Source: a bacterium | Lineage (GTDB): Bacteria; UBP6; UBA1177 | Length of the DNA: 64,000 nt | NCBI GenBank assembly: GCA_017405875.1 | Contig: JAFQZM010000020.1 | Span: 9,422 to 73,421 of the forward strand | Reading direction: 5' to 3' | Shown: one piece after another, positions 1 through 64,000 of the stretch | Layout: every line of letters begins with the position of its first letter | Position numbering within the stretch: position 1 is the first letter of the stretch | Made by a program: the position numbers and the translations under genes | The notes under the pieces: model-generated | Told to the model about the DNA's origin: nothing | Seen by the model: the letters and a program-made list of their open reading frames with translations, nothing else | Database searches by the model: none

Positions 1-771
1 AGTCAGCGCGCCCTGCTTAATATCGCCTTCGTAGACATCACCGTTCGCAAAAACGTATCTGCCTATGCCTTCAGGATTGTCGGCTTCGAAATCACCCGTG
101 TAAACATCGCCGTTTTTCTTTGTCAGCGTTCCTTTGCCTTCACGTTTTCCGTCGACAAAATCGCCTTCATAAACAGAGCCGTTGCGGTAAGTCATCTTTC
201 CCTTTCCGCTCCGTTTGTCATCGTTGAAATCTCCGTCGTATTCGGCGCCGCTCGGGAAAATCATCACGCCGTGACCGTGTCTGAAATTTTTCTTGAAATT
301 ACCGCGGTATTCCCTTTCATCCGGAAAACGGAAAATTCCCTCGCCTTCCATCATATCGTTGACAAAAGAACCTTCATACCTTGCCCCGCTCGGGAATGTA
401 AGAGTTCCCTGACCGTGGCGCAGACCGTCTTTGAATTCACCGATATACTTGGTTCCGTCCTTCAGCGTCAGTTCACCCTGACCGTTGTAGTGACCGTTCT
501 CGAAAAAACCTTTGTAACGGTCGCCGTTTGCATAGATATATTCGCCTTCGCCGTATTTTTTGTGATCCTTGAAGCCGCCTATGTAGCGGTCGCCGTTCGG
601 CAGATTGTGAATCCCGTTCTCCGTAATTCCGTTGTCGGCATCTTTATCTACGTCTTCAGCTTCCGACTTTACGGGCGCTTCTTTTTTGCGCGAAGTCTTC
701 TTGTCGGCACTTCCGCATGAACAGAGGACAAAACACAAAAAACAGCAGAAAATGCAAATCACTTTTTTCAT
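1..771 (-). CDS. MORN-repeat lipoprotein (C-terminus beyond window edge)
   Basis: Reverse-strand translation from the ATG at 771 gives MKKVICIFCCFLCFVLCSCGS... followed by ~10 tandem MORN-like units (YxGxFKDGKRHGxGT / YEGDFxNG). RBS AGAGGAAAT precedes the ATG. It is absent from the supplied ORF track because it runs off the window edge without a stop. Confidence 0.6.
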   Translation of the reverse strand, partial: MKKVICIFCCFLCFVLCSCGSADKKTSRKKEAPVKSEAEDVDKDADNGITENGIHNLPNGDRYIGGFKDHKKYGEGEYIYANGDRYKGFFENGHYNGQGELTLKDGTKYIGEFKDGLRHGQGTLTFPSGARYEGSFVNDMMEGEGIFRFPDEREYRGNFKKNFRHGHGVMIFPSGAEYDGDFNDDKRSGKGKMTYRNGSVYEGDFVDGKREGKGTLTKKNGDVYTGDFEADNPEGIGRYVFANGDVYEGDIKQGALT

Positions 772-781
772 ATTTCCTCTC

Positions 782-1840
782 CTACCAGATAAGAGAACAA
801 GCCTCGACACCGAGTATTTCACGTGCATCGCCGCCTAATTCCGGAATATTATACGGACTGAAAAGTTCAGCTGAACCTTTGCTGAAGCTCAACTTTCCGG
901 ATGAACCCGTTTCTATAACGGCATTATCTATTTTAAAAGAGCCGATTCCGAATGCGTGATAGCATGAAAAATTAAATTTCGAATCGATCTCGCCGACAAT
1001 CAGTCTTGCCTCGCTTTCATCACCGACACCTACAACGTGATCGCCTTCAACCGCGGCATCGGTTTTGATTCTAAGCAGAACGACCGGATTTCCCATGCTC
1101 TGAGAAGAGGGACTATACGGAACCTGATAAACTTCAACGACCTTTCCGTCACGCTGGTCAACAGTAGTTCTGACAAATGAAATTATCGTTCCGCCGGGAG
1201 TGATTGGCTGCGAAGAAATTTTACCTGAAGCAAAACTTTCGTACACAAGCTGACTTTCAGAGGTCGGGAATGTATTGTTCAGAATAAAAGAAAAACTGCC
1301 TGCAAACTCGGCATTTCCGTAAGGTGCAGGAATAGTAAACTCGTATTCGAAAGCGGCTGACACATTGCACAGCTCGTCCCATTCTGCACAGTTTTCAGCA
1401 GAACATTCGGCAGTTTTGTCTTCGGAGCATTTTTCATCGAAGCACTCTCTCCAACGCCTGTAATAAAGCTGATCTTCCTCACTTCCCTTCACATAACAAT
1501 TGTTGACACAATCGGAATCACCATCGACACAACCTGTTGTGCAGGCAATAATTCCTTCACATGTCGACCAGAAATCCTGCACAGGCGAAGAATCGTCGTC
1601 TACATTCGAACCGTCGTTGTCTTCGTCATCAACAGTTTCGCTGCCATCGTCAGGCTGTTCAGCCGTATCAGTATCTGCCGAAGTATCCGAAGAATCTTTG
1701 TCGGGAACAGTATCCGCGCTGTCATCATCTCTACCCGAATCACCGGTATCACCGTATTTGTCATAATCGTTCCCGCCGTCGCCGCATCCGACAAAAAACA
1801 AAAGAACGGCAAACAGAATAAACAAGGAATTTTTTTTCAT
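782..1840 (-). CDS. hypothetical acidic Cys-rich lipoprotein
   Basis: Signal peptide plus lipobox (LLFFVGCGDG), a D/S-rich low-complexity segment, then a Cys-rich module (CEGIIACTTGCVDGDSDCVNNCY...). RBS GGAGGAACC. Confidence 0.55.
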   Translation of the reverse strand: MKKNSLFILFAVLLFFVGCGDGGNDYDKYGDTGDSGRDDDSADTVPDKDSSDTSADTDTAEQPDDGSETVDDEDNDGSNVDDDSSPVQDFWSTCEGIIACTTGCVDGDSDCVNNCYVKGSEEDQLYYRRWRECFDEKCSEDKTAECSAENCAEWDELCNVSAAFEYEFTIPAPYGNAEFAGSFSFILNNTFPTSESQLVYESFASGKISSQPITPGGTIISFVRTTVDQRDGKVVEVYQVPYSPSSQSMGNPVVLLRIKTDAAVEGDHVVGVGDESEARLIVGEIDSKFNFSCYHAFGIGSFKIDNAVIETGSSGKLSFSKGSAELFSPYNIPELGGDAREILGVEACSLIW

Positions 1841-1848
1841 GGTTCCTC

Positions 1849-2058
1849 CTAAATATCGTAATAATCTTCGTTCTGGGGATAGTAATTCTGCTCCAAAACG
1901 ATTTTTTCTATATCTTCTACCTTTCTTTCACCCTCGGCTGCTATGATTTCACGCACCTGAGCCTGAGTGGAAGCGATAACGGGTTTAACGTATCCGTCTT
2001 TGAAATGGACGAGAAAAAGCATTTGCTTCAAATCGTCGCCGACTTTGCTGATAGACAT
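1849..2058 (-). CDS. small hypothetical protein (69 aa)
   Basis: RBS GGAGG 6 nt upstream of the ATG. The gene is tightly packed with the downstream lipoprotein gene. Confidence 0.4.
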   Translation of the reverse strand: MSISKVGDDLKQMLFLVHFKDGYVKPVIASTQAQVREIIAAEGERKVEDIEKIVLEQNYYPQNEDYYDI

Positions 2059-2138
2059 TCCGACCTCCTAAAAAAGACGAAAGATTTTAGTAACTACCGT
2101 TTTTCTGTCAAGGAATCGGAATAAGAGAGAAGTTCTTT

Positions 2139-3380
2139 CTAATCCCTTCTGAAAAGATCTCTTGTGTAGACTTTCGCTTCAACGTCGTCCAGAACCTTGT
2201 CGTAGCGGTTTGCGATGATAGCGTCACAGCTCTTTTTGAAGCGCTCGATATCGTTGACGACAAGAGAACCGAAAAATGTGGTTCCGTCAGCAAGCGTCGG
2301 CTCGTAAATTATAACCGTCGCACCTTTCGCCTTGATGCGTTTCATAACACCCTGAATCGAACTCTGGCGGAAATTGTCGCTGTTCGCCTTCATCGTGAGC
2401 CTGAAAACTCCTATCGTAATCGGACGCTCCTTTGAAGCGTTCCACATCGAAGAACCCGTGTAATATCCCGCCTTCGCAAGCACTCTGTCTGCGATAAAAT
2501 CCTTTCTCGTGCGGTTGCTGTCAACTATCGCCTGAATCAGGTTTTCAGGAACATCGGCAAAGTTAGCCAAAAGCTGTTTCGTATCTTTCGGAAGGCAGTA
2601 GCCGCCGTATCCGAACGAAGGATTGTTGTACTCATCGCCTATTCTCGGATCGAGACAAACCCCCTTGATGATATTCGCCGTGTCGAGCCCTTTCATCTCG
2701 GCATAAGTGTCAAGCTCGTTGAAGTAGCTGACACGCAGCGCAAGGTATGTATTTGCAAAAAGTTTGACAGCCTCGGCCTCGGTAAAATCCATGAAAAGCG
2801 TCGGAACATCTTTCTTTTCCGCTGCTTCCTGAAGAAGACGGGCAAAAGTTTCCGCTGCCATGCGCGTTTTTTCATCGCATCCGACGATTATCCTGCTCGG
2901 ATAGAGGTTGTCGTAGAGCGCCTTGGATTCGCGCAGAAATTCAGGGCTGAAAAGAATATTTTCGCAACCCGTTTTTTCACGGACATGCCGCGTAAAACCT
3001 ACCGGGATCGTCGATTTTATAACCATAAAAGCCGCAGGATTGACACTTCTGACAAGGTCAATGACCGCTTCGACCGCACTCGTATCGAAAAAGTTTTTCT
3101 GCGGATCGTAGTTCGTCGGCGCTGCAATGATTACGATATCGGCATCGGCATAAGCCGCCGCACCGTCAGTCGTCGCTTTGAGTTTCAAATTTTTCTCAGC
3201 CAAGTATTTTTCAATGTATTCATCCTGAATCGGTGACTTTTTCGCATTGATAAGCTCCACCTTCTCAGGAACGATATCGACCGCCGTTACATCATGATGC
3301 TGGGAAAGCAGCACCGCCAGCGACAAACCTACATAACCAGTGCCGGCAACCGCGATTTTTAGATTTTCAAAATTTCGCAT
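2139..3380 (-). CDS. nucleotide-sugar dehydrogenase, UDP-glucose/GDP-mannose dehydrogenase family (Ugd-like)
   Basis: N-terminal NAD-binding motif [11 protein letters not shown] and catalytic-Cys motif [10 protein letters not shown]. The start was chosen at MRNFEN, preceded by GGAGGA (the track ORF extends further upstream). Confidence 0.8.
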
Positions 3381-3477
3381 TGCATCCTCCGTTAAAACCG
3401 CGCTATAATACTTAATTTTTTGAAAATTACGACAAAAATGCGGCGGCAAAACCATCGATTTTCAGGATTGGGAAGTT

Positions 3478-3505
3478 GTCTGTCCGGAAATGGTTGACCG
3501 TTATA
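3478..3505. repeat. 27-bp imperfect direct repeat, left copy (CTGtCCGGAAATGgTTGACCGTtATA)
   Basis: Matches 7076-7103 at 24 of 27 positions in the same orientation. Confidence 0.7.
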
Positions 3506-3573
3506 CTTCATTTTTATTTCGATGTCTCGATCAAAAACGGTGCCAGATAAAACGGCAGGAATCTGAGTTCTCC

Positions 3574-4857
3574 TTACCTGCCGGAATCCTTTTGGGAAAA
3601 AACAACCGATTCTTTCAGATTTTTGGAATATTTTTTCCCGAATTCCGTGATGGATTCATGCTTTCCTGTTCCTGAAGACTTGACTTCTATCGCGTTTACT
3701 TTTGCCCCTTCTGAAATCAGGAAATCGATCTCATAATAATGAGTACTCTGAGGTTTTGACCAAGTGTGATAAAACAGTTCGCGTCCGCTTGCCTCTATCA
3801 TCTGAGCCACCATATTTTCGTAAAGATATCCAAGGTTTGCAGGCAGTTTATCAGAAAGCAGCTTTTCGTAGATATCGTTTTCGGTGCTCGGTCTGTCAAT
3901 AAACATCAGCGTGACAAAAAGCCCTGTGTCGGCCAGATAAAGCTTAAAGTTGTCAAAATTTTTAGCGGAAGAAAGGCTTACTCTCGGATCCGTCGTATCA
4001 TAAGCCGGGATCACCGTTTTGGAATCGATCAAGTCATAAATGCGCTCCTCGTCTTTTGTTGCCTTGCGGTTGCCAGTCGCAAAAGAGACTGAATATTTTT
4101 TCACACCTCTCGCAAGCTGTGACGGGATCGATCTGTATATTGCCGAAAGTCTTCCGGAGTTGTCCAGCTTTTTAAAGTCATCTTCATAAAGTTTTATAAT
4201 ATTGCGCTTCACGGCGTCTATCTCCGAGAAATTTTTGCCTGAAATATAAGCATCCACAGCCTGCGGCATCCCGCCGACAGCCATATAAATACGCAGATCG
4301 CGCATGAGTTTTCTGTTTACAGCCTGTCCCAGTGCTTTTCCCGAGTCATAGACCTGACGCAAAAGTTCATAATTCACATTCTGTGCCGCCCAGGAAAATT
4401 CCTCAAAATCCATCGGTGTCACCTGAATCTTCATTTCTTCAGAAGGAATAAGAATATCCGACACATTTTTCTTGATCGATATCAGAGATCCCGTTTCAAG
4501 ATAATGGTATCTTCCGTCCTGCACCAGATATTTTATCGCCTGCCTCGCTTTTGGAAAAAGTTGCACTTCGTCAAATATCACAAGCGACTTGTGTTTGATC
4601 AGATCAACACCGGTCGTGCTCTGAAGACGCAGAAAGAAGAGATCCGGATCGCTTATATCATTGAAACATGCCAGCAAATTATCAGATGCTTTCGCAAAAT
4701 CTATCAAAACATAGCTTTTATACTCCTTTTTGGCGAATTGTTCCGCAATAGTCGACTTGCCGACACGCCTCGGACCTTCAAGAAGCACCGCATATCTGTC
4801 GGCATAATTTTTTTTCCAATCAAGCAGCTTTTCATAAGTTTTTCTTTTAAAATACAT
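3574..4857 (-). CDS. AAA+ ATPase of the DUF4143/COG1373 family with a PD-(D/E)xK-like C-terminal domain
   Basis: Walker A GPRRVGKST and Walker B LVIFDEVQ. The C-terminal segment YYEIDFLI...AIEVKSS resembles the E-x-D...E-x-K nuclease-fold signature. The start was set at ATG (MYFKRK) with GGAGG 5 nt upstream; the track start is a GTG 4 codons earlier. Confidence 0.75.
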   Translation of the reverse strand: MYFKRKTYEKLLDWKKNYADRYAVLLEGPRRVGKSTIAEQFAKKEYKSYVLIDFAKASDNLLACFNDISDPDLFFLRLQSTTGVDLIKHKSLVIFDEVQLFPKARQAIKYLVQDGRYHYLETGSLISIKKNVSDILIPSEEMKIQVTPMDFEEFSWAAQNVNYELLRQVYDSGKALGQAVNRKLMRDLRIYMAVGGMPQAVDAYISGKNFSEIDAVKRNIIKLYEDDFKKLDNSGRLSAIYRSIPSQLARGVKKYSVSFATGNRKATKDEERIYDLIDSKTVIPAYDTTDPRVSLSSAKNFDNFKLYLADTGLFVTLMFIDRPSTENDIYEKLLSDKLPANLGYLYENMVAQMIEASGRELFYHTWSKPQSTHYYEIDFLISEGAKVNAIEVKSSGTGKHESITEFGKKYSKNLKESVVFSQKDSGR

Positions 4858-4899
4858 CAGTTCCTCCACTCAAAAAGCGGCTCAGCATAGCACATCTTT

Positions 4900-4986
4900 G
4901 CATTTCTTCAAAACTTTTTTCATCGAAAAACCGCATTCCTTCAAAACTTTTTCAGTCAAAAGCCTGCATTCCTTCAAAACTTTTGG
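4900..4986. repeat. three 21-bp direct repeats GCATTyCTTCAAAACTTTT with 33-bp phasing
   Basis: Copies lie at 4900-4920, 4933-4953 and 4966-4986, which is 45-130 bp upstream of the ATPase start. They look like an operator or iteron array. Confidence 0.6.
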
Positions 4987-5090
4987 GTTCGCTGGAGGAT
5001 TTTTTTGTCCAAAACTGCGTCAGGTCTCCCCCGTAGAGATGTGCCGTGGTGCGTCTCCCGAGTTGGCTCTCGCAGAGAGACTGAGAGGTC

Positions 5091-5149
5091 CAGGCATGCG
5101 CCATTTTGTCGTAAGCCGCTTTGTCTTCAAGAAGTTCTTTGAAATTGAA
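5091..5149 (-). pseudogene. 3'-terminal fragment of a second wecB (UDP-GlcNAc 2-epimerase) gene
   Basis: It is about 87% identical at the nucleotide level to 7192-7251 of the intact wecB. Its translation NFKELLEDKAAYDKMAHA matches wecB NFKELLENQAAYDKMAHA. Homology stops abruptly on both sides. Confidence 0.55.
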
Positions 5150-5232
5150 AATAGTAATTTTGAGAGATTTTTACTGGTTTTTCTGTAACTCGCTCTTGTT
5201 TTCTTTGTCAGTCTAAGTATAATTCCCCGTTT

Positions 5233-5264
5233 TTGATGTTTCTCTATGTAAAACATGATAAAAA
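5233..5264 (+). promoter_or_regulatory. putative sigma70-type promoter of darTG (TTGATG, 17-nt spacer, TGaTAAAAT)
   Basis: A -35-like hexamer at 5233-5238 and an extended -10 at 5256-5264 lie about 45 nt upstream of the darT ATG. Confidence 0.35.
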
Positions 5265-5311
5265 TCGCTGCTTTATGGAATTTTTCAATTAAAAATTTTG
5301 GAGAATAAAAA

Positions 5312-5914
5312 ATGCCTATAAGGATTCAAGATGGCAAATTGTTATACCATGTAACTGCTGTTGAAAATTTGGAAAACATTTTCAAACATGGACTTCTTTC
5401 AAGAACAGATGCTATCTCGAAAAAATTATTAAAAGTTAATATTGCTGATCACGAAATCATCGAAAAAAGGAAGGAACTTGGAATCCTGCAATATGTCCCA
5501 TTCCATTTTTATGAAAAAACACCATTTACATGGACTATTTTTAACAACAATCCCGAAAAATCATTTTGCTGCATAACAATCCTCAGAGATTTCGCCAAGC
5601 AGCAAAATTTTAAAATTTGTACCGCCCATCCTTTGTCACAAAATCCCATTGCAGAAGTGTTGGATTATGAAGATGGCTTCCGTAAAATTAATTGGGAAAA
5701 TGCCGAAAAAAGAGATTATGATGATTCAGTAAGCAAAAATGCGTGTATGGCTGAATGTCTCGCTGTTTCGCCTGTAAAACCGGAAGATTTTTTTACAATT
5801 TATATAGCAGACAACAACACAAAGGATTATGTTGAATTTTTGGCGACAAATATATTGGGAAATTATAAATTCTATATCGATGTAAATCCGTCTATAAGCA
5901 AAGCAAGAATATGA
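5312..5914 (+). CDS. darT: DarT, DUF4433 DNA ADP-ribosyltransferase toxin
   Basis: N-terminal LYHVTAVENLENIFKHGLLS, VNIADHEIIEKRK and YVPFHFYEKTPF match DarT signature blocks. An AEcLAV motif carries the putative catalytic Glu. RBS GGAGAA precedes the ATG, and the stop overlaps the darG start (ATGA). Confidence 0.85.
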   Translation: MPIRIQDGKLLYHVTAVENLENIFKHGLLSRTDAISKKLLKVNIADHEIIEKRKELGILQYVPFHFYEKTPFTWTIFNNNPEKSFCCITILRDFAKQQNFKICTAHPLSQNPIAEVLDYEDGFRKINWENAEKRDYDDSVSKNACMAECLAVSPVKPEDFFTIYIADNNTKDYVEFLATNILGNYKFYIDVNPSISKARI

Positions 5915-6963
5915 TAAGATCTGAAACCGGCAACATATTAGATTCTTCCGCGCAGTGTCTTGTGAACACTGTAAACTGCGAAGGATTCATGGGAAAGGGA
6001 ATCGCATATCAATTCAAAGAAAGGTTCCCTGAAAACAACAAAGAATATGTGAAAGCTTGCAAAAACGGGAATCTAACTATCGGAAAGATCTTATTTTTTG
6101 AAGAAGATGGCAAAATCATTGCGAATTTCCCGACTAAAAACAAATGGCGTGAAAAATCACAATATTCTTACATTGACTCTGGCTTGGAAGCCTTGGAAAA
6201 AGGAATAACTGAAAGAAACATCCTATCGCTGGCGATTCCACCGTTAGGATGCGGCAATGGTGGATTGGACTGGAACATCGTAAAACAAAAAATCCTCGAC
6301 AGATTTAAAAATTCAAATGTCGATATAATAATCTATGAACCATCCAAGGTTTTTACCCCCAAACCGATTGTCCACAAAATGTCGGCATCTCATTTGATCT
6401 TGATGATGTTAAAAATCGGTCTTCACCCTATTGGCAAACTTCGATTGCAGAAAGCGGCCTATTTCTTGAACATATTCAGCGGCGACGATTACTTTAAGTT
6501 TGAAGAATACAAATTCGGTCCTTATGATCACGACATTGAGATTTTATCTCAACACATCAAAGATTTTCAAGAAATCTACGGCGTTGACACAGCCGCTGCT
6601 CAGAAAATTCTCTACAACAACATTGTGAGTGACAGCGTAAAAGAAACCGTTGAAAAGTTTACCCCCGCGATACACAAGGCAACTAATTTCGTAAACTCCA
6701 TCGAATCCAATCACGAGCTCGAGATAGCGGCAACAATAGTCTACATCATTAAAGACAATCCTCAATTTAAAGAAGATGAAATCGTTAATTACTTCCTCAA
6801 TGACTGGCCAAAGGAAGATCCGACGAAATTTTCCAAAGAAGAAATAAAGATCTCATTAACCAGACTGATAAAATCGAATATAATTATTCAAAATTTGTTC
6901 GGATACTTTGTTTCTGACGAGATACAAAACAAACCTGATTTATTGCCGACATATCAATTGTAG
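5911..6963 (+). CDS. darG: DarG antitoxin: N-terminal macrodomain plus a C-terminal Panacea/DUF4065-like domain
   Basis: Residues 1-150 closely resemble the DarG macrodomain (GNILDSSAQCLVNTVNCEGFMGKGIAYQFKERFPEN ... IPPLGCGNGGLDW). The C-terminal half carries KLRLQKAAYFLNIF...FEEYKFGPYDHDIE, which resembles DUF4065. It is translationally coupled to darT. Confidence 0.8.
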   Translation: MIRSETGNILDSSAQCLVNTVNCEGFMGKGIAYQFKERFPENNKEYVKACKNGNLTIGKILFFEEDGKIIANFPTKNKWREKSQYSYIDSGLEALEKGITERNILSLAIPPLGCGNGGLDWNIVKQKILDRFKNSNVDIIIYEPSKVFTPKPIVHKMSASHLILMMLKIGLHPIGKLRLQKAAYFLNIFSGDDYFKFEEYKFGPYDHDIEILSQHIKDFQEIYGVDTAAAQKILYNNIVSDSVKETVEKFTPAIHKATNFVNSIESNHELEIAATIVYIIKDNPQFKEDEIVNYFLNDWPKEDPTKFSKEEIKISLTRLIKSNIIIQNLFGYFVSDEIQNKPDLLPTYQL

Positions 6964-7075
6964 TTTACCATCTGTCCAGTTTTCCTTTTTCCACCGCACA
7001 AAACCCTCATTTCAAGATTCATTTTGAAAAATTTTCCGTTTATTTTTCAGAGGTCAAAAAGGTGAAGGCGTTTTA

Positions 7076-7103
7076 ACTGCCCGGAAATGATTGACCGTCA
7101 TAG
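7076..7103. repeat. 27-bp imperfect direct repeat, right copy (CTGcCCGGAAATGaTTGACCGTcATA)
   Basis: Partner of the 3478-3505 copy. It ends 17 nt downstream of the wecB stop codon. Confidence 0.7.
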
Positions 7104-7120
7104 CCAGGAGAGGTCAGATT

Positions 7121-8236
7121 TTACCCCATCCACGGTTCGTATGTTCCAAGTTCTAAAATATCGGCGATACGCTTGCAGGCGTGTCCGTCGCCGTATGGAT
7201 TGCAGGCATGCGCCATTTTGTCATATGCTGCCTGGTTTTCAAGAAGTTCCTTGAAGTTTCTGTAGATTACTTCTTCTTTAGTGCCGACAAGCCTCAGTGT
7301 TCCGGCATCGACTCCTTCAGGACGTTCGGTCGTATCGCGCATTACAAGAACGGGTCTGCCGTATGACGGGCACTCTTCCTGGATGCCGCCTGAATCGGTG
7401 AGACAGAGATGGCATCTTGCTTCGAAATTGTGGCAGTCAAACACTTCTATCGGCTCGATGATTCGGATCTGCGAGCAGTCACCGAGTTCTTCATCAGCCG
7501 CCTGACGGACTACCGGGTTCATGTGTATCGGATAGACTGCTTTGCATTCGGGATGTTCGTCAAGAACGCGCCTTATCGCGCGAAACATGTGATGCATCGG
7601 CTCTCCAAGGTTTTCACGCCTGTGTGCCGTGATGAATATCAGCTTTTTGTCGCCCACCCAGTCAAGAACGGGATGAGTGTAATCTTTTTTCACGGTGTGC
7701 TGCATTGCGTCGATCACGGTGTTTCCCGTAATATAGACTGTTGACGGATCCTTCCCTTCTTTGATGAGGTGTTCTGCCGCAAGCTGCGTCGGGGCAAAGT
7801 TGTATCTGCTGATGATGCCGACCGCCTGACGGTTGAACTCTTCGGGATAAGGGCTGTAGATGTTGTAGGTCCTGAGTCCCGCCTCGACGTGTCCCACCGG
7901 GATCTGCAGATAGAAACAGGCGAGTGCCGTGACGAAAGTGGTCGATGTGTCGCCGTGGACAAGAACGACATCAGGTTTAACTTCTTCAAGAACACCTTTT
8001 ATCCCGTTCAAAATATTGGTGGTGATATCGAAGAGAGTCTGTTTATCCTTCATTATCGAAAGGTCGTAGTCGGGAACTACACCGAAAGTCTCAAGGACCT
8101 GATCGAGCATCTGTCTGTGCTGTCCCGTGACGCAGACGATCGTTTGGATCCCTTTCCTCGTTTTCAACTCGTTGACGAGCGGACAAATCTTTATAGCTTC
8201 GGGCCTTGTGCCGAAAACAAGCATCACTTTTTTCAT
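7121..8236 (-). CDS. wecB: UDP-N-acetylglucosamine 2-epimerase (non-hydrolysing)
   Basis: Typical length, an MLVFGTRPEAIKICPLV N-terminus and conserved HVEAGLRT and DSGGIQEE blocks. The start was set at MKKVM with AGGAG upstream; the track ORF overlaps the wecC stop. Confidence 0.85.
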   Translation of the reverse strand: MKKVMLVFGTRPEAIKICPLVNELKTRKGIQTIVCVTGQHRQMLDQVLETFGVVPDYDLSIMKDKQTLFDITTNILNGIKGVLEEVKPDVVLVHGDTSTTFVTALACFYLQIPVGHVEAGLRTYNIYSPYPEEFNRQAVGIISRYNFAPTQLAAEHLIKEGKDPSTVYITGNTVIDAMQHTVKKDYTHPVLDWVGDKKLIFITAHRRENLGEPMHHMFRAIRRVLDEHPECKAVYPIHMNPVVRQAADEELGDCSQIRIIEPIEVFDCHNFEARCHLCLTDSGGIQEECPSYGRPVLVMRDTTERPEGVDAGTLRLVGTKEEVIYRNFKELLENQAAYDKMAHACNPYGDGHACKRIADILELGTYEPWMG

Positions 8237-8246
8237 AAGTAGGCTC

Positions 8247-9467
8247 CTAAATGTGGTAAACACCCGGAAGTTTGCAGATATTGTGGCAGTCGAGGACTAC
8301 TTTTCCCGAAAGTTTGTCCATGTTTTCTTTGATCTCGTTGTGTTTTACCATGATCACGACGAAATCAACGGCAGCAAGGAACTTGTTAAGGTCGTGGAAC
8401 TGATTCGGAACAACATCTTTCGTAATAAACGGATCATAAACCTTGAGCCCAGTAGCCAAGTGGCGCTCCTGACTTTCAAGAAGCTGCAGAGTCGGACTTT
8501 CGCGCATATCATCGACATTTTCTTTGTAAGTGAGGCCATACAATCCGACTCTGGTAATGTCGGTCATTCCCTTCTCTTTCATGATCTCGTATATCCTGTT
8601 GAGAACGAAATCGGGCATCGCGTCATTGGTGCGCATCGCTTCGTCAATAACTTTTGCTAATGATGGATAATCGCCTACCAGAAACCACGGATCGACTGAA
8701 ATACAGTGTCCGCCGACACCCGGACCCGGCTGAAGGATGTTTACTCTCGGGTGCATGTTGCAGATCCTGATTATCTCATAGACATTCATGTTGTCGTGGC
8801 GGCAGATCTTCGCGAGTTCGTTTGCAAATGCGATATTGACTGCACGGTAAGTGTTCTCAACAACTTTGGTCATTTCTGCTGTTTTGATGTCGGTAACGAC
8901 TATCTCGCCCTGACAGAATGAAGCGTAGATCTTTTTGATCTTCTCACCGATCTCTTTTTCATCTGCACCGATCGTGCGGTTGTTATGCAGAAGTTCATAG
9001 ACCATGTTTCCGGGGATGATACGCTCCGGAGCGTGAACAAGGTGGATATCCTTGCCGATAACAAAGCCGTTCGCCTCTATCACAGGACGGACGAATTTTT
9101 CGATAGTTCCCGGCGAAACCGTCGATTCAATAACGACCGTCGCACCTTTAGGGCAGACTTTCATAACGTCTTTGACAGCCGCAACGACATAGCACGCATC
9201 GACTTTCTTGCTGAATTTGTCGTAAGGAGTCGGGACTGAAACGATGTAAGTGTCAGTGACCTGATATTCGGTCGTGAACTTTATTCCAGCTTTCAGAGCA
9301 TCCTGAAAAAGCTCATCTAAACCGTCTTCCTTGAAAGTCGTTTTCCCTTCATTCAGAGTCGCCACGAGCTCTTTGTTGTAATCCGTGCCGATGACTTCAA
9401 CACCGTGTGATGACAGCATGAGTGCCGTCGGAAGTCCGATGTAACCAAGACCAATTACGTTTACCAT
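8247..9467 (-). CDS. wecC: UDP-N-acetyl-D-mannosamine dehydrogenase
   Basis: NAD-binding VNVIGLGYIGLPTA and catalytic Cys in GVGGHCISVDPWFL. RBS AGGAGG. It sits directly upstream of wecB, giving the classic UDP-ManNAcA pair. Confidence 0.85.
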   Translation of the reverse strand: MVNVIGLGYIGLPTALMLSSHGVEVIGTDYNKELVATLNEGKTTFKEDGLDELFQDALKAGIKFTTEYQVTDTYIVSVPTPYDKFSKKVDACYVVAAVKDVMKVCPKGATVVIESTVSPGTIEKFVRPVIEANGFVIGKDIHLVHAPERIIPGNMVYELLHNNRTIGADEKEIGEKIKKIYASFCQGEIVVTDIKTAEMTKVVENTYRAVNIAFANELAKICRHDNMNVYEIIRICNMHPRVNILQPGPGVGGHCISVDPWFLVGDYPSLAKVIDEAMRTNDAMPDFVLNRIYEIMKEKGMTDITRVGLYGLTYKENVDDMRESPTLQLLESQERHLATGLKVYDPFITKDVVPNQFHDLNKFLAAVDFVVIMVKHNEIKENMDKLSGKVVLDCHNICKLPGVYHI

Positions 9468-9547
9468 TGTTTACCTCCTAAGAATTTTTATAACACAAAT
9501 ATATGATTTGTTGGTTAAACATGTGTTCACCTAATTCCTGCTATTTA

Positions 9548-11353
9548 TTACATTGAAAGCATATATTTTATTTGTTTAAGTGTTATCGGATCTTTTACTT
9601 TCTGGAATTTAGAATTCCACTCACACTCTTTCACAAACAGTTCTTGGCACATAGCATTAATATCTTTCCCTTCAGCCACACCGTGAATAACATACGATAT
9701 GAAATCATCCACATACGAATGTAGATTTTCAATAAGTAACGACAGATATGACATATTTTCTCCATTGTGGATAATCATATTTCTATTTCGATAGATCCGC
9801 ATAATTTGCCACCTGACACGTTTTGCATGCTTTTCCACAAATGAATGAACCCTTTTCGGAGAGGACAACATTTTACCATAATAATTTATGCGTTCCTTCA
9901 ACAGAGGGAAGTCATCACATTTTGCAAGCATAGCTTTCCGCTCTTTTTCTTTTGCATCTAACAATGTAAATTCGCATATTGCTCTAACAATCTCAAACTC
10001 ATTCTCTTCAGAGCCCACGATATCAGTGTATAATTTTTCATTATATGTTTTGATATCATCCACCAACTGCTTAAAAAGAGAATAGATATACTTCTGCTTG
10101 AGCAACGGGACTAAATACATACAGACTTGCTGAATTCGATCTGTTGTATGCTTGTTGCTAATATCTAGAACCGATTCAAAGATAGCCCAACAATCTAAGA
10201 GTTGATTTTCTTCCGACAAACTATCCAAAGCATGAGAATGATACCTTACGGCTCCGATTAGCGGCTTATAGTTTCTATGACTTTTATCATCAATAATTTG
10301 TTTTATGGCTTCACCGGCAACCCTCATATTTTCTGACATCTGCTTATTTGAAGGAAGTTTTGTATGCTCTATCGCTTGCACATCTCGTACAACCTTATAT
10401 ATGTTATCGTCATCTAGAACCACACATTTTGCACTACGGATGCGGCTACTGTAAGTATGGTCATAAAATCGATAGATTGAAGTAACAAGATTTTCGATAG
10501 CATTGACGGCTTGATGCGCTGCAGCAAATGGATCAAGCCCATCCTCATCTACAATAAGAAATTTTTCGCCCTTTTTGTGATTAGAAAAACTCTTATCAAT
10601 CCTATTTTTTAATTCGTCAGGCAAATCGTCAATGCATTTAAAGTAAAGATTATTGAGTATGCTATAGTCAATCATTTTGTTAACATTCTCACTTTTTACT
10701 TTGAACACAACTTTATACTTTTTCTTAGTAAAATCGAATCGTGCAAAAAAACCATCTATTCTACATGGAGAAGCAACAACGGCTGACGGCTCCCAAAACA
10801 GATCATTCATTATCTCATAGATATATCTTAGGCTATAGCCGCTATTCTTCAATTCAGTCAACATGGATTTTGTTAGTCGGAATAGATTTTCCTGCTCATT
10901 ACAGTTGTTTTCCTTAATTATTTTGACTATTTGATCTCGCAATTGGAAATAATATTTATTATTACTAAAAAACACTTGATTTAAAGCATACACTGTCTTT
11001 TTCGAGTCATCACATCCGAATTCAGATACATTCGCACGCAACTCATATTTATCGTTTTGATATTTAAGAAAATAATCTAGAGGCTTGTAATTTTCTTGGA
11101 AAACCGGATCATTTTTCAACTCACAATGAAGCTCTTCCATAATAGGTTTTAAAGTTCCTTCATGGACTCCCTTATATTCAATTCCGTTAATTGCTGTTAT
11201 TGCATCAACGCAAAGATAGTGACTATTCAAAGTAGATATTCTGTTCGAAGGAATAGAATAATCAAAAAGCAACTCATTGACCAACTGTGAAAAGAAAAGC
11301 AGATTCTCACAACCCTTAATATCCGTCCATTTATCTAGATTGCCTCTTTTCAT
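9548..11353 (-). CDS. hypothetical 601-aa protein with a C-terminal RNxxxH (HEPN-like) motif
   Basis: Very AT-rich. It has no signal peptide or TM segments and no glycosyltransferase or P-loop motifs. The C-terminal alpha-helical region contains RIYRNRNMIIHNGE, which fits HEPN Rx4-6H with a polar residue after the Arg. A strong RBS GAGGGGGAGAG precedes the ATG. It is embedded in the polysaccharide operon. Confidence 0.5.
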   Translation of the reverse strand: MKRGNLDKWTDIKGCENLLFFSQLVNELLFDYSIPSNRISTLNSHYLCVDAITAINGIEYKGVHEGTLKPIMEELHCELKNDPVFQENYKPLDYFLKYQNDKYELRANVSEFGCDDSKKTVYALNQVFFSNNKYYFQLRDQIVKIIKENNCNEQENLFRLTKSMLTELKNSGYSLRYIYEIMNDLFWEPSAVVASPCRIDGFFARFDFTKKKYKVVFKVKSENVNKMIDYSILNNLYFKCIDDLPDELKNRIDKSFSNHKKGEKFLIVDEDGLDPFAAAHQAVNAIENLVTSIYRFYDHTYSSRIRSAKCVVLDDDNIYKVVRDVQAIEHTKLPSNKQMSENMRVAGEAIKQIIDDKSHRNYKPLIGAVRYHSHALDSLSEENQLLDCWAIFESVLDISNKHTTDRIQQVCMYLVPLLKQKYIYSLFKQLVDDIKTYNEKLYTDIVGSEENEFEIVRAICEFTLLDAKEKERKAMLAKCDDFPLLKERINYYGKMLSSPKRVHSFVEKHAKRVRWQIMRIYRNRNMIIHNGENMSYLSLLIENLHSYVDDFISYVIHGVAEGKDINAMCQELFVKECEWNSKFQKVKDPITLKQIKYMLSM

Positions 11354-11385
11354 CTCTCCCCCTCACTCATCCAGTTTACTTTTCA

Positions 11386-13155
11386 CTATCCTTTTAGCAA
11401 CTTTCTAAGCAATACACGTTTTACTTTATTGACCAGATTTTTACTCGTAAAAACTTTAATACTTTTCTTAAAATGTTCTTCTGATTCATTTTTTGCTAAA
11501 TATTTAAAAAAGGCATTTCTATAAAGTCCTTGAGGCGTGCTTTTCAATAGTTTAGGGTGAGTCTCTATCGCAAAATCAACTGTTGTTTCTTGCAAAACGG
11601 CATCGTCTTTGATCTTTTCCATCAATTTGTCTCCTTTTTCCGTTTTTACAAAAAGCATGGATATCCCAGCATCATCATCCATGTCAGGATGCAGTTTTTG
11701 AATACCCCAATAATCTCCTATTGTTACATCTGCATAGGAATTGAAATTTTTGAAATCACATTTGTGGCAACATTTTCTAAGCGCAATATTATGTGAAAAC
11801 GCTGAGAAAAATTCACTGTCAGGTCGCAATATAATTTCTTCACCGCCATCCTGATAGATGATTCTGACATTGCTTTTATTCCATCCGTTCGTTTTATCTC
11901 TAAAGAAAAATTGAACTATTTTCTTTTTTGTCCTTTTTTCTAAATAAGAAATATATCTGTGAAAAACCAACGGACTCGGAGCACCATGGCATACCAGATC
12001 GCACAAGAAAAGGTTTTCTGATGCAGCATTTTCCCCTAAATAGCAGTGTAATGCCGCAATCTGGCAAGGCAATCCTGCAACGAACACCTTTTTTTCATTC
12101 TTCAATAAAGTTTGAATTTGCCCGTAAATATGATTTGTGTCGCTCTGGACATACTTTGAATCCCTAAAACCATCTATATCATTAACGGATTTGCACAAAT
12201 CAAAAACCGCATCCAAGTTTTCGTTCAGTTTCACCCCAGCACAAACACCGCCGGATTCTATAAACTTACGGGCCATAAGAGCCCAAGCCCCTCCGGAAGC
12301 ACTTTTCATGCGGCTATCTGTATCGCTGTCTTTCATTGCATAGGCTTTTAACGGTAGATTTTCAATTTTAGGCTGACTAACCGGGCAGTTTTTATAACAT
12401 TTTTCACAATGAACACATGTGTTTGCATCAATACAAGGATACGAAAACCCTTCGAAAGATACCACCATTGAAATACTATGCGTAGGACATATTTCCGAGC
12501 ACAAAGCACAGCCAACACATTTTGTCATATCGGTCAAGACATCATTTTCACCTTTACCCATACCATAAGGCTCCAATTTTTTAAGTATTTTTGCAGGATT
12601 ACCAGCAATAACACAATCTCCTTCCGGGAAACTTTTTGTAACAACTGATCCAGCTCCAACTATCGTATGATTCCCCAAAACCACTCCCGGAAGAATTGAG
12701 CAGTTAATCCCTATCCAGCAGTTATCACCTATAACAATGTCTTTTCCTGCAAGATGCTGCTCCAATTTCTGCATATTATGATTTGCGCTGACGATGCCGA
12801 CATTACATGCACAATAGCAGTTTTTACCAAAAATGATTTTTCCATCAGAAGAAGCACGATAATAGTTTCCTGCCTTTTGAAACAGATTAATATTATCATC
12901 TTCAAAAATAATATTTCGCCAATTTACAACTGTTGCTCTAAATGTAACAGGGAAAGGACAATCTCTGTTTATACCGACAATTTTCTGGATGAAAAAGTCT
13001 TCTATAACCCATCTCCAACCACTTGAATATCGGTATTTATCAAAGAAACGACCTTTCAGATATCGTGATTTATAGAAAATATGTCCTATAATCCACGCTA
13101 TATTTTTTTTCAGAAAACTAACAGCAAATTTTATCGCTCTCTCGGCTTTACTCAT
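11386..13155 (-). CDS. fusion protein: hexapeptide-repeat (LbH) acetyltransferase, 2x[4Fe-4S] ferredoxin, and a coenzyme F420 hydrogenase beta-subunit (FrhB)-like domain
   Basis: Hexapeptide repeats run IVIGDNCWIGINCSILPGVVLGNHTIVGAGSVV...AGNPAKI. Two CxxCxxCxxxCP clusters follow (CVGCALCSEICP, CVHCEKCYKNCP). The C-terminal half carries FrhB-like blocks (SASGGAW, GLPCQIAAL, CHGAPSP). Confidence 0.7.
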   Translation of the reverse strand: MSKAERAIKFAVSFLKKNIAWIIGHIFYKSRYLKGRFFDKYRYSSGWRWVIEDFFIQKIVGINRDCPFPVTFRATVVNWRNIIFEDDNINLFQKAGNYYRASSDGKIIFGKNCYCACNVGIVSANHNMQKLEQHLAGKDIVIGDNCWIGINCSILPGVVLGNHTIVGAGSVVTKSFPEGDCVIAGNPAKILKKLEPYGMGKGENDVLTDMTKCVGCALCSEICPTHSISMVVSFEGFSYPCIDANTCVHCEKCYKNCPVSQPKIENLPLKAYAMKDSDTDSRMKSASGGAWALMARKFIESGGVCAGVKLNENLDAVFDLCKSVNDIDGFRDSKYVQSDTNHIYGQIQTLLKNEKKVFVAGLPCQIAALHCYLGENAASENLFLCDLVCHGAPSPLVFHRYISYLEKRTKKKIVQFFFRDKTNGWNKSNVRIIYQDGGEEIILRPDSEFFSAFSHNIALRKCCHKCDFKNFNSYADVTIGDYWGIQKLHPDMDDDAGISMLFVKTEKGDKLMEKIKDDAVLQETTVDFAIETHPKLLKSTPQGLYRNAFFKYLAKNESEEHFKKSIKVFTSKNLVNKVKRVLLRKLLKG

Positions 13156-13158
13156 CTG

Positions 13159-14331
13159 TTATTCCACCATTATTTTATCTATCGCTCTATCAAAGCTATC
13201 CCTTTCTGAAAGCAAAATCTTCTTTCCCTCCTTAATTCTATTTACATAAGAATGGCGATTATCAATAATGTCTTTCATTTTGCTTTCCATATTAGCAGCA
13301 TCCGTCCCCCCAACAAAACAACAGTCAGAAAGCCCCATCTTATTCATAACATCAGGAATTTTACCCAAATGAACTTTGCTAAAATCCTTTCTGTCAGAGG
13401 AAATTACAGGCGTTTCATTAACCAAAGACAAAAGCGTTCCATGGTAATAATTCGTCAGGGTCAATTCAAACATTCCGAATATCAAAGCCCATTCACATGG
13501 AGCTAATTCTCCCAAAAACAAATCCGCTCCACGAGTGAAATTGTAAAGCGAGATAAAAAAATAATCATTAAAACGCCGTCTGATTTCTACAATTGCTCTC
13601 GTATCTGATTCCATTATTCCGATAATTTTTTTATTCAATGGAATATGATATTTTTTCTTAAGTTCACTTAAAGGATCTCCTGCATTTGGAAATGCATCTT
13701 TTGCAACTTCTTTTAAATCAAGAAAGAAAGTCGGATCACAATTTATATTAGGAACCACAGTCCCTTTCGTTATTTCACTTATAAAATCAGCAGTGTAACT
13801 ATCCCTAACACCCACAAAACGATATCTGGGCAAAACCTTTGCAAAATTAGATAAATCAATCTCGTTTTGCTTTAAATAATCCATCCCGTAGGCAGATGCG
13901 GCATAACTCATTCTGACAGGTCCGTTAAAATCTAAAACATACGGATTGGGGTAGCCTCTTTTGATCCAATTCCAAACAGCATCGCTACCAACAATAACAA
14001 CATCATAATGATCCTTTAAGTACGCTGTAAACGATTCATTGTTTCCGTCAAACTCAAAATGTTCCTTTGATAAAGACAATTTATTCAATTCACTTTGAAA
14101 ATTGTCATATTGTTTCCTTTTCTTCAGTGATACAACAGGGTGTCGAAAAGTCATAAAAGATATTTTTGGCATGTAGTGTTCATGCATTGTTTTACTTTCA
14201 TAATCTATTATCTCGACGACACAATCAGGAAACTTCCGTGCAAGATAATGTGAAAGAGAATAAGCCTGCATAAATGCTCCGTAGTTTATACTTCTGTGGA
14301 ATGTCAAGATTCCTATTCTTTTCTTCATCAA
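13159..14331 (-). CDS. polysaccharide pyruvyl transferase (WcaK/CsaB family)
   Basis: N-terminal IGILTFHRSINYGAFMQAYSL is the family signature. It is adjacent to the FrhB-like gene, a known pairing. Confidence 0.8.
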   Translation of the reverse strand: MMKKRIGILTFHRSINYGAFMQAYSLSHYLARKFPDCVVEIIDYESKTMHEHYMPKISFMTFRHPVVSLKKRKQYDNFQSELNKLSLSKEHFEFDGNNESFTAYLKDHYDVVIVGSDAVWNWIKRGYPNPYVLDFNGPVRMSYAASAYGMDYLKQNEIDLSNFAKVLPRYRFVGVRDSYTADFISEITKGTVVPNINCDPTFFLDLKEVAKDAFPNAGDPLSELKKKYHIPLNKKIIGIMESDTRAIVEIRRRFNDYFFISLYNFTRGADLFLGELAPCEWALIFGMFELTLTNYYHGTLLSLVNETPVISSDRKDFSKVHLGKIPDVMNKMGLSDCCFVGGTDAANMESKMKDIIDNRHSYVNRIKEGKKILLSERDSFDRAIDKIMVE

Positions 14332-14346
14332 ACGATATCCTCCACT

Positions 14347-15795
14347 TTAAACACTCTTTAACTTTTTCCAGTAGTATTTTGCCGGCCTCATCATTATTAA
14401 ACAATACACTACAGCCCATACAACCGCCAATACAACCGCTTGAATATTTCCCGGCAACAATATCTTATGAACAAAATGAAAAGCGACCCCAAGCGCAAGA
14501 TTTACAAGCACCGTCAACGCCATATTCTTCCAAGGAAAAATTTCAGAAAATTTTACATTGATCAATCTTGAAGAGAATACAAGTTGCAATGTACCCATAA
14601 TCAATCCAGACAAAAGCGTTGCGAGTGCTGGTCCAACGACACCCATAATCTTATAAAATGCAATATTCATTATTGTATTCAAACAAAGAGTTCCTACTGC
14701 ACTATAAAAAACCAGCTTCGTTTTTCCTGTGGTATTTAAAACAATACCAAAATATGTGCACCTCAACAAAAGTTCCAAACTATAAATCGCAAATACTGCA
14801 GCTCCTGGCGCATACTTGGCGGAATAAAGCATTGTAATTGCATCTGTTGAAAAAACGGCCATTCCTATACCAAAAAAAGCCATAACAGCAAAAGAAATCG
14901 TGGTTACATCACGCCATATTGCAACAGCCTCTTCATTTTGCTGTTGTTTAAACAGCCTTACCATTTTAGGCATAAGAACAGCAGTTAAAGATGATGCAAC
15001 AATTGTCAAAGGAAGTTCTTTTGACGCAACCGAATAAATCGCCAGATCTTCAGTAGTCAAAAGATGCCCTATCATCAATTTATCGATTTCTATATTCATA
15101 GTTCCTACAACACTCGCTAATCCAAGAGGTATTGAAAAAACAAGCACCGATTTAATCAAATTTTTATCGATATTCCAGTGAAGTCTTCCCGTATACTTTG
15201 AAGCAAGCATATAAACAGCAAGCGCATATAAACCTTCGACAATGACATATAGGATCATATACGTCATAAAGCTGCTGTTTGTGATCCATACATAAAAAAT
15301 GATTAACAGCACGGTTAAACTGTTGGAAATACTATACTTAATCAAAGTCTTAGATTTTCCTAAAACAATCAACACATTTCCGGCACTTGCAATAATAATT
15401 TTTGCCCACGGAAAAATTAGAAGAAAAAATATGAACTGAGCCAGATTAGGATCGCTGAAGTATCGGATCCATATAGGTGTCAACACCACCAATGTTATGC
15501 CGAGAGCTATCGCTAGAATTGTAGAAAAAGTATAATATAGAGATAAAAATCTGTTTTTGTCTTCTTTTGTTTCGGCTCTTGCCAAAAAATAATTGATGGA
15601 ATTCGGCAACCCCAGCATAAATATAACTGTGGCAAGATTTATGACCAGCAAAAGTTCGAAATATATTCCGTTTTCTTCAAGAGTTCTTATTCTTGCCAGC
15701 AGCATTGCCGAGACAAGAGTCAGTATATTGCCGATGATTTTAGAAGCAGTCAGCAGGATTGCATCCGTTGTTAAAGATCCTTCTTTAGCCATCAA
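14347..15795 (-). CDS. wzx: Wzx-type polysaccharide flippase (MOP superfamily)
   Basis: About 12-14 predicted TM helices and a polysaccharide-biosynthesis (Polysacc_synt) N-terminal pattern (ASKIIGNILTLVSAMLLARI). Confidence 0.8.
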   Translation of the reverse strand: MMAKEGSLTTDAILLTASKIIGNILTLVSAMLLARIRTLEENGIYFELLLVINLATVIFMLGLPNSINYFLARAETKEDKNRFLSLYYTFSTILAIALGITLVVLTPIWIRYFSDPNLAQFIFFLLIFPWAKIIIASAGNVLIVLGKSKTLIKYSISNSLTVLLIIFYVWITNSSFMTYMILYVIVEGLYALAVYMLASKYTGRLHWNIDKNLIKSVLVFSIPLGLASVVGTMNIEIDKLMIGHLLTTEDLAIYSVASKELPLTIVASSLTAVLMPKMVRLFKQQQNEEAVAIWRDVTTISFAVMAFFGIGMAVFSTDAITMLYSAKYAPGAAVFAIYSLELLLRCTYFGIVLNTTGKTKLVFYSAVGTLCLNTIMNIAFYKIMGVVGPALATLLSGLIMGTLQLVFSSRLINVKFSEIFPWKNMALTVLVNLALGVAFHFVHKILLPGNIQAVVLAVVWAVVYCLIMMRPAKYYWKKLKSV

Positions 15796-17086
15796 TCAGC
15801 TCACAAAATCTTTTCACTATATTCTTCCAGTTGTATCTCTGCTCAATTCCTTCACTATCAGGATCAAATATAGCAGGTTTTCCGTTGTTAAACTGAACAG
15901 CCTGTTCTTTAAGCCATTCGTATAATTCATGTTCAGTGTTTTTATCGGCACTTTCGTATGAGACACCCAAACTGAATTTATGAATAGTTGACGTGACTTC
16001 CGATCCGGCCAAGTTACCGTCGACAACCGATATGATCGGTTTGTTCATCAGCATATATTCTATGAATTTTCCGGGAAAGACACCTTCTTCGCCCTTTTCA
16101 TTCCATGTTGAAAGCACCAAAAACCTTGAATTGTGTTGAAGATTCAAGCAGTCAACTCTTGAAAGAAAGCCGTGTCCCTTTACAATTCCTTCCATTCCGT
16201 ATTGTTTAGCCTGAGCCGTCAGATATTTAATGTCTTTTCCTGCATAGTTGAAGATCATTTTTTCTTTAGGAAGAATTTCTTCATCAGACAACTGTTTCAA
16301 TGCCTTAAAAAGAGGGCTTAAATCCCGTTTGCCCTCATACAATGCCCCAACATAGGTCATGTCAAAAAGAGAATTTATCGTTGTATTTGGATTTGCCTCC
16401 GGCAGATCGTCGGAATCAAATCCATTAGGAATGACCTCAAATTTATTCGCACTTTCTTTTGTCAGCATCCTGCTTCTGTAACCTTCCGAAACAGTTACAA
16501 CATGATCAGCCACAGCCATGCTTTTCTTTTGCAGATACATATAATACGGATCAAATAATTTAGGCATGATTTTAGAGACCATCGGATCACGAAAATCGTT
16601 TATCCACACAACAGATGGTTTGCGTTTTTTTGCTTCCATACCAGCCAATAAAGAACCTATCGGACCGAAAGTAGAAAACACAAAATCAAAATCTTCCAAT
16701 TTAAGTCTGCCGTCATCAACATAATTGCAAAATGTCCGATAGAAATTTCTTCCTTGTCTATATGCCAAATATTGTCGTTTAGTTCTCTTCAGTGATTGCA
16801 AAAAAGCATAAAACCGACTGTTTTTGGGATTCTCTTTTATTGCATTATTCTCTGTTTGCTGCACATAAACAAGCTTTTCATTGTGTGTTTTTACGACTTC
16901 TGCATATATGACCATGTATGGCGAATTCGAAGCTTCTGATTTTCCAGACAAACATTCGTTGGAAGTAAACACCGTCACATCATAACCATTCAAATTCAAG
17001 TATTTTGCAAGCTTTGTCGGGCGAACTGATCCAACGCTGTTCTTTGGAAAAAACAATTCACTGATTATCATTATTTTCTTACTCAT
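15785..17086 (-). CDS. glycosyltransferase (GT-B fold, GT4-like)
   Basis: The C-terminal half resembles GT4 (LSTWNEKGEEGVFPGKFIEYMLMNKPII). RBS GAGGA. Confidence 0.6.
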   Translation of the reverse strand: MSKKIMIISELFFPKNSVGSVRPTKLAKYLNLNGYDVTVFTSNECLSGKSEASNSPYMVIYAEVVKTHNEKLVYVQQTENNAIKENPKNSRFYAFLQSLKRTKRQYLAYRQGRNFYRTFCNYVDDGRLKLEDFDFVFSTFGPIGSLLAGMEAKKRKPSVVWINDFRDPMVSKIMPKLFDPYYMYLQKKSMAVADHVVTVSEGYRSRMLTKESANKFEVIPNGFDSDDLPEANPNTTINSLFDMTYVGALYEGKRDLSPLFKALKQLSDEEILPKEKMIFNYAGKDIKYLTAQAKQYGMEGIVKGHGFLSRVDCLNLQHNSRFLVLSTWNEKGEEGVFPGKFIEYMLMNKPIISVVDGNLAGSEVTSTIHKFSLGVSYESADKNTEHELYEWLKEQAVQFNNGKPAIFDPDSEGIEQRYNWKNIVKRFCELIDG

Positions 17087-17097
17087 TCAAAAAATCC

Positions 17098-18201
17098 TCA
17101 AAAATTATTGGTTTGTGCCGTTTTTATCAATGATATTTTTTGCACTACTATATTAAGCATCATATCTGAAAAATGGTTCAACGGAATGCAAACAATCAAA
17201 CTCAAAACCAATGTAAGTACATTTTTTACCAATCCGCTATGAACAACAGAACCTAAAAGATATATAAAAACGATCCGAAGTTCGCTGTGCCATCCCATTA
17301 TATGCAAGCTGTTAACACCATAATATGTTAAAGATTTTCGAAGTACCGCTATCCTTTCGAACTCTATTGAAAGCGCAACTGTTCCCCAAAAACCACATGT
17401 AGCTTTCAACAGAAAAAGTAGGACTGAATCATATGAATTTCTGCTCATAGAATCTGTTCCACCCACAAGAATAATAATTCCATAGCACATTAAAGGAAAA
17501 ATCACCCTATAGTCTTTTAGCACCTTATAAGTTTCTGAAAATTTGAAAATATATGTTTTGAATGCATCTCCAAGATAAAAAAACACCAAACCAGTAAGAG
17601 CTGAAGAGATACACCACGGTAAAGCATTTCCTTTCAGGAAAAATCCGCCTGAAATAAAGGCTAAGCCAACCACAACCGCTTTTATGTATTTATTACTGAC
17701 GAATGAGATTGCTTCATACATCAATCTAATAGCGAAATACATTGACAAATACCACATTGCCCCAATTGAAATTCCGGTAATATTTCCGTTGCCGGAAATA
17801 ATCGTCAGCAGATAATCCCAAATGTTGTGATTTATTGGAGATTTATTCAAAACAAAGGATTTCCATAAGTATTCAAACAATATCCATAAAGTCGTAAAAA
17901 ACAAATAGGCATAGAGTACTCTTAACAAATCATGTCTACAAAAATCCTTAACGCTATTCCGTTTTTTATACACCATTCCCGAAGCAAATAAAAACAGTGG
18001 AACATGAAACGAATATATAAAGTTTTTTATATCCGGATTTATGCTATCCAAGCTCAAATGTCCAATGACAATCAAGATGATGGCTATGCCTTTAAGTATA
18101 TCAAGCCATTCAATTCTTTTGGCTGTTACCACTCCAAATTCCGATTGCATTTTTTTTCGACTCAAAATTTTCACCAACCTAAAGAAGTATAATTTTCGCA
18201 A
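17098..18201 (-). CDS. membrane acyltransferase family 3 (OatA/WecH-like O-acyltransferase)
   Basis: Polytopic membrane protein with WLDILKGIAIILIVIGH near the N-terminus. The start is ambiguous between TTG at 18201 and ATG at 18150. Confidence 0.7.
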   Translation of the reverse strand: MRKLYFFRLVKILSRKKMQSEFGVVTAKRIEWLDILKGIAIILIVIGHLSLDSINPDIKNFIYSFHVPLFLFASGMVYKKRNSVKDFCRHDLLRVLYAYLFFTTLWILFEYLWKSFVLNKSPINHNIWDYLLTIISGNGNITGISIGAMWYLSMYFAIRLMYEAISFVSNKYIKAVVVGLAFISGGFFLKGNALPWCISSALTGLVFFYLGDAFKTYIFKFSETYKVLKDYRVIFPLMCYGIIILVGGTDSMSRNSYDSVLLFLLKATCGFWGTVALSIEFERIAVLRKSLTYYGVNSLHIMGWHSELRIVFIYLLGSVVHSGLVKNVLTLVLSLIVCIPLNHFSDMMLNIVVQKISLIKTAQTNNF

Positions 18202-19934
18202 TTCTCTGAAAAAGAGATTTTTGTTTCATTTAAGCCAGCAAATGTCTGTGAAACAATACTGTGTCCTGTAATTTCGACACCATAAGCCGGAGAATAAGAA
18301 ATGTCATGAACTGAAACATTTGTATCAGAAACAAATTGAACGGACACAGCATTACTCTGACAAGATACATTGCGCGCTTCGACATGAGATATTTTTACAT
18401 TTTCGGGAATAATGAACTGTACATGTGCCGACAGTTGGGGATCGGAAAATTTATCTTTAATAATTATTTCATTTTCATATATTACAATTCTGCGAGCATG
18501 AACGACACCTGATTCGTATGTAAATTCTCCTGAAAATGAGGTCGCGCTATAATTATTAATTTTCCCGGATTTTCCATTTTTTATATAAAACAAATTTGAA
18601 TCAATATCGTTTTGTTCTACACCATCAATAAACAGCGTGCTGTGAGCCCGAGTAGAACGGTATTTCCGCCTATCTGCCGGAGCTTTCGTGTAGAGATATG
18701 TTCCTGAATCTATAACAATCGGCATTCCTCGATAAAAAACTGTTACGGAAAGCTGGTCGTTATGATCGTGGACTCCTTTTCCTCCTGTTCCTATATTTCC
18801 ACACTTTATATAAGCGACCAAGTGTCCATTTTGCAATTTTACAATACCACTGTCAGTTATATTAAAATGCGATGCTGAATCGAAGCTGTTCATTTTTGAT
18901 AAATAGGAAAAATTACATCGATCAAAATCAAAGAAACCTGTCGGCAGATAAAGCCTGCTTCCGTCCTGATCTCCAATCAGTGGAAGCTGTTGATTAAAAG
19001 ATCCCAACCATTTACAAATGTTAAGCATTTTATCACATGTTTTCTGCATGGAATTTGGGAATGGAACATCATTGTCTTTCAGCGTTTGCAACGAAGCTGA
19101 CACTAATTCGGTCACAAAACAATGATAGTAAGAAGAATTTTCATAATCGAAACCATCAGAATAAAGCTGTTTTTTTAATTCCGCATTCAAACGCTCTACA
19201 GCATCAGCCGATAACCTTTGAATCAAATCACAGGGCGGATAATTTTTATCTAGAAACACTCCAACAACAATCACACCTGTTAAATCCGTTAAATAGTGAT
19301 TATTCGGCCGGTCGCCCAAATTCTCATAGTTTTCCGAAATGAAAATCATATGTTCCGCCAAAGATTCGGCTATAATAGATTGTTTTTTAAGATATTCTTT
19401 ATTTTTGCGAATCAAAAACGCCATCTGACACAAATTCACAGCCCGAATAGCAACATCCATGCAGCATTTCCAATGTATCGTCTTCCCGCAAGGATTTGCT
19501 TTTATAAAACTTAAAGCAATTTCCAAAGCTCTTTTTGCATACTTTTCATTATTTGTATACCAATAGGCTTCAGCTAAAGTCAATACCGGATGGAGGTGCC
19601 CCATTTCCCAATAATTTTTGACATCCACCCTGCCTACCAAAGAAGAAATCCTAATAAATGTAACATTGAAAGCCTTTTTAATCCTATGACCAGATATAGG
19701 ATCCTGCAACCAATCCTTATGAATAAAATGTGGATAATTGTATATTTGATAAGAACCTTTACATAATTCTTCGGCATCAAGCAAAATTTTATCCCATTCT
19801 TCCTTTGATACAAAATCCAAATTCAAACCTACGAAATGGTCGGAAAAGACTGCTTTTCGAAAAACTTTGGCTGTATTTCTTGCAAATTTTGCACTAAAAA
19901 TGCCTTTTAGACAATATCTTAACAGTCCGCTCAT
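18171..19934 (-). CDS. heparinase II/III-like protein (polysaccharide lyase/epimerase-like)
   Basis: A C-terminal Hepar_II_III-like block (GKGVHDHNDQLSVTVFYRGMPIVIDSGTYLYT...RAHSTLFIDG) and an alpha/alpha toroid-like N-terminal region. Confidence 0.65.
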   Translation of the reverse strand: MSGLLRYCLKGIFSAKFARNTAKVFRKAVFSDHFVGLNLDFVSKEEWDKILLDAEELCKGSYQIYNYPHFIHKDWLQDPISGHRIKKAFNVTFIRISSLVGRVDVKNYWEMGHLHPVLTLAEAYWYTNNEKYAKRALEIALSFIKANPCGKTIHWKCCMDVAIRAVNLCQMAFLIRKNKEYLKKQSIIAESLAEHMIFISENYENLGDRPNNHYLTDLTGVIVVGVFLDKNYPPCDLIQRLSADAVERLNAELKKQLYSDGFDYENSSYYHCFVTELVSASLQTLKDNDVPFPNSMQKTCDKMLNICKWLGSFNQQLPLIGDQDGSRLYLPTGFFDFDRCNFSYLSKMNSFDSASHFNITDSGIVKLQNGHLVAYIKCGNIGTGGKGVHDHNDQLSVTVFYRGMPIVIDSGTYLYTKAPADRRKYRSTRAHSTLFIDGVEQNDIDSNLFYIKNGKSGKINNYSATSFSGEFTYESGVVHARRIVIYENEIIIKDKFSDPQLSAHVQFIIPENVKISHVEARNVSCQSNAVSVQFVSDTNVSVHDISYSPAYGVEITGHSIVSQTFAGLNETKISFSENCENYTSLGW

Positions 19935-21022
19935 AACTTACAACACCGTTTAAACATTTCATTCTGACGGCGATGAATATCGTCCCAACTTGGCCATTTT
20001 TCTATCCTTTTAACAGCATTTTCATGCTTTTCATCCATTTCTTCAGGGTGCATATAAACATATTTGCACATATTAAACAATCCGTCAGGCAAACTGTTTT
20101 TATAAATAAAAGCTTCCTGTTCCGATAAGACCTCCGTCAAACCATATACATCGGAAATGATAACAGGTTTTCCATATTGAACTGCATCAAATATTTTCAA
20201 TGGAATTGCTGTGTTGCTTTCCAGAGTCGACGGACGGGGAATCATCAACACATCTATCTCTCTGGCAAGACTATCCGCTTTTTCTTTAGGAATAAGCCCG
20301 GTAACAATTACACGCCCGGGATACTTTTTCTCTAGTGCCTTAAATTCCTCCTCTTTTTCTCCTCCACCGATCATATACAGGCGAACATTTGATCCTATCG
20401 ACAAAATACTTTCTGCATTTTGCAAAATTACCCCTGTTCCTTGCCAACGATAAAAAGTGCCAATGTATCCAAATGTAAAAAATTCAGGATTTCCCGGTTC
20501 CCGACCACAAGAATCAAAATGTGGAACACCGTTCGGAAGAAAACATATTTTTTCCTGTCTTACACCATAATGCTTTTCGATGTAATGCTCAGCACCCCTC
20601 GACAGTGTAAAATAGCAGCTTGTTCTTCTGTTCAAAATAAAACGATGTAACAGGTCCTTTGCCAGCATCTTAATTGGTCTGGATGTTATTAAAGAATGAA
20701 TTTCTGTCATAACAACGACTTGTTTCGGTAACACAGAACAGGCTATAATATTTGCCGGAATGATATGGGTAACAACAATATCAATGTCATGCCGTTTTAC
20801 AATATCAGGAAGTAGCACTTTGGCATCATTCAAATTTTGAATACGAAAGATCCGTATTCCTGTTGCCTCAAAATATACATCATCATCGAAATCTTTAGGA
20901 GGTGTAGTGGTCATTACAAACAATTTATTGCCACATTTATTGTCCTCAAGCATTCGGGACATTCGCACTACATTTCCACCACGGTTGGGATGATAGAAAC
21001 AACCAAAATGCAAAATATTCAC
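19931..21022 (-). CDS. glycosyltransferase family 4
   Basis: GT-B fold with a GT4 C-terminal domain (GGGEKEEEF...DVLMIPRPS...AVQYGKPVI). Confidence 0.75.
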   Translation of the reverse strand: MNILHFGCFYHPNRGGNVVRMSRMLEDNKCGNKLFVMTTTPPKDFDDDVYFEATGIRIFRIQNLNDAKVLLPDIVKRHDIDIVVTHIIPANIIACSVLPKQVVVMTEIHSLITSRPIKMLAKDLLHRFILNRRTSCYFTLSRGAEHYIEKHYGVRQEKICFLPNGVPHFDSCGREPGNPEFFTFGYIGTFYRWQGTGVILQNAESILSIGSNVRLYMIGGGEKEEEFKALEKKYPGRVIVTGLIPKEKADSLAREIDVLMIPRPSTLESNTAIPLKIFDAVQYGKPVIISDVYGLTEVLSEQEAFIYKNSLPDGLFNMCKYVYMHPEEMDEKHENAVKRIEKWPSWDDIHRRQNEMFKRCCKL

Positions 21023-21024
21023 TC

Positions 21025-22257
21025 TTACTCTCCACGATTAATATTCAAACTGCCAAGTTCGGACAACAACTGTAAAACATTGTCGTTTATCTGGTAGCTG
21101 TCTTTCCACATAGAGTAAGCCGCATCTCTTTTTTGTGTTGTTCCCGCTTTAACCAAAGCCGTAATAGCTTGAGCGACATCAAAAGGTTGAATATCAGCTG
21201 GAATCAATAATCCGGTATCAGTATTGACAATTTCCCGATTACCCCCGACATCTGTGGCCAAGGTCGGAACTCCATAAGACATTGCCTCCATGATAGATAC
21301 AGGCAAACCTTCGGAACTGCTTATATTTACAAATAAATCGACAGGGTTTTCGATATAATATTTATGTACTTCGGCATTACTTACCGAACCACGCATGACA
21401 GCTTTAACGTGGATACCGTCATACTCTGAAACTATCGATGAAATCTTATCTTTTAACGAACCGTCACCGAATATTGTCCAGATTATAGGGATCGGCGAAT
21501 TTACAATTTTTAAGGCATCGGCAAGAATATCCAACCTCTTAACAGGGGATATTCCTGAACATGTTAGTATTCTAAAAGCACCATCTTTAGATGGCTCACA
21601 CATCTGGTTATATTTTTTTACAGATCCGAAATGTAAAGCTTTATATTTTTGCGTAAAAGATAAGATTTCTCGATTATTTTCAATGTAATTTTTCATAACC
21701 ACTTCGGATATAAAGAATATTCTATCCAAGTATTTCTCTTTAAACCTATCGGCAAGCAGACCGACATAGCGGTTCTTTATCAAGTCGACTTCGTATGAAT
21801 GAGCATAAGATGCAGCAACAATTTGAGGATATTGTTTTTTTAGCATAGCAGCCGCCAAGGCGTTATGTGAATACCACATAGAAAAAACATGTGTTTCACT
21901 CCCAAGATTTCTTAGTTCTTGTTCTGCGACAATATATTCCACACATGCTGAATATAAATATCTAAAATATGCAACAAAGTATTTGATACTTAATTTATTT
22001 TGTTTGTTTGCCAACTTTAAATCTTGAAACACAAACTTCAAGCACCACAACTTAAGCATATAAATAAGCGCCATTATTTTGTTAACTAATGTAGGAATAC
22101 AAAGTTTAATATTGTGCTCTATATTGTAAGCATTAGCAGATTCAAGTTTGGAAGGAAAGACAACACTGACTTTCTCGTAATGACTATAAACTATAGGAAG
22201 AAACGCCTTCAAAACTGTCGATTCTTTTGCTGCATTGTTTATAATGATGATATTCAA
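21025..22257 (-). CDS. glycosyltransferase family 4
   Basis: EX7E-type motif VNISSSEGLPVSIMEAMSYGVPTLATDVGGNREIV. Confidence 0.8.
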   Translation of the reverse strand: MNIIIINNAAKESTVLKAFLPIVYSHYEKVSVVFPSKLESANAYNIEHNIKLCIPTLVNKIMALIYMLKLWCLKFVFQDLKLANKQNKLSIKYFVAYFRYLYSACVEYIVAEQELRNLGSETHVFSMWYSHNALAAAMLKKQYPQIVAASYAHSYEVDLIKNRYVGLLADRFKEKYLDRIFFISEVVMKNYIENNREILSFTQKYKALHFGSVKKYNQMCEPSKDGAFRILTCSGISPVKRLDILADALKIVNSPIPIIWTIFGDGSLKDKISSIVSEYDGIHVKAVMRGSVSNAEVHKYYIENPVDLFVNISSSEGLPVSIMEAMSYGVPTLATDVGGNREIVNTDTGLLIPADIQPFDVAQAITALVKAGTTQKRDAAYSMWKDSYQINDNVLQLLSELGSLNINRGE

Positions 22258-22286
22258 ATTATAACCTCCAAAAGTTTCAAATGACT

Positions 22287-23510
22287 CTATGTGATTTCAT
22301 TTGTTGTGCCCCATATTTTTACACTTTTTCCACCAGCATCGCTATGATAATTCATCAACATTGTCGACATGATGATTGCGTTCCATAAAAATCTTTTATT
22401 TATCGCATCAATAAAAAAAGAAGGCAGCAAACCACAAATCAGCAAACCCACAACAAGTACATTTTTGCTTTTTATTGCCCTACCACACATTAATATTAAC
22501 GGAAAAGTAAAAATTAAAGATCCAAATATTCCAGAGTCGCAACATATCGATAAAAAAGTATTATGAATTCCGCCCCAATTAATATACTCATACCCACCCC
22601 ATCCCCAACCAAAGAATGGTCTTTGTTTAATCAATTCGAGTGCATAATACCACTTTTCTGTTCTTCCACTTCCTCCACTATATTCCTCAAATAAGATCAA
22701 ACGATCCAAACTCATTCGAGGAAGAAATTTCAATCCAATATATCCCATAGAACATACAGCAAGTAGTATAAACATAATTTTTTTCGAGCTTTCATATATG
22801 TTTGTCTTTTTTAACTGACTATAAAATATTACAAACAAAGCTATCATTATGCCCAGACCCAAGAAACCCGCTCGAGAAGCAGTCAACAATATTGCATATC
22901 CGTTCACTATGATAACCACCAAATTAAGCCATATCTTTTCATTTTCATAAATTACAGAATACAAAGCTAATGACAAGCCAATTAAAAGGAATGCCGCGCA
23001 ATTGTTTGGATCAGATTGTTCTCCAAATAATGTCAATACATTGCGAGCTTCAATGTCTTCGTGATAGTGTTCGTTAAAGAATATTGACAATAACCCAAAA
23101 ATAAAACTGATCCAATAGTGTCCCCGTAAATTCAATCTAATGAAGTCCTCATCAAAATTCATACCTCCGAGAACAAAAACCAACAAAACGCTTCCCAACA
23201 ATGCAACAGAATGCATTTTAAAGGAGGGATTTGTCATGTTTGACCACAAAAGAGAAACACATAAATACACAAACCATAGAATAAAAGCCCCTGTAATCTT
23301 TGTCACTTTAAGATTTTTGTAGTGTGTTAATAGCAATATTCCTATTATAGCCAACATTACAAACTTGGTACTATTGCCAATAAAAGAAACCAAATAGGCT
23401 TCAAAATACGAGAGGAAAATATAGAGCAGAAATAATGCTTTGATCCATTTGGGAACACTGATTAGTTTATCATCAACTTCAAGCGTAGGCACAAAACCGT
23501 TGTTTAGCAA
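22287..23510 (-). CDS. wzy: Wzy-type O-antigen/capsule polymerase (O-antigen ligase-like domain)
   Basis: About 10-12 TM helices and a Wzy_C-like periplasmic loop (LTASRAGFLGL...). It sits among the glycosyltransferase genes. Confidence 0.65.
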   Translation of the reverse strand: MLNNGFVPTLEVDDKLISVPKWIKALFLLYIFLSYFEAYLVSFIGNSTKFVMLAIIGILLLTHYKNLKVTKITGAFILWFVYLCVSLLWSNMTNPSFKMHSVALLGSVLLVFVLGGMNFDEDFIRLNLRGHYWISFIFGLLSIFFNEHYHEDIEARNVLTLFGEQSDPNNCAAFLLIGLSLALYSVIYENEKIWLNLVVIIVNGYAILLTASRAGFLGLGIMIALFVIFYSQLKKTNIYESSKKIMFILLAVCSMGYIGLKFLPRMSLDRLILFEEYSGGSGRTEKWYYALELIKQRPFFGWGWGGYEYINWGGIHNTFLSICCDSGIFGSLIFTFPLILMCGRAIKSKNVLVVGLLICGLLPSFFIDAINKRFLWNAIIMSTMLMNYHSDAGGKSVKIWGTTNEIT

Positions 23511-23522
23511 TTTATTTATTCC

Positions 23523-24713
23523 TCAAAAATTTTTCTCTTCATATCTTTCAACACTCTTATTCAAATACTCTGTATACTGCCGAGCTATATCGGCATAGTC
23601 ATATCCGCTTTCAATGAAAGCTCTTGCATTTCTGCTGTATTCACCCCATTTTTCTTTGCTCATGGATGTGAATTTCGTGATTTTTGTTCTAAAATCTTTG
23701 ACATTTCCAGCTTTAAAATTATCTCCATTCTGATGACTGCAACGGTCCCTATTAACATTATTGTCTTCGGAAAGAACAGGAAGACCACACGCCTGAACAT
23801 CATAAAAGCTCATGCTGCATTGTTTCGGGAAAATAGAAAGATCGGCCATTTGATAGAACTTAGCGAGTTCCATATATTTTTGAGTCGGAAACATGATCAC
23901 ACGGTTTTCAGATTCTTCAAGAAGTTTTTTAACTTCCCTGCCGTAATCGTTGTCCGGCGGTGTTCCGACACAAACAAGAGTAAGCGGAACCTCGAACTTT
24001 TGTCTAAAAGTCTCTGCCAAAAACTTTCCTCCCTTGGCTTCCGTCAACTTGCCTGTGTAAACAACGACAAATTCTGTTTCTGATATTCCGTTTTCTTTAC
24101 GGAATTGTGCTCTTGCCTCGGAAGAAGGAGAAAAGAGAATTGTGTCTGTTCCAAACGAAATAAACGGTGTCAGTTCTTTTTTTATCCCAAGATGCGTATT
24201 CACATAGTCATCATCTTGAGTTCTGATGACATAATAATTATTTTTCTCGATGATTCTTCTAAAAAAAGCACGATAAAAAGCCTCAAACAATCCAACGAAC
24301 ATGCTTTCACTTGCCATTGAAAGCATGTGGGAATCAAACATCAAAGACCACTCTTTTCGATGAAGCAAAAAGCGCATTGCTGTCAGCGTTTCCACACAAT
24401 GAACAAAAACCACATCGGGATGCTGTTCGCGGACAATTCTAAATATATCTCTCGAAACCCATGCACGGTGCATATAGTAACCTTTTGTTTTCACACGGAT
24501 GACTTTGACTCCGGTAGTCTTCTGGTAGATCTCATCACTTTGTTCTACCGATTCACCGTTATCTCCGAATGCCTTATAAACAGGATAAAGATGATCCTTG
24601 TCAACCGTCACGATCACCACTTCATTTCCCTGCGCCTGCTGAAATTTTGCAAGCGGATTAGACTGGTATCCGTAAGCCGGATGAAAAGTATCGTCGACAT
24701 AAACTATTTTCAT
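23523..24713 (-). CDS. glycosyltransferase family 4
   Basis: GT-B fold with a GT4 C-terminal motif region (GKLTEAKGGKFL...DLSIFPKQCSMSFYDVQACGLPVL). Confidence 0.75.
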   Translation of the reverse strand: MKIVYVDDTFHPAYGYQSNPLAKFQQAQGNEVVIVTVDKDHLYPVYKAFGDNGESVEQSDEIYQKTTGVKVIRVKTKGYYMHRAWVSRDIFRIVREQHPDVVFVHCVETLTAMRFLLHRKEWSLMFDSHMLSMASESMFVGLFEAFYRAFFRRIIEKNNYYVIRTQDDDYVNTHLGIKKELTPFISFGTDTILFSPSSEARAQFRKENGISETEFVVVYTGKLTEAKGGKFLAETFRQKFEVPLTLVCVGTPPDNDYGREVKKLLEESENRVIMFPTQKYMELAKFYQMADLSIFPKQCSMSFYDVQACGLPVLSEDNNVNRDRCSHQNGDNFKAGNVKDFRTKITKFTSMSKEKWGEYSRNARAFIESGYDYADIARQYTEYLNKSVERYEEKNF

Positions 24714-24724
24714 TTAATCACCTA

Positions 24725-25333
24725 TCATTTCAACATCTCGAACAATTTCTCAGGAGAGCTAAAATATTGTCCATACTTTTCCAACTTCTCATCGGGCCAG
24801 TCCCACCATTTAAGTTCAAGAAGTTTTTTGACAGTTTCTTCATCGAAACGCTTGCGGATCAACTTTGCAGGGTTTCCTGCCCATATCTCATACGCCGGCA
24901 CATCATGGGTAACGACACTTCCCATGCCTATTACCGCACCACTATGGATCGTAACTCCAGACTTAATATAAGATCCCATGCCGATCCACACATCATTCTC
25001 TATGACGGTTTTCGGTGTAGATACAGCTGGGAATTTTTGGAAGTTCTTTCTGAGAATATTTGATCCTTCATGGAAAACAGGACTGGAAGAAACCCTTTCT
25101 ATTGGATGCATTGCGCCACCGATACAACACCTATCTGCGATAGAACAAAACGCACCGATCTGAACATTGACCATAAAGCAAGCATTCCCGACATATGAAT
25201 ATCTATCCATTGCAACTCTGGTCAACTCGCTTTTAGCACACACCTTTGATGTTTTATCTATGTCGCAGTTCCTCAGTGCAGGTGGATTTAAAAGTATCTT
25301 CAGTCCTTTTGCGATCAGCAGTTTTAAATTCAT
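24725..25333 (-). CDS. sugar O-acetyltransferase, hexapeptide-repeat (LbH) family
   Basis: Hexapeptide repeats [50 protein letters not shown] and a C-terminal LKWWDW motif like xenobiotic/sugar acetyltransferases. Confidence 0.75.
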
Positions 25334-26548
25334 TTATTTAGCCTCACAATGCTTTATTATCGTCTCGTAACTTTGTTCCACAGAGTAATGAGTTTTAAGA
25401 TAGGCGAAACCGTTTTCGCCCATTTTCTCAGTATCTTCTTGCAGAATCCGTGAAACAATGTTTCTGAAACAGTCAGGATCATTGCTCTCGCACCACCAGC
25501 CGAAACCTCCCTCAGTTATTACTTTGCCGATATCAGTATTCGGGTCAGTACACGCCAATACCGGAATCTTGGCCTGCATATAACTCAGCAATCGGGAAGG
25601 GAAATTGGGGATAGCGAAACGATGGTCGAGGAAGATGAGTCCCACATCGCAGGCACCTACCAAAGTGTCGTAATCCTCTTTTGGCAGACGTTTCATCAGC
25701 TTCAAATTTTTCTGCTGTGACGCATTGATATAGTTTTCCAGCAGGCGGTAATCTGTTCCGTCTCCGACAACCAGAAAGAAAATATCTTCAATATTTTCAC
25801 ACGTTTTCAGACATTCAATAATGAGTGGGACACTCTGAGGCTTTCCCAGATTCCCACCGTATACAAAGACTTTCTTATCAAGCGGAATACCGTATTTTTC
25901 TCTGATCTGCCTTCGCGTCGAATCGTCTACGCTTTTATCAACCACTTCGATGCTGTTTGGGCACACCTCGACTTTCTTAGGATCGATTTCGGGATTATTC
26001 TTCAAAACATAATCGACATTTGCCTGAGACATACAACCGATGAAGTCTGAGACCTGATATAATTTCTTTTCCACACGTCTGAAATGATTGTAGAGCAAAC
26101 CCTTGACTCCGGATTTACTCATCATGCCGATATCCACAGCGTTCTGCGGGAAAATATCCTTCAGGAGAAGATAAGTCTTTGCCCCGTCACGATTTTTGAC
26201 ATATTCAATAGCAGAGACCAGCGTGATCGGAGGAGTGGAATACAAAACAAGGTCGAACTTCACTTTAGAGAAATATTTCTTAATCGCTTTCTTAAAAGTG
26301 GGTTCGATCATTATTGTCGATATGCCTTTCTCAATTATGTTGGTTTTCTGTGTATTACCGATCTGCAAACGAATAATTGTTGCATGATCTTCTTGAACAA
26401 TATGAGTTTCTTTGCCCTCACGCTTTTCTGTAGGAGAAACGGCATAGACCTCATGACCGTTTTTGACGAAATCACGTAATAAGTCTGTATAAAGATTTCG
26501 TTCAGAGAGTGATTCGAAACTTAAGAGTGTTAAGAAGAGGACTCGCAT
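25334..26548 (-). CDS. glycosyltransferase family 4 (WbuB-like)
   Basis: GT4 signature region (YGGNLGKPQS...GACDVGLIFLD...AKIPVLAC). Confidence 0.8.
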   Translation of the reverse strand: MRVLFLTLLSFESLSERNLYTDLLRDFVKNGHEVYAVSPTEKREGKETHIVQEDHATIIRLQIGNTQKTNIIEKGISTIMIEPTFKKAIKKYFSKVKFDLVLYSTPPITLVSAIEYVKNRDGAKTYLLLKDIFPQNAVDIGMMSKSGVKGLLYNHFRRVEKKLYQVSDFIGCMSQANVDYVLKNNPEIDPKKVEVCPNSIEVVDKSVDDSTRRQIREKYGIPLDKKVFVYGGNLGKPQSVPLIIECLKTCENIEDIFFLVVGDGTDYRLLENYINASQQKNLKLMKRLPKEDYDTLVGACDVGLIFLDHRFAIPNFPSRLLSYMQAKIPVLACTDPNTDIGKVITEGGFGWWCESNDPDCFRNIVSRILQEDTEKMGENGFAYLKTHYSVEQSYETIIKHCEAK

Positions 26549-26678
26549 TAATTTATTCCTCAGTTCTTTAATCTCGCAGGAACTCCCACATAAATTCCAT
26601 GCGCTTCTATATCCTTCAAAATCGGCAGCAAATATAACTGTAAATCAGTTATGGAATTGAATGATATATCACGATTAT

Positions 26679-28262
26679 TCATTTATAACATCCCAAAAAC
26701 AAATCATGCAGTTTATCAACACTTCTGAAATTTATATCTTGCACCTTAGAAGAGTAGAGCCCATCTTTATTCCTAAACCATATACTTTTCATTCCGATCT
26801 GCTGCGGAGCCAGAAAATCTTTGTTTGGATTATCAGCAACATAGACGACATCTGCAGGATTCATTCTCCACTTGGTAATCATTATACGAAACGCTATATC
26901 GCAAGGTTTACGGAACTGAGTGCCGCCAAGTTCATCTGTGATAATAAGATCATCTACATTTAATCCGAGTGCATCGAGTTTATTCCGCTGACCCTCAGGT
27001 CTACCATCAGTGATGATGCCAACTTTTATACCTTTTCTCTTTAATTCATTGATCAATTCGGGAACACCTGAATAAAGGTGAATATCAGGTTTGTGGGTGC
27101 GATAAACCGAGAGAACTTTTTCTTTTTCGCTCTCTCGTCCAAGCTCTCTCAGTAGTTCATCAATCGCAGGTTTTCCAGCCTCAAAAAAGCCCCAGAGCTT
27201 TTCTTCATAACCGCCGCCAAGATAGTCACTAACCGCTTTATAGCCTGATCTCACGTATTCTTTTTCGCTGTATAGTGTATCGTCTAAGTCAAAAATGACT
27301 CCTTTTATTTTTCCTTTGCCCTCTGTTATGCATACAGACTGGTCAAAACGGCTATAGATAGCGCCATCGGCAATTTGATACTCTTCAACTTTTTCTCCAG
27401 CTATAAGCTTCAAAACAGCTTCTGCGCTTCTTGCTCCAGCTTTCATTGATAAAGGAGCACCACCGCCGAAACGGGGATTGATCTCAATAAACCAATCAAT
27501 ACCGGCATCATCACGGATGAGTTGCACCGTCATTGGACCACAAGGTTTGAAAGCTTTGCACAAAGTCTTAGACTCATCGATCATCGTCTGATCGAGTTCT
27601 ATTCTCGTCTTCAAGACCTCTCCTGCCCTGACTTGAAGACGCTCGCGAGGAACAATGCTTATTGGTGATCCATCCCAATCGCAGAAAATATCAATAGTGT
27701 ACTCATGACCCTTCACAAACGGTTGTACTATATAGTCCTCGACCTGACCGGCATAGACCTCAAGTTCTTCTGCATTTTCAATCTTAAAAGCATTGATGCT
27801 GCTTGACCCGTCCTTCGGCTTGATAAAAGCCGGATAACCGGATCTGTACTCTCTCCAATCGTTCACAGGCATAGGAGCATGCAAACCGCAATCCACAAAG
27901 AACTGACTTGTGTTATTCTTATCACGGCAGATACGGATCTTATCAGGAGCACTGATCATGACTCGCGTACCGATCTTCTCAAACTTTTCCCTATTCTCAG
28001 ACAATATAAGGAGATCCGTGTCGATAGTGGGAATCAGCAAATCAATGTGATCATCTGCACAAATATTCAGAAGATTACGAATATAATCAGGATCTTTTAT
28101 GGCCACAACTTTGCGGGTGTAATCACAGTAAGCCAAAGCCGGTGCCGTCCCGGCCATATCTGCACCGTAGATTTTCAATTCTTTATTCAAAACTAACGCG
28201 GCATTTCGAAACGCTTGTAGCAATTCAATTCGCCGCCCGACGCCGGTAAACAAAATATGCAT
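26679..28262 (-). CDS. ATP-grasp enzyme fused to a HAD-superfamily hydrolase domain
   Basis: The N-terminal ~330 aa form an ATP-grasp fold (carbamoyl-phosphate-synthase-like ATP-binding; IEINPRFGGG). The C-terminal ~200 aa form a HAD domain (VIFDLDDTLY motif I; GIITDG). The start ATG overlaps the upstream sugar-transferase stop (TAATG). Confidence 0.7.
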   Translation of the reverse strand: MHILFTGVGRRIELLQAFRNAALVLNKELKIYGADMAGTAPALAYCDYTRKVVAIKDPDYIRNLLNICADDHIDLLIPTIDTDLLILSENREKFEKIGTRVMISAPDKIRICRDKNNTSQFFVDCGLHAPMPVNDWREYRSGYPAFIKPKDGSSSINAFKIENAEELEVYAGQVEDYIVQPFVKGHEYTIDIFCDWDGSPISIVPRERLQVRAGEVLKTRIELDQTMIDESKTLCKAFKPCGPMTVQLIRDDAGIDWFIEINPRFGGGAPLSMKAGARSAEAVLKLIAGEKVEEYQIADGAIYSRFDQSVCITEGKGKIKGVIFDLDDTLYSEKEYVRSGYKAVSDYLGGGYEEKLWGFFEAGKPAIDELLRELGRESEKEKVLSVYRTHKPDIHLYSGVPELINELKRKGIKVGIITDGRPEGQRNKLDALGLNVDDLIITDELGGTQFRKPCDIAFRIMITKWRMNPADVVYVADNPNKDFLAPQQIGMKSIWFRNKDGLYSSKVQDINFRSVDKLHDLFLGCYK

Positions 28263-28891
28263 TATTCTTTACTCCCCATAAACTCACCCATGGTCGCCTC
28301 TCCAGCAGCACTGATCCCCTCTCTTTTAAGCACAGTTCTTACTGTATCGAATATAATCTTCCAGTCGCCTGAGAATGTTATGCGATCAACATATTTCACA
28401 TCCCAGTCAAATTTTTCTTCCCAGCTGATCGCATTTCGTCCATGCACTTGTGCCAGTCCGGTAAATCCTGGACGAACCTCATGCCGACGGGCTTGATGAG
28501 CATTATAACGATCCAGATACTGCACCAAAAGCGGTCTTGGCCCGACGACACTCATGTCACCTTTTAACATATTGAAAAGTTCAGGAAGTTCATCAAGAGA
28601 TGTAGAGCGGAGCTTACGACCAAACGGCGTCAGTCTTGCCGCATCCTGACTGGGATCAATCATCCCGTCCTTGGGCGGCAACATCGTCCTAAACTTGTAA
28701 AGCTTGAAAATCTTCTCATCTTTGCCAGGTCTGTCTTGCGTAAACAACACAGGAGAACCGAGTTTTATGCGAACCAGTATCGCTGTGGCAATAAGTATCG
28801 GTGATAAAACTATGATCGCTGCCAAAGCACAGAGAAAATCCTGAGGACGTTTTATAAATTTCTCATAAAAACCATAAGGTTTATGCTTCAT
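28262..28891 (-). CDS. undecaprenyl-phosphate sugar phosphotransferase, small monotopic type (PglC/WbaP C-terminal family)
   Basis: A single N-terminal TM helix and Bac_transf motifs (KRPQDFLCALAAIIVLSPIL...PVLFTQDRPGKDEKIFKLYKFRTM). Confidence 0.85.
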   Translation of the reverse strand: MKHKPYGFYEKFIKRPQDFLCALAAIIVLSPILIATAILVRIKLGSPVLFTQDRPGKDEKIFKLYKFRTMLPPKDGMIDPSQDAARLTPFGRKLRSTSLDELPELFNMLKGDMSVVGPRPLLVQYLDRYNAHQARRHEVRPGFTGLAQVHGRNAISWEEKFDWDVKYVDRITFSGDWKIIFDTVRTVLKREGISAAGEATMGEFMGSKE

Positions 28892-28903
28892 ACGTTCCCC
28901 TTA

Positions 28904-30187
28904 TCAACAAAAACACCTGTGTATGATCTCAATAATCTTGGTCTGCTCCTCAGTCGTCATCTTGTTGTCGCTCGGCAGACACAAGCCTCTCTCGAAGATA
29001 TCCATACCGACATCAACTGCAGATCCTTCGATATAAGCATTGGTCATTGCTCTGCCGTTGCCGTTTCTTGTAATGAACGGATTCATTCTGTAGATGGGCT
29101 GCATGTGCATCGGTTTCCAGATAGGTCTTCCTTCCGCATTAATGGAAGCGATTGCTTCAAGAATCTCTGTGGGGCATGTCTTGCCCGCTTCTTTCACATA
29201 GCAGACATCTCTTTCGCCTCTGACCTGTTTGCACATAGCGTCTTCATCAATAATAATGCAGCTGAGCCAGAAATTAGGAACAGACTTTTTCTCATCATAC
29301 GGATTCATCTTTACCGGAAGATCCTTCAACCCTTCTTTGTATCTTTCGTAGATCGCTCTCTTTTGATCGATATGCTCTTGCAGATGAGGGAGCTGGCCGC
29401 GTACGACTCCTGCGATCACATTGCTCATGCGATAATTATATCCGAGCTCTTCATGCTGATACCATGCAGCATTCTCTCTCGCCTGGGTCGACCACTTGCG
29501 GACCTTGTTTGCCGCTTCCTCGCTGTCGGTAAGGAGCATGCCTCCGGCAGAACCGGTGATTATTTTGTTTCCGTTGAAACTGATGCAGTTGTATTTTCCG
29601 AATGTACCGGTCTGGATACCGTTATACGTCGCTCCAAGCGATTCGGCCGCGTCTTCAATAATGATAGCGCCATGTTTGTCACAGACCGCTTTAAGTTCAT
29701 CGATCTTGCCGGGAGTCCCGTACAGATGTGCCATAACTACAAGCCTTACTTCAGGATATATCTCAAACGCTTTTTCCAGAGCAACAGGATCCATGTTCCA
29801 TGTATCTCTTTCAGTATCGATAAATACCGGGATTCCTCCCTCATAGACGATCGGGTTTACTGTCGCATCAAAAGTCATATCACTCGCAAAAACTTTTCTG
29901 CCTTCAAGAGATCCGTGCCCCGTAGCAGGCTGACCGTAAAGATTGAGCCCTGCAAGTTTCATAGCCAGATGAAGCGCAGCAGTGCCGGCAGAAAGCGCCA
30001 CAGCATACTTGCAGCCGATATTCTCGCATATTATCCGCTCGACTTCATTTATGTTCTTGCCGACTGTGGACATCCAGTTGGTCTCGTAGGCCTCTTTAAC
30101 ATATTCAAGTTCTTCTCCGTGCATTGTCGGTGAAGAAAGCCAGACCTTGTTTTTGAATGGCTCCGGACGATTGTTTCTGTCAAACAC
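28904..30187 (-). CDS. DegT/DnrJ/EryC1/StrS-family PLP-dependent sugar aminotransferase (PglE/WbpE-like)
   Basis: Aminotransferase fold with family blocks (ALSAGTAALHLAM, ISFNGNKIITGSAGGMLL). Confidence 0.85.
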   Translation of the reverse strand: MFDRNNRPEPFKNKVWLSSPTMHGEELEYVKEAYETNWMSTVGKNINEVERIICENIGCKYAVALSAGTAALHLAMKLAGLNLYGQPATGHGSLEGRKVFASDMTFDATVNPIVYEGGIPVFIDTERDTWNMDPVALEKAFEIYPEVRLVVMAHLYGTPGKIDELKAVCDKHGAIIIEDAAESLGATYNGIQTGTFGKYNCISFNGNKIITGSAGGMLLTDSEEAANKVRKWSTQARENAAWYQHEELGYNYRMSNVIAGVVRGQLPHLQEHIDQKRAIYERYKEGLKDLPVKMNPYDEKKSVPNFWLSCIIIDEDAMCKQVRGERDVCYVKEAGKTCPTEILEAIASINAEGRPIWKPMHMQPIYRMNPFITRNGNGRAMTNAYIEGSAVDVGMDIFERGLCLPSDNKMTTEEQTKIIEIIHRCFC

Positions 30188-30220
30188 TATCTTTCTCCCT
30201 ATTTTAAAGTTTCAAATCTC

Positions 30221-32230
30221 TCATTCACCACTCACCTGCGGGTGATATGTACTTACCATTTCAGCCACAAGCTGCCTTATACCGGCATTGTTCGCGTATG
30301 CTTCATCCATCAGTTCATTCAGATCATCGAGAAATTTATCAGTATCGAATTTGATCGGGCATCCGATATGTATCTTTTCATTTTCAGTCTTTTTTGTTCC
30401 TTCTTCCGCCAGAAGCTTCTCTTCATAAAGTTTTTCGCCGGGACGAAGACCGGTGTAGTCGATCTTAATGTCGATATCGGGCTTGTAGCCTGACAAGCGG
30501 ATGAGGTTTCTTGCAAGAGTGTCGATTTTAACTGGAGAGCCCATATCGAGCACGAAAATCTCTCCCCCTTTTGCGTAAGTGCCAGCCAGCACGACAAGAC
30601 TTACAGCCTCAGGTATAGTCATGAAATAGCGGATGATGTCAGGATGAGTCACCGTGACGGGACCTCCCTTTTCGATCTGCTTTTTAAAGATCGGTATCAC
30701 CGAGCCGTTGCTTCCGAGCACATTTCCGAAACGCACCGCAACGAATTCAGTCCTGATATTGCGGAAGAATTCTGCATTTCGCGAAACATCGAGTTTTTCT
30801 TTACCGCTTTCTGTCTTTGTATAGTGGGTGAAAAGCTGCGGGATCTGAGCCGCCTCTCCAGCCTTTATCTTAGAATCGAAACTCTGGATTATCATTTCGC
30901 ACAGACGCTTGCTGGCACCCATGATGTTGGTCGGGTTTACAGCTTTGTCGGTGGAGATCAGCACAAAGCGTTTGCAGCCGTGGATCATAGCGGCATAAGC
31001 TGTTTTATAAGTGCCGATCGCATTGTTCTTGATTGCCTCGCATGGGCTGTCTTCCATGAGAGGAACATGCTTGTGCGCCGCAGCATGATATACTACATCA
31101 GGCTTGTAATCCTCAAACACCTGGAACATTTTTCTGGAGTCCCTGACAGAACCGATGAGCGTCACAAGATCAAGATCTGGATATTTTTCACGAAGCTCCA
31201 GTTGAATGTCATAGGCGTTATTTTCATAAATATCAAAAATTATCAGCGTTTTCGGGTTATGAAGCGCGATCTGTCTGCAAAGTTCAGAACCGATCGAACC
31301 GCCGCCGCCGGTAACAAGAACTGTTTTGCCGCTGATAAAATCAAAGACATCGTCTGTCTGCACTTTTATGGGTTCCCGCCCGAGCAGATCCTCGATCGAC
31401 ACTTTTCTCAGATTGGATACAGTAACATCACCGCTGACAAGCTGATACATTCCCGGAAGGTTCTTAAGCTCGCAACCGGTTTCCTGGCATATTGCAAGGA
31501 TATCCCTTCTTTGAGCAACTGTGGCTGAAGGCATAGCAATATAGATCTTTTTGACGCCGTATTTGACCACACTCGACATGATCATTTCCCTGCCGCCGAC
31601 AACGGGAATTCCCTCAATATAGCGACCCCATTTGTTGTCGTTGTCGTCTATGATGCAGACTATTTTGTCTTTGAGTCCGCTGCTGCTTTTGATGTCACGA
31701 ATGATCATCTGACCGGCGCTGCCGGCACCGATGAGCATAACATTGGTTCTTTCTGATGCCCGCCTTTCAAAACGGGGATCTATCCTGATGAAGTTGTAAA
31801 CTCTGTAGAGAAAACGTATTCCCAATGTAAAAATGAACTGAATAACAGGACCGATGATATAGTATGATATCGGCATCCTTTTTACGAATACCGTTATCGC
31901 AGCAATATGAAATACCGTTGTGACAGCAGTCGCGACAACCATCCTCAGCATTTCGCTGTAGCTTGCAAAACGCCAGATGACCTTGTAAAGCCTGAGCGAA
32001 TAAAAAACGATGACGCAGACGAATGCATAAAACGGCGCGAATACCTGCCAACTCATCAAAAAATCTTTATGAATGGAATTGAAACTACAGTCGAAACGAA
32101 GCCATAAAGCAAGGAAATACGCAAGCGACACCGCCACGACGTCATAGGCGACAAGCATCAGAGATATAACTATCCAGTGCTTCATCCCCAGCAATCTTCT
32201 TATCGGATTTATTTTCTGCAACAAACTCAT
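30221..32230 (-). CDS. membrane-anchored UDP-GlcNAc 4,6-dehydratase (PglF/CapD/WbpM family)
   Basis: Four N-terminal TM helices, then two Rossmann domains (TVLVTGGGGSIGSELCRQI) and a catalytic YxxxK region. Confidence 0.85.
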   Translation of the reverse strand: MSLLQKINPIRRLLGMKHWIVISLMLVAYDVVAVSLAYFLALWLRFDCSFNSIHKDFLMSWQVFAPFYAFVCVIVFYSLRLYKVIWRFASYSEMLRMVVATAVTTVFHIAAITVFVKRMPISYYIIGPVIQFIFTLGIRFLYRVYNFIRIDPRFERRASERTNVMLIGAGSAGQMIIRDIKSSSGLKDKIVCIIDDNDNKWGRYIEGIPVVGGREMIMSSVVKYGVKKIYIAMPSATVAQRRDILAICQETGCELKNLPGMYQLVSGDVTVSNLRKVSIEDLLGREPIKVQTDDVFDFISGKTVLVTGGGGSIGSELCRQIALHNPKTLIIFDIYENNAYDIQLELREKYPDLDLVTLIGSVRDSRKMFQVFEDYKPDVVYHAAAHKHVPLMEDSPCEAIKNNAIGTYKTAYAAMIHGCKRFVLISTDKAVNPTNIMGASKRLCEMIIQSFDSKIKAGEAAQIPQLFTHYTKTESGKEKLDVSRNAEFFRNIRTEFVAVRFGNVLGSNGSVIPIFKKQIEKGGPVTVTHPDIIRYFMTIPEAVSLVVLAGTYAKGGEIFVLDMGSPVKIDTLARNLIRLSGYKPDIDIKIDYTGLRPGEKLYEEKLLAEEGTKKTENEKIHIGCPIKFDTDKFLDDLNELMDEAYANNAGIRQLVAEMVSTYHPQVSGE

Positions 32231-32234
32231 TTAC

Positions 32235-33401
32235 CTATCCCTTTCTCCAAACCATTCTGTTGACTATGCCGGTATAGCTCTGGATGATCTTGACGACTTT
32301 GTCGGAGACGTTTTCATCGGTGTAGTCGGGAACTGGAACTGCGCCGCCGTTAGTCTCGTTTTTCACCATTTCTACTGCGGTATCAACTGCCTGCAGAAGC
32401 CCGAGAGTATCAATGCCTGAGAGGATGAAACACGCTTTGTCGAGCGCTTCTGGGCGTTCTGTTGAAGTTCTGATGCAGACTGCAGGGAAGGGACGACCGA
32501 CTGACGTGAAGAAGCTGCTTTCTTCCGGCAAGGTTCCTGAATCTGAGACAACGCAGAAAGCGTTCATCTGCAGACAGTTGTAGTCGTGGAAACCGAGCGG
32601 AGCGTGCTGAATGACTCGCGGATCAAGCTTAAACCCGCTTGCCTCCAGCCTTTTGCGGCTTCTCGGATGGCAGCTGTAAAGAATCGGCATATCGTATTTT
32701 TCAGCCATCGCGTTTATCGCGCTAAATAAGCTCGTAAAATTCTTTTCGGTATCGATATTCTCCTCTCTGTGAGCGGAGAGCAGGATATATTTCCCTTTTT
32801 TGAGTCCCAGTTTTTCGTGAATGTCTGAAGCTTCGATCTTTTTAAGATTTGAGTGAAGGACTTCAGCCATCGGAGAACCTGTGACATATGTGCGTTCCTT
32901 CGGCAGACCGCAGTCGGCAAGGTATCTTCTCGCGTGCTCTGAATAAGCCATGTTCACGTCTGAAATGATGTCGACGATGCGGCGGTTGGTCTCCTCTGGA
33001 AGACATTCGTCCTTGCAGCGGTTGCCGGCTTCCATGTGAAAGATCGGGATGTGGAGCCGTTTTGCGCCGATGACGGAAAGACAGCTGTTGGTGTCTCCAA
33101 GCACAAGGACTGCATCAGGCATGAGTTCAGTCATAAGCTCGTAGCTTTTTGCGATGATGTTCCCCATCGTCTGCCCTAAATTTTCACCTACTGCATCCAT
33201 GTAAACTTCGGGATCTTCAAGTTCAAGGTCGTGAAAAAAGACACCGTTCAAGTTGTAATCGTAGTTCTGTCCGGTGTGAGCCAGGATCGTATCGAAATAC
33301 TTTCTGCACTTTTTGATTACCGCGGCAAGGCGGATGATCTCAGGCCTAGTGCCTACGATTATCAGAAGTTTCAGTTTTCCGTTTTCTTTCCAGTTTGCCA
33401 T
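32235..33401 (-). CDS. fnlC: UDP-N-acetylglucosamine 2-epimerase, FnlC/Cap5G type
   Basis: Epimerase_2 fold (LLIIVGTRPEIIRLAAVI). It is the third gene of a CapE/CapF/CapG-like triad. Confidence 0.75.
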   Translation of the reverse strand: MANWKENGKLKLLIIVGTRPEIIRLAAVIKKCRKYFDTILAHTGQNYDYNLNGVFFHDLELEDPEVYMDAVGENLGQTMGNIIAKSYELMTELMPDAVLVLGDTNSCLSVIGAKRLHIPIFHMEAGNRCKDECLPEETNRRIVDIISDVNMAYSEHARRYLADCGLPKERTYVTGSPMAEVLHSNLKKIEASDIHEKLGLKKGKYILLSAHREENIDTEKNFTSLFSAINAMAEKYDMPILYSCHPRSRKRLEASGFKLDPRVIQHAPLGFHDYNCLQMNAFCVVSDSGTLPEESSFFTSVGRPFPAVCIRTSTERPEALDKACFILSGIDTLGLLQAVDTAVEMVKNETNGGAVPVPDYTDENVSDKVVKIIQSYTGIVNRMVWRKG

Positions 33402-33410
33402 TCTTATCTC

Positions 33411-34652
33411 CTATTTCACGACTTTTTCAAAAAAAGTATCGGGATGAGCAGGGTCAAAAGTCTCGTTCGCCCACATCAGCGTGACTAAATTCTCGGTTTT
33501 AGAAAGATTTATGATGTTGTGAGTGTAACCCGGAAGCATGTGGACTGCCTGAATCTTTTCTCCGCTCACTTCGAATTCGATCACTTCGTCGGTTCCGATT
33601 CTGCGTTCCTGAATGAGACCGTGACCGCTCACTACGATGAAAAATTCCCACTTCGTGTTGTGCCAGTGTTCCCCTTTCGTGATGCCGGGTCTGCTGATGT
33701 TGACAGAAAACTGTCCGTGGTCGAAAGTCTTCATTATTTCAGTAAAACTTCCTCTGTCATCGCAGTTCATCTTTAGATCAAACGCAACTTTTTCTTTCGG
33801 AAGATAGCTTAGATACATCGAATAGAGCTTTTTCTCGAAACTGTTTGGAGCAATTTCAGGCATAACAAGCGTTTGCGGCTGATCGTGGAACTTGTTCAGG
33901 CACTCAACGATATAGCCCAGAGTTGCTTTGTGAGTAACCGGCGCACCGCAGTATCTGCCAAATTCATTCCAGATCGGAGTAAGCCCGTCGAATTCAACAC
34001 CGTCAACAACTTCTCCCGCTGCCGGATAGTCGCATCTGTGCGGATGACCTTCCATCGCGTCAAGCATTTCATCGATCAGATCATCGATAAAAAGCATCTC
34101 AAGCACGACATTGGGATCATTCACCGTTATCGGAAGATCGTTTGCGATATTGTTGCAGAAAGTTCCGACCGCGCTGTTATAGTTTGGTCTCACCCACTTT
34201 CCGACGAGGTTCGGGAAGCGGTAAACAAAAACTTTTGCACCTGTTTCTTTGGCGTAATCGAAAAAAAGTTCTTCGCCCGCTTTCTTGCTGAGACCGTATT
34301 CCGAAGTGCCGAAACGCCCTGCAAGAGTCGCCTGAAGCGAGCTTGAAAGCATGACGGGAGCAAGGTTACCGTGCTTTTTGAGCGTATCTAACAAAGTCGA
34401 AGCGAATCCGAAATTTCCCTCTCTAAATTCTGCGGGGTCTTTCGGCCTGTTTACACCTGCCAGATTGAAGACAAAATCTGCTTTTTGACACCACTGATCA
34501 AGCTCTGATGCGGTATTCCCGAGGTCGTATTCAAAAATTTCACCTATTGAAAGAGCCGGTCTCGTTCTGTTTTTGCCGTCGCGTATATTTTTGAGATTTT
34601 CGACTAAATTGCGGCCTACGAAACCCGCCGCACCGGTAACAAGCACATTCAT
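33411..34652 (-). CDS. fnlB: bifunctional reductase/epimerase, FnlB/CapF type (N-terminal SDR plus C-terminal cupin)
   Basis: N-terminal VLVTGAAGFVGRNL Rossmann motif. The C-terminal cupin (GEHWHNTKWEFFIVVSGHGLI) matches the unusual CapF architecture. Confidence 0.75.
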   Translation of the reverse strand: MNVLVTGAAGFVGRNLVENLKNIRDGKNRTRPALSIGEIFEYDLGNTASELDQWCQKADFVFNLAGVNRPKDPAEFREGNFGFASTLLDTLKKHGNLAPVMLSSSLQATLAGRFGTSEYGLSKKAGEELFFDYAKETGAKVFVYRFPNLVGKWVRPNYNSAVGTFCNNIANDLPITVNDPNVVLEMLFIDDLIDEMLDAMEGHPHRCDYPAAGEVVDGVEFDGLTPIWNEFGRYCGAPVTHKATLGYIVECLNKFHDQPQTLVMPEIAPNSFEKKLYSMYLSYLPKEKVAFDLKMNCDDRGSFTEIMKTFDHGQFSVNISRPGITKGEHWHNTKWEFFIVVSGHGLIQERRIGTDEVIEFEVSGEKIQAVHMLPGYTHNIINLSKTENLVTLMWANETFDPAHPDTFFEKVVK

Positions 34653-34662
34653 TGAAGCCTCT

Positions 34663-35709
34663 TTAGTTGTGGCGTATCCCCTGAAGTTCCTCTTTTACAT
34701 AGTCGGTGGTCTTTATCTTTTCGACAGTTCCTTCGACATCAAGCCTCGTCGTGTTGTGGCTCGTGTAAGCCTCGTCTGCCATCGTGTGAACTTCACCTTT
34801 GACGAAGAATTTGTCGTAGTTGAGATCCCTGTTGTCGGCTGCGACGCGGAAGTATTTGCCCATGTCTTCCGAGCGGAGCCTTTCCTCTTTTGTCATAAGG
34901 GTTTCGTAAAGTTTTTCGCCGTGTCTTGTTCCGATGATGTTCGTGCCGGTGTCACCGAAAAGTTTCTGCACAGCCTTCGCCAGGTCGCCTATTGTCGAAG
35001 CATCGGCTTTCTGAATGAAAAGATCGCCCGGATTAGCGTGCTCGAAAGCGAATCTGACAAGCTCGACCGCTTCATCAAGATTCATAAGGAAGCGCGTCAT
35101 GTTCGGGTCGGTAATCGTTATCGGATTTCCTGCATGGATCTGGTCGATGAAAAGAGGAATTACCGAGCCGCGCGAACACATTACGTTGCCGTACCTCGTG
35201 CAGCAGATGACTGTTCCGCCGCGTTCCGCCGCAACTCTCGCATTTGCATAGATGACGTGTTCCATCATCGCCTTGCTGATTCCCATAGCGTTTATCGGAT
35301 AAGCCGCCTTGTCTGTGCTGAGGCAGACGACTCTTTTGACACCCGCGTTTATCGCGGCATGAAGCATGTTGTCGGTTCCTTCGACATTGGTTTTTACCGC
35401 CTGCATCGGAAAAAATTCGCAGGAAGGAACCTGTTTCAGCGCAGCTGCGTGGAAAATATAGTCAACACCCGGCATCGCGTCCGCTATCGATTGCGGATCT
35501 CTGACATCTCCGACATAAAATTGAACTTTTTTCGCATGTTCGGGATACTTTGCCTGCAATTCGTGGCGCATATCATCCTGTTTTTTCTCGTCGCGCGAAA
35601 AAATGCGGATCTGTGCAATATCCGAAGTGAGAAAATGTTTGAGAACAGTATTTCCGAAAGAACCGGTGCCGCCCGTTATCATCAAGGTAGCTCCGCTGAA
35701 TGCGCTCAT
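34663..35709 (-). CDS. fnlA: UDP-N-acetylglucosamine 4,6-dehydratase (inverting), FnlA/CapE type
   Basis: LMITGGTGSFGNTVLKHFL and conserved SDR catalytic blocks. The start was set at MSAFSG with GGAGG 6 nt upstream; the track ORF starts 10 codons earlier. Confidence 0.85.
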   Translation of the reverse strand: MSAFSGATLMITGGTGSFGNTVLKHFLTSDIAQIRIFSRDEKKQDDMRHELQAKYPEHAKKVQFYVGDVRDPQSIADAMPGVDYIFHAAALKQVPSCEFFPMQAVKTNVEGTDNMLHAAINAGVKRVVCLSTDKAAYPINAMGISKAMMEHVIYANARVAAERGGTVICCTRYGNVMCSRGSVIPLFIDQIHAGNPITITDPNMTRFLMNLDEAVELVRFAFEHANPGDLFIQKADASTIGDLAKAVQKLFGDTGTNIIGTRHGEKLYETLMTKEERLRSEDMGKYFRVAADNRDLNYDKFFVKGEVHTMADEAYTSHNTTRLDVEGTVEKIKTTDYVKEELQGIRHN

Positions 35710-35733
35710 GCAAAAACCTCCATAAGTTTTACC

Positions 35734-35758
35734 AAACAAAAAAACGGGGCATTATATA
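35734..35758 (-). promoter_or_regulatory. promoter of the polysaccharide locus: TATAAT-GCCCCG-TTTTTTTG (minus-strand sense)
   Basis: Reverse complement of 35734-35758 is TATAATGCCCCGTTTTTTTGTTTG, 42 nt upstream of the fnlA ATG. It belongs to a motif family seen at nine or more sites in this window. Confidence 0.5.
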
Positions 35759-35893
35759 CAATTTTTTTAAAATATCGAGATAAAATAGATGTTTCGGCAA
35801 ACATCGGCATGATGGGAACGTTTAAAAATGGACATTCTTACAAAAACAACTACCATTTGCGGAATTTAAGTTCTCTTTCTTTTGAGGTTTACT

Positions 35894-36424
35894 ATGAAAA
35901 AGGTCCTGATTCTTGTTTCCATTATTTTAGTTCTGCTCGTTTCGTGCGAAGACAATTCGTTAAAACCGGAAACTGCCGAAGCGCTGATCAAGGAGCGTCT
36001 TGCAAAAATGCCTGGCAGAAGCGTTTCGTTTTATCTGGGTGCGATGACCGATCCGAGCTACAAACCTGTTTACAAGGCGATTGCTACGGGAAAATATCTT
36101 ACTTTTCAGGATGATGTCTATGTTGAAGCTGCCGGCAAGAAAATGCCGATGTTCGAAGCGACTGAAGAGGGTAAAAAAATTTTCAAGTGCGAGAAGAACC
36201 GCTGCACAGTCGAAGTCTGCTCGACAGTTTTCGACCATTTCAACGGTATCGTGAACACCGGAAAGTATGCGAATGCCGAATATCAGGTCAAAACCGTCTG
36301 CGAGGGCGAACTTTACGAGATTTTCAAGCCGCTCGCCGACAAACAGTATATAAAACCGGAAACCACCGTTGAAAAAGCGGAGTTCGAGTTTTCAAAAGAA
36401 AATAAAAAATGGTTGTTGAAGTAG
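35894..36424 (+). CDS. hypothetical lipoprotein
   Basis: Signal peptide plus lipobox LLVSCEDN. RBS GAGG. Confidence 0.5.
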   Translation: MKKVLILVSIILVLLVSCEDNSLKPETAEALIKERLAKMPGRSVSFYLGAMTDPSYKPVYKAIATGKYLTFQDDVYVEAAGKKMPMFEATEEGKKIFKCEKNRCTVEVCSTVFDHFNGIVNTGKYANAEYQVKTVCEGELYEIFKPLADKQYIKPETTVEKAEFEFSKENKKWLLK

Positions 36425-36433
36425 GAGGAAAAA

Positions 36434-36928
36434 ATGACTGAATGTTACTGCGGAAGCGGAAAAAATTACGAAGAGTGCTGCGAACCGATAATCAAGGGCA
36501 AAAAAATTGCTGAAACGGCTGAAGAGCTGATGCGTGCAAGGTACTCGGCTTTTGCGGCTCACGAAATAGATTTCATCATGGATACCGTTGTTCCCGATCA
36601 GACCGGCAACATGTCACGCGAAGCGGTCGAAAGATGGTCAAAAAAGACCGACTGGAAAAAGCTCGAAATCACAGGAACCGAAGCGGGCGGCAAGGACGAC
36701 GAGACCGGCAGCGTCGATTTCAAGGCGTTCTCAATGCTTGACGGCATTATGCAGTGCCACCACGAGCACGCAATGTTCAAAAAAATCGACGGAAAATGGT
36801 TTTTCGAAGACGGAACGCAGATCATGCCTGAACAGGTAAGACGCGAAACTCCGAAAGTAGGCCGCAACGATCCGTGCCCCTGCGGAAGCGGCAAAAAATA
36901 TAAAAAATGCTGCGGCAAGAATGCTTAA
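36434..36928 (+). CDS. ychJ: YchJ-family protein (UPF0225) with SEC-C metal-binding motifs
   Basis: N-terminal [13 protein letters not shown] and C-terminal [18 protein letters not shown] motifs flank an NTF2-like core. RBS AGGAGG. Confidence 0.8.
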
Positions 36929-36972
36929 CAGACCGATATTACTTAATAAAAAATCCCAGCCTGAATTTTGCT

Positions 36973-36995
36973 CAAATATTGCGTTTTTTTGTTTT
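36973..36995 (+). promoter_or_regulatory. promoter motif AAATATT-GCG-TTTTTTTG-TTTT upstream of the S8 protease gene
   Basis: Same -10 / GC-rich / T-tract architecture, 38 nt upstream of the ATG at 37011. Confidence 0.4.
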
Positions 36996-37010
36996 AAGCC
37001 TGGAGGAATC

Positions 37011-39593
37011 ATGAAAAAATTATCCTTTTTTGCGTTGCTGACTCTTTTCAGCATCTCTCTTTTTGCCGAAAAAGTTTACAGAAGCGACGGAACTTTTTTT
37101 GAGATTGAGAGAAACGGTGACGTTTTTGCTTCAAAAATCGATGCAGCTTCGCTCAAAGCACCCGAAAACTACAAGATGAAGTGGCGCTCAAACGACGGAT
37201 TCATAGTTATTGACAAAAAAAATCAGGGAAATCTGCCGGTTTACCTTTCAGGAATGAATTTCGTAATCGCCGATTCAAAACTGTTCTACAAAGGAACAAA
37301 AAGTGTTGAATTTATTGAGAAAAAATACAACATCAAAGCAGTAGAACTTATGAGCGGTTACGATTATATCAAATTTGACGGTGCGACCGACAGCGTCAAA
37401 ATCGCTCAGCAGATTGTTGAAAACGGTGACGGATTCGCGTTTCCCAACCTTTACAGAAGATACGAACTTAAAGCCGTCAATCCCGTCAAGTTCCCGATCA
37501 AGGACAAATACTATACTGAAAACTATCAGTGGTCGCTTAAAAACACGGGAACCGGAATCGGTTACGAAGCAACGGAAGCCGGTTATCAAATCAAGGAAAT
37601 GGACATTCTGAAACACGCTGATGTCAAGTTTGAAGAGGCTATGGAGTTTATCCATGACCAGATCGAAGCCGGTAATCTTGAGAATTTCAACGAAAAAACG
37701 AAAGTTGCCATCATGGACAGCGGTGTCGATTTCGAGCATCCCGACCTCAAAAACAAACTTGAAGACGGCTTCAACATGGTTCATGAAGGCGAAACGGGAA
37801 ATCCCGGCACTTACACTCCCGATCCTGAAGACCCGATGTCGGATGCATCTTACTATTCGCACGGAACAAACTGCGCCGGCGTCGCTGCAGCGGAAGGCAA
37901 CGAGATCGGAACAGTCGGAATATGCCCGTGGTGCGGAATTTATCCCGTTACCTACATGGAAGGCGGAATCGGAACGATGGAATCCGGCGAAAAGCTGATG
38001 GAAGTTTACGAAAAATACACTGAAGATCCTGAAATCGTAGCAATCAACTGCTCTTTCGGTCCGGCGGCAGGTTACGGCAATATTCCGGCATCACAGGATG
38101 AAATCGAAAGCCACAAAAAATTCATGGAAGAAGGAAGAAACGGCAAGGGCGGCGTCATCGTCTACGCAAGCGGTAACGACGGCATCGATGCGGCCTACAC
38201 CGGAATCCTTTCATACGAATTCAAACTGAAACGCGGCGAAAAAAATGTTAAAAGCAGCGTTGTCACGGTCGGCGCAAGCTCTGCGTGGGATACGCGAGTC
38301 ACTTATTCTAACTACGGTGACATGATAGACATAGTTGCTCCGTCGCTTTCGATCAGACCTTTGATAGGCATTGCAACGAGTTTCCTCACAGGCTACGGAG
38401 ACCTTGACGATGACTATACGAACCAGTTCAGCGGAACTTCTTCATCGACTCCGGTCATCACAGGCGCGTTCGGCGTTATTTTCTCGGTAAATCCGGAACT
38501 TACGCTTGAAGAAGCAGTCTATATCCTTCACGAAAGTGCCGACAAAGTTAATCCGGAAACCGGTTTTTACGATAAAGACGGTCACAGCATAAAATTCGGC
38601 TACGGCAGACTCAATCTGCTCAAAGCTGTCAGACTCGCGATGGGTCTCGACATGTGCGAGGAAAGCGCCGACGAAGTAGCCGACAATCTTGACAACAACT
38701 GCGACGGCAGCGTTGACGAAGGTCTGAATAAAGACATTTCCAAAGTCTCGGCAAAGTGCAAAGAGGCAAAAGACTGCGAAACAGCCGACTTCAAAGGTGA
38801 CGATGTCGATTGTCTTACGGGAGAATTCGGCAAGTTCAAATTGAACGACGGTTACTGCATAATCAAAAACAGCAACTTCACATGTCCTGACGGAACGGCA
38901 CAAAACAGTGACTATGACCCTGAATGTCTTCTTGAGTGCAACAATGATCACCCGTGTCCTGAAGGTTTCGGGTGCACTGATGAAATGCTCGGCAAGTGCT
39001 TTCCTGAATGTTCGGAAGATACTGATTGTTCCCAAGGCGCTTACTGCGACAAAACAACAAAACTCTGTCACCTGAATCCGTCAGAACCGATGGGAGCGTG
39101 CGAAACCGGTGAAGACTGCAAATACAACGCAACGATGTGCATGGCCGAAGTACCCGGCGGAATATGCATCATCATGTGCAGTGATGACTACCGCTGCAAT
39201 GATGAGGAAGACAGCCCCAACAAATGTGCAGAAGTTGAGTTCGGGCCATACGGCACCTACAACATCTGTCTTCCGGGCTGCGAAGACGACAGTCAGTGCA
39301 GAAGTTTCGGTTTCGGTCCCGATTACGACATGAAGTGCCACAAACTCTACAACGGCAAAGAAAATATCTGTGGAATGCCGTGCAAAAGAGACGAAGACTG
39401 CCGCGATTATGAGGACGAAACAAAATGCGTAGAATCAAGGTGTGTTCCGCGCAACGAACCCGACGAACCGACGGACAGCGATACCGTTGCCGACGAAGAA
39501 CCTGCTGACGATTCAGATGATGACGACATGACTCTTGACGATGACCAGCCGGCAAAGAAAAAATCAAGCGGCTGTTCAGTGATCACCCTTTAA
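37011..39593 (+). CDS. secreted subtilisin-like serine protease (peptidase S8) with a long C-terminal Cys-rich repeat region and an acidic tail
   Basis: Signal peptide MKKLSFFALLTLFSISLFA. Catalytic triad blocks AIMDSGVD (Asp), HGTNCAGVAAA (His) and GTSSSTPVITG (Ser). The C-terminal ~300 aa hold more than 40 Cys in CxxxxDC-type modules, then a D/E-rich tail. RBS GGAGGAATC. Confidence 0.8.
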   Translation: MKKLSFFALLTLFSISLFAEKVYRSDGTFFEIERNGDVFASKIDAASLKAPENYKMKWRSNDGFIVIDKKNQGNLPVYLSGMNFVIADSKLFYKGTKSVEFIEKKYNIKAVELMSGYDYIKFDGATDSVKIAQQIVENGDGFAFPNLYRRYELKAVNPVKFPIKDKYYTENYQWSLKNTGTGIGYEATEAGYQIKEMDILKHADVKFEEAMEFIHDQIEAGNLENFNEKTKVAIMDSGVDFEHPDLKNKLEDGFNMVHEGETGNPGTYTPDPEDPMSDASYYSHGTNCAGVAAAEGNEIGTVGICPWCGIYPVTYMEGGIGTMESGEKLMEVYEKYTEDPEIVAINCSFGPAAGYGNIPASQDEIESHKKFMEEGRNGKGGVIVYASGNDGIDAAYTGILSYEFKLKRGEKNVKSSVVTVGASSAWDTRVTYSNYGDMIDIVAPSLSIRPLIGIATSFLTGYGDLDDDYTNQFSGTSSSTPVITGAFGVIFSVNPELTLEEAVYILHESADKVNPETGFYDKDGHSIKFGYGRLNLLKAVRLAMGLDMCEESADEVADNLDNNCDGSVDEGLNKDISKVSAKCKEAKDCETADFKGDDVDCLTGEFGKFKLNDGYCIIKNSNFTCPDGTAQNSDYDPECLLECNNDHPCPEGFGCTDEMLGKCFPECSEDTDCSQGAYCDKTTKLCHLNPSEPMGACETGEDCKYNATMCMAEVPGGICIIMCSDDYRCNDEEDSPNKCAEVEFGPYGTYNICLPGCEDDSQCRSFGFGPDYDMKCHKLYNGKENICGMPCKRDEDCRDYEDETKCVESRCVPRNEPDEPTDSDTVADEEPADDSDDDDMTLDDDQPAKKKSSGCSVITL

Positions 39594-39596
39594 AAT

Positions 39597-40739
39597 CTAA
39601 GAAAAAACCAGAAGATCAGGTTTGATTATCAGAATAAGACCGAGCGTGAGCATGAGAAGTCCGCTCACGAGTTTGAGCTTTTTCGCGTGTTTTTCTTCGA
39701 ATCTGTGCTTACCCATCGTGACAACGAACATAAGCACGATTATTGCAAGCGGAACAACGTAATAAACATTGTAAAGCGCCATGAAGAGATATTTTTTGAG
39801 GGTCGAGACATTCTGGATCGAAAGGACTCTCGTGTAGATTGCGGGAAGCCCGATCGTACAGCCGAGCTCAATCAGATTTACGAAAAACGCAAGTGCAATA
39901 GTTCCGAGAATCGACAAAAACATATTTTTGTTGTTGATGACACGCCTCATTTTCTCAAAAAGTTTCGGTTTGACTTTATCGGGAATCATCAGGCTCACAC
40001 CTTTTTTGAAGAAGAAAAACTCCTTCATGTTGATAAGTCCCATAATGATTGCAACAACACCGAGCGCGATCGTGACATAAGTCGTCATTCCCATAAACGT
40101 GAAAATATTGAGCCACGCCGTCATGAAAAGGAAATAAACAACGCCTGAAGAAATAACGAAAACCGAGCCTATCATTATAACTTTTTTCCTGTCTTTCGCA
40201 GCGACAAGAAGGGTGAGAAGGAACATCAGAACCCACATTGCACACGGGTTTACGCCGTCCAGAAGACCGATTATGAAGGTAAAACTCGGAAGTTTGACAA
40301 GCTGCGCGTCGATTTTCCCGAGAACCGGAACGTCAATCACGTTTTCCTTGCACTCCTGACACTGCTCACCGCACGATTCTCCGTCAGCCTTGTTCATTTC
40401 TATCATTTCACGGATAAGCGCGTCGTGGTGACCCGACTGGAAACCGACGATGAATTTTCCGTTGAAAATGAATGTCGGAACTCCGCCGCCCTGAATACCG
40501 AGCTTTTGCGTCATTTCTCTGAAAAGTTTCATATTTTCAGGAACTTGCAGAACTTCCAGCTTTTTAAAAGTTATATCGGGATATTCATGCTCAATAGCTG
40601 CGATGAACGGCTGCGCCTCGTGGCAGTGCGAACACTTATACGAATAAAAAAAGTAAAAAATATTGTCTTTCTGCACTTCTTCTGCAGAAACGGCAAATGA
40701 AACAAGCGCAAGAAGGAGCAGCAGGAAAAATTTTTTCAT
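39597..40739 (-). CDS. thioredoxin-like domain (CSHC) fused to a DsbD/CcdA-like transmembrane disulfide-transfer domain
   Basis: Signal peptide, then a Trx fold with CSHC. The C-terminal polytopic domain carries GVNPCAMWVL, like CcdA/DsbD-beta. The start was set at MKKFF. Confidence 0.65.
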   Translation of the reverse strand: MKKFFLLLLLALVSFAVSAEEVQKDNIFYFFYSYKCSHCHEAQPFIAAIEHEYPDITFKKLEVLQVPENMKLFREMTQKLGIQGGGVPTFIFNGKFIVGFQSGHHDALIREMIEMNKADGESCGEQCQECKENVIDVPVLGKIDAQLVKLPSFTFIIGLLDGVNPCAMWVLMFLLTLLVAAKDRKKVIMIGSVFVISSGVVYFLFMTAWLNIFTFMGMTTYVTIALGVVAIIMGLINMKEFFFFKKGVSLMIPDKVKPKLFEKMRRVINNKNMFLSILGTIALAFFVNLIELGCTIGLPAIYTRVLSIQNVSTLKKYLFMALYNVYYVVPLAIIVLMFVVTMGKHRFEEKHAKKLKLVSGLLMLTLGLILIIKPDLLVFS

Positions 40740-40756
40740 AAAAACCCCCAAAGTTA

Positions 40757-40781
40757 CGAACAAAAAAATCCGGCAATCATA
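40757..40781 (-). promoter_or_regulatory. promoter motif TATGAT-TGCCGGA-TTTTTTTG (minus sense) upstream of the DsbD-like gene
   Basis: Reverse complement reads GGCTATGATTGCCGGATTTTTTTGTTCG, 37 nt upstream of the ATG at 40739. Confidence 0.4.
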
Positions 40782-40817
40782 GCCAAAAACATTTTTTTAA
40801 CAAAAAAACAGCAGATT

Positions 40818-41195
40818 TTATTTCCGCGGCTCCTTTTTGACGGGACGCCCGATCATCGCACGGATTTTTTCTTCATAGACCCCTTTTTTAAATCCGACGA
40901 CATACTGGTCTCTGAAAACAAAAGTCGGGACACCGCCGCCCTTGATTCCCAGTTTTTCAACTTTTTTATTGAAAATCGCCATATTTTCAGGCGCTTTGGA
41001 AAGTTCAAGTTTCTTAAATTCAATATTCGGAAACTCTTTTTCCAATTCCTCTATAAAAGGCATTGCTTCGTGACAGTGCGGACACGACTCGGAATAGAAA
41101 AAATAAAATCTTTCGCTTTTCTGCGGAGTCTCTCCGGCAGAGAGCATCAACGAAATCATTGCCGAAACAAGTAAAATAAAAATTTTCTTCATAGC
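40818..41195 (-). CDS. secreted thioredoxin-like protein (CPHC), paralog of the N-terminal domain of the adjacent DsbD-like protein
   Basis: FYFFYSESCPHCHEAMPFIE...GGGVPTFVF aligns with FYFFYSYKCSHCHEAQPFIA...GGGVPTFIF of the neighbouring gene. Signal peptide present. The start was set at MKKIF (ATG 41195; AAGGTG upstream). Confidence 0.65.
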   Translation of the reverse strand, partial: AMKKIFILLVSAMISLMLSAGETPQKSERFYFFYSESCPHCHEAMPFIEELEKEFPNIEFKKLELSKAPENMAIFNKKVEKLGIKGGGVPTFVFRDQYVVGFKKGVYEEKIRAMIGRPVKKEPRK

Positions 41196-41214
41196 ACTTT
41201 TCACCTTCACAAAT

Positions 41215-41237
41215 TACAAAAAAACAGGGCATTATAC
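41215..41237 (-). promoter_or_regulatory. promoter TTGTTT, 16-nt spacer, TATAAT-GCCCTG-TTTTTTTG (minus sense) for the Trx-like gene
   Basis: Reverse complement reads CGCCGTATAATGCCCTGTTTTTTTGTAATTTG, 36 nt upstream of the ATG at 41195. Confidence 0.5.
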
Positions 41238-41268
41238 GGCGTTTTTTATTTAAAACAACCAAATTATA

Positions 41269-41310
41269 TTGACATTTCGGAGTTTTTGAATATGCTGTCG
41301 CGGTTTTTTG
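41269..41310 (+). promoter_or_regulatory. sigma70-type promoter TTGACA, 16-nt spacer, TATGCT, then GTCGCGG-TTTTTTG
   Basis: A canonical -35/-10 pair with the recurring GC-rich / T-tract downstream element, about 45 nt upstream of the ATG at 41338. Confidence 0.5.
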
Positions 41311-41337
41311 GTTCTAACCATTTTGGAGGGTATAAAA

Positions 41338-41580
41338 ATGGCTAACAAAGATTTCGACAAAATAACAAAACTTCCTGTTGACGAACGTTGCGAAGGTTGC
41401 GACAAAGTTGAGACGACAGAAGCAGGCAGCTTCTGCAAAAAATATGCAGATCCTTCATTTCACTGGGAAAATGACCAGGTTTGTTCTTTTGCTTCCCATG
41501 TAAAAAGAGAAGTTAAAGTTGTTACTAAGAAGCTCAATCCTCTTAAGGCTTCGAAAAGAGCTTCCGGTAAAAAGAAATAA
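41338..41580 (+). CDS. small Lys-rich four-Cys protein (hypothetical, ~80 aa)
   Basis: Starts MANKDFDK, has CEGC...C...C spacing and a K-rich tail. RBS GGAGGG. It is the first gene of a two-gene plus-strand unit. Confidence 0.4.
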   Translation: MANKDFDKITKLPVDERCEGCDKVETTEAGSFCKKYADPSFHWENDQVCSFASHVKREVKVVTKKLNPLKASKRASGKKK

Positions 41581-41591
41581 GTTTCTGAATT

Positions 41592-43181
41592 TTGGAACAC
41601 TTCTATTTTATCCGGTTTCCCGAACAGATATTCAATCTTCGGCAGGATATTTCCGAGGGAATTCCTGTAATTCCGTTTTTTGACGATTTCGAAACTTTCA
41701 ATCGGATAATTGCATCATTAAAACGCAAAAAATCGGTAACAGCCGTATTTTACGAAAAAAGTTCTTATCCGTTCGACCTTTTTTTACAGAACTGCGCCAT
41801 TTTTGATTATGTTTTTCTGGCTGATTCTTCAATTGTAAAACCTTTGCGCGAAGCGGGATTTACCGGAAAAATCGCACTTTTTTCAAATTTCCGGATGATT
41901 TCTTTTCCCGATTTTTTTAAAGATTTCGGTGTATTGCCTGTTGTCAGCGGAAAAGCCGATTTCAAATTCGCACAGGACAGCGGTCTGGAGCCGGTTTATT
42001 TCGTTTCAGACAAAGCGTGCATCGCAGAATTCGGGCTCTGCCTTTCGAGAAAAAGCGTTCCGCAGCACTGCTTCAACTGCGACAACCGGTGCCGCGAGAA
42101 AAGTACGACGAAGCCCGGACTTGAATTTCCGGTCTCGATGAAGCCCGATCTCAACGCGCCGAACGATGCACCTTTTTTGCTTTTTTCGGAAAGAACTTTC
42201 TTTCCTGAAGTAAAAGCAGTCTGCGCCAGAGACAAAATCTTAGAAAAATCATGGAATTACCGTTATCCGATCGGAGTAGAGATTCTTAAGCCGGGAAAAT
42301 CAAAGGACAGCAGAACATATTCTTTCCTTCTCGACAAAACCTCTTCGGCGATGTTCGACAAAGACCTTCTGGGATTTTACGGCTATTCGGGCGCTTTCTA
42401 TAAAGGCAAATGGATTGACGCCAAGAATGTGAGAAAAGTTGATGACACCAAACTTTGCGCTGAAATTTCAGGAAGTTACAAATCCGTTCTGCTTATTTGC
42501 AGATATACGGAAGAAGAAAAGGACTTTCTCAAAAAAGCACGTCACCATATCTACACTCTGCCTTACCAGGAAGTGATTCCGGCTCCGGTAAAAGAGGAAA
42601 ATGTTCCGGAAAAGAAAAAAACTTTCAGAAAATATTCGGAAAGGGCGAAAATCACTCTGATTTCCGACGACATCAAAAAATTCGCAGTTTTCAAGAGCAA
42701 AAACGTCGAACGGTATGTTTTTATCTACAACCGCAATATTCCGAAAGGTTTTTCCGACTACATTTACATCGCGGGAAATCTTGTGGAAAAGGATTTTGAG
42801 GATATCGCCTCGGTTGAAAAATTAAAGGGGATCGTCGTTTCGGACATAATCATGAAAGAGGTCCTTCAAAAAATTTTCCCTAAACTTGAAATTCTACTTC
42901 ATCCTTTTGCATACAGCGATTCCGAAGAGGCTCCGTCATATCTGTCGGCTTCAACTTCGATATTCGTTTCGCGCTTCAGATCGGAAAACAGAAACAACTA
43001 CGCATGGCCTGACATAAATATTTTTCTTAAAAACCACATCGGTTACTCCGAGTTCATCTCGCACAAAAAAATGATCCGCAACGGCGGAAAAAGGGAACTT
43101 TGGGTAAACATCGCCGACATTTCGGACGACGCTGTCAGATTTTTAAAATCACAGGCAATTCTGATGGTTAGCGGAATGTGA
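41592..43181 (+). CDS. hypothetical 529-aa protein
   Basis: A long ORF with normal codon usage and no motif I can assign. It contains HCFNCDNRC. Confidence 0.45.
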   Translation: MEHFYFIRFPEQIFNLRQDISEGIPVIPFFDDFETFNRIIASLKRKKSVTAVFYEKSSYPFDLFLQNCAIFDYVFLADSSIVKPLREAGFTGKIALFSNFRMISFPDFFKDFGVLPVVSGKADFKFAQDSGLEPVYFVSDKACIAEFGLCLSRKSVPQHCFNCDNRCREKSTTKPGLEFPVSMKPDLNAPNDAPFLLFSERTFFPEVKAVCARDKILEKSWNYRYPIGVEILKPGKSKDSRTYSFLLDKTSSAMFDKDLLGFYGYSGAFYKGKWIDAKNVRKVDDTKLCAEISGSYKSVLLICRYTEEEKDFLKKARHHIYTLPYQEVIPAPVKEENVPEKKKTFRKYSERAKITLISDDIKKFAVFKSKNVERYVFIYNRNIPKGFSDYIYIAGNLVEKDFEDIASVEKLKGIVVSDIIMKEVLQKIFPKLEILLHPFAYSDSEEAPSYLSASTSIFVSRFRSENRNNYAWPDINIFLKNHIGYSEFISHKKMIRNGGKRELWVNIADISDDAVRFLKSQAILMVSGM

Positions 43182-43186
43182 GGCAG

Positions 43187-43465
43187 CTATTCGCCGCACT
43201 TTTTCTGATCTTTATTGAAATCGGGATTTTCTTCGGTTCTTCTGATATTGTTTTTAAGTTTAAGCTTTTCGATGTTCAATTTCTGTATTTTCAGCGATTT
43301 CATCGGCACTTTGATATTTTTTCTCAGTTCTTTAGATTCAATTTTTTCTTCGACGGCAGGTTTTTCAGGCTGGACAGAACTTATAGAACCGGTTTGACCG
43401 GCAACAACAGCGAATATTGCGATTGCCGCCGCGATAATTATTACAGCAATAACAACTTTTTTCAT
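43187..43465 (-). CDS. small membrane-anchored protein (hypothetical)
   Basis: An N-terminal hydrophobic helix MKKVVIAVIIIAAAIAIFAVVAG, then a K/E-rich segment. Confidence 0.4.
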   Translation of the reverse strand: MKKVVIAVIIIAAAIAIFAVVAGQTGSISSVQPEKPAVEEKIESKELRKNIKVPMKSLKIQKLNIEKLKLKNNIRRTEENPDFNKDQKKCGE

Positions 43466-43471
43466 TTGACC

Positions 43472-44409
43472 TCAGTGAACTATTCTCGTTCCTGTTTTGC
43501 CTTCCATAGCCTCGGTGAGTTTGTCTTCGGAAGTGATTATAACGACTTTTTTGCGGTCGTTTTTGACGAAATCTATCGCCGCTTTAATCTTGGGTCCCAT
43601 GCTTCCTGCCGGGAATTCGCCCTGAGCCAGATATTTTTCGGCTTCTGCGGAAGTCATTGAGTCAAGCCAAGTCGGTTTGTCTGACTTGAAGTTTACTGCG
43701 ACTTTCTCAACACCCGTGAGAATTACGACCATATCTGCATCGATCGTCTGTGCGATCATTACGCTGGCTAAATCTTTGTCGATAACGGCGTCGATCCCCT
43801 GATACCCCGATTTGTCCTTGCTTCTGTAAACCGGAATTCCGCCGCCGCCGCCTGTGATGACGGTGAAACCCGCATCAATAAGCGTGTTCATGGCTTCCGG
43901 ATTGAGAACTCTGAGAGGCATAGGCGAAGGAACGACTCTGCGGTAACCGCGACCGCTGTCTTCCACCATTTTCCAGCCGTTTTTCATCTTCATCAGAGCT
44001 TTCTGCTGATTATAGAAAGGACCGACCGGCTTTGTCGGCTTTTTGAATGCCGGATCAAGCGGATTTACTTCGATCTGAGTAACCAGAGTCGCAACTTTTG
44101 CACGCGATCCTGCTTTGCTGAGGCAGTTCATAAGCCCCTGCTCGATCATGTATCCCATGCTGCCCTGCGTGTCTGCGACGCATACGACGAGCGGATCGGG
44201 ATAAACTTCGGTCTCAGCCATTTCGTTGCGGATGAGCCTAGCACCAGCCTGAGGGCCGTTTCCGTGAGTGATTACAACCTGATGTCCTTCCTTTATAAGC
44301 TGGACGATGCCGTCCATTGAAGCGCGGATATTTCTTTCCTGATCTTCGACAGTTCCTTTGTCTCCCGGTTTTATCAGGGCATTGCCGCCGAGCGCGATCA
44401 CTATTTTCA
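43472..44409 (-). CDS. carbamate kinase-like protein
   Basis: MKIVIALGGNAL...VVITHGNGPQ matches the amino-acid-kinase fold of carbamate kinase. The start was set at MKIV with GGAG upstream. Confidence 0.75.
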
Positions 44410-44420
44410 TAAAAACTCCA

Positions 44421-44456
44421 TCAAAAAAAGAAAGAGGGGACAACCGCCCCCTCTTT
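44421..44456 (-). terminator. intrinsic terminator hairpin (9-bp GC-rich stem AAAGAGGGG/CCCCTCTTT) followed by a T-tract on the minus strand
   Basis: A perfect inverted repeat at 44431-44439 and 44448-44456, with CTTTTTTTG downstream in minus sense. It lies between the GTPase-like gene and the carbamate kinase gene. Confidence 0.6.
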
Positions 44457-44477
44457 AAAAAAATCAGTTACAAAAAA

Positions 44478-45834
44478 CTATTTGCAGCAGCCTTTGCATT
44501 TGAAAAGTTTTTCAACAGCTTCTTTAAGCAGTTCTGCACCGTTTCCTCTCGGAGCAAGTTCGTAGCCAACGCGTACGATCGGTTTGTTGACTTTTACAAC
44601 TCTGCCGAGGTCGATCGGGGTACCGCTGAGAACGATATCAGCGTCTATTGCGTTGATCGTCTTCTCAAGGTCTCTGGTCTGCTCTTCGCCGTATCCCATA
44701 GCCGGAAGGATGCCTTCGCCGATGTTCGGATATTTTTTGTAGGTGAAAGCGATTTTGCCGACAGCTGCCGGTCTCGGGTCAACCATCTCTTTAACGCCGA
44801 ATCTCTTAGCTGCTACGCTTGCAGCACCGATCTTCATGCCGCCGTGGGTAAGTGTCGGGCCGTCTTCAACAACGAGGACTCTCTTTCCTTTGATGTCGCC
44901 GTCAACGGTAAGTTCTGAGTCAGCTTCGATAATAACTGCGTTCGGAGCGAGTCTCTTGCAGTTAGCTTTAACTGTTTCGATATCTTCCGGTTTCGCGCTG
45001 TCCATCTTGTTGATGACGATAACGTCAGCCATAAGAACATTGACTTCGCCCGGATAGTAAAGGCATTCGTGACCCGGACGGAGAGGATCTACGACAACGA
45101 TCTTGAGGTCTGATTCATAGAACGGGAAATCGTTGTTTCCGCCGTCCCAGAGGATGACATCGGGTTCGCCGTCGATATCTTTTTCAGCCTGACGAAGGAT
45201 AGCTTCGTAGTCAACGCCTGCATAAATTACGTTGCCTGCAGCAATGTGCGGCTCGTACTCTTCCATTTCTTCGATGGTGCAGTTGTTAGCTTTGAGGTCT
45301 TCGATCTTAGCGAAGCGCTGAACAGCCTGTTTGTTGAGGTCAGGATCGTAAGGCATCGGGTGACGTACTGCAACGACCTTTTTGCCCATTTTCTTGAAAA
45401 TATCATAGATGAATCTTGTGGTCTGGCTTTTGCCGCAGCCGGTTCTTACAGCGCAGATCGAGATGATCGGTTTGCATGATTTGATTTTCGTCTTGTCATA
45501 GCCCATAAGAACGAAGTCAGCGCCGAGCGAGTTAACGAGAGCGCCCTTGCTCATAACTATCGGATAGTAAATGTCGCTGTAAGCAAATACGCAGATTTCA
45601 ACGCCGAGTTCTTTAACGAGTCTCGGAAGTTCGGTTTCGTCATAAATCGGAATACCGTTCGGGTAAAGGTCTTCACCTGCGAGTTCTTTCGGATACTTTC
45701 TTCCGTCGATGTCAGGAATCTGAGTCGCGGTGAAAGCAACTACTTCGTACTCCTTGTTGTGTCTGAAATAGGTGTTGAAGTTGTGGAAATCTCTACCGGC
45801 AGCACCCATGATGAGAACTTTTTTTCTGGTCATT
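44478..45834 (-). CDS. predicted P-loop GTPase, cyclic 2,3-diphosphoglycerate synthetase-like (COG2403 family)
   Basis: A mid-protein Walker A AVRTGCGKS and an N-terminal Rossmann-like KVLIMGAAGRDFH. Family assignment is from memory only. The start was set at MTRKK with GGAGGA upstream. Confidence 0.55.
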
Positions 45835-45861
45835 TGTTCCTCCAAATGTTAAGTTATTAAA

Positions 45862-45901
45862 ACGGCCGGACAAGGTCAACGGCGGCCGGACACAGTCAAC
45901 G
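45862..45901. repeat. tandem 20-bp direct repeat CGGCCGGACA(A/C)(G/A)GTCAACGG, two copies, in a promoter region
   Basis: It lies 30-70 bp upstream of the GTPase-like gene start. Each unit contains a TTGAC (-35-like) on the minus strand. Confidence 0.6.
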
Positions 45902-45978
45902 GCGCAGGAAAATATCATACTAAAATCCTATGTCAAGCGTAAAAGAAAAAATTTAGAGGTGATTCTGCTTATAAGAAT

Positions 45979-46671
45979 TTAGTTTTCTTTCGAAAGGAAG
46001 TTCCAGATTACGGCTGCAAGTGCCGCGCCGATGAGCGGAGCAACTATGAATACCCAGAGAGCCGCGACCGGAGCCGTGTTTCCGCTGATTGCAGCAACGA
46101 GAGCCGGTCCGAAACTTCTTGCCGGGTTGACAGACGTTCCGGTGAGACCGATGCCGAGAATGTGGACGAGAACGAGCGTGAAGCCGATAACTACGCCCGC
46201 AAACGAGCCGTGGTTGCCTTTCTTCGATGTTACACCGAGGATAGTGAGAACGAAGAAGAACGTAAGGACGATTTCAACGATGAGGCCAGCTGCAACACTT
46301 CCGTTGACACCTGCAAGACCGTTCGTGCCGAAACCGCCGGTTTTGTCAGCAACGCCGCCGAGATTGAATATTGCAGCAAGAAGTCCTGCACCTGCAAGTG
46401 CGCCCAGACACTGTGAAATTACGTAGCCGATGAAGTCTTTGACTGTCATTCCGCCTGTCATAAGCACGCCGAGCGAAACAGCCGGATTGATGTGGCAGCC
46501 GGAGATGTTGCCTACGCAGTAAGCCATTCCGACTATTGTAAGACCGAATGCAAGCGCGGTAAGAAGGTATCCGCAGCCCGAAGCAGCGTCGCAGCCGACA
46601 AGCATTGCCGTGCCGCAGCCAAGTGTTACAAGTGCACAAGTGCCGATAAATTCAGCGATGTAAGATTTCAT
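45979..46671 (-). CDS. aqpZ: MIP-family channel (aquaporin Z-like)
   Basis: Two NPA boxes (HINPAVSLG and SVNPARSFGP) and six TM helices in 230 aa. Confidence 0.8.
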   Translation of the reverse strand: MKSYIAEFIGTCALVTLGCGTAMLVGCDAASGCGYLLTALAFGLTIVGMAYCVGNISGCHINPAVSLGVLMTGGMTVKDFIGYVISQCLGALAGAGLLAAIFNLGGVADKTGGFGTNGLAGVNGSVAAGLIVEIVLTFFFVLTILGVTSKKGNHGSFAGVVIGFTLVLVHILGIGLTGTSVNPARSFGPALVAAISGNTAPVAALWVFIVAPLIGAALAAVIWNFLSKEN

Positions 46672-46692
46672 AACAAATCCTCCTAAATAAAA

Positions 46693-48090
46693 TTATTCAT
46701 TGCTTGAACAAGAGTCTGAGAAAAGAGCCAGCTCTTTGTCGCATTTTTCCATATCTTCTTCAGGTTCATCGCATTCCTGTGAATATCCGCTGTAGAAAAT
46801 GTATATGTCATCGCCTTCAGGAGTGCAGCGGTAAATGTCGAAATCTCCGTTTGCGCAATACATGTAATAACTGCACTCTGCAGGAATTGCTTCTTCCTCT
46901 TCCTCTTCTTCTTCGGAAGTCGTATCACCGCAGTATTCGTAATATTCCTCGTAGCATGACTGCATATTTTCTTCGTTGCACTCGAATTTCCTGTCTCCTA
47001 CCTGATAGTAGAAGTTTCCGTCACCTTTTGTCGAAGCGCAGGCTTTGGATGTTTCGCCGGTTTTTTCGCATACACCCTCTTCTTCGCAGTAGAATCCGTC
47101 TTCGTATTCGCCGTCAAGTGCTTCGCAGTACTGTTCCATTTTGAAAAAACAGTCTTCGTGATTTTCCGATTCGCATTTGAATTCTTTATCACCGACTTTT
47201 ATCGAGTAGATGTTGGAATATGAGCCGTTGAAATCACCGTAAAGGCAGTAAACGAGCATCTCGCCTGTTTTCTGGCAGTAGATCGATTCGTTTTCTTTGT
47301 CATCGTAGTCGGCATCTTCTTTGTCACCATAGATAGTATCCCACTCTTTTATGGTCTTGCAGGTAACTTCGCCGGTTTTGCCGCCGCCGTTGTTGTTGTT
47401 GGAATTTTCTTCTGTTACTTCGTCAACAACAATGAAAGTGTAGTCGGAGAAGTGACCGGTCGTCATCATGATAGGATCGCCTGCAGCAGCGTTCATAATA
47501 GGATCGCCCGCAGCATTCGTCATGATAGGATCACCTGCCGAAGCAAGCATGATGGGATCACCGGCAGCAGCATTCATGATAGGATCGCCCGCAGCGGTCG
47601 TCACATTTCCGTTGCTGATCATAATGGGATCGCCTGCAGCAGTCGTCATGATGGGATCGCCTGCTTCGTCATATCCGCCGAACAGTGCATAAGCTCCTTT
47701 TTCGCTGTAGCTCCATGTTCCGTCGCCTTTCATAACGGCAGCCGCAACAGTTTTGCCTTTTACAGCCTTTCCGGCATTGATCGTGATGACAACGGGTTTT
47801 TTGAATTTTGTACCTGAAGGACCGAATTCAACGATATTGGAAGCAAGAGCTTTTTTGTTTTTGAATCCGTCTGTTGTGTAAAGTGTTACCGAAATTTCGG
47901 TGTCTTTGTCGAGTGCTCCGGCAGGAATTTTTATCTTTGCTTCGCCGCCGGCAACTTCGATTTCTCCGCCTTCCGAAGCGGTAATTGTCTGTGATTTTTC
48001 TTCAACAACTTTCTTGCTTTCGCCGGATCCGCCGCAACTTACTGCAAAAAAGAGCGCTGCACAAATCGTCAAAACCAAAATTTTTTTCAT
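46693..48090 (-). CDS. lipoprotein with seven GDPIM-containing 9-aa tandem repeats and a C-terminal acidic Cys-rich region
   Basis: Signal peptide plus lipobox FFAVSCGGSG. The central repeats are (A)AGDPIMxxA. The C-terminal part has an E8 run and repeated Y..VGD+.F.C.EN...C modules. Confidence 0.6.
   Translation of the reverse strand: MKKILVLTICAALFFAVSCGGSGESKKVVEEKSQTITASEGGEIEVAGGEAKIKIPAGALDKDTEISVTLYTTDGFKNKKALASNIVEFGPSGTKFKKPVVITINAGKAVKGKTVAAAVMKGDGTWSYSEKGAYALFGGYDEAGDPIMTTAAGDPIMISNGNVTTAAGDPIMNAAAGDPIMLASAGDPIMTNAAGDPIMNAAAGDPIMMTTGHFSDYTFIVVDEVTEENSNNNNGGGKTGEVTCKTIKEWDTIYGDKEDADYDDKENESIYCQKTGEMLVYCLYGDFNGSYSNIYSIKVGDKEFKCESENHEDCFFKMEQYCEALDGEYEDGFYCEEEGVCEKTGETSKACASTKGDGNFYYQVGDRKFECNEENMQSCYEEYYEYCGDTTSEEEEEEEEAIPAECSYYMYCANGDFDIYRCTPEGDDIYIFYSGYSQECDEPEEDMEKCDKELALFSDSCSSNE
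47467..47673. repeat. in-frame 27-bp tandem coding repeats (7 units, one with an 18-nt insertion)
   Basis: The units CATGATAGGATCGCCTGCAGCAGCGTT and variants encode the GDPIM repeats of the 46693..48090 gene. Confidence 0.8.
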
Positions 48091-48112
48091 AACAACCTCC
48101 TGAAATTATTTG

Positions 48113-48514
48113 TTATTTGGAATTTTTCTTTCTATTCATCCTTTCTTCAGCCTTTTCAAACGCTTCCTGAATTTTCAGATATCCGGCAACGCCTTCGAGA
48201 AGTTCTACCGGCTCGTCTTTAATGAATATCCCGATCGTTGGAACAGCCTTTATCTTGCACGGAACGATGATTTTGCCGTCAGTGTCCTGCGCCACATTGA
48301 AGGCACCCACCCTTGCACGCCCTTTGAAATCGGTCGCAAACTTGGTCAGAGTCGAATAAACCATATTGCACGGCTGCGATTTTTCCACATAAAAATCAAC
48401 GATTACCGGAACCGTGGAATTTTTCAGTGAAGGATAGAAAGTTTCGTTCGAAAGTTCGACCGGATAGATTTTTTCATGCGGTAAAATACTTTTTAAAACA
48501 TCAAAAAAACTCAT
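48113..48514 (-). CDS. thioredoxin-like protein with an atypical SQPC active-site motif
   Basis: VIVDFYVEKSQPCNMV...AVPTIGIF aligns with the thioredoxin VLVDFWAEWCGPCKM...GIPTLLLF pattern. The N-terminal Cys is replaced by Ser. Confidence 0.5.
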   Translation of the reverse strand: MSFFDVLKSILPHEKIYPVELSNETFYPSLKNSTVPVIVDFYVEKSQPCNMVYSTLTKFATDFKGRARVGAFNVAQDTDGKIIVPCKIKAVPTIGIFIKDEPVELLEGVAGYLKIQEAFEKAEERMNRKKNSK

Positions 48515-49113
48515 TTTTCCTCCGTATTTCCGGAAATCATCGTGACTTTTCCGCCGCTCAGAATGTATCTGCTGCCGTCAGAGCAGTCGTGAGCCTCGCC
48601 GTTTCCGTCAAATTCAAGTTTATAGCCGTTTTTCGAGACCCAGCCGCGTATTTTAGCCGGAACTCCGTAGACAAGTGCAAAATCGGGGACATCCCTGCTG
48701 ACGACGCTGCCCGCGCCGATTAACGAATATTTTCCGATAGTTACACCGCAGACAATTGTTGCATTGGCGCCCACCGAACAACCTTTTTTCATCAAAGTTT
48801 TTTTGAATTCGTGCTTCCTTTCAATGAAAGCGCGCGGATTGATGACGTTCGTGAAAACCATTGACGGCCCCAGAAAAACGTCGTCTTCAACTTCGACACC
48901 GTCGTAAACTGAAATGTTGTTCTGAATTTTAACGCCGTTGCCGATATTCACGTTCGCGCCGATGACGCAGTTTTGCCCGACAACGCACCTTTCGCCGATC
49001 CTCGTGTTCCCGAGAATGTGCGAAAAACACCAGATTTTTGTGTTTTTTCCGATAGTTACGCCGTCATCGACGATAGCGGTTTCATGAACAAAATAATCTT
49101 TTTCAGCTGTCAT
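48511..49113 (-). CDS. hexapeptide-repeat sugar N-acetyltransferase, WbpD/WlbB-like
   Basis: Strong resemblance to WbpD-type UDP-GlcNAc(3N)A N-acetyltransferases (IVDDGVTIGKNTKIWCFSHI...VYDGVEVEDDVFLGPSMVFTNVINPRAFIERK...GANATIVCGVTIGKYSLIGAGSVV). Confidence 0.7.
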   Translation of the reverse strand: MTAEKDYFVHETAIVDDGVTIGKNTKIWCFSHILGNTRIGERCVVGQNCVIGANVNIGNGVKIQNNISVYDGVEVEDDVFLGPSMVFTNVINPRAFIERKHEFKKTLMKKGCSVGANATIVCGVTIGKYSLIGAGSVVSRDVPDFALVYGVPAKIRGWVSKNGYKLEFDGNGEAHDCSDGSRYILSGGKVTMISGNTEEK

Positions 49114-49140
49114 TTTTTCGTATCACCCAGTACGGCACCA

Positions 49141-49160
49141 CAAAAAACGCGGCATTTTAG
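49141..49160 (-). promoter_or_regulatory. promoter motif TAAAAT-GCCGCG-TTTTTTG (minus sense) upstream of the WbpD-like gene
   Basis: Reverse complement reads CTAAAATGCCGCGTTTTTTGTGG, 41 nt upstream of the ATG at 49113. Confidence 0.4.
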
Positions 49161-49247
49161 CAGGATTTTGAAAAATTGGAATAATTTTTAAATTCAAGCT
49201 GTTGAAAAGGGGCGATACGGTCAAAAACCGACGTTTGCCGTGATTAT

Positions 49248-49293
49248 TTGCTTTTTTTATATAAAAACCTTATAATCCCGCGTTTTTTTGTTT
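49248..49293 (+). promoter_or_regulatory. promoter TTGCTT, 17-nt spacer, TATAAT-CCCGCG-TTTTTTTG-TTT
   Basis: A full -35/-10 pair plus the recurring downstream element, 37 nt upstream of the TTG start at 49330. Confidence 0.5.
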
Positions 49294-49329
49294 ATTGTTT
49301 TTTTGATAACCTAGTTAAAGGAGGATTTC

Positions 49330-50904
49330 TTGAAAAAATTATTGATTGCAGCTTCGGTTTTGGCTCTCTGCATCAGCATGATCGTTTCATGCGGCGAAAA
49401 AAAAGAACCCGAAGCAAAAGAGAAAGTTAAACTTTCTTTCCACGTTATGAGTAAGTGTCCTTACGGTGTTCAGGTTATGAACGCAATCAAACCGACACTC
49501 GACAAACTCGGAAACGCAGTTGATTTCGAACTCAACTACATCGGTTACGAAAAGGACGGCGGCTGGATGCCTATGCACGGAGCAACCGAGCGTCAGGGCG
49601 ACAAAATCTTCCTCTGCGCTAAAAAACACATGCCGAAAGACTACATGAATCTTATCGTCTGCATGAACAAAGAATCGAGAAAGATTCCCGAAAATTTTGA
49701 AAGCTGCGCTAAAGAACTCAACCTCGACATCGCTAAAGTCAATGCGTGCAAAGACGGCGACGAAGGTGAGAACATTCTTCTTGAAAGCTACAAATTTTCG
49801 AAATCGAAAGGCGCAAACGGTTCGCCCACGATTTTCCTTGCTGATCAGCCCTACAGAGGCGGAAGAACTTCCAACGATTTCCTGAGAGCGATCTGCAACG
49901 AATACAAAACCGCGAAACCGGAAGTCTGCAGCTCGATTCCTGAACCTGCAAAAGTAAAAGTTACCGTCATTTCCGACAAAAGATGCAAAGACTGCAGACC
50001 AGAAGCTTTGATCGGCCAGCTTAAAAACATGTTCCCCGGACTTATTCCGGAAACCATCGACTACTCCGATGAAAAAGCTCAGGAACAGTACAAAAAGTTT
50101 GCAGAAGCAGGCTTCAAAACCCTTCCTATCATAGCTTTTGAAGAATCAGTCGAAAAAGAGGAAGAATACCAGAAAATCGCACGTTGGGCTGTAAAAGCAG
50201 GAGGAGCAATCCTTCTTCGAGTCGGCGCAAAATTCGACCCGACCAAAGAGATCTGCGACAACGGAATGGATGATACCGGCAACGGCAAAGTTGACTGTGC
50301 CGATGACGACTGCAAAGAAGAAATGCTCTGCAGAAAAGAGATCCCGGGAAGAATCGACCTTTTCGTTATGAGCCAGTGCCCCTACGGTGTTATGGCGCTC
50401 AACGCAATGAAAGAAGTTTTCGAAGCTTTCAAAGACGACAAACTTGACTTCCACGTAAACTACATCGCAAACGAGACCGAACCCGGCAAATTCAATGCTC
50501 TTCACGGCCAGGGCGAAGTTGACGAGAACATCCGTGAACTCTGCGCGATCAAGCACTATCCGAAAGATTACATGAACTACATCTGGTGCCGCAACGAGAA
50601 CATCAGAGGAACCGACTGGCAGAAATGCGCAACCGGCAAAATCAAAGCTGATGTCATCGAAAAATGCTTCAACGGCGGCGAAGGTGTAAAACTTCACAGC
50701 GAAAACATCAAAATCGGAAACAAAATGGGAATCGGCGGCAGCCCGACATGGATTTTCAACAACAAATTCCAGGGCGGCGGCGTTGCTGCAAACGACATCC
50801 AGAGACAGATCTGCGCTCACAACAAAGATCTTAAAGGCTGTGCAGCTGACAAAGCTATCAAAGCCGGCGACAAACCTGCTCCTCAGGGCGGCTGCGGCGA
50901 ATAA
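49330..50904 (+). CDS. lipoprotein with two tandem DsbA-like thioredoxin-fold domains carrying monothiol CPYG motifs
   Basis: TTG start with RBS AAGGAGGA 5 nt upstream. Signal peptide plus lipobox IVSCGE. There is an internal duplication (HVMSKCPYGVQVMNAIKP...GANGSPTIFLADQPYRGG and FVMSQCPYGVMALNAMKE...GIGGSPTWIFNNKFQGGG). The GxxG[ST]PT block resembles the DsbA cis-Pro loop. A Cys-rich linker DCADDDCKEEMLC joins the domains. Confidence 0.6.
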   Translation: MKKLLIAASVLALCISMIVSCGEKKEPEAKEKVKLSFHVMSKCPYGVQVMNAIKPTLDKLGNAVDFELNYIGYEKDGGWMPMHGATERQGDKIFLCAKKHMPKDYMNLIVCMNKESRKIPENFESCAKELNLDIAKVNACKDGDEGENILLESYKFSKSKGANGSPTIFLADQPYRGGRTSNDFLRAICNEYKTAKPEVCSSIPEPAKVKVTVISDKRCKDCRPEALIGQLKNMFPGLIPETIDYSDEKAQEQYKKFAEAGFKTLPIIAFEESVEKEEEYQKIARWAVKAGGAILLRVGAKFDPTKEICDNGMDDTGNGKVDCADDDCKEEMLCRKEIPGRIDLFVMSQCPYGVMALNAMKEVFEAFKDDKLDFHVNYIANETEPGKFNALHGQGEVDENIRELCAIKHYPKDYMNYIWCRNENIRGTDWQKCATGKIKADVIEKCFNGGEGVKLHSENIKIGNKMGIGGSPTWIFNNKFQGGGVAANDIQRQICAHNKDLKGCAADKAIKAGDKPAPQGGCGE

Positions 50905-50944
50905 ACCGAAAATCTGATTCCAAAACAATCCCGAAAATTTTTAT

Positions 50945-50973
50945 GTAGAGACGCCATAATATGACGTCTCTAC
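50945..50973. terminator. hairpin GTAGAGACG-(11-nt loop)-CGTCTCTAC between convergent genes
   Basis: A perfect 9-bp inverted repeat with A/T-rich flanks on the minus-strand side. It is a likely terminator for trkH and possibly bidirectional. Confidence 0.5.
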
Positions 50974-50987
50974 GCGGATTTCATTGA

Positions 50988-52439
50988 TTATTTCTTCCAG
51001 AAAGCTCTTGTGAAGATCACCATGACGGTGAAGACTTCAAGTCTTCCCATGATCATCGCGACTGATAAAAACCACTTTACCCAGTCTTTAAAGAAGTGAT
51101 AGTTGTCAACCGGACCGATCCTGCCGAATCCGGGACCGATATTTCCTACAGTCGAAAGTGCAGCCGTGAACGATGTGAGAACTCCGACACCAGACAAAGC
51201 GCAGATGCACGCCGTGGTTAGAACGCAGACAGCGTAAAGAAAGACGAATGCCGAAATCGAGTAGATCATGTCTTTTTTGATAACGTTGCCGTCTATGAAA
51301 ATCGTCATAATGGCTTTCGGGTGAATGAGGTATTTCAGTTCGTTTACGGCAAGTTTCATCAATGTGACTATGCGGATAATTTTTACGCCGCCGCTTGTTG
51401 AACCGCTGCAGGCGCCTGAAAACATTAAGAGAAAAATAATATATTGGGCGAAAGACGGCCACTGTTTATAGTCGGCAGTCGCAAAACCGGTCGTTGTGAT
51501 AATCGAAGAAACCTGGAAAAATGCCTGTCTGATCGAATCGTGAACCGAATAGACATGGTGGTAATAAAGATCGCCGGCGACAAACAGCGAACCGACTGCG
51601 ATAATCGCGAGATAAACCTTAAGCTCGGTGTTTTTGAAAATCTGACGGACTCTTCCGGTAATGATTTTGTAGTGCAGAGTGAAGCTCATTCCGGCAAGAA
51701 TCATAAAAACTATGACAATCCATTCGATAAAAGCGGAATGATATGCGCCGACCGACTCGTTTTTCGGAGAAAATCCGCCTGTTGCAATTGTCGCAAGAGC
51801 GTGATTGAAAGCGTCGAAATACGGCATTCCGGCAAAATTGAGAAGCATCGCCTCAACGACAGTCATTCCGATGTAGATTCCCCAGAGCGTTTTTGCAGTT
51901 TCGCTTATTCTGGGCGAGATTTTATCAACTGTAGGTCCCGGAGCTTCGGCTTTCAGCAGCTGCAGACCTCCGACACCCAAAAGCGGAAGGACTGCGACCG
52001 CGAGAACGATGATTCCCATACCGCCGAGCCAGTGAGTCAGACTGCGCCAGAAGAGCATCGACTTCGGCAGAGACTCGATATCGGTCAGAATCGTCGCACC
52101 GGTTGTGGAAAAACCTGAAACAGTTTCAAAAAAAGCCTCGGAAAAGTTCGGTATCGCTCCAGAAACATAGAAAGGAAGCGCCGAAATGAATGAAATCGAA
52201 AACCAGCAGAGAGCGACCAAAACGAAACTTTCCCTGATTGCTATCCGGTGTATCGGCATATTTCTCAAAAAATAAAAAATCACGGCGCAGACTGTTGCCA
52301 CGGAAATCATGACGCTGAAGAACGATTTCAAAGCAGCCGGTTCGTCGTAGTACACAGCTATCAAAAGAGGAGCCGCCATGCAGAGAGCAACGAAAAAGAG
52401 TATTATAATCAGTGGTTTGAGTATTGTGCTAAAGTTCAT
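50988..52439 (-). CDS. trkH: Trk/Ktr-type K+ transporter membrane subunit
   Basis: Repeated selectivity-filter-like loops (FSTTGAT, TGGFS, TTTGFA, GGVKI) and about 10-12 TM helices. Confidence 0.85.
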   Translation of the reverse strand: MNFSTILKPLIIILFFVALCMAAPLLIAVYYDEPAALKSFFSVMISVATVCAVIFYFLRNMPIHRIAIRESFVLVALCWFSISFISALPFYVSGAIPNFSEAFFETVSGFSTTGATILTDIESLPKSMLFWRSLTHWLGGMGIIVLAVAVLPLLGVGGLQLLKAEAPGPTVDKISPRISETAKTLWGIYIGMTVVEAMLLNFAGMPYFDAFNHALATIATGGFSPKNESVGAYHSAFIEWIVIVFMILAGMSFTLHYKIITGRVRQIFKNTELKVYLAIIAVGSLFVAGDLYYHHVYSVHDSIRQAFFQVSSIITTTGFATADYKQWPSFAQYIIFLLMFSGACSGSTSGGVKIIRIVTLMKLAVNELKYLIHPKAIMTIFIDGNVIKKDMIYSISAFVFLYAVCVLTTACICALSGVGVLTSFTAALSTVGNIGPGFGRIGPVDNYHFFKDWVKWFLSVAMIMGRLEVFTVMVIFTRAFWKK

Positions 52440-53797
52440 AGGTCGGAAAATATAGCTTCAACTTTGGGAACATTCTGCTTTTTCATAATTATGATGACGC
52501 TGTCGCCCGCCCTCATTTCAAAATCGCCGTTGGGAATCGAAATCTCTTTGTTTCGGGTAATCGCGGCAATAATCGAATTTTCCGGCATATTGAGCTCCTT
52601 TATCTTTTTGCCGCATGCGTTGCATTCAGGCGAAACGAGGATCTCGACCGCTTCAGCTTCTCCGTCGAAAAGAGTGTGGAGCGTGATTATCCTGCCGCGT
52701 CTGATGTATTTCAGAATCGCGTCGACTGTGCTTCGCTTCGGGCTGACCGTTGCGTCAACGCCCAGTTTCTGAGCAATAGAAATGTAGCTTTCCTTGCTGA
52801 CAGAAGCGATCGCCCTTTCGACTCCGATGCTTTTTGCGTAAAGTGCCGAAAGAACGTTGAGTTCCTGATTTTCAGTGACCATGATGATGAGATCGACTTC
52901 GTTCAGGCGTTCTTCATCGAAAATCGACTCGTTTCTGACATCGCCGTTAATTACAAGGACGTTCGGGTATCTTCTCGAAATATCTTTCGCTTCTTCGTAG
53001 TCTTCGGAAAGAAGTTTCAAATTTATCGGCATCATCGAAAGGGTTCGAAGAAGGCTTTTTGCGATTTTCGTCGTTCCGACAATGAGAGCCGTTTCGATTT
53101 TTTTCATCTTTTTGCCTGTTCTGGCAAAGACATAATCCATAGTTTTTTCATCTGCGACGATATAGATTTCGTCACCTTCGCGGACAACCGTGTTTCCCGA
53201 AGGAATAAGCACCGATTCACCGCGTTTTATCAGGGCTATGAGGAAAGATTTATTTATCTCTTTTCTGATTTTTATAAGGTTTTTGTTCCTGAATGACGAA
53301 TTTTTGTCGACGATTTCGTTTCTGACGGTGATATTGCTCCCTTCAAATGCGAGAACATCGCTCAAAGCGCCCTGTTTTACGATTTCGGTAATGTGGTTCG
53401 CCGCCGCCATTTCGGGCGAAATGATGTAGTCGGCACCAAGAAACGGACTTCCCTGGAATTCGGCGTGAGAGTAGTCGAGGTTACTGACTCTGGCGATTTT
53501 CCTGAGTTTCAGCATCGATCCGTCGGGAGAAGATGAAGCCGCAATCGAGCACGCGATGAGGTTTGTTTCATCCTTGTTCGTCGCCGCGATGAAGTAGTCG
53601 CCGTCTGCAAGGTCGATTTCCTGCATCGTCTGGCTGCGGTTTATCTCTTTGTTGATGACCATGCAGTCAAGGTTGCTTTCGAGAAACTTGGCGCGGATCG
53701 GATCACGCTCGATGATAATAACGTCTTTTCCCTCTTTGATGAGGTGTCTGGCAATATCGTAGCCGACGGCACCCGCGCCTGCAATTACGAATTTCAT
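52436..53797 (-). CDS. trkA: Trk system NAD-binding regulatory subunit (two TrkA-N/TrkA-C repeats)
   Basis: MKFVIAGAGAVGYDIARHL and a second Rossmann ALIVGTTKIAKSL with two RCK C-terminal domains. The start was set at MKF with GGAG upstream. It overlaps the trkH start by 4 nt. Confidence 0.85.
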   Translation of the reverse strand: MKFVIAGAGAVGYDIARHLIKEGKDVIIIERDPIRAKFLESNLDCMVINKEINRSQTMQEIDLADGDYFIAATNKDETNLIACSIAASSSPDGSMLKLRKIARVSNLDYSHAEFQGSPFLGADYIISPEMAAANHITEIVKQGALSDVLAFEGSNITVRNEIVDKNSSFRNKNLIKIRKEINKSFLIALIKRGESVLIPSGNTVVREGDEIYIVADEKTMDYVFARTGKKMKKIETALIVGTTKIAKSLLRTLSMMPINLKLLSEDYEEAKDISRRYPNVLVINGDVRNESIFDEERLNEVDLIIMVTENQELNVLSALYAKSIGVERAIASVSKESYISIAQKLGVDATVSPKRSTVDAILKYIRRGRIITLHTLFDGEAEAVEILVSPECNACGKKIKELNMPENSIIAAITRNKEISIPNGDFEMRAGDSVIIIMKKQNVPKVEAIFSDL

Positions 53798-53954
53798 TAA
53801 AACTCCAAGAACATTGAAAAAACCTGCAATATTACGATTGAAAGGCAAAATGTCAATTTTTGGGCAATGGCGCATATTTTACTTTCAATATGATTAATTA
53901 GTGATAATATATGGAGCTTGTTTGAGTTTTTTAGCATTTTGCGGGAGAGTTGAC

Positions 53955-56033
53955 ATGGTTGATGACTACAAAATCGGGATACGAAAAAATCATCGGAATG
54001 TTATTATTCTCTGTATCGCTTCCGTTCTGATAAACGTCGTCTTTGCGCGTCTGGCACAGTTCTTATCGCAGAATTTCGGCATGCAGCTCTGGTTCGACAC
54101 TATCGGAACCGTTCTCGCAGCAGCAATGGGCGGCTACCTTCCGGGCATTTTTGTCGGTCTTGTCACAAATTTCATGAAAGGTTTCATGGATTTTGCCTCT
54201 ATATACTACTCCGCGATGAATGTCCTTATCGCCGCGACTTCAGCCCTTCTGGCAAACCACGGATTTTTAACGAAAAAGTGGAAAATCCCGTTTTTCATAC
54301 TTGTCATGGCTTTCATCGGCGGTGTTCTCGGCGGTATCCTTCCAAGCATCGTCAACTCCATTCCGACTGCCGGTTTTCTGAACGATCTGCTGTGGGATCT
54401 TGTGGATAAGACCATTTCAGTACTCTTAGTCGTCGCAATCGTCAGGGCGATCCCGCCTGCGACCAGAGAAACGCTTCGTTTCAACGGCTGGAAACAGGCG
54501 CCGCTTACGAAAAGCGATCTGGAGGAGATCAAAAAGACGATCCAGTGCCGTTCCGTTTTTTTAAGATCAAAAATCATTTTCATTCTGGCAGCAGCGCTTG
54601 TCACCCTGGCCGTAACAGCGTCAACGATCAGCTTTGTACTCTACAGGAACGCGCTTATCACTGAATATTCCGAATTCGCCCGCGAGGTGACCATTGCAAT
54701 CTCAGAGGTTTTGGATCACGAAAAGATCGACGAATACATCTCAAGCAAAGGTGCTGACCCGGAATATCTCGAAGTCATGCACAAACTTGAAGATATAAAG
54801 ACTACCGCTCCGACTGTAAAATTCATCTACATCTACAAAATAGAAGAGGACGGCGGACACGTGGTTTTCGACCTTCATTCCAACAATGAGGAAGATTCCG
54901 TTCCCGGCAAACTTGTAAAATTCGACTCCGCTTTCGAGCCTTATCTTCCTACACTTCTGGAAGGAGGCGAGATAGAACCGGTCATTTCCGACAGCGACTT
55001 TGGGCGGCTCCTTTCGGTTTACACTCCCGTCAAAAATTCTGCCGGAAAAACTGTAAGCTACATCGGGGCGGACATCCCAATGTCAATGATAGTCGGAAAA
55101 GAGCTGAACTTCCTGACTCAGATGGTATTCCTCTTCCTGGGTTTCGTGATCCTTATCATTGCGATCGTTGTCTGGTTTGTCGATTTCAACGTCGTTTTCC
55201 CGATCAACTCAATGACGATGCGGACAAGCGAGTTCGCCTACAGCGGCAGCAACGCGCTCGGCGAAAACGTCGAGAAGATCAAACGTCTTGACATCCACAC
55301 CGGAGACGAGGTCGAAAACCTGTATAAGGCTTTCACCAAGATGACCGAAGACACAATGGGTTATGTCGATAAGATCGTCAGTTCGGCTGAGAAGATCGCA
55401 CAGATAAACAGCACTTTCGGAAAGGTCGTTTCGCCTCAGGTCAGGGATTTCCTGCTTTCCGATAACCCCGACCTCGGCGGTCAGGATATCGATGTCACCG
55501 TAATGTTCTGCGATATACGCGGTTTTACCACCATATCAGAAAGACTCGAACCAAAAGAAATAGTTTCGATGCTGAACCGCTATTTCACCCGTCTCGAGAA
55601 ACCGATCGTCGAAAACGGCGGAATCATAAACAAGTATATCGGCGACGCTATAATGGCTGTTTTCGGAGTTCCGTTGCAGTCGGAAACCCATGCCTACGAT
55701 GCATGGAAAGCCGCACAGGGAATGAGAGCGCAGCTTGCAGCTCTCAACGAGGAGCTGAAAAACGAAGGACGGCAGGAAATCCGCTTCGGAATAGGTTTAT
55801 GTTCCGGTAAAGTTCTTGCCGGAAATATCGGAACTGCGAACCGGCTTGAATACACCGTTATCGGCGACACCGTAAACACTGCAAGCCGCATCGAGAGCCT
55901 TTGCAAAACTTACAAAACAGATCTGCTTATTTCCGAGCAGACGAAAGAACTTCTTCCTGACGACGTATCGCTTACATTCATCGCAGAATCAGAGATCCGC
56001 GGAAAAGAGAAAAAAATCAAACTTTATTCTTAA
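53955..56033 (+). CDS. membrane-bound class III adenylate/guanylate cyclase with an N-terminal polytopic sensor domain
   Basis: The C-terminal cyclase domain carries VTVMFCDIRGFTTISE...KYIGDAIMAVFG...GIGLCSGKVLAGNIG...YTVIGDTVNTASRIE. N-terminal TM helices and an extracytoplasmic segment precede it. The start was set at MVDDYK with GGGAGAG upstream; the track start is a GTG 18 codons earlier. Confidence 0.75.
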   Translation: MVDDYKIGIRKNHRNVIILCIASVLINVVFARLAQFLSQNFGMQLWFDTIGTVLAAAMGGYLPGIFVGLVTNFMKGFMDFASIYYSAMNVLIAATSALLANHGFLTKKWKIPFFILVMAFIGGVLGGILPSIVNSIPTAGFLNDLLWDLVDKTISVLLVVAIVRAIPPATRETLRFNGWKQAPLTKSDLEEIKKTIQCRSVFLRSKIIFILAAALVTLAVTASTISFVLYRNALITEYSEFAREVTIAISEVLDHEKIDEYISSKGADPEYLEVMHKLEDIKTTAPTVKFIYIYKIEEDGGHVVFDLHSNNEEDSVPGKLVKFDSAFEPYLPTLLEGGEIEPVISDSDFGRLLSVYTPVKNSAGKTVSYIGADIPMSMIVGKELNFLTQMVFLFLGFVILIIAIVVWFVDFNVVFPINSMTMRTSEFAYSGSNALGENVEKIKRLDIHTGDEVENLYKAFTKMTEDTMGYVDKIVSSAEKIAQINSTFGKVVSPQVRDFLLSDNPDLGGQDIDVTVMFCDIRGFTTISERLEPKEIVSMLNRYFTRLEKPIVENGGIINKYIGDAIMAVFGVPLQSETHAYDAWKAAQGMRAQLAALNEELKNEGRQEIRFGIGLCSGKVLAGNIGTANRLEYTVIGDTVNTASRIESLCKTYKTDLLISEQTKELLPDDVSLTFIAESEIRGKEKKIKLYS

Positions 56034-56061
56034 AGATTTTCGTGCCGTAATGGCAGACTTT

Positions 56062-56901
56062 TTAAAAGATTTTTTCAGGATTTTCGCAGAAACAGTTTGC
56101 AAGACATTCAGTGATGAAGTAGCGTGATTCACCGCAACTGAATACCGAAGCTTCATCTTCAGGATAACAGCCGCATTCGTTCGGAATTTCATCTGAATCG
56201 GCGTCTTCGTCGGGAAGTTCCGTATCGTTATCGGTCTCATCAGAGTCATCATCTTCACCGACCGACGGGTCAGCATCGTCACCCTCGCCTTCTGTCAAAT
56301 CTCTGGTGATTCCGGCTTCGTCGCAAAGCCCTGGTTCTGAAACTGAACAGATTTTGCCGCCTGAATTGATGGCGTAGCAGTTTACGAAACACGGGTTGAA
56401 GACCAATATTTTGCCGTCGCAGCATACCGGGAAATAGTCCGGAGTACTGCCGCATCCGCATTCAACATTCGTAAATCCTTCAGGGAACGGATCACTTTCA
56501 GGGAATATGTAGACAGGCGCGTCTTCATCAGGAAAATCGTCAGGATTTGCCGGATCATTCATATCCGGTTCAGAATCGGTATCAATATCTGTATCGGTAT
56601 CGGTTGGATCAATACTATCCGCATAATCTTCATCCGGATAAGGAGCGTTCTGTTCATCATTTTCTTCATACTTATCCTGCCCGCCCTCATCGTAATAGTC
56701 ACTGTCGGCATTGTCTTCGTTCCAATCGTCGTAGTTTCCGGCACTTGCCGTGTCCGCATTATCGCCTTCGTAAATCTCGTCCGGAAGCCCTTCTGTATTG
56801 TCTTCACCGTCGGAGGATTTATCGCCCAGATTTACGAACTGACTGCAAGAAACAACGAACAAAACAACTGAAACGACTAAGAAAAATCTACTTTTCATCA
56901 A
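56062..56901 (-). CDS. acidic lipoprotein with two Kazal-like protease-inhibitor modules
   Basis: Signal peptide plus lipobox LFVVSCSQ and long D/E-rich spacers. Two Cys modules, ECGCGSTPDYFPVCCDGKILVFNPCFVNCYAINSGGKIC and ECGCYPEDEASVFSCGESRYFITECLANCFC, match the Kazal PVCG.DGKTY.N.C..C spacing. Confidence 0.55.
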   Translation of the reverse strand: MMKSRFFLVVSVVLFVVSCSQFVNLGDKSSDGEDNTEGLPDEIYEGDNADTASAGNYDDWNEDNADSDYYDEGGQDKYEENDEQNAPYPDEDYADSIDPTDTDTDIDTDSEPDMNDPANPDDFPDEDAPVYIFPESDPFPEGFTNVECGCGSTPDYFPVCCDGKILVFNPCFVNCYAINSGGKICSVSEPGLCDEAGITRDLTEGEGDDADPSVGEDDDSDETDNDTELPDEDADSDEIPNECGCYPEDEASVFSCGESRYFITECLANCFCENPEKIF

Positions 56902-58111
56902 TTATCCTCTTGATTTCCCTGCTGCGGAAACTTCTCGGATATTCTCTGAGGTAATCATGGCAGAGCGGAAGATCTCTGCTTTCCGATTTTTTCTGCGACA
57001 GGCAGCCTTTTATCATGATTTCTTCTTTATATACGCGGCTTTCGCGCATAACTCTGTCATATTTTTTAACCAGATTTGCAATTTCCGCATAATCTTTTTT
57101 AGCTTCGTTTATCGAAATAAGTTCGAACAACGCCTTGTCGGGTTCATGGCCTTTCTCGATCTCCATCGTGAAAAGCTGCTGCGCCGCTCCGGTTTTTCCC
57201 GCTGAGAGGGCTTCTCTTCCCTGAAACAGGAAAGATTTGCCCGGAGTCAGCGCAAAGTCTTGTTTTTTAGGATTGTTTTTCGTCTTTTTTCCAGGGGTCG
57301 TTATGGCAATTTGTTGTTCTTTCTGATGGTCTTTATATTCAAAAGTCTTATTCATGTCTTTGGAAAGCTGCGTTGCCGCGCCGTTTGCCTTCTCAACAAT
57401 TTCAACGAGACCGCTGAAAACTTCAGCCGTAAGTTTTCCGTCTGAATAGTCGAGCGTGAAAGATGTTCCGAGAACTCTGACTAAAAATTTTCCGTCGACA
57501 TCGATCCTGAAATCGTTGCCTGTGACGACGTCGAACTTCGCCTTTCCTTTTTTCATCGAAACGTCTGTATCGGTGATATTTTCAAGATAAGTGTTCGAAA
57601 TTACTGAAATCGTTGCCTTTGCGAGCTGAACTTTCGCACCGCTTTCCCTTTCGCCGGATGCGTAATCTTCTTTCGTTTCAATGACAGCTTCTGTCGCACC
57701 TGCTGTTGCGATTTCGACAGTTTTTTCTGTGTTTTCAGCCGGTTTCCCGCTATTAAAAAGTGCAACTGCAATTACTACTGCAACTGCAAGCGAAAGTGCG
57801 AGCGCCGGTTTGAACCATGAAGCAAAAAGCGCGGAAAAACTGAAGCCTTTTTCTTTTTCTGGCTCGGTTTCTTCTTCAAAAGGCAGCATTGCAAACGATT
57901 TTGCCGCGATTTCGGTAACTTTCGCTTCATCAACAGCTGGAACGAATTCCTTTGACTCGGCGAAAATCTCTTTCGCGCCGCAGCAGCAGCTTATCATTGA
58001 AGAGCAGTCAGTGCATTCGGCAACGTGCTTTTCCGTTTCGGGAAGCAGCACGTATCTGCCGTCTGCGAGAGCTATCGCTTCTTCGATCGTTATGTGTTTC
58101 TCGGATACCAT
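56888..58111 (-). CDS. anti-sigma factor (zf-HC2 N-terminus, TM helix, FecR-like periplasmic domain, C-terminal TPR)
   Basis: HVAECTDC zinc-finger motif, a single TM helix (ALALSLAVAVVIAVALF) and a FecR-like block (FRIDVDGKFLVRVLGTSFTLDY). It is downstream of the ECF sigma gene and overlaps the Kazal-like gene by 14 nt. Confidence 0.7.
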   Translation of the reverse strand: MVSEKHITIEEAIALADGRYVLLPETEKHVAECTDCSSMISCCCGAKEIFAESKEFVPAVDEAKVTEIAAKSFAMLPFEEETEPEKEKGFSFSALFASWFKPALALSLAVAVVIAVALFNSGKPAENTEKTVEIATAGATEAVIETKEDYASGERESGAKVQLAKATISVISNTYLENITDTDVSMKKGKAKFDVVTGNDFRIDVDGKFLVRVLGTSFTLDYSDGKLTAEVFSGLVEIVEKANGAATQLSKDMNKTFEYKDHQKEQQIAITTPGKKTKNNPKKQDFALTPGKSFLFQGREALSAGKTGAAQQLFTMEIEKGHEPDKALFELISINEAKKDYAEIANLVKKYDRVMRESRVYKEEIMIKGCLSQKKSESRDLPLCHDYLREYPRSFRSREIKRIIDEK

Positions 58112-58119
58112 AAAACCTC

Positions 58120-58695
58120 TTACATACTAAGACTCAATATTTCATAAAGCTCCTTTTTCGCCTGATTTATCCTCGACCAGACTGTCTGGAGCGGCTGTTT
58201 CAATATCTCGGAGATCTCTTTCAGCGGAACTCCTTCGACCTCGTAAAGAGTTAAAGCAAAGCGTTTTTCAGGCGATAATTTTTTCATCGCACTGTTCACC
58301 ATCTGTGCTTTTTCCTGCTTTATCATCGAAGCCTCGCTGCCGGACGATTTGTCTCCGATCTGGAGAAAAAACTCAGGTTCTTCCGCAGTTTCGATCCGGT
58401 TCATATTCTTCTGGATGTATTTGTAGGTCGTATTTACCGCTATACGATAAAGGAAAGTCGAAAAAAGCGAATCGCGCTTGTAAATTTTTATCGCTTTCGC
58501 CATTTCGGTAAAAACTTCCTGCACAACATCCTCCGCTTCGGCACTTTTGCCGATGATTCTGTAAACCGTGGCGGCAACTTTTCCGTAGTAGCGCGTTATA
58601 AGCGCCGTCCACGCCTTCTGGTTTTTTTCACGCAGTGCAAGGTCGACAAGAATGTTGTCATCAAGATTTGCCAATATCCTGTCTTCCTTCACCAC
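58120..58695 (-). CDS. ECF-family RNA polymerase sigma factor
   Basis: A sigma-70 region 2 (DVVQEVFTEMAKAI...FSTFLYRIAVNTTY) and region 4 (LKEISEILKQPLQTVWSRINQAKKEL). GTG start with GAGGA upstream. Confidence 0.8.
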   Translation of the reverse strand: MVKEDRILANLDDNILVDLALREKNQKAWTALITRYYGKVAATVYRIIGKSAEAEDVVQEVFTEMAKAIKIYKRDSLFSTFLYRIAVNTTYKYIQKNMNRIETAEEPEFFLQIGDKSSGSEASMIKQEKAQMVNSAMKKLSPEKRFALTLYEVEGVPLKEISEILKQPLQTVWSRINQAKKELYEILSLSM

Positions 58696-58796
58696 AGCAA
58701 AATCCTCGTATTTAGTTCCATTTCTGCCCGTTTTTTATTGAAAAAAAATGAAAAAAATTCAAAAAAAACGAGATTTCCCAAAAAATATCAATAAAA

Positions 58797-60413
58797 TCAG
58801 TCATTTTTACCTTTCAAAAAAGTTGAGAAAAATAACGCCAGCGAGACAAAAAAGACAATAAGATCGGCTGTAAAGAGATTTCCGGTCATAAAACCGCCCG
58901 CAATCAAAGTTCCCGTCATCAGAAATGCCGCCGTGATTCTCGTCACCATTTTCGATACGAATTTGCGCTCCGAATCGTTCAAAATCACCATAATTCTGTG
59001 TTGGATCGTGCCGTTTTCGAGCTTTTCGGTGATGTTCGTCACCGTATCCGGCAGCGTGTGGACAGTGTCAACGATTTTTTCGATCGCGCTTGTCGCTTCA
59101 GCCGCGATATTTTCGGGCGAAAACTTCTGCATGATTATCTCTTTCGAGAGTTTTCCCGCGACCGTCATAAGCTCGAATTCGGGATCGAGTTTTCTGCAAA
59201 GCCCCTCAATCATTGAGAAACTTCTTATAAGCTGCGTAAGCTCTCTCGGCACTTTGAGCTTGTATCTGAAAACGACGCTGGAAATTTTCCCGACTACTTC
59301 AGCCGTATTTATCTCAGCCAGATTGTCAGGCAAGTTCTCGAAAATATTGCGTAAATCTCTGACAAAAAGCTCTTTGTCGTCAATTTCTCCGTTTTCGCTG
59401 AGTTCAAGGCATATACGCGCCGTTTTTTCCCAGTCTTTTGCGACGAAAGCGATGAAAAGATCAGCCAGTTTGCTGCGCATAAACTTATCAATGTATCCGC
59501 ACATTCCGGTATCAATTATCGCTATCTCGTTGTTTTCCTTAAAGAAAATATTACCTTCGTGCAAGTCGGCATGAAAAAATCCGTCGTTGAGGATCATCTT
59601 CATCAGAACTTCGGCTCCTCTGCCGGCAATAACCTTTCTGTCGAAATTTTCCTTATTTTCAGGTTTGATGACATCATCAAGTTTCAGCGCGAAGATCCGT
59701 TCCATGACAAGGATTTTATTCGTGCAGTAAATTCCGTGCATTTTCGGGAACTTAAGCCAGTTCCACTTCGGAGAGCTGAAATTTTTGACGAATTTTTCGT
59801 TATTCGATTTTTCGAGCATTAAGTCGAGTTCCATGTTCATAGTCTGAAAAAACTCTTCCGCAATCGCCTCGAAATCAATGTTCTGGGAATATGAAGTTTT
59901 GTTGATGTAGTGCGCGATCGTGAAAATAAGTGCCATGTCATCGCGGATCGTCTCGGTTATTCCCGGCTTTCTCACTTTGACGACAACTTTTTCGCCGTTT
60001 TCCTTCAAAGTTGCGCCATATACCTGCGAAATCGATGCCGCCGCGATGGGATTTTCATCGAATTCCGAAAAAATATCAGTAATTTCAGCACAGAGTTCGC
60101 CCTCGATTATCGGTTTTATCTGCTCGAATCCTATCGGTTTGACGTTGTCGGTCAGTTTTTTGAACTCTTCAGCCATAGAAGCCGGAATAATATCCTTTCT
60201 GAGCGACATCATCTGACCGAGTTTTATGAAAGTAGTGCCGAGTTCTTCAAAGGCTTCGCGGATATTTTTTTCAAGGCTGGGATTCCCCGTTTCCTCAGAA
60301 GGTCTCGATATCCCGAACTTTTTGAAAAATGCCTGCGGAAGATATTTCCCGAGACCGTGTTTGTTGAGAACGGCAATGATTTCCTTGATTCTTTTGAGCC
60401 TTTTGAGATCCAC
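58797..60413 (-). CDS. ABC1/UbiB-family atypical protein kinase
   Basis: AAASISQVYGATL...VVVKVRKPGI, HADLHEGNIF and IIDTGMCG kinase-like motifs, with C-terminal TM helices. GTG start with GGAGG upstream. Confidence 0.85.
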   Translation of the reverse strand: MDLKRLKRIKEIIAVLNKHGLGKYLPQAFFKKFGISRPSEETGNPSLEKNIREAFEELGTTFIKLGQMMSLRKDIIPASMAEEFKKLTDNVKPIGFEQIKPIIEGELCAEITDIFSEFDENPIAAASISQVYGATLKENGEKVVVKVRKPGITETIRDDMALIFTIAHYINKTSYSQNIDFEAIAEEFFQTMNMELDLMLEKSNNEKFVKNFSSPKWNWLKFPKMHGIYCTNKILVMERIFALKLDDVIKPENKENFDRKVIAGRGAEVLMKMILNDGFFHADLHEGNIFFKENNEIAIIDTGMCGYIDKFMRSKLADLFIAFVAKDWEKTARICLELSENGEIDDKELFVRDLRNIFENLPDNLAEINTAEVVGKISSVVFRYKLKVPRELTQLIRSFSMIEGLCRKLDPEFELMTVAGKLSKEIIMQKFSPENIAAEATSAIEKIVDTVHTLPDTVTNITEKLENGTIQHRIMVILNDSERKFVSKMVTRITAAFLMTGTLIAGGFMTGNLFTADLIVFFVSLALFFSTFLKGKND

Positions 60414-60424
60414 TTAAGCCTCCG

Positions 60425-61144
60425 TTACAGGTAAGTCCTGACGAATATTTTGTCGCGTTTCGTGATGCGCCTCATTTCGACCGCCATCCGCTCAAGCTGC
60501 TCCGTTGAATAGCTTTCAGCCGCCTTGGCTTCGTCAGTATAAGCGTTGTCCTTGATAAATTTCTGGAGATAGTAAACAGCGTTTTCAGGAATAAAATCAG
60601 CCATTTTGCAAAGGCGCTCGTAACTTTCTACAAGTTTAGGATACATCGTGGTACGGTATTCGACTTTCGCATTGCTCTGGTTTTCCAGAAGTTTTTTTGT
60701 TGCAAGCAGCTTTTCTTCGACTTCTTTTTTCGGCAGTTTGCAGCCGAGCTCGCAGTAGAGATCAGGAGTCGTCTTGATGTCGATTGCGATATACGAAAGA
60801 TCGGGAAGGATTTTTTCAATAAATTCAGGTTTCAAGCCGTTTGAATCGATTTTTACGGCAAGACCGAAACGCTCTTTTATTTCGCGTACCAAGTCGATGA
60901 GTTCGTCATAAAGCGAAGTCTCTCCGCCCGAAAACGAAACGCCTTCGATGAATTTAAGTCGCTTCTGAATGTCGGAAATTATGTAATCCCTCGAAAGCCA
61001 TTTTTCCTGCGGCGGAACTTCAAAAAGGGAAGAATTGTGGCAGTAGGGACAGCGCAGATTGCAGCCGGAAAAGAAAAAAAGAGTCGCTATTTTTTCAGGA
61101 AAATCAACAAGAGTAGTCTGAACGTGACCGGTGATGGGAAGCAT
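60425..61144 (-). CDS. radical SAM activating enzyme (glycyl-radical enzyme activase / NrdG-PflA-like)
   Basis: CNLRCPYCHN CxxxCxxC cluster near the N-terminus, about 240 aa long. Which glycyl-radical or other partner it serves is uncertain. The start was set at MLPITG with GGAGAA upstream. Confidence 0.6.
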   Translation of the reverse strand: MLPITGHVQTTLVDFPEKIATLFFFSGCNLRCPYCHNSSLFEVPPQEKWLSRDYIISDIQKRLKFIEGVSFSGGETSLYDELIDLVREIKERFGLAVKIDSNGLKPEFIEKILPDLSYIAIDIKTTPDLYCELGCKLPKKEVEEKLLATKKLLENQSNAKVEYRTTMYPKLVESYERLCKMADFIPENAVYYLQKFIKDNAYTDEAKAAESYSTEQLERMAVEMRRITKRDKIFVRTYL

Positions 61145-61173
61145 TCTATTCTCCAACTAAATACGCAAAAACA

Positions 61174-61947
61174 TTAAGATTTTCTATTTACCAAATGGTA
61201 GTCTCTCTGAGCTGTCGGATAGATTATGATATCCGAAACATTTACGTGCGGCGGTCTCGTGACGACGTAAAGAACCGCGTCTGCGATATCTTCTGCGTGA
61301 AGCGGCTCGTAACCTTCATAAACTTTGTCGGCGCGCGCCTTGTCGCCTTCAAATCTGACCATGCTGAACTCGGTTTCAACGGCGCCTGGATCGATCGTGG
61401 TGACACGAAGCGAAGTTTTTAAAAGGTCCTTTCTAAGCCCGTTAGTTATCGCATTGACCGCGTGTTTTGTCGCGCAGTAAACCGTGCCGCCCGGGTAAGT
61501 TCCGCGTCCGGCAGTAGAGCCGATGTTCACGATGTGGCCTTTGTCGCGCTCGATCATAACGGGAAGAACCGCTTTCGTGACGTAAAGCAGACCTTTGACA
61601 TTTGTGTCGATCATCTGCTCCCAGTCGGATATTTTGTTTTCATTGAGAGGCGTCATGTCTTTGGCAAGACCTGCGTTATTGACAAGAATTTCAATGTTTT
61701 TAAACTCTTTAGGCAGTTTCGCGAAAAATTTTTCAACAGCTTTCTGATCCCTGACATCAAGAACTCCGGCGAAACATTTGACTTCGTATTTGTCACTTAA
61801 ATACTGCGCAAATTCTTTGACTTTTTCTTCTCTCCTTGCCGAAAGTACAAGATTGCAGCCCGCTTCCGCCAGCGCTTCGGCAGTAGCCGCACCTATTCCC
61901 GAACTTGCACCAGTCACACACGCGATTTTTCCAGAAATATCGAACAT
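61174..61947 (-). CDS. short-chain dehydrogenase/reductase (SDR), NADP-dependent 3-hydroxy-acid dehydrogenase-like
   Basis: TGASSGIGAATA cofactor motif, NNAG and a YxxxK (YCATK) catalytic block. The start was set at MFDISGK with GAGGTGG upstream. Confidence 0.85.
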   Translation of the reverse strand: MFDISGKIACVTGASSGIGAATAEALAEAGCNLVLSARREEKVKEFAQYLSDKYEVKCFAGVLDVRDQKAVEKFFAKLPKEFKNIEILVNNAGLAKDMTPLNENKISDWEQMIDTNVKGLLYVTKAVLPVMIERDKGHIVNIGSTAGRGTYPGGTVYCATKHAVNAITNGLRKDLLKTSLRVTTIDPGAVETEFSMVRFEGDKARADKVYEGYEPLHAEDIADAVLYVVTRPPHVNVSDIIIYPTAQRDYHLVNRKS

Positions 61948-61969
61948 TTTCCACCTCACATTAAAACAA

Positions 61970-61994
61970 CAAAACCAAAAAACGCACAATTATA
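61970..61994 (-). promoter_or_regulatory. promoter motif TATAAT-TGTGCG-TTTTTTGG-TTTTG (minus sense) upstream of the SDR / radical-SAM / UbiB unit
   Basis: Reverse complement reads TATAATTGTGCGTTTTTTGGTTTTG and begins 47 nt upstream of the ATG at 61947. Confidence 0.45.
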
Positions 61995-62110
61995 CTCAAA
62001 AATTTAAAAATTTCGACAGAAAAATTTAAGAAAGTGCGAGATTTTATTTCGGACAGAAATTTACTGTTCAAAGAGTGAATACAAAATGACTAAAAGTATC
62101 AGTTGCGTGA

Positions 62111-62974
62111 TTATTTCGAAAATTTTGCCAGCAATATCTTAAATTTGAGTATAATAATTGTTGCCGAGTGCCACAAAATGACTATGAAGACGCTGGTGCG
62201 GTACTTGTAAGCGGTTTCACGGTTAAAATCTTTGAAGTATCCGATCAATTTCTTTTTGAAGGCTATTTTCTTGTCCGCATTCGCTCTCATCACAGTAGTC
62301 CAAGAATTCTTCACGTTGATCCGATAAACCGACATGACTTCGTCCAGATAGTATATTCCGCCGCGGCATGAACCGTAAATTTGAAGCATATAATCTAATG
62401 CTGAAACTTTTACATATTCAGGAGTATTGTTCAAAAGAGACTTCCTGAAAAAAAGGGAATTCGTGGCGAGATAATCACCACCTCCGGTAATAACTTCGCC
62501 GGTTCTCAAAATTGTGTCGTTTTTTTTCGGTCTTACCATTTTACCAGGCTCACCTGTTTCAGCATCAATGCACTGTGCCGCGTGAGCACACATATCAACT
62601 TCCTCATGCTGTTCCATAATGTCAAACTGCTTCTGGAGCTTGTTTTCATCTGTCCAGAAGTCATCGCCTTCGCAGATTGCGATATACTTGCCGGCAGCTC
62701 TGGGAAACTGGTATCTATAACTTATTCTTATTTTTTGAGAATACTGGTTTTCCTTCTGAAAAATAGGTTTTATAATATCAGGATATTTTTGCTGATATTC
62801 GCGAATTATACCGGCTGTTCCGTCAGCAGATGCATCGTCATGTATCAACACTTCGTATTTAAATGACGTCTTCTGCATCAAAAAACCGTCAAGAGCTTTT
62901 TTTATATATTTCCCGTGATTATATGCGTTACATACTATGCTTACTTTAATTTCGTTTTCCATGTGTTTACCCAA
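62111..62974 (-). CDS. glycosyltransferase family 2
   Basis: GT-A N-terminus VSIVCNAYNHGKYIKKALDGFLMQKT...LIHDDASADGT with a DxD-like DDAS. Confidence 0.75.
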   Translation of the reverse strand: MGKHMENEIKVSIVCNAYNHGKYIKKALDGFLMQKTSFKYEVLIHDDASADGTAGIIREYQQKYPDIIKPIFQKENQYSQKIRISYRYQFPRAAGKYIAICEGDDFWTDENKLQKQFDIMEQHEEVDMCAHAAQCIDAETGEPGKMVRPKKNDTILRTGEVITGGGDYLATNSLFFRKSLLNNTPEYVKVSALDYMLQIYGSCRGGIYYLDEVMSVYRINVKNSWTTVMRANADKKIAFKKKLIGYFKDFNRETAYKYRTSVFIVILWHSATIIILKFKILLAKFSK

Positions 62975-64000
62975 ATGTCATTTCGCGGAGATATATTTCT
63001 CTCATTTCGGGTTCAACCGAACTCAGATCAAATTTTTTTACGGTCTCAGCAGCATTTCTGGTGTAAAGATCTGCGAGCGAGGAGCCGTTTTTAAGTTTCA
63101 GTATTGCATCGGCCAGTTCCGAAGGTTTGTTGTCAACTATTTCACCGGTTTTTCCGCTCTCTATCAGATCGGTGTTTCCGCGGATCCTTGAACAGATGAC
63201 AGGTACTTTGCAGGCCATCGCCTCCATCAAAGCGACAGAAAGACCTTCCTGCAGAGACATCAGGACAAAAAGGTCTGAGGCGGAGCAGATCTCACCGATA
63301 TCGTTTCTATATCCCAGGAAATGAACATGATCCGCAATGCCTAGAGAATCAGCCTTTTTTTTGAGAACTTCTTCAAGGATACCGCAACCACATATCAAAA
63401 ACTGGATGTTTTCCAATCCTATTTTATTTTTCAGCAAACTGAGGGTTTCAAGCATGAGAGCGTGATTCTTGCGGGGAATAAGTTCACCGACAGAAAGAAT
63501 AACAAAATCATCTGATTTTAAAGAGAGTTCCTCCCGCTTCGACTCACGGCTTTTGGTGCGGCTTCCAAGCTTGCCCATATTGACACCGACACCCGGGACA
63601 TAAACAATCTTACCCGCTTTAAATGTTTGCGCTCTCTCATAATCTTCTTTGTTGATAGTGATCAGGACATCTGTTTTATGTGCAAGCCATTTTTCAACAG
63701 GATAATATACAAGCCAATTTATTAAAGGAGCTCCTTTGTAAAAATGGAATCCGTGTGCAGTATAAATGACCTTGATTTTATGTTTTTTACGAAGATCGTT
63801 GGCTGCAAGTCTGCCGAGAACCCCACCCATCGGGGTATGGCAGTGCAGAATATCATAGTTGTTTTCTTTGAGTATTTTTTTAAGCTCGAAATAAGCTTTG
63901 ACATTCTTCAAGCTAAAAGGTGATCTTGCAATACTTATCGAATACTGGTTATCACAATCAGGCACTGTTTCCTCACCAGGCGAACAGTAGTCGACCTGCC
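62967..64000 (-). CDS. glycosyltransferase family 4 (N-terminus probably beyond window edge)
   Basis: GT4 C-terminal blocks (ILSVGELIPRKNHALML...DLFVLMSLQEGLSVALMEAMACKVPVI). The frame stays open upstream of the GTG at 63965 to the window end, so the gene is probably 5'-truncated by the window. Confidence 0.65.
   Translation of the reverse strand, partial: QVDYCSPGEETVPDCDNQYSISIARSPFSLKNVKAYFELKKILKENNYDILHCHTPMGGVLGRLAANDLRKKHKIKVIYTAHGFHFYKGAPLINWLVYYPVEKWLAHKTDVLITINKEDYERAQTFKAGKIVYVPGVGVNMGKLGSRTKSRESKREELSLKSDDFVILSVGELIPRKNHALMLETLSLLKNKIGLENIQFLICGCGILEEVLKKKADSLGIADHVHFLGYRNDIGEICSASDLFVLMSLQEGLSVALMEAMACKVPVICSRIRGNTDLIESGKTGEIVDNKPSELADAILKLKNGSSLADLYTRNAAETVKKFDLSSVEPEMREIYLREMTFG

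Follow-up and report, generated by a model that had tools for sequence, protein, structure and literature searches.

Neighbouring thioredoxin-fold genes of a UBP6 bacterium read as three separate thiol-redox units, one of them a GILT-related lipoprotein with a putative split active site

The window analysed here, a stretch of 64,000 nucleotides, carries four open reading frames encoding thioredoxin-fold proteins within 11 kb. On balance we favour reading them as three thiol-redox units, separate from one another and found side by side in this lineage only. The genes are called A (39597..40739, minus strand), B (40818..41195, minus strand), C (48113..48514, minus strand) and D (49330..50904, plus strand). 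A and B together would constitute a DsbD-like relay and C a unit by itself; D, the third, would be a redox enzyme whose active site is split. The four thioredoxin-fold reading frames announced in the preliminary description were all recovered at their given coordinates, and the CPYG motifs of D as well as the SQPC motif of C were found in the canonical active-site loop. Its heading of an extracytoplasmic, monothiol group was accurate in part. A, B and D are indeed exported or lipoproteins but C is not, and a single active-site cysteine is found only in C and in the two GILT-like domains of D, A and B having an ordinary CxxC. As a cluster, the four genes are not conserved.

A and B form a two-gene operon on one strand, in which B precedes A with a gap of 78 bp. 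B is a single-domain thioredoxin with a signal peptide and a CPHC active site (codons 41076-41087). Its identity to the Trx domain of A, previously given as about 55%, was measured at 54% over 114 amino acids. A consists of a signal peptide, a periplasmic Trx domain and a six-helix membrane domain. The family alignment places the active site of the Trx domain, CSHC, at residues 36-39 (40623..40634, minus strand); the membrane domain was delimited by alignment and an AF2 model with six TM helices and a pLDDT of 79.7 (residues 148-380, 39600..40298, minus strand). Pfam gave a weak Thioredoxin match on the Trx part and no match on the membrane part. More than 2210 homologues of A were found. C36, H38 and C39 are nearly invariant, with CPHC in most family members, and homologues in other lineages carry two or three fused Trx domains with CPHC. 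Among the aligned homologues, the motifs N-P-C166-A-[MI]-W of TM1 and C294-T-x-G-[LF]-P of TM4 are invariant, and these two cysteines are the only ones conserved in the membrane domain.

DsbD-beta, CcdA and ScsB are transmembrane thiol-disulfide transporters (Cho et al. 2012, PMC3322552). A has in common with them a periplasmic redox domain joined to a polytopic membrane domain, and a Pro-preceded, essential-looking Cys in TM1 with another in TM4, in opposite orientation. It differs from them in its Trx domain(s), which are N-terminal, small and Grx-like with CPHC, in having no Ig-like alpha domain, and in its TM4 motif, G-C-T-x-G-L-P instead of P-C. Loop charges read from the sequence indicate an N-out topology, like that of DsbD-beta. 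In an hhalign comparison with DsbD-beta, both A cysteines fell on the DsbD catalytic cysteines in a collinear alignment of 198 columns (P 0.036, probability 1.4%). The DsbD_2 model matched only 7 of 59 members of the A family, with E values of 0.11 or worse. A PDB fold search with the membrane domain returned no match, and neither sequence nor fold comparison gave a significant match to DsbD or CcdA. The topology and the positions of the cysteines make the earlier label "DsbD/CcdA-like" plausible, but searches by sequence and by fold fail to establish it.

With one invariant Cys each in TM1 and TM4, A has the layout of DsbD-beta and CcdA. B is a soluble exported CPHC thioredoxin and A a like domain fused to the six-helix membrane domain. 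Most likely the pair takes reducing equivalents from thioredoxin in the cytoplasm and hands them through the membrane to the Trx domains outside. The electrons may also flow the other way, because CPHC, the family consensus of these Trx domains, is the motif of the oxidase DsbA of E. coli. A and B would then resemble DsbA-DsbB or VKOR-Trx, the latter being oxidases in which VKOR is fused to Trx; the CPHC domains would put disulfides into the Cys-rich secretome and be re-oxidised via the membrane Cys pair of A. The organism exports many Cys-rich proteins, no other oxidase was seen in the window, and the membrane domain of A is not demonstrably that of DsbD or CcdA, all of which would suit an oxidising pair. 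However, DsbB and VKOR have loop Cys pairs and a CxxC beside the quinone site, whereas the membrane domain of A, like those of DsbD-beta and CcdA, conserves two cysteines only, each within a helix (TM1 and TM4). No quinone-binding signature was noticed. We consider an oxidising role of A and B unlikely.

D was delineated from its open reading frame, profile searches and an AF2 model. Its start codon is TTG, preceded by the conserved ribosome-binding site AAAGGAGGA. Along the plus strand, the lipoprotein comprises a first GILT-like domain (residues 30-205, 49417..49944, with C43-P-Y-G at 49456-49467), a central Trx/Grx-like domain (residues 206-300, 49945..50229, with C219-K-D-C222 at 49984-49995), an acidic double-disulfide repeat with four invariant Cys (residues 304-334, 50239..50331; NCBIfam NF033662, E 5e-6, under its cutoff), a second GILT-like domain (residues 337-510, 50338..50859, with C350-P-Y-G at 50377-50388) and a C-terminal tail ending in ...GGCGE, in which codon 50893..50895 specifies Cys522. 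The tail is Gly-rich and predicted to be disordered; given its low pLDDT, it is probably flexible. The central domain has an invariant D-x-R-C-x-x-C (C219/C222) and a cis-Pro, P266, and among the matches of the D profile are Pyrococcus PDO and Grx-like chains (1a8l, 1j08), on which the central CxxC aligns. This domain with its cis-Pro, and the C-terminal GGCG, had been overlooked in the preliminary description, which saw in D a lipoprotein with two DsbA-like CPYG domains. The duplication is borne out, the two domains being 36% identical to each other with CPYG at the beta1-to-alpha1 junction (model pLDDT 92.4). The family, on the other hand, is Pfam GILT (PF03227, E 8e-25 for both domains), not DsbA proper.

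GILT is an animal lysosomal reductase. The D family profile matched GILT 6nwx with an E value of 2e-8, six D cysteines falling on GILT cysteines, and 6NWX was also the best structural match to the D model (E 3e-9, TM 0.72-0.75 on target). Since the six further invariant cysteines of GILT-like domain 1 align with Cys of mouse GILT, C43 and C350 would be unpaired within their domains. As in GILT, the attacking Cys stands at the start of helix alpha1. Identity to GILT is about 19%. Unlike GILT, D is a lipid-anchored bacterial protein that carries the domain in tandem, along with an acidic Cys repeat and an inserted Trx-like domain with CxxC, and its family has added a conserved C-terminal Cys/Sec tail; of the GILT signature 'CQHGxxEC', the first two Cys are missing from the D alignment. 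The DsbA family (the S. aureus DsbA lipoprotein 3BCI, BdbD, ScsC) is likewise extracytoplasmic, with a Trx fold and a helical insertion, and matches D in structure (Foldseek E 3e-6, TM 0.74-0.76 on target). Pfam DSBA covers only the C-terminal part of D, near the cutoff (27.8 vs 25.6 bits), and unlike that family the GILT-like domains have no CxxC and show the conserved Cys pattern of GILT. Another group of Trx/DsbA-like lipoproteins with Sec or Cys forms is NCBIfam NF041057 ('Rcas_1661 family thioredoxin-like (seleno)lipoprotein'). The C-terminal half of this model is matched weakly by D and by its relatives with a single domain (17-31 bits, against a cutoff of 190 bits), which makes D a distant relative at most.

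Across 65 sequences, all 22 Cys common to the D family are invariant or nearly so. Throughout the family, both GILT-like domains show an invariant attacking Cys, an invariant Pro after it and an invariant cis-Pro loop. Among the best 150 family representatives, the active-site position reads CP[YF]G in 161 occurrences, CP[FY]A in 55 and CP[YFH]C in 14. The presence of the tail Cys is linked to monothiol sites: it was found in 101 of 122 all-monothiol representatives as compared to 2 of 9 with CPxC (Fisher p 2.8e-4, a value that ignores kinship, one of the nine being mis-parsed). Single-domain relatives without the central domain likewise end in G-x-C, the CPxG Cys being their only other free thiol. 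In three members a TGA codon occurs exactly at the tail-Cys position and is followed in frame by K, GG or GGACGKGGACGNK; such tail-like codons after an in-frame TGA suggest selenocysteine at this position. Hairpins after these TGA codons did not stand out statistically (z -0.6 to -1.5), and Rfam SECIS models gave no match to these members. One further relative carries a TlpA-like WCVPC domain fused N-terminally.

From these data D may be pictured as a membrane-anchored, three-module oxidoreductase with a split active site. Its GILT-like modules would have kept the attacking Cys alone (CP[YF]G), and the missing partner thiol would come from the Cys, apparently Sec in some members, on the flexible GG-C-G tail, perhaps with a contribution from the central CxxC domain. 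D would attack a substrate disulfide and then resolve the mixed disulfide, the tail serving as the resolving arm, and would in this way work as a reductase or an isomerase. Mammalian thioredoxin reductase is a flavoprotein whose C-terminal Gly-Cys-Sec-Gly arm shuttles between a buried site and the partner. By analogy, D may be likened to it in having a short, flexible, Gly-flanked C-terminal redox residue, Cys or Sec; the flavoprotein fold is unrelated, and its tail has a Cys-Sec pair where D has a single Cys/Sec with a presumed arm role.

The CPxG domains could instead be non-catalytic, serving as ligand-binding or chaperone modules on a GILT fold, in the manner of mosGILT or plant vacuolar sorting receptors. 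Most D members have Gly or Ala in place of the resolving Cys of GILT, and the matches of the D profile include the Trx-like domain of VSR1, which is non-catalytic (9b1r, E 1e-4); D also has a weak match to PF25011. Anopheles mosGILT, a monothiol GILT relative with CxxS, keeps only the first active-site Cys and has no detectable reductase activity (PMC6060088). However, the fourth position is Ser in mosGILT, for which no tail Cys is reported; in the D family it is Gly or Ala, and a CxxC domain lies alongside, as well as a tail Cys/Sec that co-varies. The invariant attacking Cys, Pro and cis-Pro loop, the surviving CPxC forms, the tail Cys that tracks monothiol status, being there when the resolving Cys is not, its probable Sec counterpart in three members and the TlpA-like fusion argue against loss of catalysis, which we regard as quite improbable. 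For D, the last four of these features support a redox role of the single-Cys sites, one of the options named in the preliminary description.

A role of the Cys/Sec tail in binding a metal or metalloid, or as a sorting or lipidation signal, is also conceivable. C-terminal CC/CU tails of other exported (lipo)proteins have been read as metal-binding (bioRxiv 10.1101/2022.07.06.499078), and the Gly-rich, disordered character of the D tail would agree with this. But the tail Cys is rarer in CPxC members, which a redox partnership predicts and a sorting signal does not, and the tail is found as well on forms with a single domain, in which the CPxG Cys is the one other free thiol. We judge it improbable that the tail is a metal ligand or a signal of this kind.

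C matches PF00085 (E 2e-10), and its S-Q-P-C (codons 48368-48379) aligns with WC[GH]PC of solved thioredoxins, in agreement with its previous description as thioredoxin-like. No signal peptide was found in C, which is therefore cytoplasmic. S-x-P-C is invariant in its homologues, just 23 of which were found, all within the rumen UBP6 lineage. C overlaps by 4 bp the upstream gene for a hexapeptide-repeat acyltransferase (48511..49113, minus strand), which is co-transcribed with it and is not a redox gene. We read C as a lineage-specific cytoplasmic thioredoxin paralogue that has lost its attacking Cys (SxPC), for which a conventional oxidoreductase function is improbable. E. coli CnoX/YbbN has a thioredoxin domain with the first Cys replaced by Ser, as in C, the YbbN motif being SQHC. 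C differs from it in having no TPR domain and in being nearer to classical TrxA; no YbbN chain appeared among the 60 PDB matches of C listed out of 106.

The preliminary description took the four genes to suggest a single relay, dedicated to forming or isomerising disulfides in the periplasm, with Cys-rich exported neighbours as its clients. Such neighbours do exist in the window: an S8 subtilase whose C-terminal tail is rich in Cys and whose gene is convergent with A (39 Cys; 36921..39593, plus strand), a ZU5-domain lipoprotein directly downstream of C (20 Cys; 46693..48090, minus strand) and lipoproteins at 782-1840 (13 Cys) and 56062-56901 (15 Cys), although the label "Kazal-like" found no support in Pfam. 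The subtilase is a possible client, but nothing found here ties any of the four genes specifically to these proteins, and the ZU5 lipoprotein itself varies among relatives, being absent from one locus. Gene order is kept in close relatives only (D 89-98% identical). The genes in between encode a carbamate kinase, an aquaporin and the sugar-type acyltransferase, TrkHA adjoining D. The only linked pairs are B-A and, inside a subclade, C-D, a divergent pair kept at one locus where all other neighbours differ. No Trx-fold neighbour was found within 8-10 kb of D at six more distant loci, homologues of A occur in unrelated genomic contexts, and in one genome of 2.95 Mb the homologues of A and D are 1.6 Mb apart. 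Despite the proximity of the four genes to Cys-rich proteins, the order shared by close relatives, the retained C-D pair and the co-occurrence of the A and D families in at least two genomes, a single relay is very doubtful given the cytoplasmic C, the unrelated housekeeping genes and the scattered loci.

Overall, we lean towards three units, of which A and B may nonetheless be functionally connected to D. The D family, which counts at least 1875 clusters at 50% identity, is a large and uncharacterised group of bacterial proteins with kinship to GILT of eukaryotes.

Gene D (49330-50904, + strand) begins at a TTG codon, with a conserved AAAGGAGGA just before it, and its product carries a lipobox at C21. 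This product had been described as a lipoprotein with two tandem DsbA-like domains having CPYG in place of CxxC. The fold and the presence of CPYG in both domains were recovered, but the two repeats, which share 36% identity, belong to the GILT family and not to DsbA proper. The Pfam GILT family, PF03227, matched D with 87.7 bits (cutoff 22.4), its two matching stretches spanning the two domains, and was present in all the D homologues listed, whereas the DsbA family, PF01323, matched residues 115-178 only (27.8 bits, cutoff 25.6). The D family profile matched mouse GILT (6nwx) with an E-value of 2e-8. In the profile alignment, Cys 96, 111, 126, 140, 189 and 200 of D, all invariant, fell on Cys residues of the mouse protein. 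The AF2 model of D (pLDDT 92.4) had 6NWX as its top Foldseek match (E 3e-9, TM 0.72-0.75 on target), ahead of S. aureus DsbA, and displayed a thioredoxin fold with a GILT-type helical insertion. In this model, C43 and C350 directly precede helices and follow strands 33-39 and 341-346. As modelled, this is the canonical active-site position, and the cis-Pro loops are those with the G-S-P-T sequence (P166, P472).

GILT is usually regarded as a lysosomal enzyme of eukaryotes. The D family has in common with it the fold and the conserved Cys pattern but differs in active-site design. No CxxC was found in the GILT-like domains of D, and the dithiol site of characterised mammalian GILT was not matched; G46 and G353, at the last position of CPYG, were each Gly in 63 of 65 sequences. 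The D fold also resembles DsbA, but its DsbA-fold domains carry no CPHC-type CxxC. A putative metal site made of Met40, Cys43 and His83 was not retained, as mouse GILT has the HGxxE element too, at the aligned position. Three further elements of D, overlooked in the preliminary description, were conserved in 65 aligned homologues. The first is a central Trx/Grx-like domain (residues about 206-300) having a D-x-R-C219-x-x-C222 motif and a cis-Pro (P266), the profile of which matched the CxxC unit of Pyrococcus PDO (1a8l, 1j08). The others are an acidic four-Cys repeat and a C-terminal G-G-C522-G tail of low pLDDT.

Domain 1 of D was searched against 1.84 billion representatives, with clusters at 50% identity. 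The family comprised at least 1875 clusters at an E-value of 1e-3 or better, of which 173 reached 1e-30. Its members are mostly tandem, with some single-domain proteins of 200-330 aa. We found neither a name nor open-access literature for this family, and the literature on bacterial GILT, PF03227 and GILT structures gave nothing relevant to bacteria. Among the about 250 active-site motifs of the best 150 D-family representatives, CP[YF]G was counted 161 times, CP[FY]A 55 times, CP[YFH]C 14 times and CP[YF]S 5 times. Monothiol modules of this kind could alternatively be non-catalytic binding modules, as in mosGILT (PMC6060088) or plant VSR. The existence of the dithiol CPxC form, though rare in the family, argues for a genuine redox site from which the resolving Cys has repeatedly been lost.

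A Cys within the last six residues was present in 106 of the best 150 D-family proteins, including single-domain ones without the central domain. Using the 131 parsable representatives, this tail Cys was observed in 101 of 122 all-monothiol proteins as compared to 2 of 9 with any CPxC (Fisher p 2.8e-4, kinship ignored; one of the two tail-bearing dithiol cases was mis-parsed). A metal-binding tail is an alternative to a redox-active one.

In three members of the D family, the predicted protein ends in GGG, where the tail Cys would come next; each gene stops at a TGA after which the frame continues. At locus L035 (2134-2142), the sequence is GGG-TGA-AAG-TGA, that is one K after the TGA and then a second stop. 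At L036 (3640-3651), GGG-TGA-GGG-GGC-TAG encodes GG before the second stop. At L037 (3103-3150), GGG-TGA is followed by GGACGKGGACGNK and then TAG, and this post-TGA stretch repeats the G-A-C-G tail motif of the family. An in-frame TGA aligned with the tail Cys, with the frame resuming, was therefore found at these three loci and not in the window gene. Judged from sequence, such a TGA is typical of a Sec/Cys pair, a logic also followed by Haft and Gwadz (bioRxiv 10.1101/2022.07.06.499078). The three genes are probably unannotated selenoproteins, the annotation of which would be short by 2-14 residues. Hairpins start 3-18 nt past each TGA, with a stability that is not unusual (z -0.6 to -1.5), and an Rfam scan of the three loci gave no SECIS match. 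In the DsbA-like selenoproteins of a 2022 review, Sec is within the UxxC motif, not in the tail (PMC9312934). Finally, P0005, a protein 71% identical to D, has a TlpA-like WCVPC domain fused at its N-terminus, a hint that the electrons used by D come from a reductive pathway.

Gene B (40818-41195, - strand) lies 78 bp upstream of gene A (39597-40739, - strand). As had been proposed (about 55% identity), B is a paralogue of the Trx domain of A, 54% identical to it over 114 residues; it is a single-domain exported protein with a CPHC motif. A-family members elsewhere contain two or three fused CPHC domains. The B-A local link is real. Both are ordinary dithiol proteins, so that the monothiol character attributed to the whole group of genes applies to the GILT-like domains of D (CPYG) and to gene C (SQPC).

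The A family has more than 2210 matches. In 59 aligned sequences, the N-P-C-A-[MI]-W motif of TM1 and the C-T-x-G-[LF]-P motif of TM4 were invariant, including C166 (TM1) and C294 (TM4) of A, which has six TM helices. Because Lys/Arg-rich loops follow TM1, TM3 and TM5, the Trx domain would be outside, and TM1 and TM4 would be oppositely oriented, as in DsbD-beta. These Cys and this topology agree with the DsbD/CcdA-like membrane part of the preliminary description, but no sequence or fold match was significant. The membrane part of A, in the window protein, matched no Pfam family, including DsbD and DsbD_2 (PF02683, PF13386), and DsbD_2 matched 7 of the 59 A-family members with a best E-value of 0.11 (Pfam, E 10 or better). 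Using hhalign against E. coli DsbD, A was aligned with the gamma Trx domain of DsbD alone. The alignment with DsbD-beta (10 sequences, from plasmid records) was collinear over 198 columns and placed both Cys on the catalytic Cys, with P 0.036 and a probability of 1.4%. No internal 3+3 repeat was detectable in the membrane domain, PDB fold searches with A gave thioredoxins only and no match covering the membrane part, and tblastn of this part against plasmids gave one homologue, from Pseudanabaena, annotated 'glutaredoxin family protein'. On this basis, A may be described as working like DsbD or CcdA, as a putative member of that superfamily. With D, the A family is the second unannotated one that deserves a model. 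DsbA has the CPHC motif, and an oxidising role of A/B is a live rival to the reducing one.

Some other features were observed around these two genes. In A, the linker from the Trx domain to TM1 (40342-40386, residues 119-133) contains a C-x3-C-x2-C motif (CGEQCQEC), of which the C-x-x-C part is kept only in relatives at least about 70% identical; the pLDDT of the region is below 50. Divergent from the B-A operon, a DUF6811 protein with four Cys (41308-41580, + strand; E 2e-22) is followed by a 529-aa protein without family match (41592-43181, + strand), and both genes are kept in close relatives (L001, L006).

Gene C (48113-48514, - strand) matched the Pfam thioredoxin family PF00085 with 41 bits (cutoff 23.5, E 2e-10). 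Its K-S-Q-P-C sequence aligns with W-C-x-P-C of solved thioredoxins and its AVPT falls on the cis-Pro loop. All four reading frames of the preliminary description are present at its coordinates, and its expectation of a thioredoxin fold with CPYG and SQPC on the active-site loop is borne out. The WCGPC dithiol site is absent from C; in 13 clade members, S46, P48 and C49 do not vary. The search for homologues gave only 23, 64-93% identical and all of the same clade, among which S-x-P-C is invariant and a second Cys is not. A YbbN/CnoX-type assignment was rejected, C having no TPR domain and being closer to TrxA. Upstream, a hexapeptide-repeat acyltransferase gene has its stop overlapped by gene C over 4 bp. 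Since neither a signal peptide nor a hydrophobic N-terminus was found, C is cytoplasmic, and the extracytoplasmic location proposed for the group is retained for B, which is exported, for the Trx domain of A and for D with its lipobox.

The four genes had been seen as a dedicated, clustered periplasmic disulfide relay. They are separated by genes for a carbamate kinase, a P-loop protein, an aquaporin, a ZU5 lipoprotein and an acyltransferase, and TrkH and TrkA follow D. In this UBP6-labelled lineage of rumen MAGs, to which the window belongs, the gene order is kept in most close relatives ('bacterium UBP6_UBA1177', 'UBP6_UBA1196' and many rumen MAGs, with D 89-98% identical) and is soon broken beyond. 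None of the other genes is near D at L009 or L013 (D 93% and 66% identical), and no Trx-fold gene was found within 8-10 kb of D at L014, L015, L031, L032 and L033. A homologues occur in unrelated gene contexts. One 2.95 Mb genome has both families, with A represented at 2.79 Mb and D at 1.17 Mb. With order lost beyond close relatives, A and D 1.6 Mb apart in one genome and C cytoplasmic, the relay model is largely not upheld. At L034 (D 69% identical), a C homologue is directly divergent from D while all other neighbours differ. The C-D link is real within the subclade, but C cannot be a general D-family partner because it is restricted to this clade. No recurrent neighbours of A or D were found except trkAH and carbamate-kinase synteny remnants near D. 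Overall, the preliminary observation holds in part, and the 'dedicated redox gene cluster' is mostly a neighbourhood coincidence, of little import alone.

K+ uptake genes of the trkA/trkH type are beside or near D homologues at L014, L031 and in the window (50988-53875), in genomes otherwise rearranged, and a carbamate-kinase-like gene adjoins D at L014 and L015; this proximity looks like residual synteny, not a functional link. Just beyond trkA, and at the same position in close relatives, a 710-aa protein (53901-56033, + strand) has a C-terminal adenylate/guanylate cyclase domain (E 2e-29). A long run of same-strand reading frames (about 7100-35700, - strand) looks, from N-terminal sequences only, like a surface-polysaccharide biosynthesis locus. 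GC content is 0.34-0.37 at 10-24 kb as compared to about 0.45 elsewhere, so that part of this locus may be horizontally acquired.

The Cys-rich exported proteins proposed as clients do exist (39, 20, 13 and 15 Cys), though the 'Kazal-like' label of one lipoprotein had no Pfam support. The S8 protease (36921-39593, + strand) ends (39540-39593) with an acidic stretch, then KKKSSGCSVITL, a short Gly-Cys-containing tail that loosely recalls the Cys tails of D-family proteins. In the ZU5 lipoprotein gene (46693-48090, - strand), a 27-nt unit is repeated in tandem about 4.8 times (47466-47595). The encoded repeats, of roughly nine residues and containing AAGDPIM, separate the ZU5 domain from the Cys-rich C-terminal half.

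Altogether, the data on this large and unnamed family of bacterial GILT-like proteins provide evidence for an active site split between a monothiol and the tail. In the mechanism we propose, D would be lipid-anchored to the membrane, and the single Cys of each GILT-like module would attack a substrate disulfide. Either the flexible tail Cys/Sec or the central CxxC domain, or the two together, would then resolve the mixed disulfide and be recycled in turn by an exported reductant. A and B would be the obvious candidate reductant in this organism, through a putative link to D. A broader view is offered tentatively, as a rather doubtful one: D would stand for a widespread unrecognised class of GILT-related bacterial envelope oxidoreductases, with an active site made of two parts, the monothiol CP[YF]G/A loop and, at the C-terminus, a swinging Gly-Gly-Cys/Sec-Gly arm. 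It would be a new selenoprotein family with Sec in the tail rather than in UxxC, and GILT and the Trx-like domain of plant VSR may descend from this prokaryotic relative.

What matters in this region is gene D, and its corrected anatomy together with the split-site evidence is the valuable result. If the tail Cys/Sec does resolve the mixed disulfide, the family would represent a novel way for bacteria to carry out thiol-disulfide exchange in their envelope and a new type of selenoprotein, overlooked as its genes are cut at a TGA three residues before their end. It would also give a handle on the folding or reduction of Cys-rich exported proteins in uncultured anaerobes, for instance rumen UBP6, and in Myxococcota-like MAGs.

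Follow-up and report, generated by a model that had tools for sequence, protein, structure and literature searches.

A three-gene operon in the 64-kb stretch of DNA analyzed here (the window, at its full length) encodes an ECF sigma factor, a membrane-bound anti-sigma factor, and an acidic lipoprotein with two Cys-rich modules. Our tentative reading, to which we give slightly less than an even chance, is that the locus is a self-contained ECF cassette whose cotranscribed output is a membrane-tethered, Kazal-like, probable serine protease inhibitor, autoregulated together with serpins. The sequence comparisons described below point to a regulon of membrane-tethered protease inhibitors, which would be previously undescribed. 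Among bacterial envelope stress switches, ECF sigma/anti-sigma pairs form the largest class, and to our knowledge the signal and output of most ECF groups have not been established. Kazal domains are regarded as essentially eukaryotic inhibitors. The output proposed here appears unusually coherent: lipid-anchored serine protease inhibitors from two unrelated families (the new Kazal-like family and the serpins).

The operon encodes an ECF sigma factor and a ZAS/FecR-type anti-sigma factor

The operon consists of three minus-strand ORFs at the coordinates that a first-pass annotation had given. Domain matches and gene order agree with its description as an ECF sigma factor/ZAS-FecR anti-sigma factor/lipoprotein cassette. 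The features of the first two genes are as follows.

58120..58695, minus strand: ECF (group 4) sigma-70 family sigma factor; 191 aa, GTG start; Pfam Sigma70_r2 and Sigma70_r4_2, without region 3
56888..58111, minus strand: single-pass anti-sigma factor; 407 aa, with a cytoplasmic ZAS-like domain, TM helix, periplasmic FecR domain, and C-terminal helical region
58004..58027, minus strand: H29-x3-C33-x2-C36 zinc-binding anti-sigma (ZAS) motif, read from the sequence
57755..57823, minus strand: predicted TM helix WFKPALALSLAVAVVIAVALF, residues ~97 to 119; hydrophobic stretch in all orthologues
57401..57640, minus strand: FecR domain, residues 158 to 237
56891..57259, minus strand: C-terminal helical region, possibly TPR-like, residues 285 to 407

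The sigma factor matched Sigma70_r2 (E = 8e-15) and Sigma70_r4_2 (E = 4.5e-11) and scored 91.2 bits against the sigma70-ECF model TIGR02937 (cutoff, 42.9). Its small size, its possession of regions 2 and 4 only, and its score against the superfamily model are those of an ECF (group 4) sigma factor. An anti-sigma orthologue directly follows the sigma gene in every locus, always 8 nt downstream. The three genes had been described as co-directional and overlapping. They are co-directional, but there is no overlap between the first two, since an 8-nt spacer with GAGG separates the sigma gene from the anti-sigma gene. The 14-nt overlap claimed between the anti-sigma and lipoprotein genes is correct from a TTG start (56901), but it is 11 nt from the ATG at 56898, a start that all orthologues share and that follows an AGAGGA ribosome-binding site. 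Generic sigma-70 promoter and terminator scans within the operon gave nothing informative.

The anti-sigma factor had been annotated as a zf-HC2/FecR/TPR protein, and these three parts fared differently. The FecR domain is clear (PF04773; E = 6e-9; 36.7 bits against a cutoff of 24). The Cys motif is present, but Pfam zf-HC2 did not match the protein, and the ZAS region had a weak match to Mycobacterium tuberculosis RslA (3hug_B; E = 0.99). The motif is kept in the orthologues of loci L001 to L011 (HVAECKEC, HVKNCPEC, HIAGCREC, and HLAQCPEC) and is missing in L012. Matches of the C-terminal region to TPR_16 (E = 0.12), PilW (E = 0.021), and PPR (E = 0.07) were weak. Nevertheless, an N-terminal HxxxCxxC motif, one hydrophobic span, and an extracytoplasmic FecR domain make this a ZAS/FecR-type protein. 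FecI-FecR-FecA likewise has an ECF sigma factor and a sigma regulator with a periplasmic FecR domain. The system here differs in having no adjoining TonB-dependent transducer (none in the 6- to 10-kb flanks of any cassette or near the operon in the window) and in the addition of the N-terminal ZAS motif, the C-terminal helical domain, and the lipoprotein partner.

The sigma/anti-sigma/lipoprotein triad is a conserved cassette, represented by about 50 protein clusters, all from uncultured bacteria. It was present in 12 of 12 GTDB species, and it persists amid differing neighbor genes with anti-sigma/lipoprotein overlaps of 8 to 17 nt. Its carriers belong to a deep uncultured lineage found in rumen and other anaerobic metagenomes.

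The third gene encodes a highly acidic lipoprotein

56062..56898, minus strand: acidic lipoprotein; 278 aa from ATG, with a TTG alternative at 56901
56845..56898, minus strand: signal peptide and lipobox (LFVVSC), MKSRFFLVVSVVLFVVS-C; from the alignment of homologues
56707..56844, minus strand: conserved short motifs C-x2-FVNLGD, DNTEGLPDE, and NYDDWNED; invariant or nearly invariant columns in an N-region that is otherwise disordered and acidic
56461..56505, minus strand: conserved motif FPESDPFPEGFSN ahead of module 1; from the alignment
56323..56460, minus strand: module 1, residues 147 to 192; 8-Cys divergent Kazal-like domain of the CxC...CxxxC type
56065..56175, minus strand: module 2, residues 242 to 278; 6-Cys truncated copy of module 1, without the C-terminal strand and its Cys

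The signal sequence ends in a match to the bacterial lipobox pattern [LVI][ASTVI][GAS]C, and Cys18 is invariant in 20 of 20 sequences. The mature protein has 79 acidic residues versus 7 basic ones. Mean identity is 65% in the acidic N-region with the short motifs versus 34% in the linker that follows. A dN/dS of ~0.15 suggests that the gene is real and under purifying selection, but synonymous sites are saturated (dS ~1), and so only relative dN is informative. dN was 0.17 to 0.19 for the modules, compared to 0.066 for the sigma factor and ABC1 kinase. The lipoprotein family comprises 39 clusters, all unnamed and none with a Pfam domain, and neither Pfam nor NCBIfam scans gave a relevant match to the protein, its isolated modules, or four homologues. 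Those databases gave no match that would place the lipoprotein in the RseB/MucB family; its structured parts are Kazal-like instead. A literature search found no relevant paper on the combination of a Kazal domain with an anti-sigma factor.

Module 1 is a divergent relative of the Kazal domain

The first-pass annotation had described two Cys modules in the lipoprotein. Both are present with the spacing claimed, C147-x-C149-x9-C159-C160-x9-C170-x3-C174-x9-C184-x7-C192 in module 1 and C242-x-C244-x10-C255-x9-C265-x3-C269-x-C271 in module 2. In an alignment of 20 homologues, all 14 Cys are invariant or almost invariant. A six-frame scan with the pattern C-x-C-x6-12-C-x8-12-C-x2-4-C found no other stop-free stretch resembling them.

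The further claim, that the modules are Kazal domains, needs to be divided. Pfam Kazal_1 and Kazal_2 (PF00050/PF07648) matched neither the whole protein (E ≤ 1) nor the isolated modules and four homologues (E ≤ 10). However, the module 1 family profile matched a bacterial protein with 10 Pfam Kazal_1/Kazal_2 domains (P0049) at an E value of 1e-9 over nine stretches, and hhalign comparison of module 1 with the P0049 Kazal repeats gave 93.6% (E = 2e-7). A PDB sequence search with module 1 gave weak matches, 11 of 12 of which were Kazal-bearing chains. The best was the non-classical Anemonia elastase inhibitor, 1y1c (E = 0.004). AF2 predicted strands at positions 22 to 26 and 29 to 33, a helix at 35 to 44, and a strand at 53 to 55, that is, a hairpin, helix, and strand (pLDDT 72). 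Foldseek comparison of this model with the PDB returned nothing significant, and OMTKY3 appeared only at ranks 2 to 4 (E > 4). By sequence profile and predicted fold, module 1 is a divergent domain homologous to Kazal. Module 2 has a predicted hairpin and helix (pLDDT 79), and its direct comparisons gave 12% against Kazal and 38% against module 1. It is modeled as a truncated copy of module 1, Kazal-like by predicted fold only. EETI-II-derived knottins were the top PDB profile matches of module 2 (E ~0.2), with no Kazal protein among the matches, and we judged them to be due to chance.

Strict membership in the family did not hold up. The canonical Kazal spacing is C2-x7-C3-x6-Y-x3-C4-x2,3-C5 (PROSITE-type), with disulfides 1-5, 2-4, and 3-6. 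In module 1, C3-x10-C4 and C4-x3-C5 fit, but C2-C3 is x9 rather than x7, and Val166, with Phe167 after it, takes the place of the Tyr. The closest relatives of module 1, by sequence and profile matches, are the P0049 repeats and the non-classical Kazal inhibitors (MEROPS I1; Anemonia sulcata elastase inhibitor, 1Y1B/1Y1C). It shares with them the C-x-C...PVC...C-x3-C arrangement, Y-x-P-V-C, the C3-C4 and C4-C5 spacings, and the predicted fold. It differs from them in having two extra Cys (8 in all), the 9-residue C2-C3 loop, V-F in place of the G-x-x-Y Tyr, and Pro at the P1-equivalent position. As a whole, the lipoprotein also differs from Kazal inhibitors in its lipid anchor, its long acidic disordered linkers, and scores below the Pfam Kazal thresholds, and module 2 lacks the last strand and with it C6 of the Kazal framework.

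These differences bear on function. The variability peaks of module 1 include positions 151, 152, 154, and 156, all in the C149-C159 loop, the counterpart of the reactive-site loop that is hypervariable in Kazal inhibitors. The P1-equivalent residue in the hhalign register is Pro153, kept in 17 of 20 sequences. Pro would be a poor P1 for S1 or S8 proteases, and its conservation argues against canonical inhibition by module 1. Many Kazal-like domains do not inhibit, including those of follistatin, agrin, and OATP. The lipoprotein might instead be a signaling partner, its modules and acidic motifs binding a ligand or the anti-sigma FecR/helical domain to modulate sigma release, with the serpins as the real effectors. 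RseB/MucB and Streptomyces CseA are such modulators of sigma release. The conserved Pro and the over-long loop fit this explanation, as do the strict anti-sigma/lipoprotein translational coupling in every cassette and the conservation of FVNLGD, DNTEGLPDE, NYDDWNED, and FPESDPFPEGFSN within disordered acidic sequence. We consider it a real but somewhat unlikely alternative. Variability in module 1 is highest in the reactive-site-equivalent loop, which is what an inhibitor with diverse targets would show, and the remaining members of the inferred regulon are inhibitors.

A different function is conceivable, in which the Cys clusters and poly-acidic stretches form no disulfides but bind metals or cations, and the cassette senses or buffers metal or cation stress. 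There are 79 acidic residues and 14 module Cys to do this, the FecR domain is classically tied to iron signaling, and periplasmic disulfide formation is not a given in an anaerobe. Still, this appears highly improbable. No cassette is adjoined by a metal transporter or, as noted above, a TonB-dependent transducer, and the profile and predicted fold favor a disulfide-stabilized Kazal scaffold. In module 2, an extra Cys pair is gained and lost jointly, as a disulfide would be, and exported thioredoxin-fold, GILT, and CcdA-like proteins are encoded in the window.

The sigma gene and serpin lipoprotein genes share an upstream promoter-like motif

58711..58741, minus strand: conserved, promoter-like element of two boxes, TCAATAAA-N17-ACTAAA, ahead of the sigma gene; candidate for an autoregulated ECF promoter

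The 15 loci that include the sigma upstream region all have exactly one copy of this motif there, at the same position. In the 64-kb window, the sigma-upstream site is the sole exact match (0.11 expected). The spacing is invariant even though the sigma factors of the cassettes are only 46 to 55% identical. In locus L022, there is a second copy, a 14/14 perfect match, 29 nt upstream of a serpin lipoprotein gene (0.43 matches with ≤1 mismatch are expected by chance in 299 kb). The serpin-upstream copy and a radical-SAM-upstream copy in L022 have the same spacer, which may reflect local duplication.

We also scanned ~350 kb (both strands, some 300 genes) with a matrix trained on sigma sites only. 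Its top four non-training matches were all upstream of serpin genes (L028, L027, L026, and L030). One of these loci, L030, belongs to the clade of the window, with three proteins 93 to 95% identical to window proteins. The motif-bearing serpins have lipoboxes, acidic linkers, and an E-x-G-T-E-A-A-A-V-T hinge. As lipoproteins with acidic linkers and a hinge of the inhibitory type, they suggest that the regulon is a set of tethered serine protease inhibitors. We infer that TCAATAAA-N17-ACTAAA is the element from which the sigma factor transcribes its own operon and also unlinked serpin genes; the 64-kb window itself has neither a serpin gene nor a second motif copy. The idea of a sigma-controlled anti-protease, raised by the first-pass annotation, thus gained independent support: in four lineages, the sigma-upstream motif also stands before genes for serpin lipoproteins.

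The motif is rich in A and T and does not resemble GGAAC...CGTC, the classical ECF promoter consensus. It might be a general promoter, or an AT-rich element that regulates genes for exported proteins, in which case the serpin link would not bear on the sigma regulon at all. The common spacer of the two L022 copies is also in keeping with this. However, high scores occurred only before sigma and serpin genes in the ~350 kb scanned, and other lipoprotein genes, such as that of the GILT protein, have no motif. Furthermore, box positions and spacing are conserved across lineages, whereas spacer sequences diverge. We consider a general element quite improbable, and a general promoter in particular is unlikely because the motif is absent from ~300 other genes in the loci scanned.

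The secreted S8 protease is probably not the partner of the lipoprotein

36921/37011..39593, opposite strand to the operon: S8 subtilase; PF00082, E = 2.5e-34; signal peptide

It had been proposed that the lipoprotein and a secreted subtilase in the window are a regulated pair, with the lipoprotein a dedicated inhibitor of the cell's own enzyme. The protease is genuine, carries a signal peptide, and is encoded within the same 64 kb. However, it is 16.5 kb from the operon and on the other strand, and between them are more than 10 unrelated genes (thioredoxins, MIP channel, TrkAH, adenylate cyclase, and others). No motif was found upstream of the S8 gene in exact, 1- to 2-mismatch, or matrix scans, and sigma-type motif scans near it and elsewhere in the window gave only chance-level matches, inside genes or on the wrong strand. 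Distant cassettes retain the triad with no S8 gene in their 6- to 10-kb flanks. These comparisons gave no support to the pairing, which we regard as very improbable.

A possible role in sensing and countering proteolysis

If the output is a set of serine protease inhibitors, then proteolysis itself is suggested as the signal, and by analogy the regulon possibly senses proteolytic attack. At rest, the anti-sigma factor would keep the sigma factor at the membrane, as in sigmaE/RseA/RseB, FecR, and sigmaV/RsiV. Regulated proteolysis would begin when a protease attacks the envelope or the FecR/helical domain that the anti-sigma factor exposes in the periplasm, and it would free the sigma factor, which would then increase production of the Kazal-like lipoprotein and serpins. 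These inhibitors would neutralize the protease and restore anti-sigma stability, a negative-feedback loop. Because the anti-sigma and lipoprotein genes are translationally coupled, the lipoprotein is probably made in step with the sensor, and it may shield it. A more specific version makes the cassette a sensor of protease load. Foreign or self-secreted serine proteases would act as the site-1 protease on the anti-sigma FecR/helical domain, and the lipoprotein would be a titratable guard. Once saturated, it would let the sigma factor go free to induce more guard and the serpin lipoproteins. We consider this version unlikely, but if true it would make the cassette the first known ECF sensor of proteolytic attack and the lipoproteins the first functional Kazal-type inhibitor family described from bacteria.

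If the broader proposal is correct, it would mean a new input/output logic for ECF signaling and a role for Kazal domains in bacterial envelope defense. It would also provide a first functional entry point to a rumen lineage that is uncultured and lives in a protease-rich habitat, and the small disulfide-rich modules could become new inhibitor scaffolds.

The proposed system has partial precedents. E. coli sigmaE-RseA-RseB and AlgU-MucA-MucB likewise combine an ECF sigma factor and a single-pass anti-sigma factor with a third, cotranscribed periplasmic protein, and RseB/MucB guard the anti-sigma factor from the site-1 serine protease. However, the lipoprotein is unrelated to RseB/MucB in sequence or fold and looks more like a true protease inhibitor than like a shield that senses lipid or LPS, and the anti-sigma factor belongs to the ZAS/FecR type rather than to that of RseA. 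The logic of sigmaV-RsiV (Bacillus, Enterococcus, and C. difficile) is also similar, in that a hydrolytic envelope threat induces resistance to that same threat. There, the threat is lysozyme, which RsiV binds directly, whereas here the threat (protease) is suggested solely by the nature of the regulon, and the proteins are unrelated.

Inhibitors of other kinds are known in bacterial envelopes. E. coli periplasmic ecotin and the Tannerella forsythia serpin miropin are described as envelope associated, with a proposed role in protection from serine proteases of both endogenous and exogenous origin (PMC9904509, PMC8201313). Their folds (ecotin and serpin) differ from that of the Kazal-like lipoprotein. 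We know of no report that either is under a dedicated ECF sigma factor. Bifidobacterium breve has a protease-inducible serpin operon under a two-component system, proposed to be a shield from environmental proteases (PMC8012564). Control there is by a two-component system rather than an ECF/anti-sigma pair, with no Kazal-like part, and B. breve is a Gram-positive actinobacterium. Even so, it is likewise a gut bacterium with protease-responsive control of a serine protease inhibitor.

The sigma factor, anti-sigma factor, and acidic lipoprotein are encoded by one operon

Three tightly packed ORFs occupy 56062..58695 on the minus strand:

58695..58120, minus strand: ECF sigma factor, 191 aa, with sigma-70 regions 2 and 4 only
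58111..56888, minus strand: anti-sigma factor, 407 aa, starting 8 nt after the sigma gene with GAGG ahead
ATG 56898 (or TTG 56901) to 56062, minus strand: acidic lipoprotein, 278 aa, its gene overlapping the anti-sigma gene

Both Cys modules of the lipoprotein were found exactly as the first-pass annotation described them. The sigma factor passed the ECF superfamily model TIGR02937 (91 bits; cut-off, 42.9). The sigma and anti-sigma genes had been said to overlap, but the 8-nt spacing means that they do not. The 14-nt overlap of the anti-sigma and lipoprotein genes holds for the TTG at 56901. Counted from the ATG at 56898, the overlap is 11 nt; this ATG comes with an AGAGGA ribosome-binding site, and all orthologues start there.

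The anti-sigma factor has a single hydrophobic span (about residues 97-119). Of the zf-HC2, FecR, and TPR domains ascribed to it, the FecR domain (residues 158-237; 36.7 bits, cut-off 24) and the HxxxCxxC motif (H29-x3-C33-x2-C36, kept in close orthologues) were borne out. However, the C-terminal 120 residues gave only weak helical-repeat matches (TPR_16, E=0.12; PilW, E=0.02; PPR, E=0.07), and the TPR assignment is plausible but not established. The anti-sigma orthologue of one divergent cassette (locus L012 from another genome, 6923..8002, plus strand) is shorter (359 aa) and is without the N-terminal HxxxCxxC.

Convergent with the operon is a gene for a membrane adenylate/guanylate cyclase of 710 aa (53901..56033, plus strand), whose large N-terminal region is multi-pass and extracytoplasmic. 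The stop codons are 28 nt apart, and this arrangement is kept in the window's clade, not in distant cassettes.

The lipoprotein belongs to a small family that is always encoded behind the sigma and anti-sigma genes

The lipoprotein has a signal peptide and a lipobox (VVSC), and its mature chain has 79 acidic versus 7 basic residues. In an alignment of 20 family members, Cys18 is invariant and is followed by three short conserved motifs just after the lipobox (C-x2-FVNLGD, DNTEGLPDE, and NYDDWNED). Next come an acidic linker with little conservation (34% identity), a conserved FPESDPFPEGFSN motif, and, directly after it, module 1 (residues 147-192; C-x-C-x9-CC-x9-C-x3-C-x9-C-x7-C), with all eight Cys invariant. 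A second acidic linker leads to module 2 at the end (residues 242-278; C-G-C-x10-C-x9-C-x3-C-x-C). In module 2 of the most divergent members, a CC doublet and one more C-terminal Cys are present, always both together. This is the signature of a disulfide, and it makes ancestral module 2 an 8-Cys copy of module 1.

A six-frame scan of the window with the Cys-spacing pattern found both modules; elsewhere it gave only three chance matches, all unrelated. Searching 5.8 billion proteins returned 39 clusters of homologues, all unnamed proteins from uncultured "bacterium" MAGs, and no Pfam domain was found in any of these clusters. When 1.84 billion representatives were searched exhaustively with a profile, only 15 proteins came up at E<=1e-3. 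Therefore, the family is small.

Scanning one genome per GTDB species placed the lipoprotein in 12 species, from ruminant-gut or other uncultured MAGs (one record labelled UBP6_UBA1177 and two labelled Spirochaetales). Sigma and anti-sigma genes were ahead of the lipoprotein gene in all 12. Within the window's clade, neighboring genes (ABC1 kinase, radical-SAM enzyme, adenylate cyclase, and TrkA) are 87-98% identical; the cassette identities are 79-97% for sigma, 75-91% for anti-sigma, and only 46-89% for the lipoprotein. Non-synonymous divergence of the modules is 0.17-0.19, about three times that of sigma or ABC1 kinase (0.066), with a dN/dS of <=0.2. In distant members, identities fall to 46-55% (sigma), 27-41% (anti-sigma), and 28-36% (lipoprotein), and the flanking genes differ, yet the triad is kept, with overlaps of 8-17 nt. 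Therefore, the three genes are a functional unit. In the organism encoding the protein P0048, the Kazal-like lipoprotein gene has a 159-aa ORF and a radical-SAM/SPASM gene immediately behind it (locus L022, 10746..12310, plus strand).

Module 1 is a divergent Kazal homologue

The Cys modules had been matched to Kazal spacing. Pfam Kazal_1 and Kazal_2 did not match the lipoprotein, even with isolated modules at E<=10. However, a module 1 profile run against all PDB sequences gave 12 weak matches, 11 of them Kazal-bearing chains. The best was the non-classical Anemonia elastase inhibitor 1y1c (E=0.004), and others included SPI-1, rhodniin, and the Kazal-like loop of OATP transporters. The same profile matched nine stretches of P0049 (E=1e-9), a protein from another bacterium with an M12B (reprolysin) metalloprotease domain, ten Pfam Kazal_1/Kazal_2 domains, and SprB repeats. 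The P0049 repeats (C-x-C-x7-C-x10-C-x3-C-x9-C) are of the CxC...CxxxC type, like module 1, and hhalign gave 93.6% probability (E=2e-7) for module 1 versus the ten repeats. We count four independent lines as pointing module 1 to Kazal and conclude that it is a divergent Kazal homologue. It departs from the family definition in having two extra Cys and a C2-C3 loop of nine rather than seven residues.

Support for module 2 is weaker. It aligned in register with module 1 (38% probability, E=3e-4), but direct alignment with Kazal reached 12% only, which we counted as no alignment. AF2 modelled it as a hairpin and a short helix (pLDDT 79). Module 2, we conclude, is a copy of module 1 that has been truncated. 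The Kazal match holds as homology for module 1 only. The core of module 2 (56065..56175, minus strand; CLANCFC) resembles the CLAGCVC core of EETI-II-derived knottins, its top PDB sequence matches (E about 0.2), and the C-x3-C-x-C-x6-C spacing of its 8-Cys variants recalls squash inhibitors. These likenesses are probably coincidental.

The main rival explanation is that the lipoprotein partners the anti-sigma factor and is not an inhibitor. The conserved Pro153 falls at the P1-equivalent position of module 1 when the hhalign register is applied, which counts against canonical inhibition. The conserved linear motifs of the lipoprotein also favor a partner role, and many Kazal-like domains are known to be non-inhibitory. 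Set against the Pro153 objection, the most variable part of module 1 is the C2-C3 loop (positions 151, 152, 154, and 156), and high variability is characteristic of inhibitor contact loops.

Other bacterial Kazal-like architectures were P0049 itself and P0052 (locus L021, 6001..7008), an acidic lipoprotein of 335 aa whose five CxC...CxxxC repeats go unrecognized by Pfam.

A shared upstream element may link the operon to serpin genes

Six divergent cassettes share [CAT]AATAA-N18-ACT[AT]AA upstream of the sigma gene, with invariant spacing. A fuller form, TCAATAAA-N17-ACTAAA, occurs exactly once, upstream of sigma, in all 15 loci containing that region; the window copy is at 58711..58741 (0.11 expected). 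The single further exact copy in 299 kb (L019/L022) is a perfect 14/14 match 29 nt upstream of a serpin gene (423 aa), 3.3 kb from the sigma operon. Across this whole set, 0.43 matches would be expected with <=1 mismatch. The distance from ACT[AT]AA to a downstream ATG is only about 5 nt in L012, L013, L017, and L019, which suggests near-leaderless sigma transcripts in these loci. In L022 (3664..4935 and 2466..3596, both minus strand), a degenerate third copy is upstream of a radical-SAM gene that comes just after the serpin gene, and it has spacer sequence in common with the serpin copy.

We fetched serpin homologues from other uncultured bacteria as added loci, derived a weight matrix solely from the 15 sites upstream of sigma, and scanned 350 kb on both strands. 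Each of the top four non-training matches (L028, 23.9 bits; L027, 21.8; L026, 16.9; L030, 16.3) preceded the first serpin gene of its locus, at a distance of 37-52 nt. Serpin-upstream sequence is about 0.1% of that scanned. The L022 serpin site (13.8) and a site in L024 (10.9) scored lower. L030 is from the window's own clade, and its proteins include three with 93-95% identity to those of window genes 32235..35739. In this clade, the serpin-upstream element (TCAGAAAAATCGA-N9-G[GT]AACTAAA) and the sigma-upstream element (TCAATAAAAA[AT]CGG-N9-G[GCT]AACTAAATA) are alike. No serpin gene was found in the 64-kb window.

The serpins are lipoproteins (lipoboxes FVSC or VVSC) with acidic Asp/Thr/Pro-rich linkers and an inhibitory-type hinge (E-x-G-T-E-A-A-A-V-T). 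In design, they are similar to the Kazal-like lipoprotein. We infer that the conserved element is probably the sigma factor's own promoter and that the putative regulon comprises the operon and the serpin genes.

A possible protease-responsive inhibitor circuit

Beyond the observed gene identities, cassette conservation, and module 1 homology, we drew the steps of a mechanism by analogy with the established sigmaE/RseA/RseB, FecR processing, and sigmaV/RsiV systems. The anti-sigma factor would sequester sigma. If its periplasmic domain or the envelope were proteolysed, intramembrane proteolysis and sigma release would follow. The induced, tethered Kazal-like and serpin inhibitors would then quench the protease, closing the loop. 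The lipoprotein, which is translationally coupled, may have a second role in shielding the sensor. Protease-induced inhibitor expression has a precedent in Bifidobacterium breve, although that species uses a two-component system rather than an ECF/anti-sigma pair (PMC8012564).

ECF sigma factors, ZAS/FecR anti-sigma factors, Kazal-like domains, and serpins are all known kinds of component. In the literature, we found no described counterpart of their combination, of a bacterial family of Kazal-like lipoproteins, unannotated and fixed in an ECF operon, or of the apparent regulon of protease inhibitors.

The S8 protease and other features of the window

A secreted S8 protease with a Cys-rich tail was also confirmed:

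36921/37011..39593, plus strand: S8 subtilase (PF00082, E=2.5e-34)

The protein carries a signal peptide, and its long tail is acidic and rich in Cys. The first-pass annotation proposed that it forms a regulated pair with the lipoprotein. However, its gene is 16.5 kb from the cassette, on the opposite strand, with unrelated genes between. Window motif and matrix scans found no sigma-type motif at it, and no S8 gene was found in the 6-10 kb flanks of distant cassettes. These findings do not connect the protease with the cassette, although it could still be one of many targets. In its tail (residues ~600-890, about 290 aa), Cys-rich repeats precede an acidic stretch ending in KKKSSGCSVITL. NCBIfam gave weak similarity to dentilisin PrtP and mycosin.

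Exported thiol-disulfide proteins are encoded at 39597..40763 (minus), 40818..41210 (minus), and 49330..50904 (plus). They are a fusion of a thioredoxin (CSHC) with a CcdA/DsbD-like membrane domain, a second thioredoxin (CPHC; 130 aa, secreted), and a lipoprotein with two GILT domains plus an "acidic double-disulfide repeat" (NF033662). This set suggests envelope disulfide chemistry in this anaerobe, which is relevant to the nearby Cys-rich exported proteins.

A 465-aa protein (46693..48090, minus strand) contains ZU5 (E=8e-9), a domain with autoproteolytic activity and uncommon among bacteria. Finally, ~10000..24000 is low in GC (34-37% versus about 45% elsewhere) and lies inside a large surface-polysaccharide gene cluster encoding a Wzx-like flippase, a Wzy/O-antigen ligase, a heparinase II/III-like protein, and glycosyltransferases. 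This stretch may be a horizontally exchanged serotype-type island.
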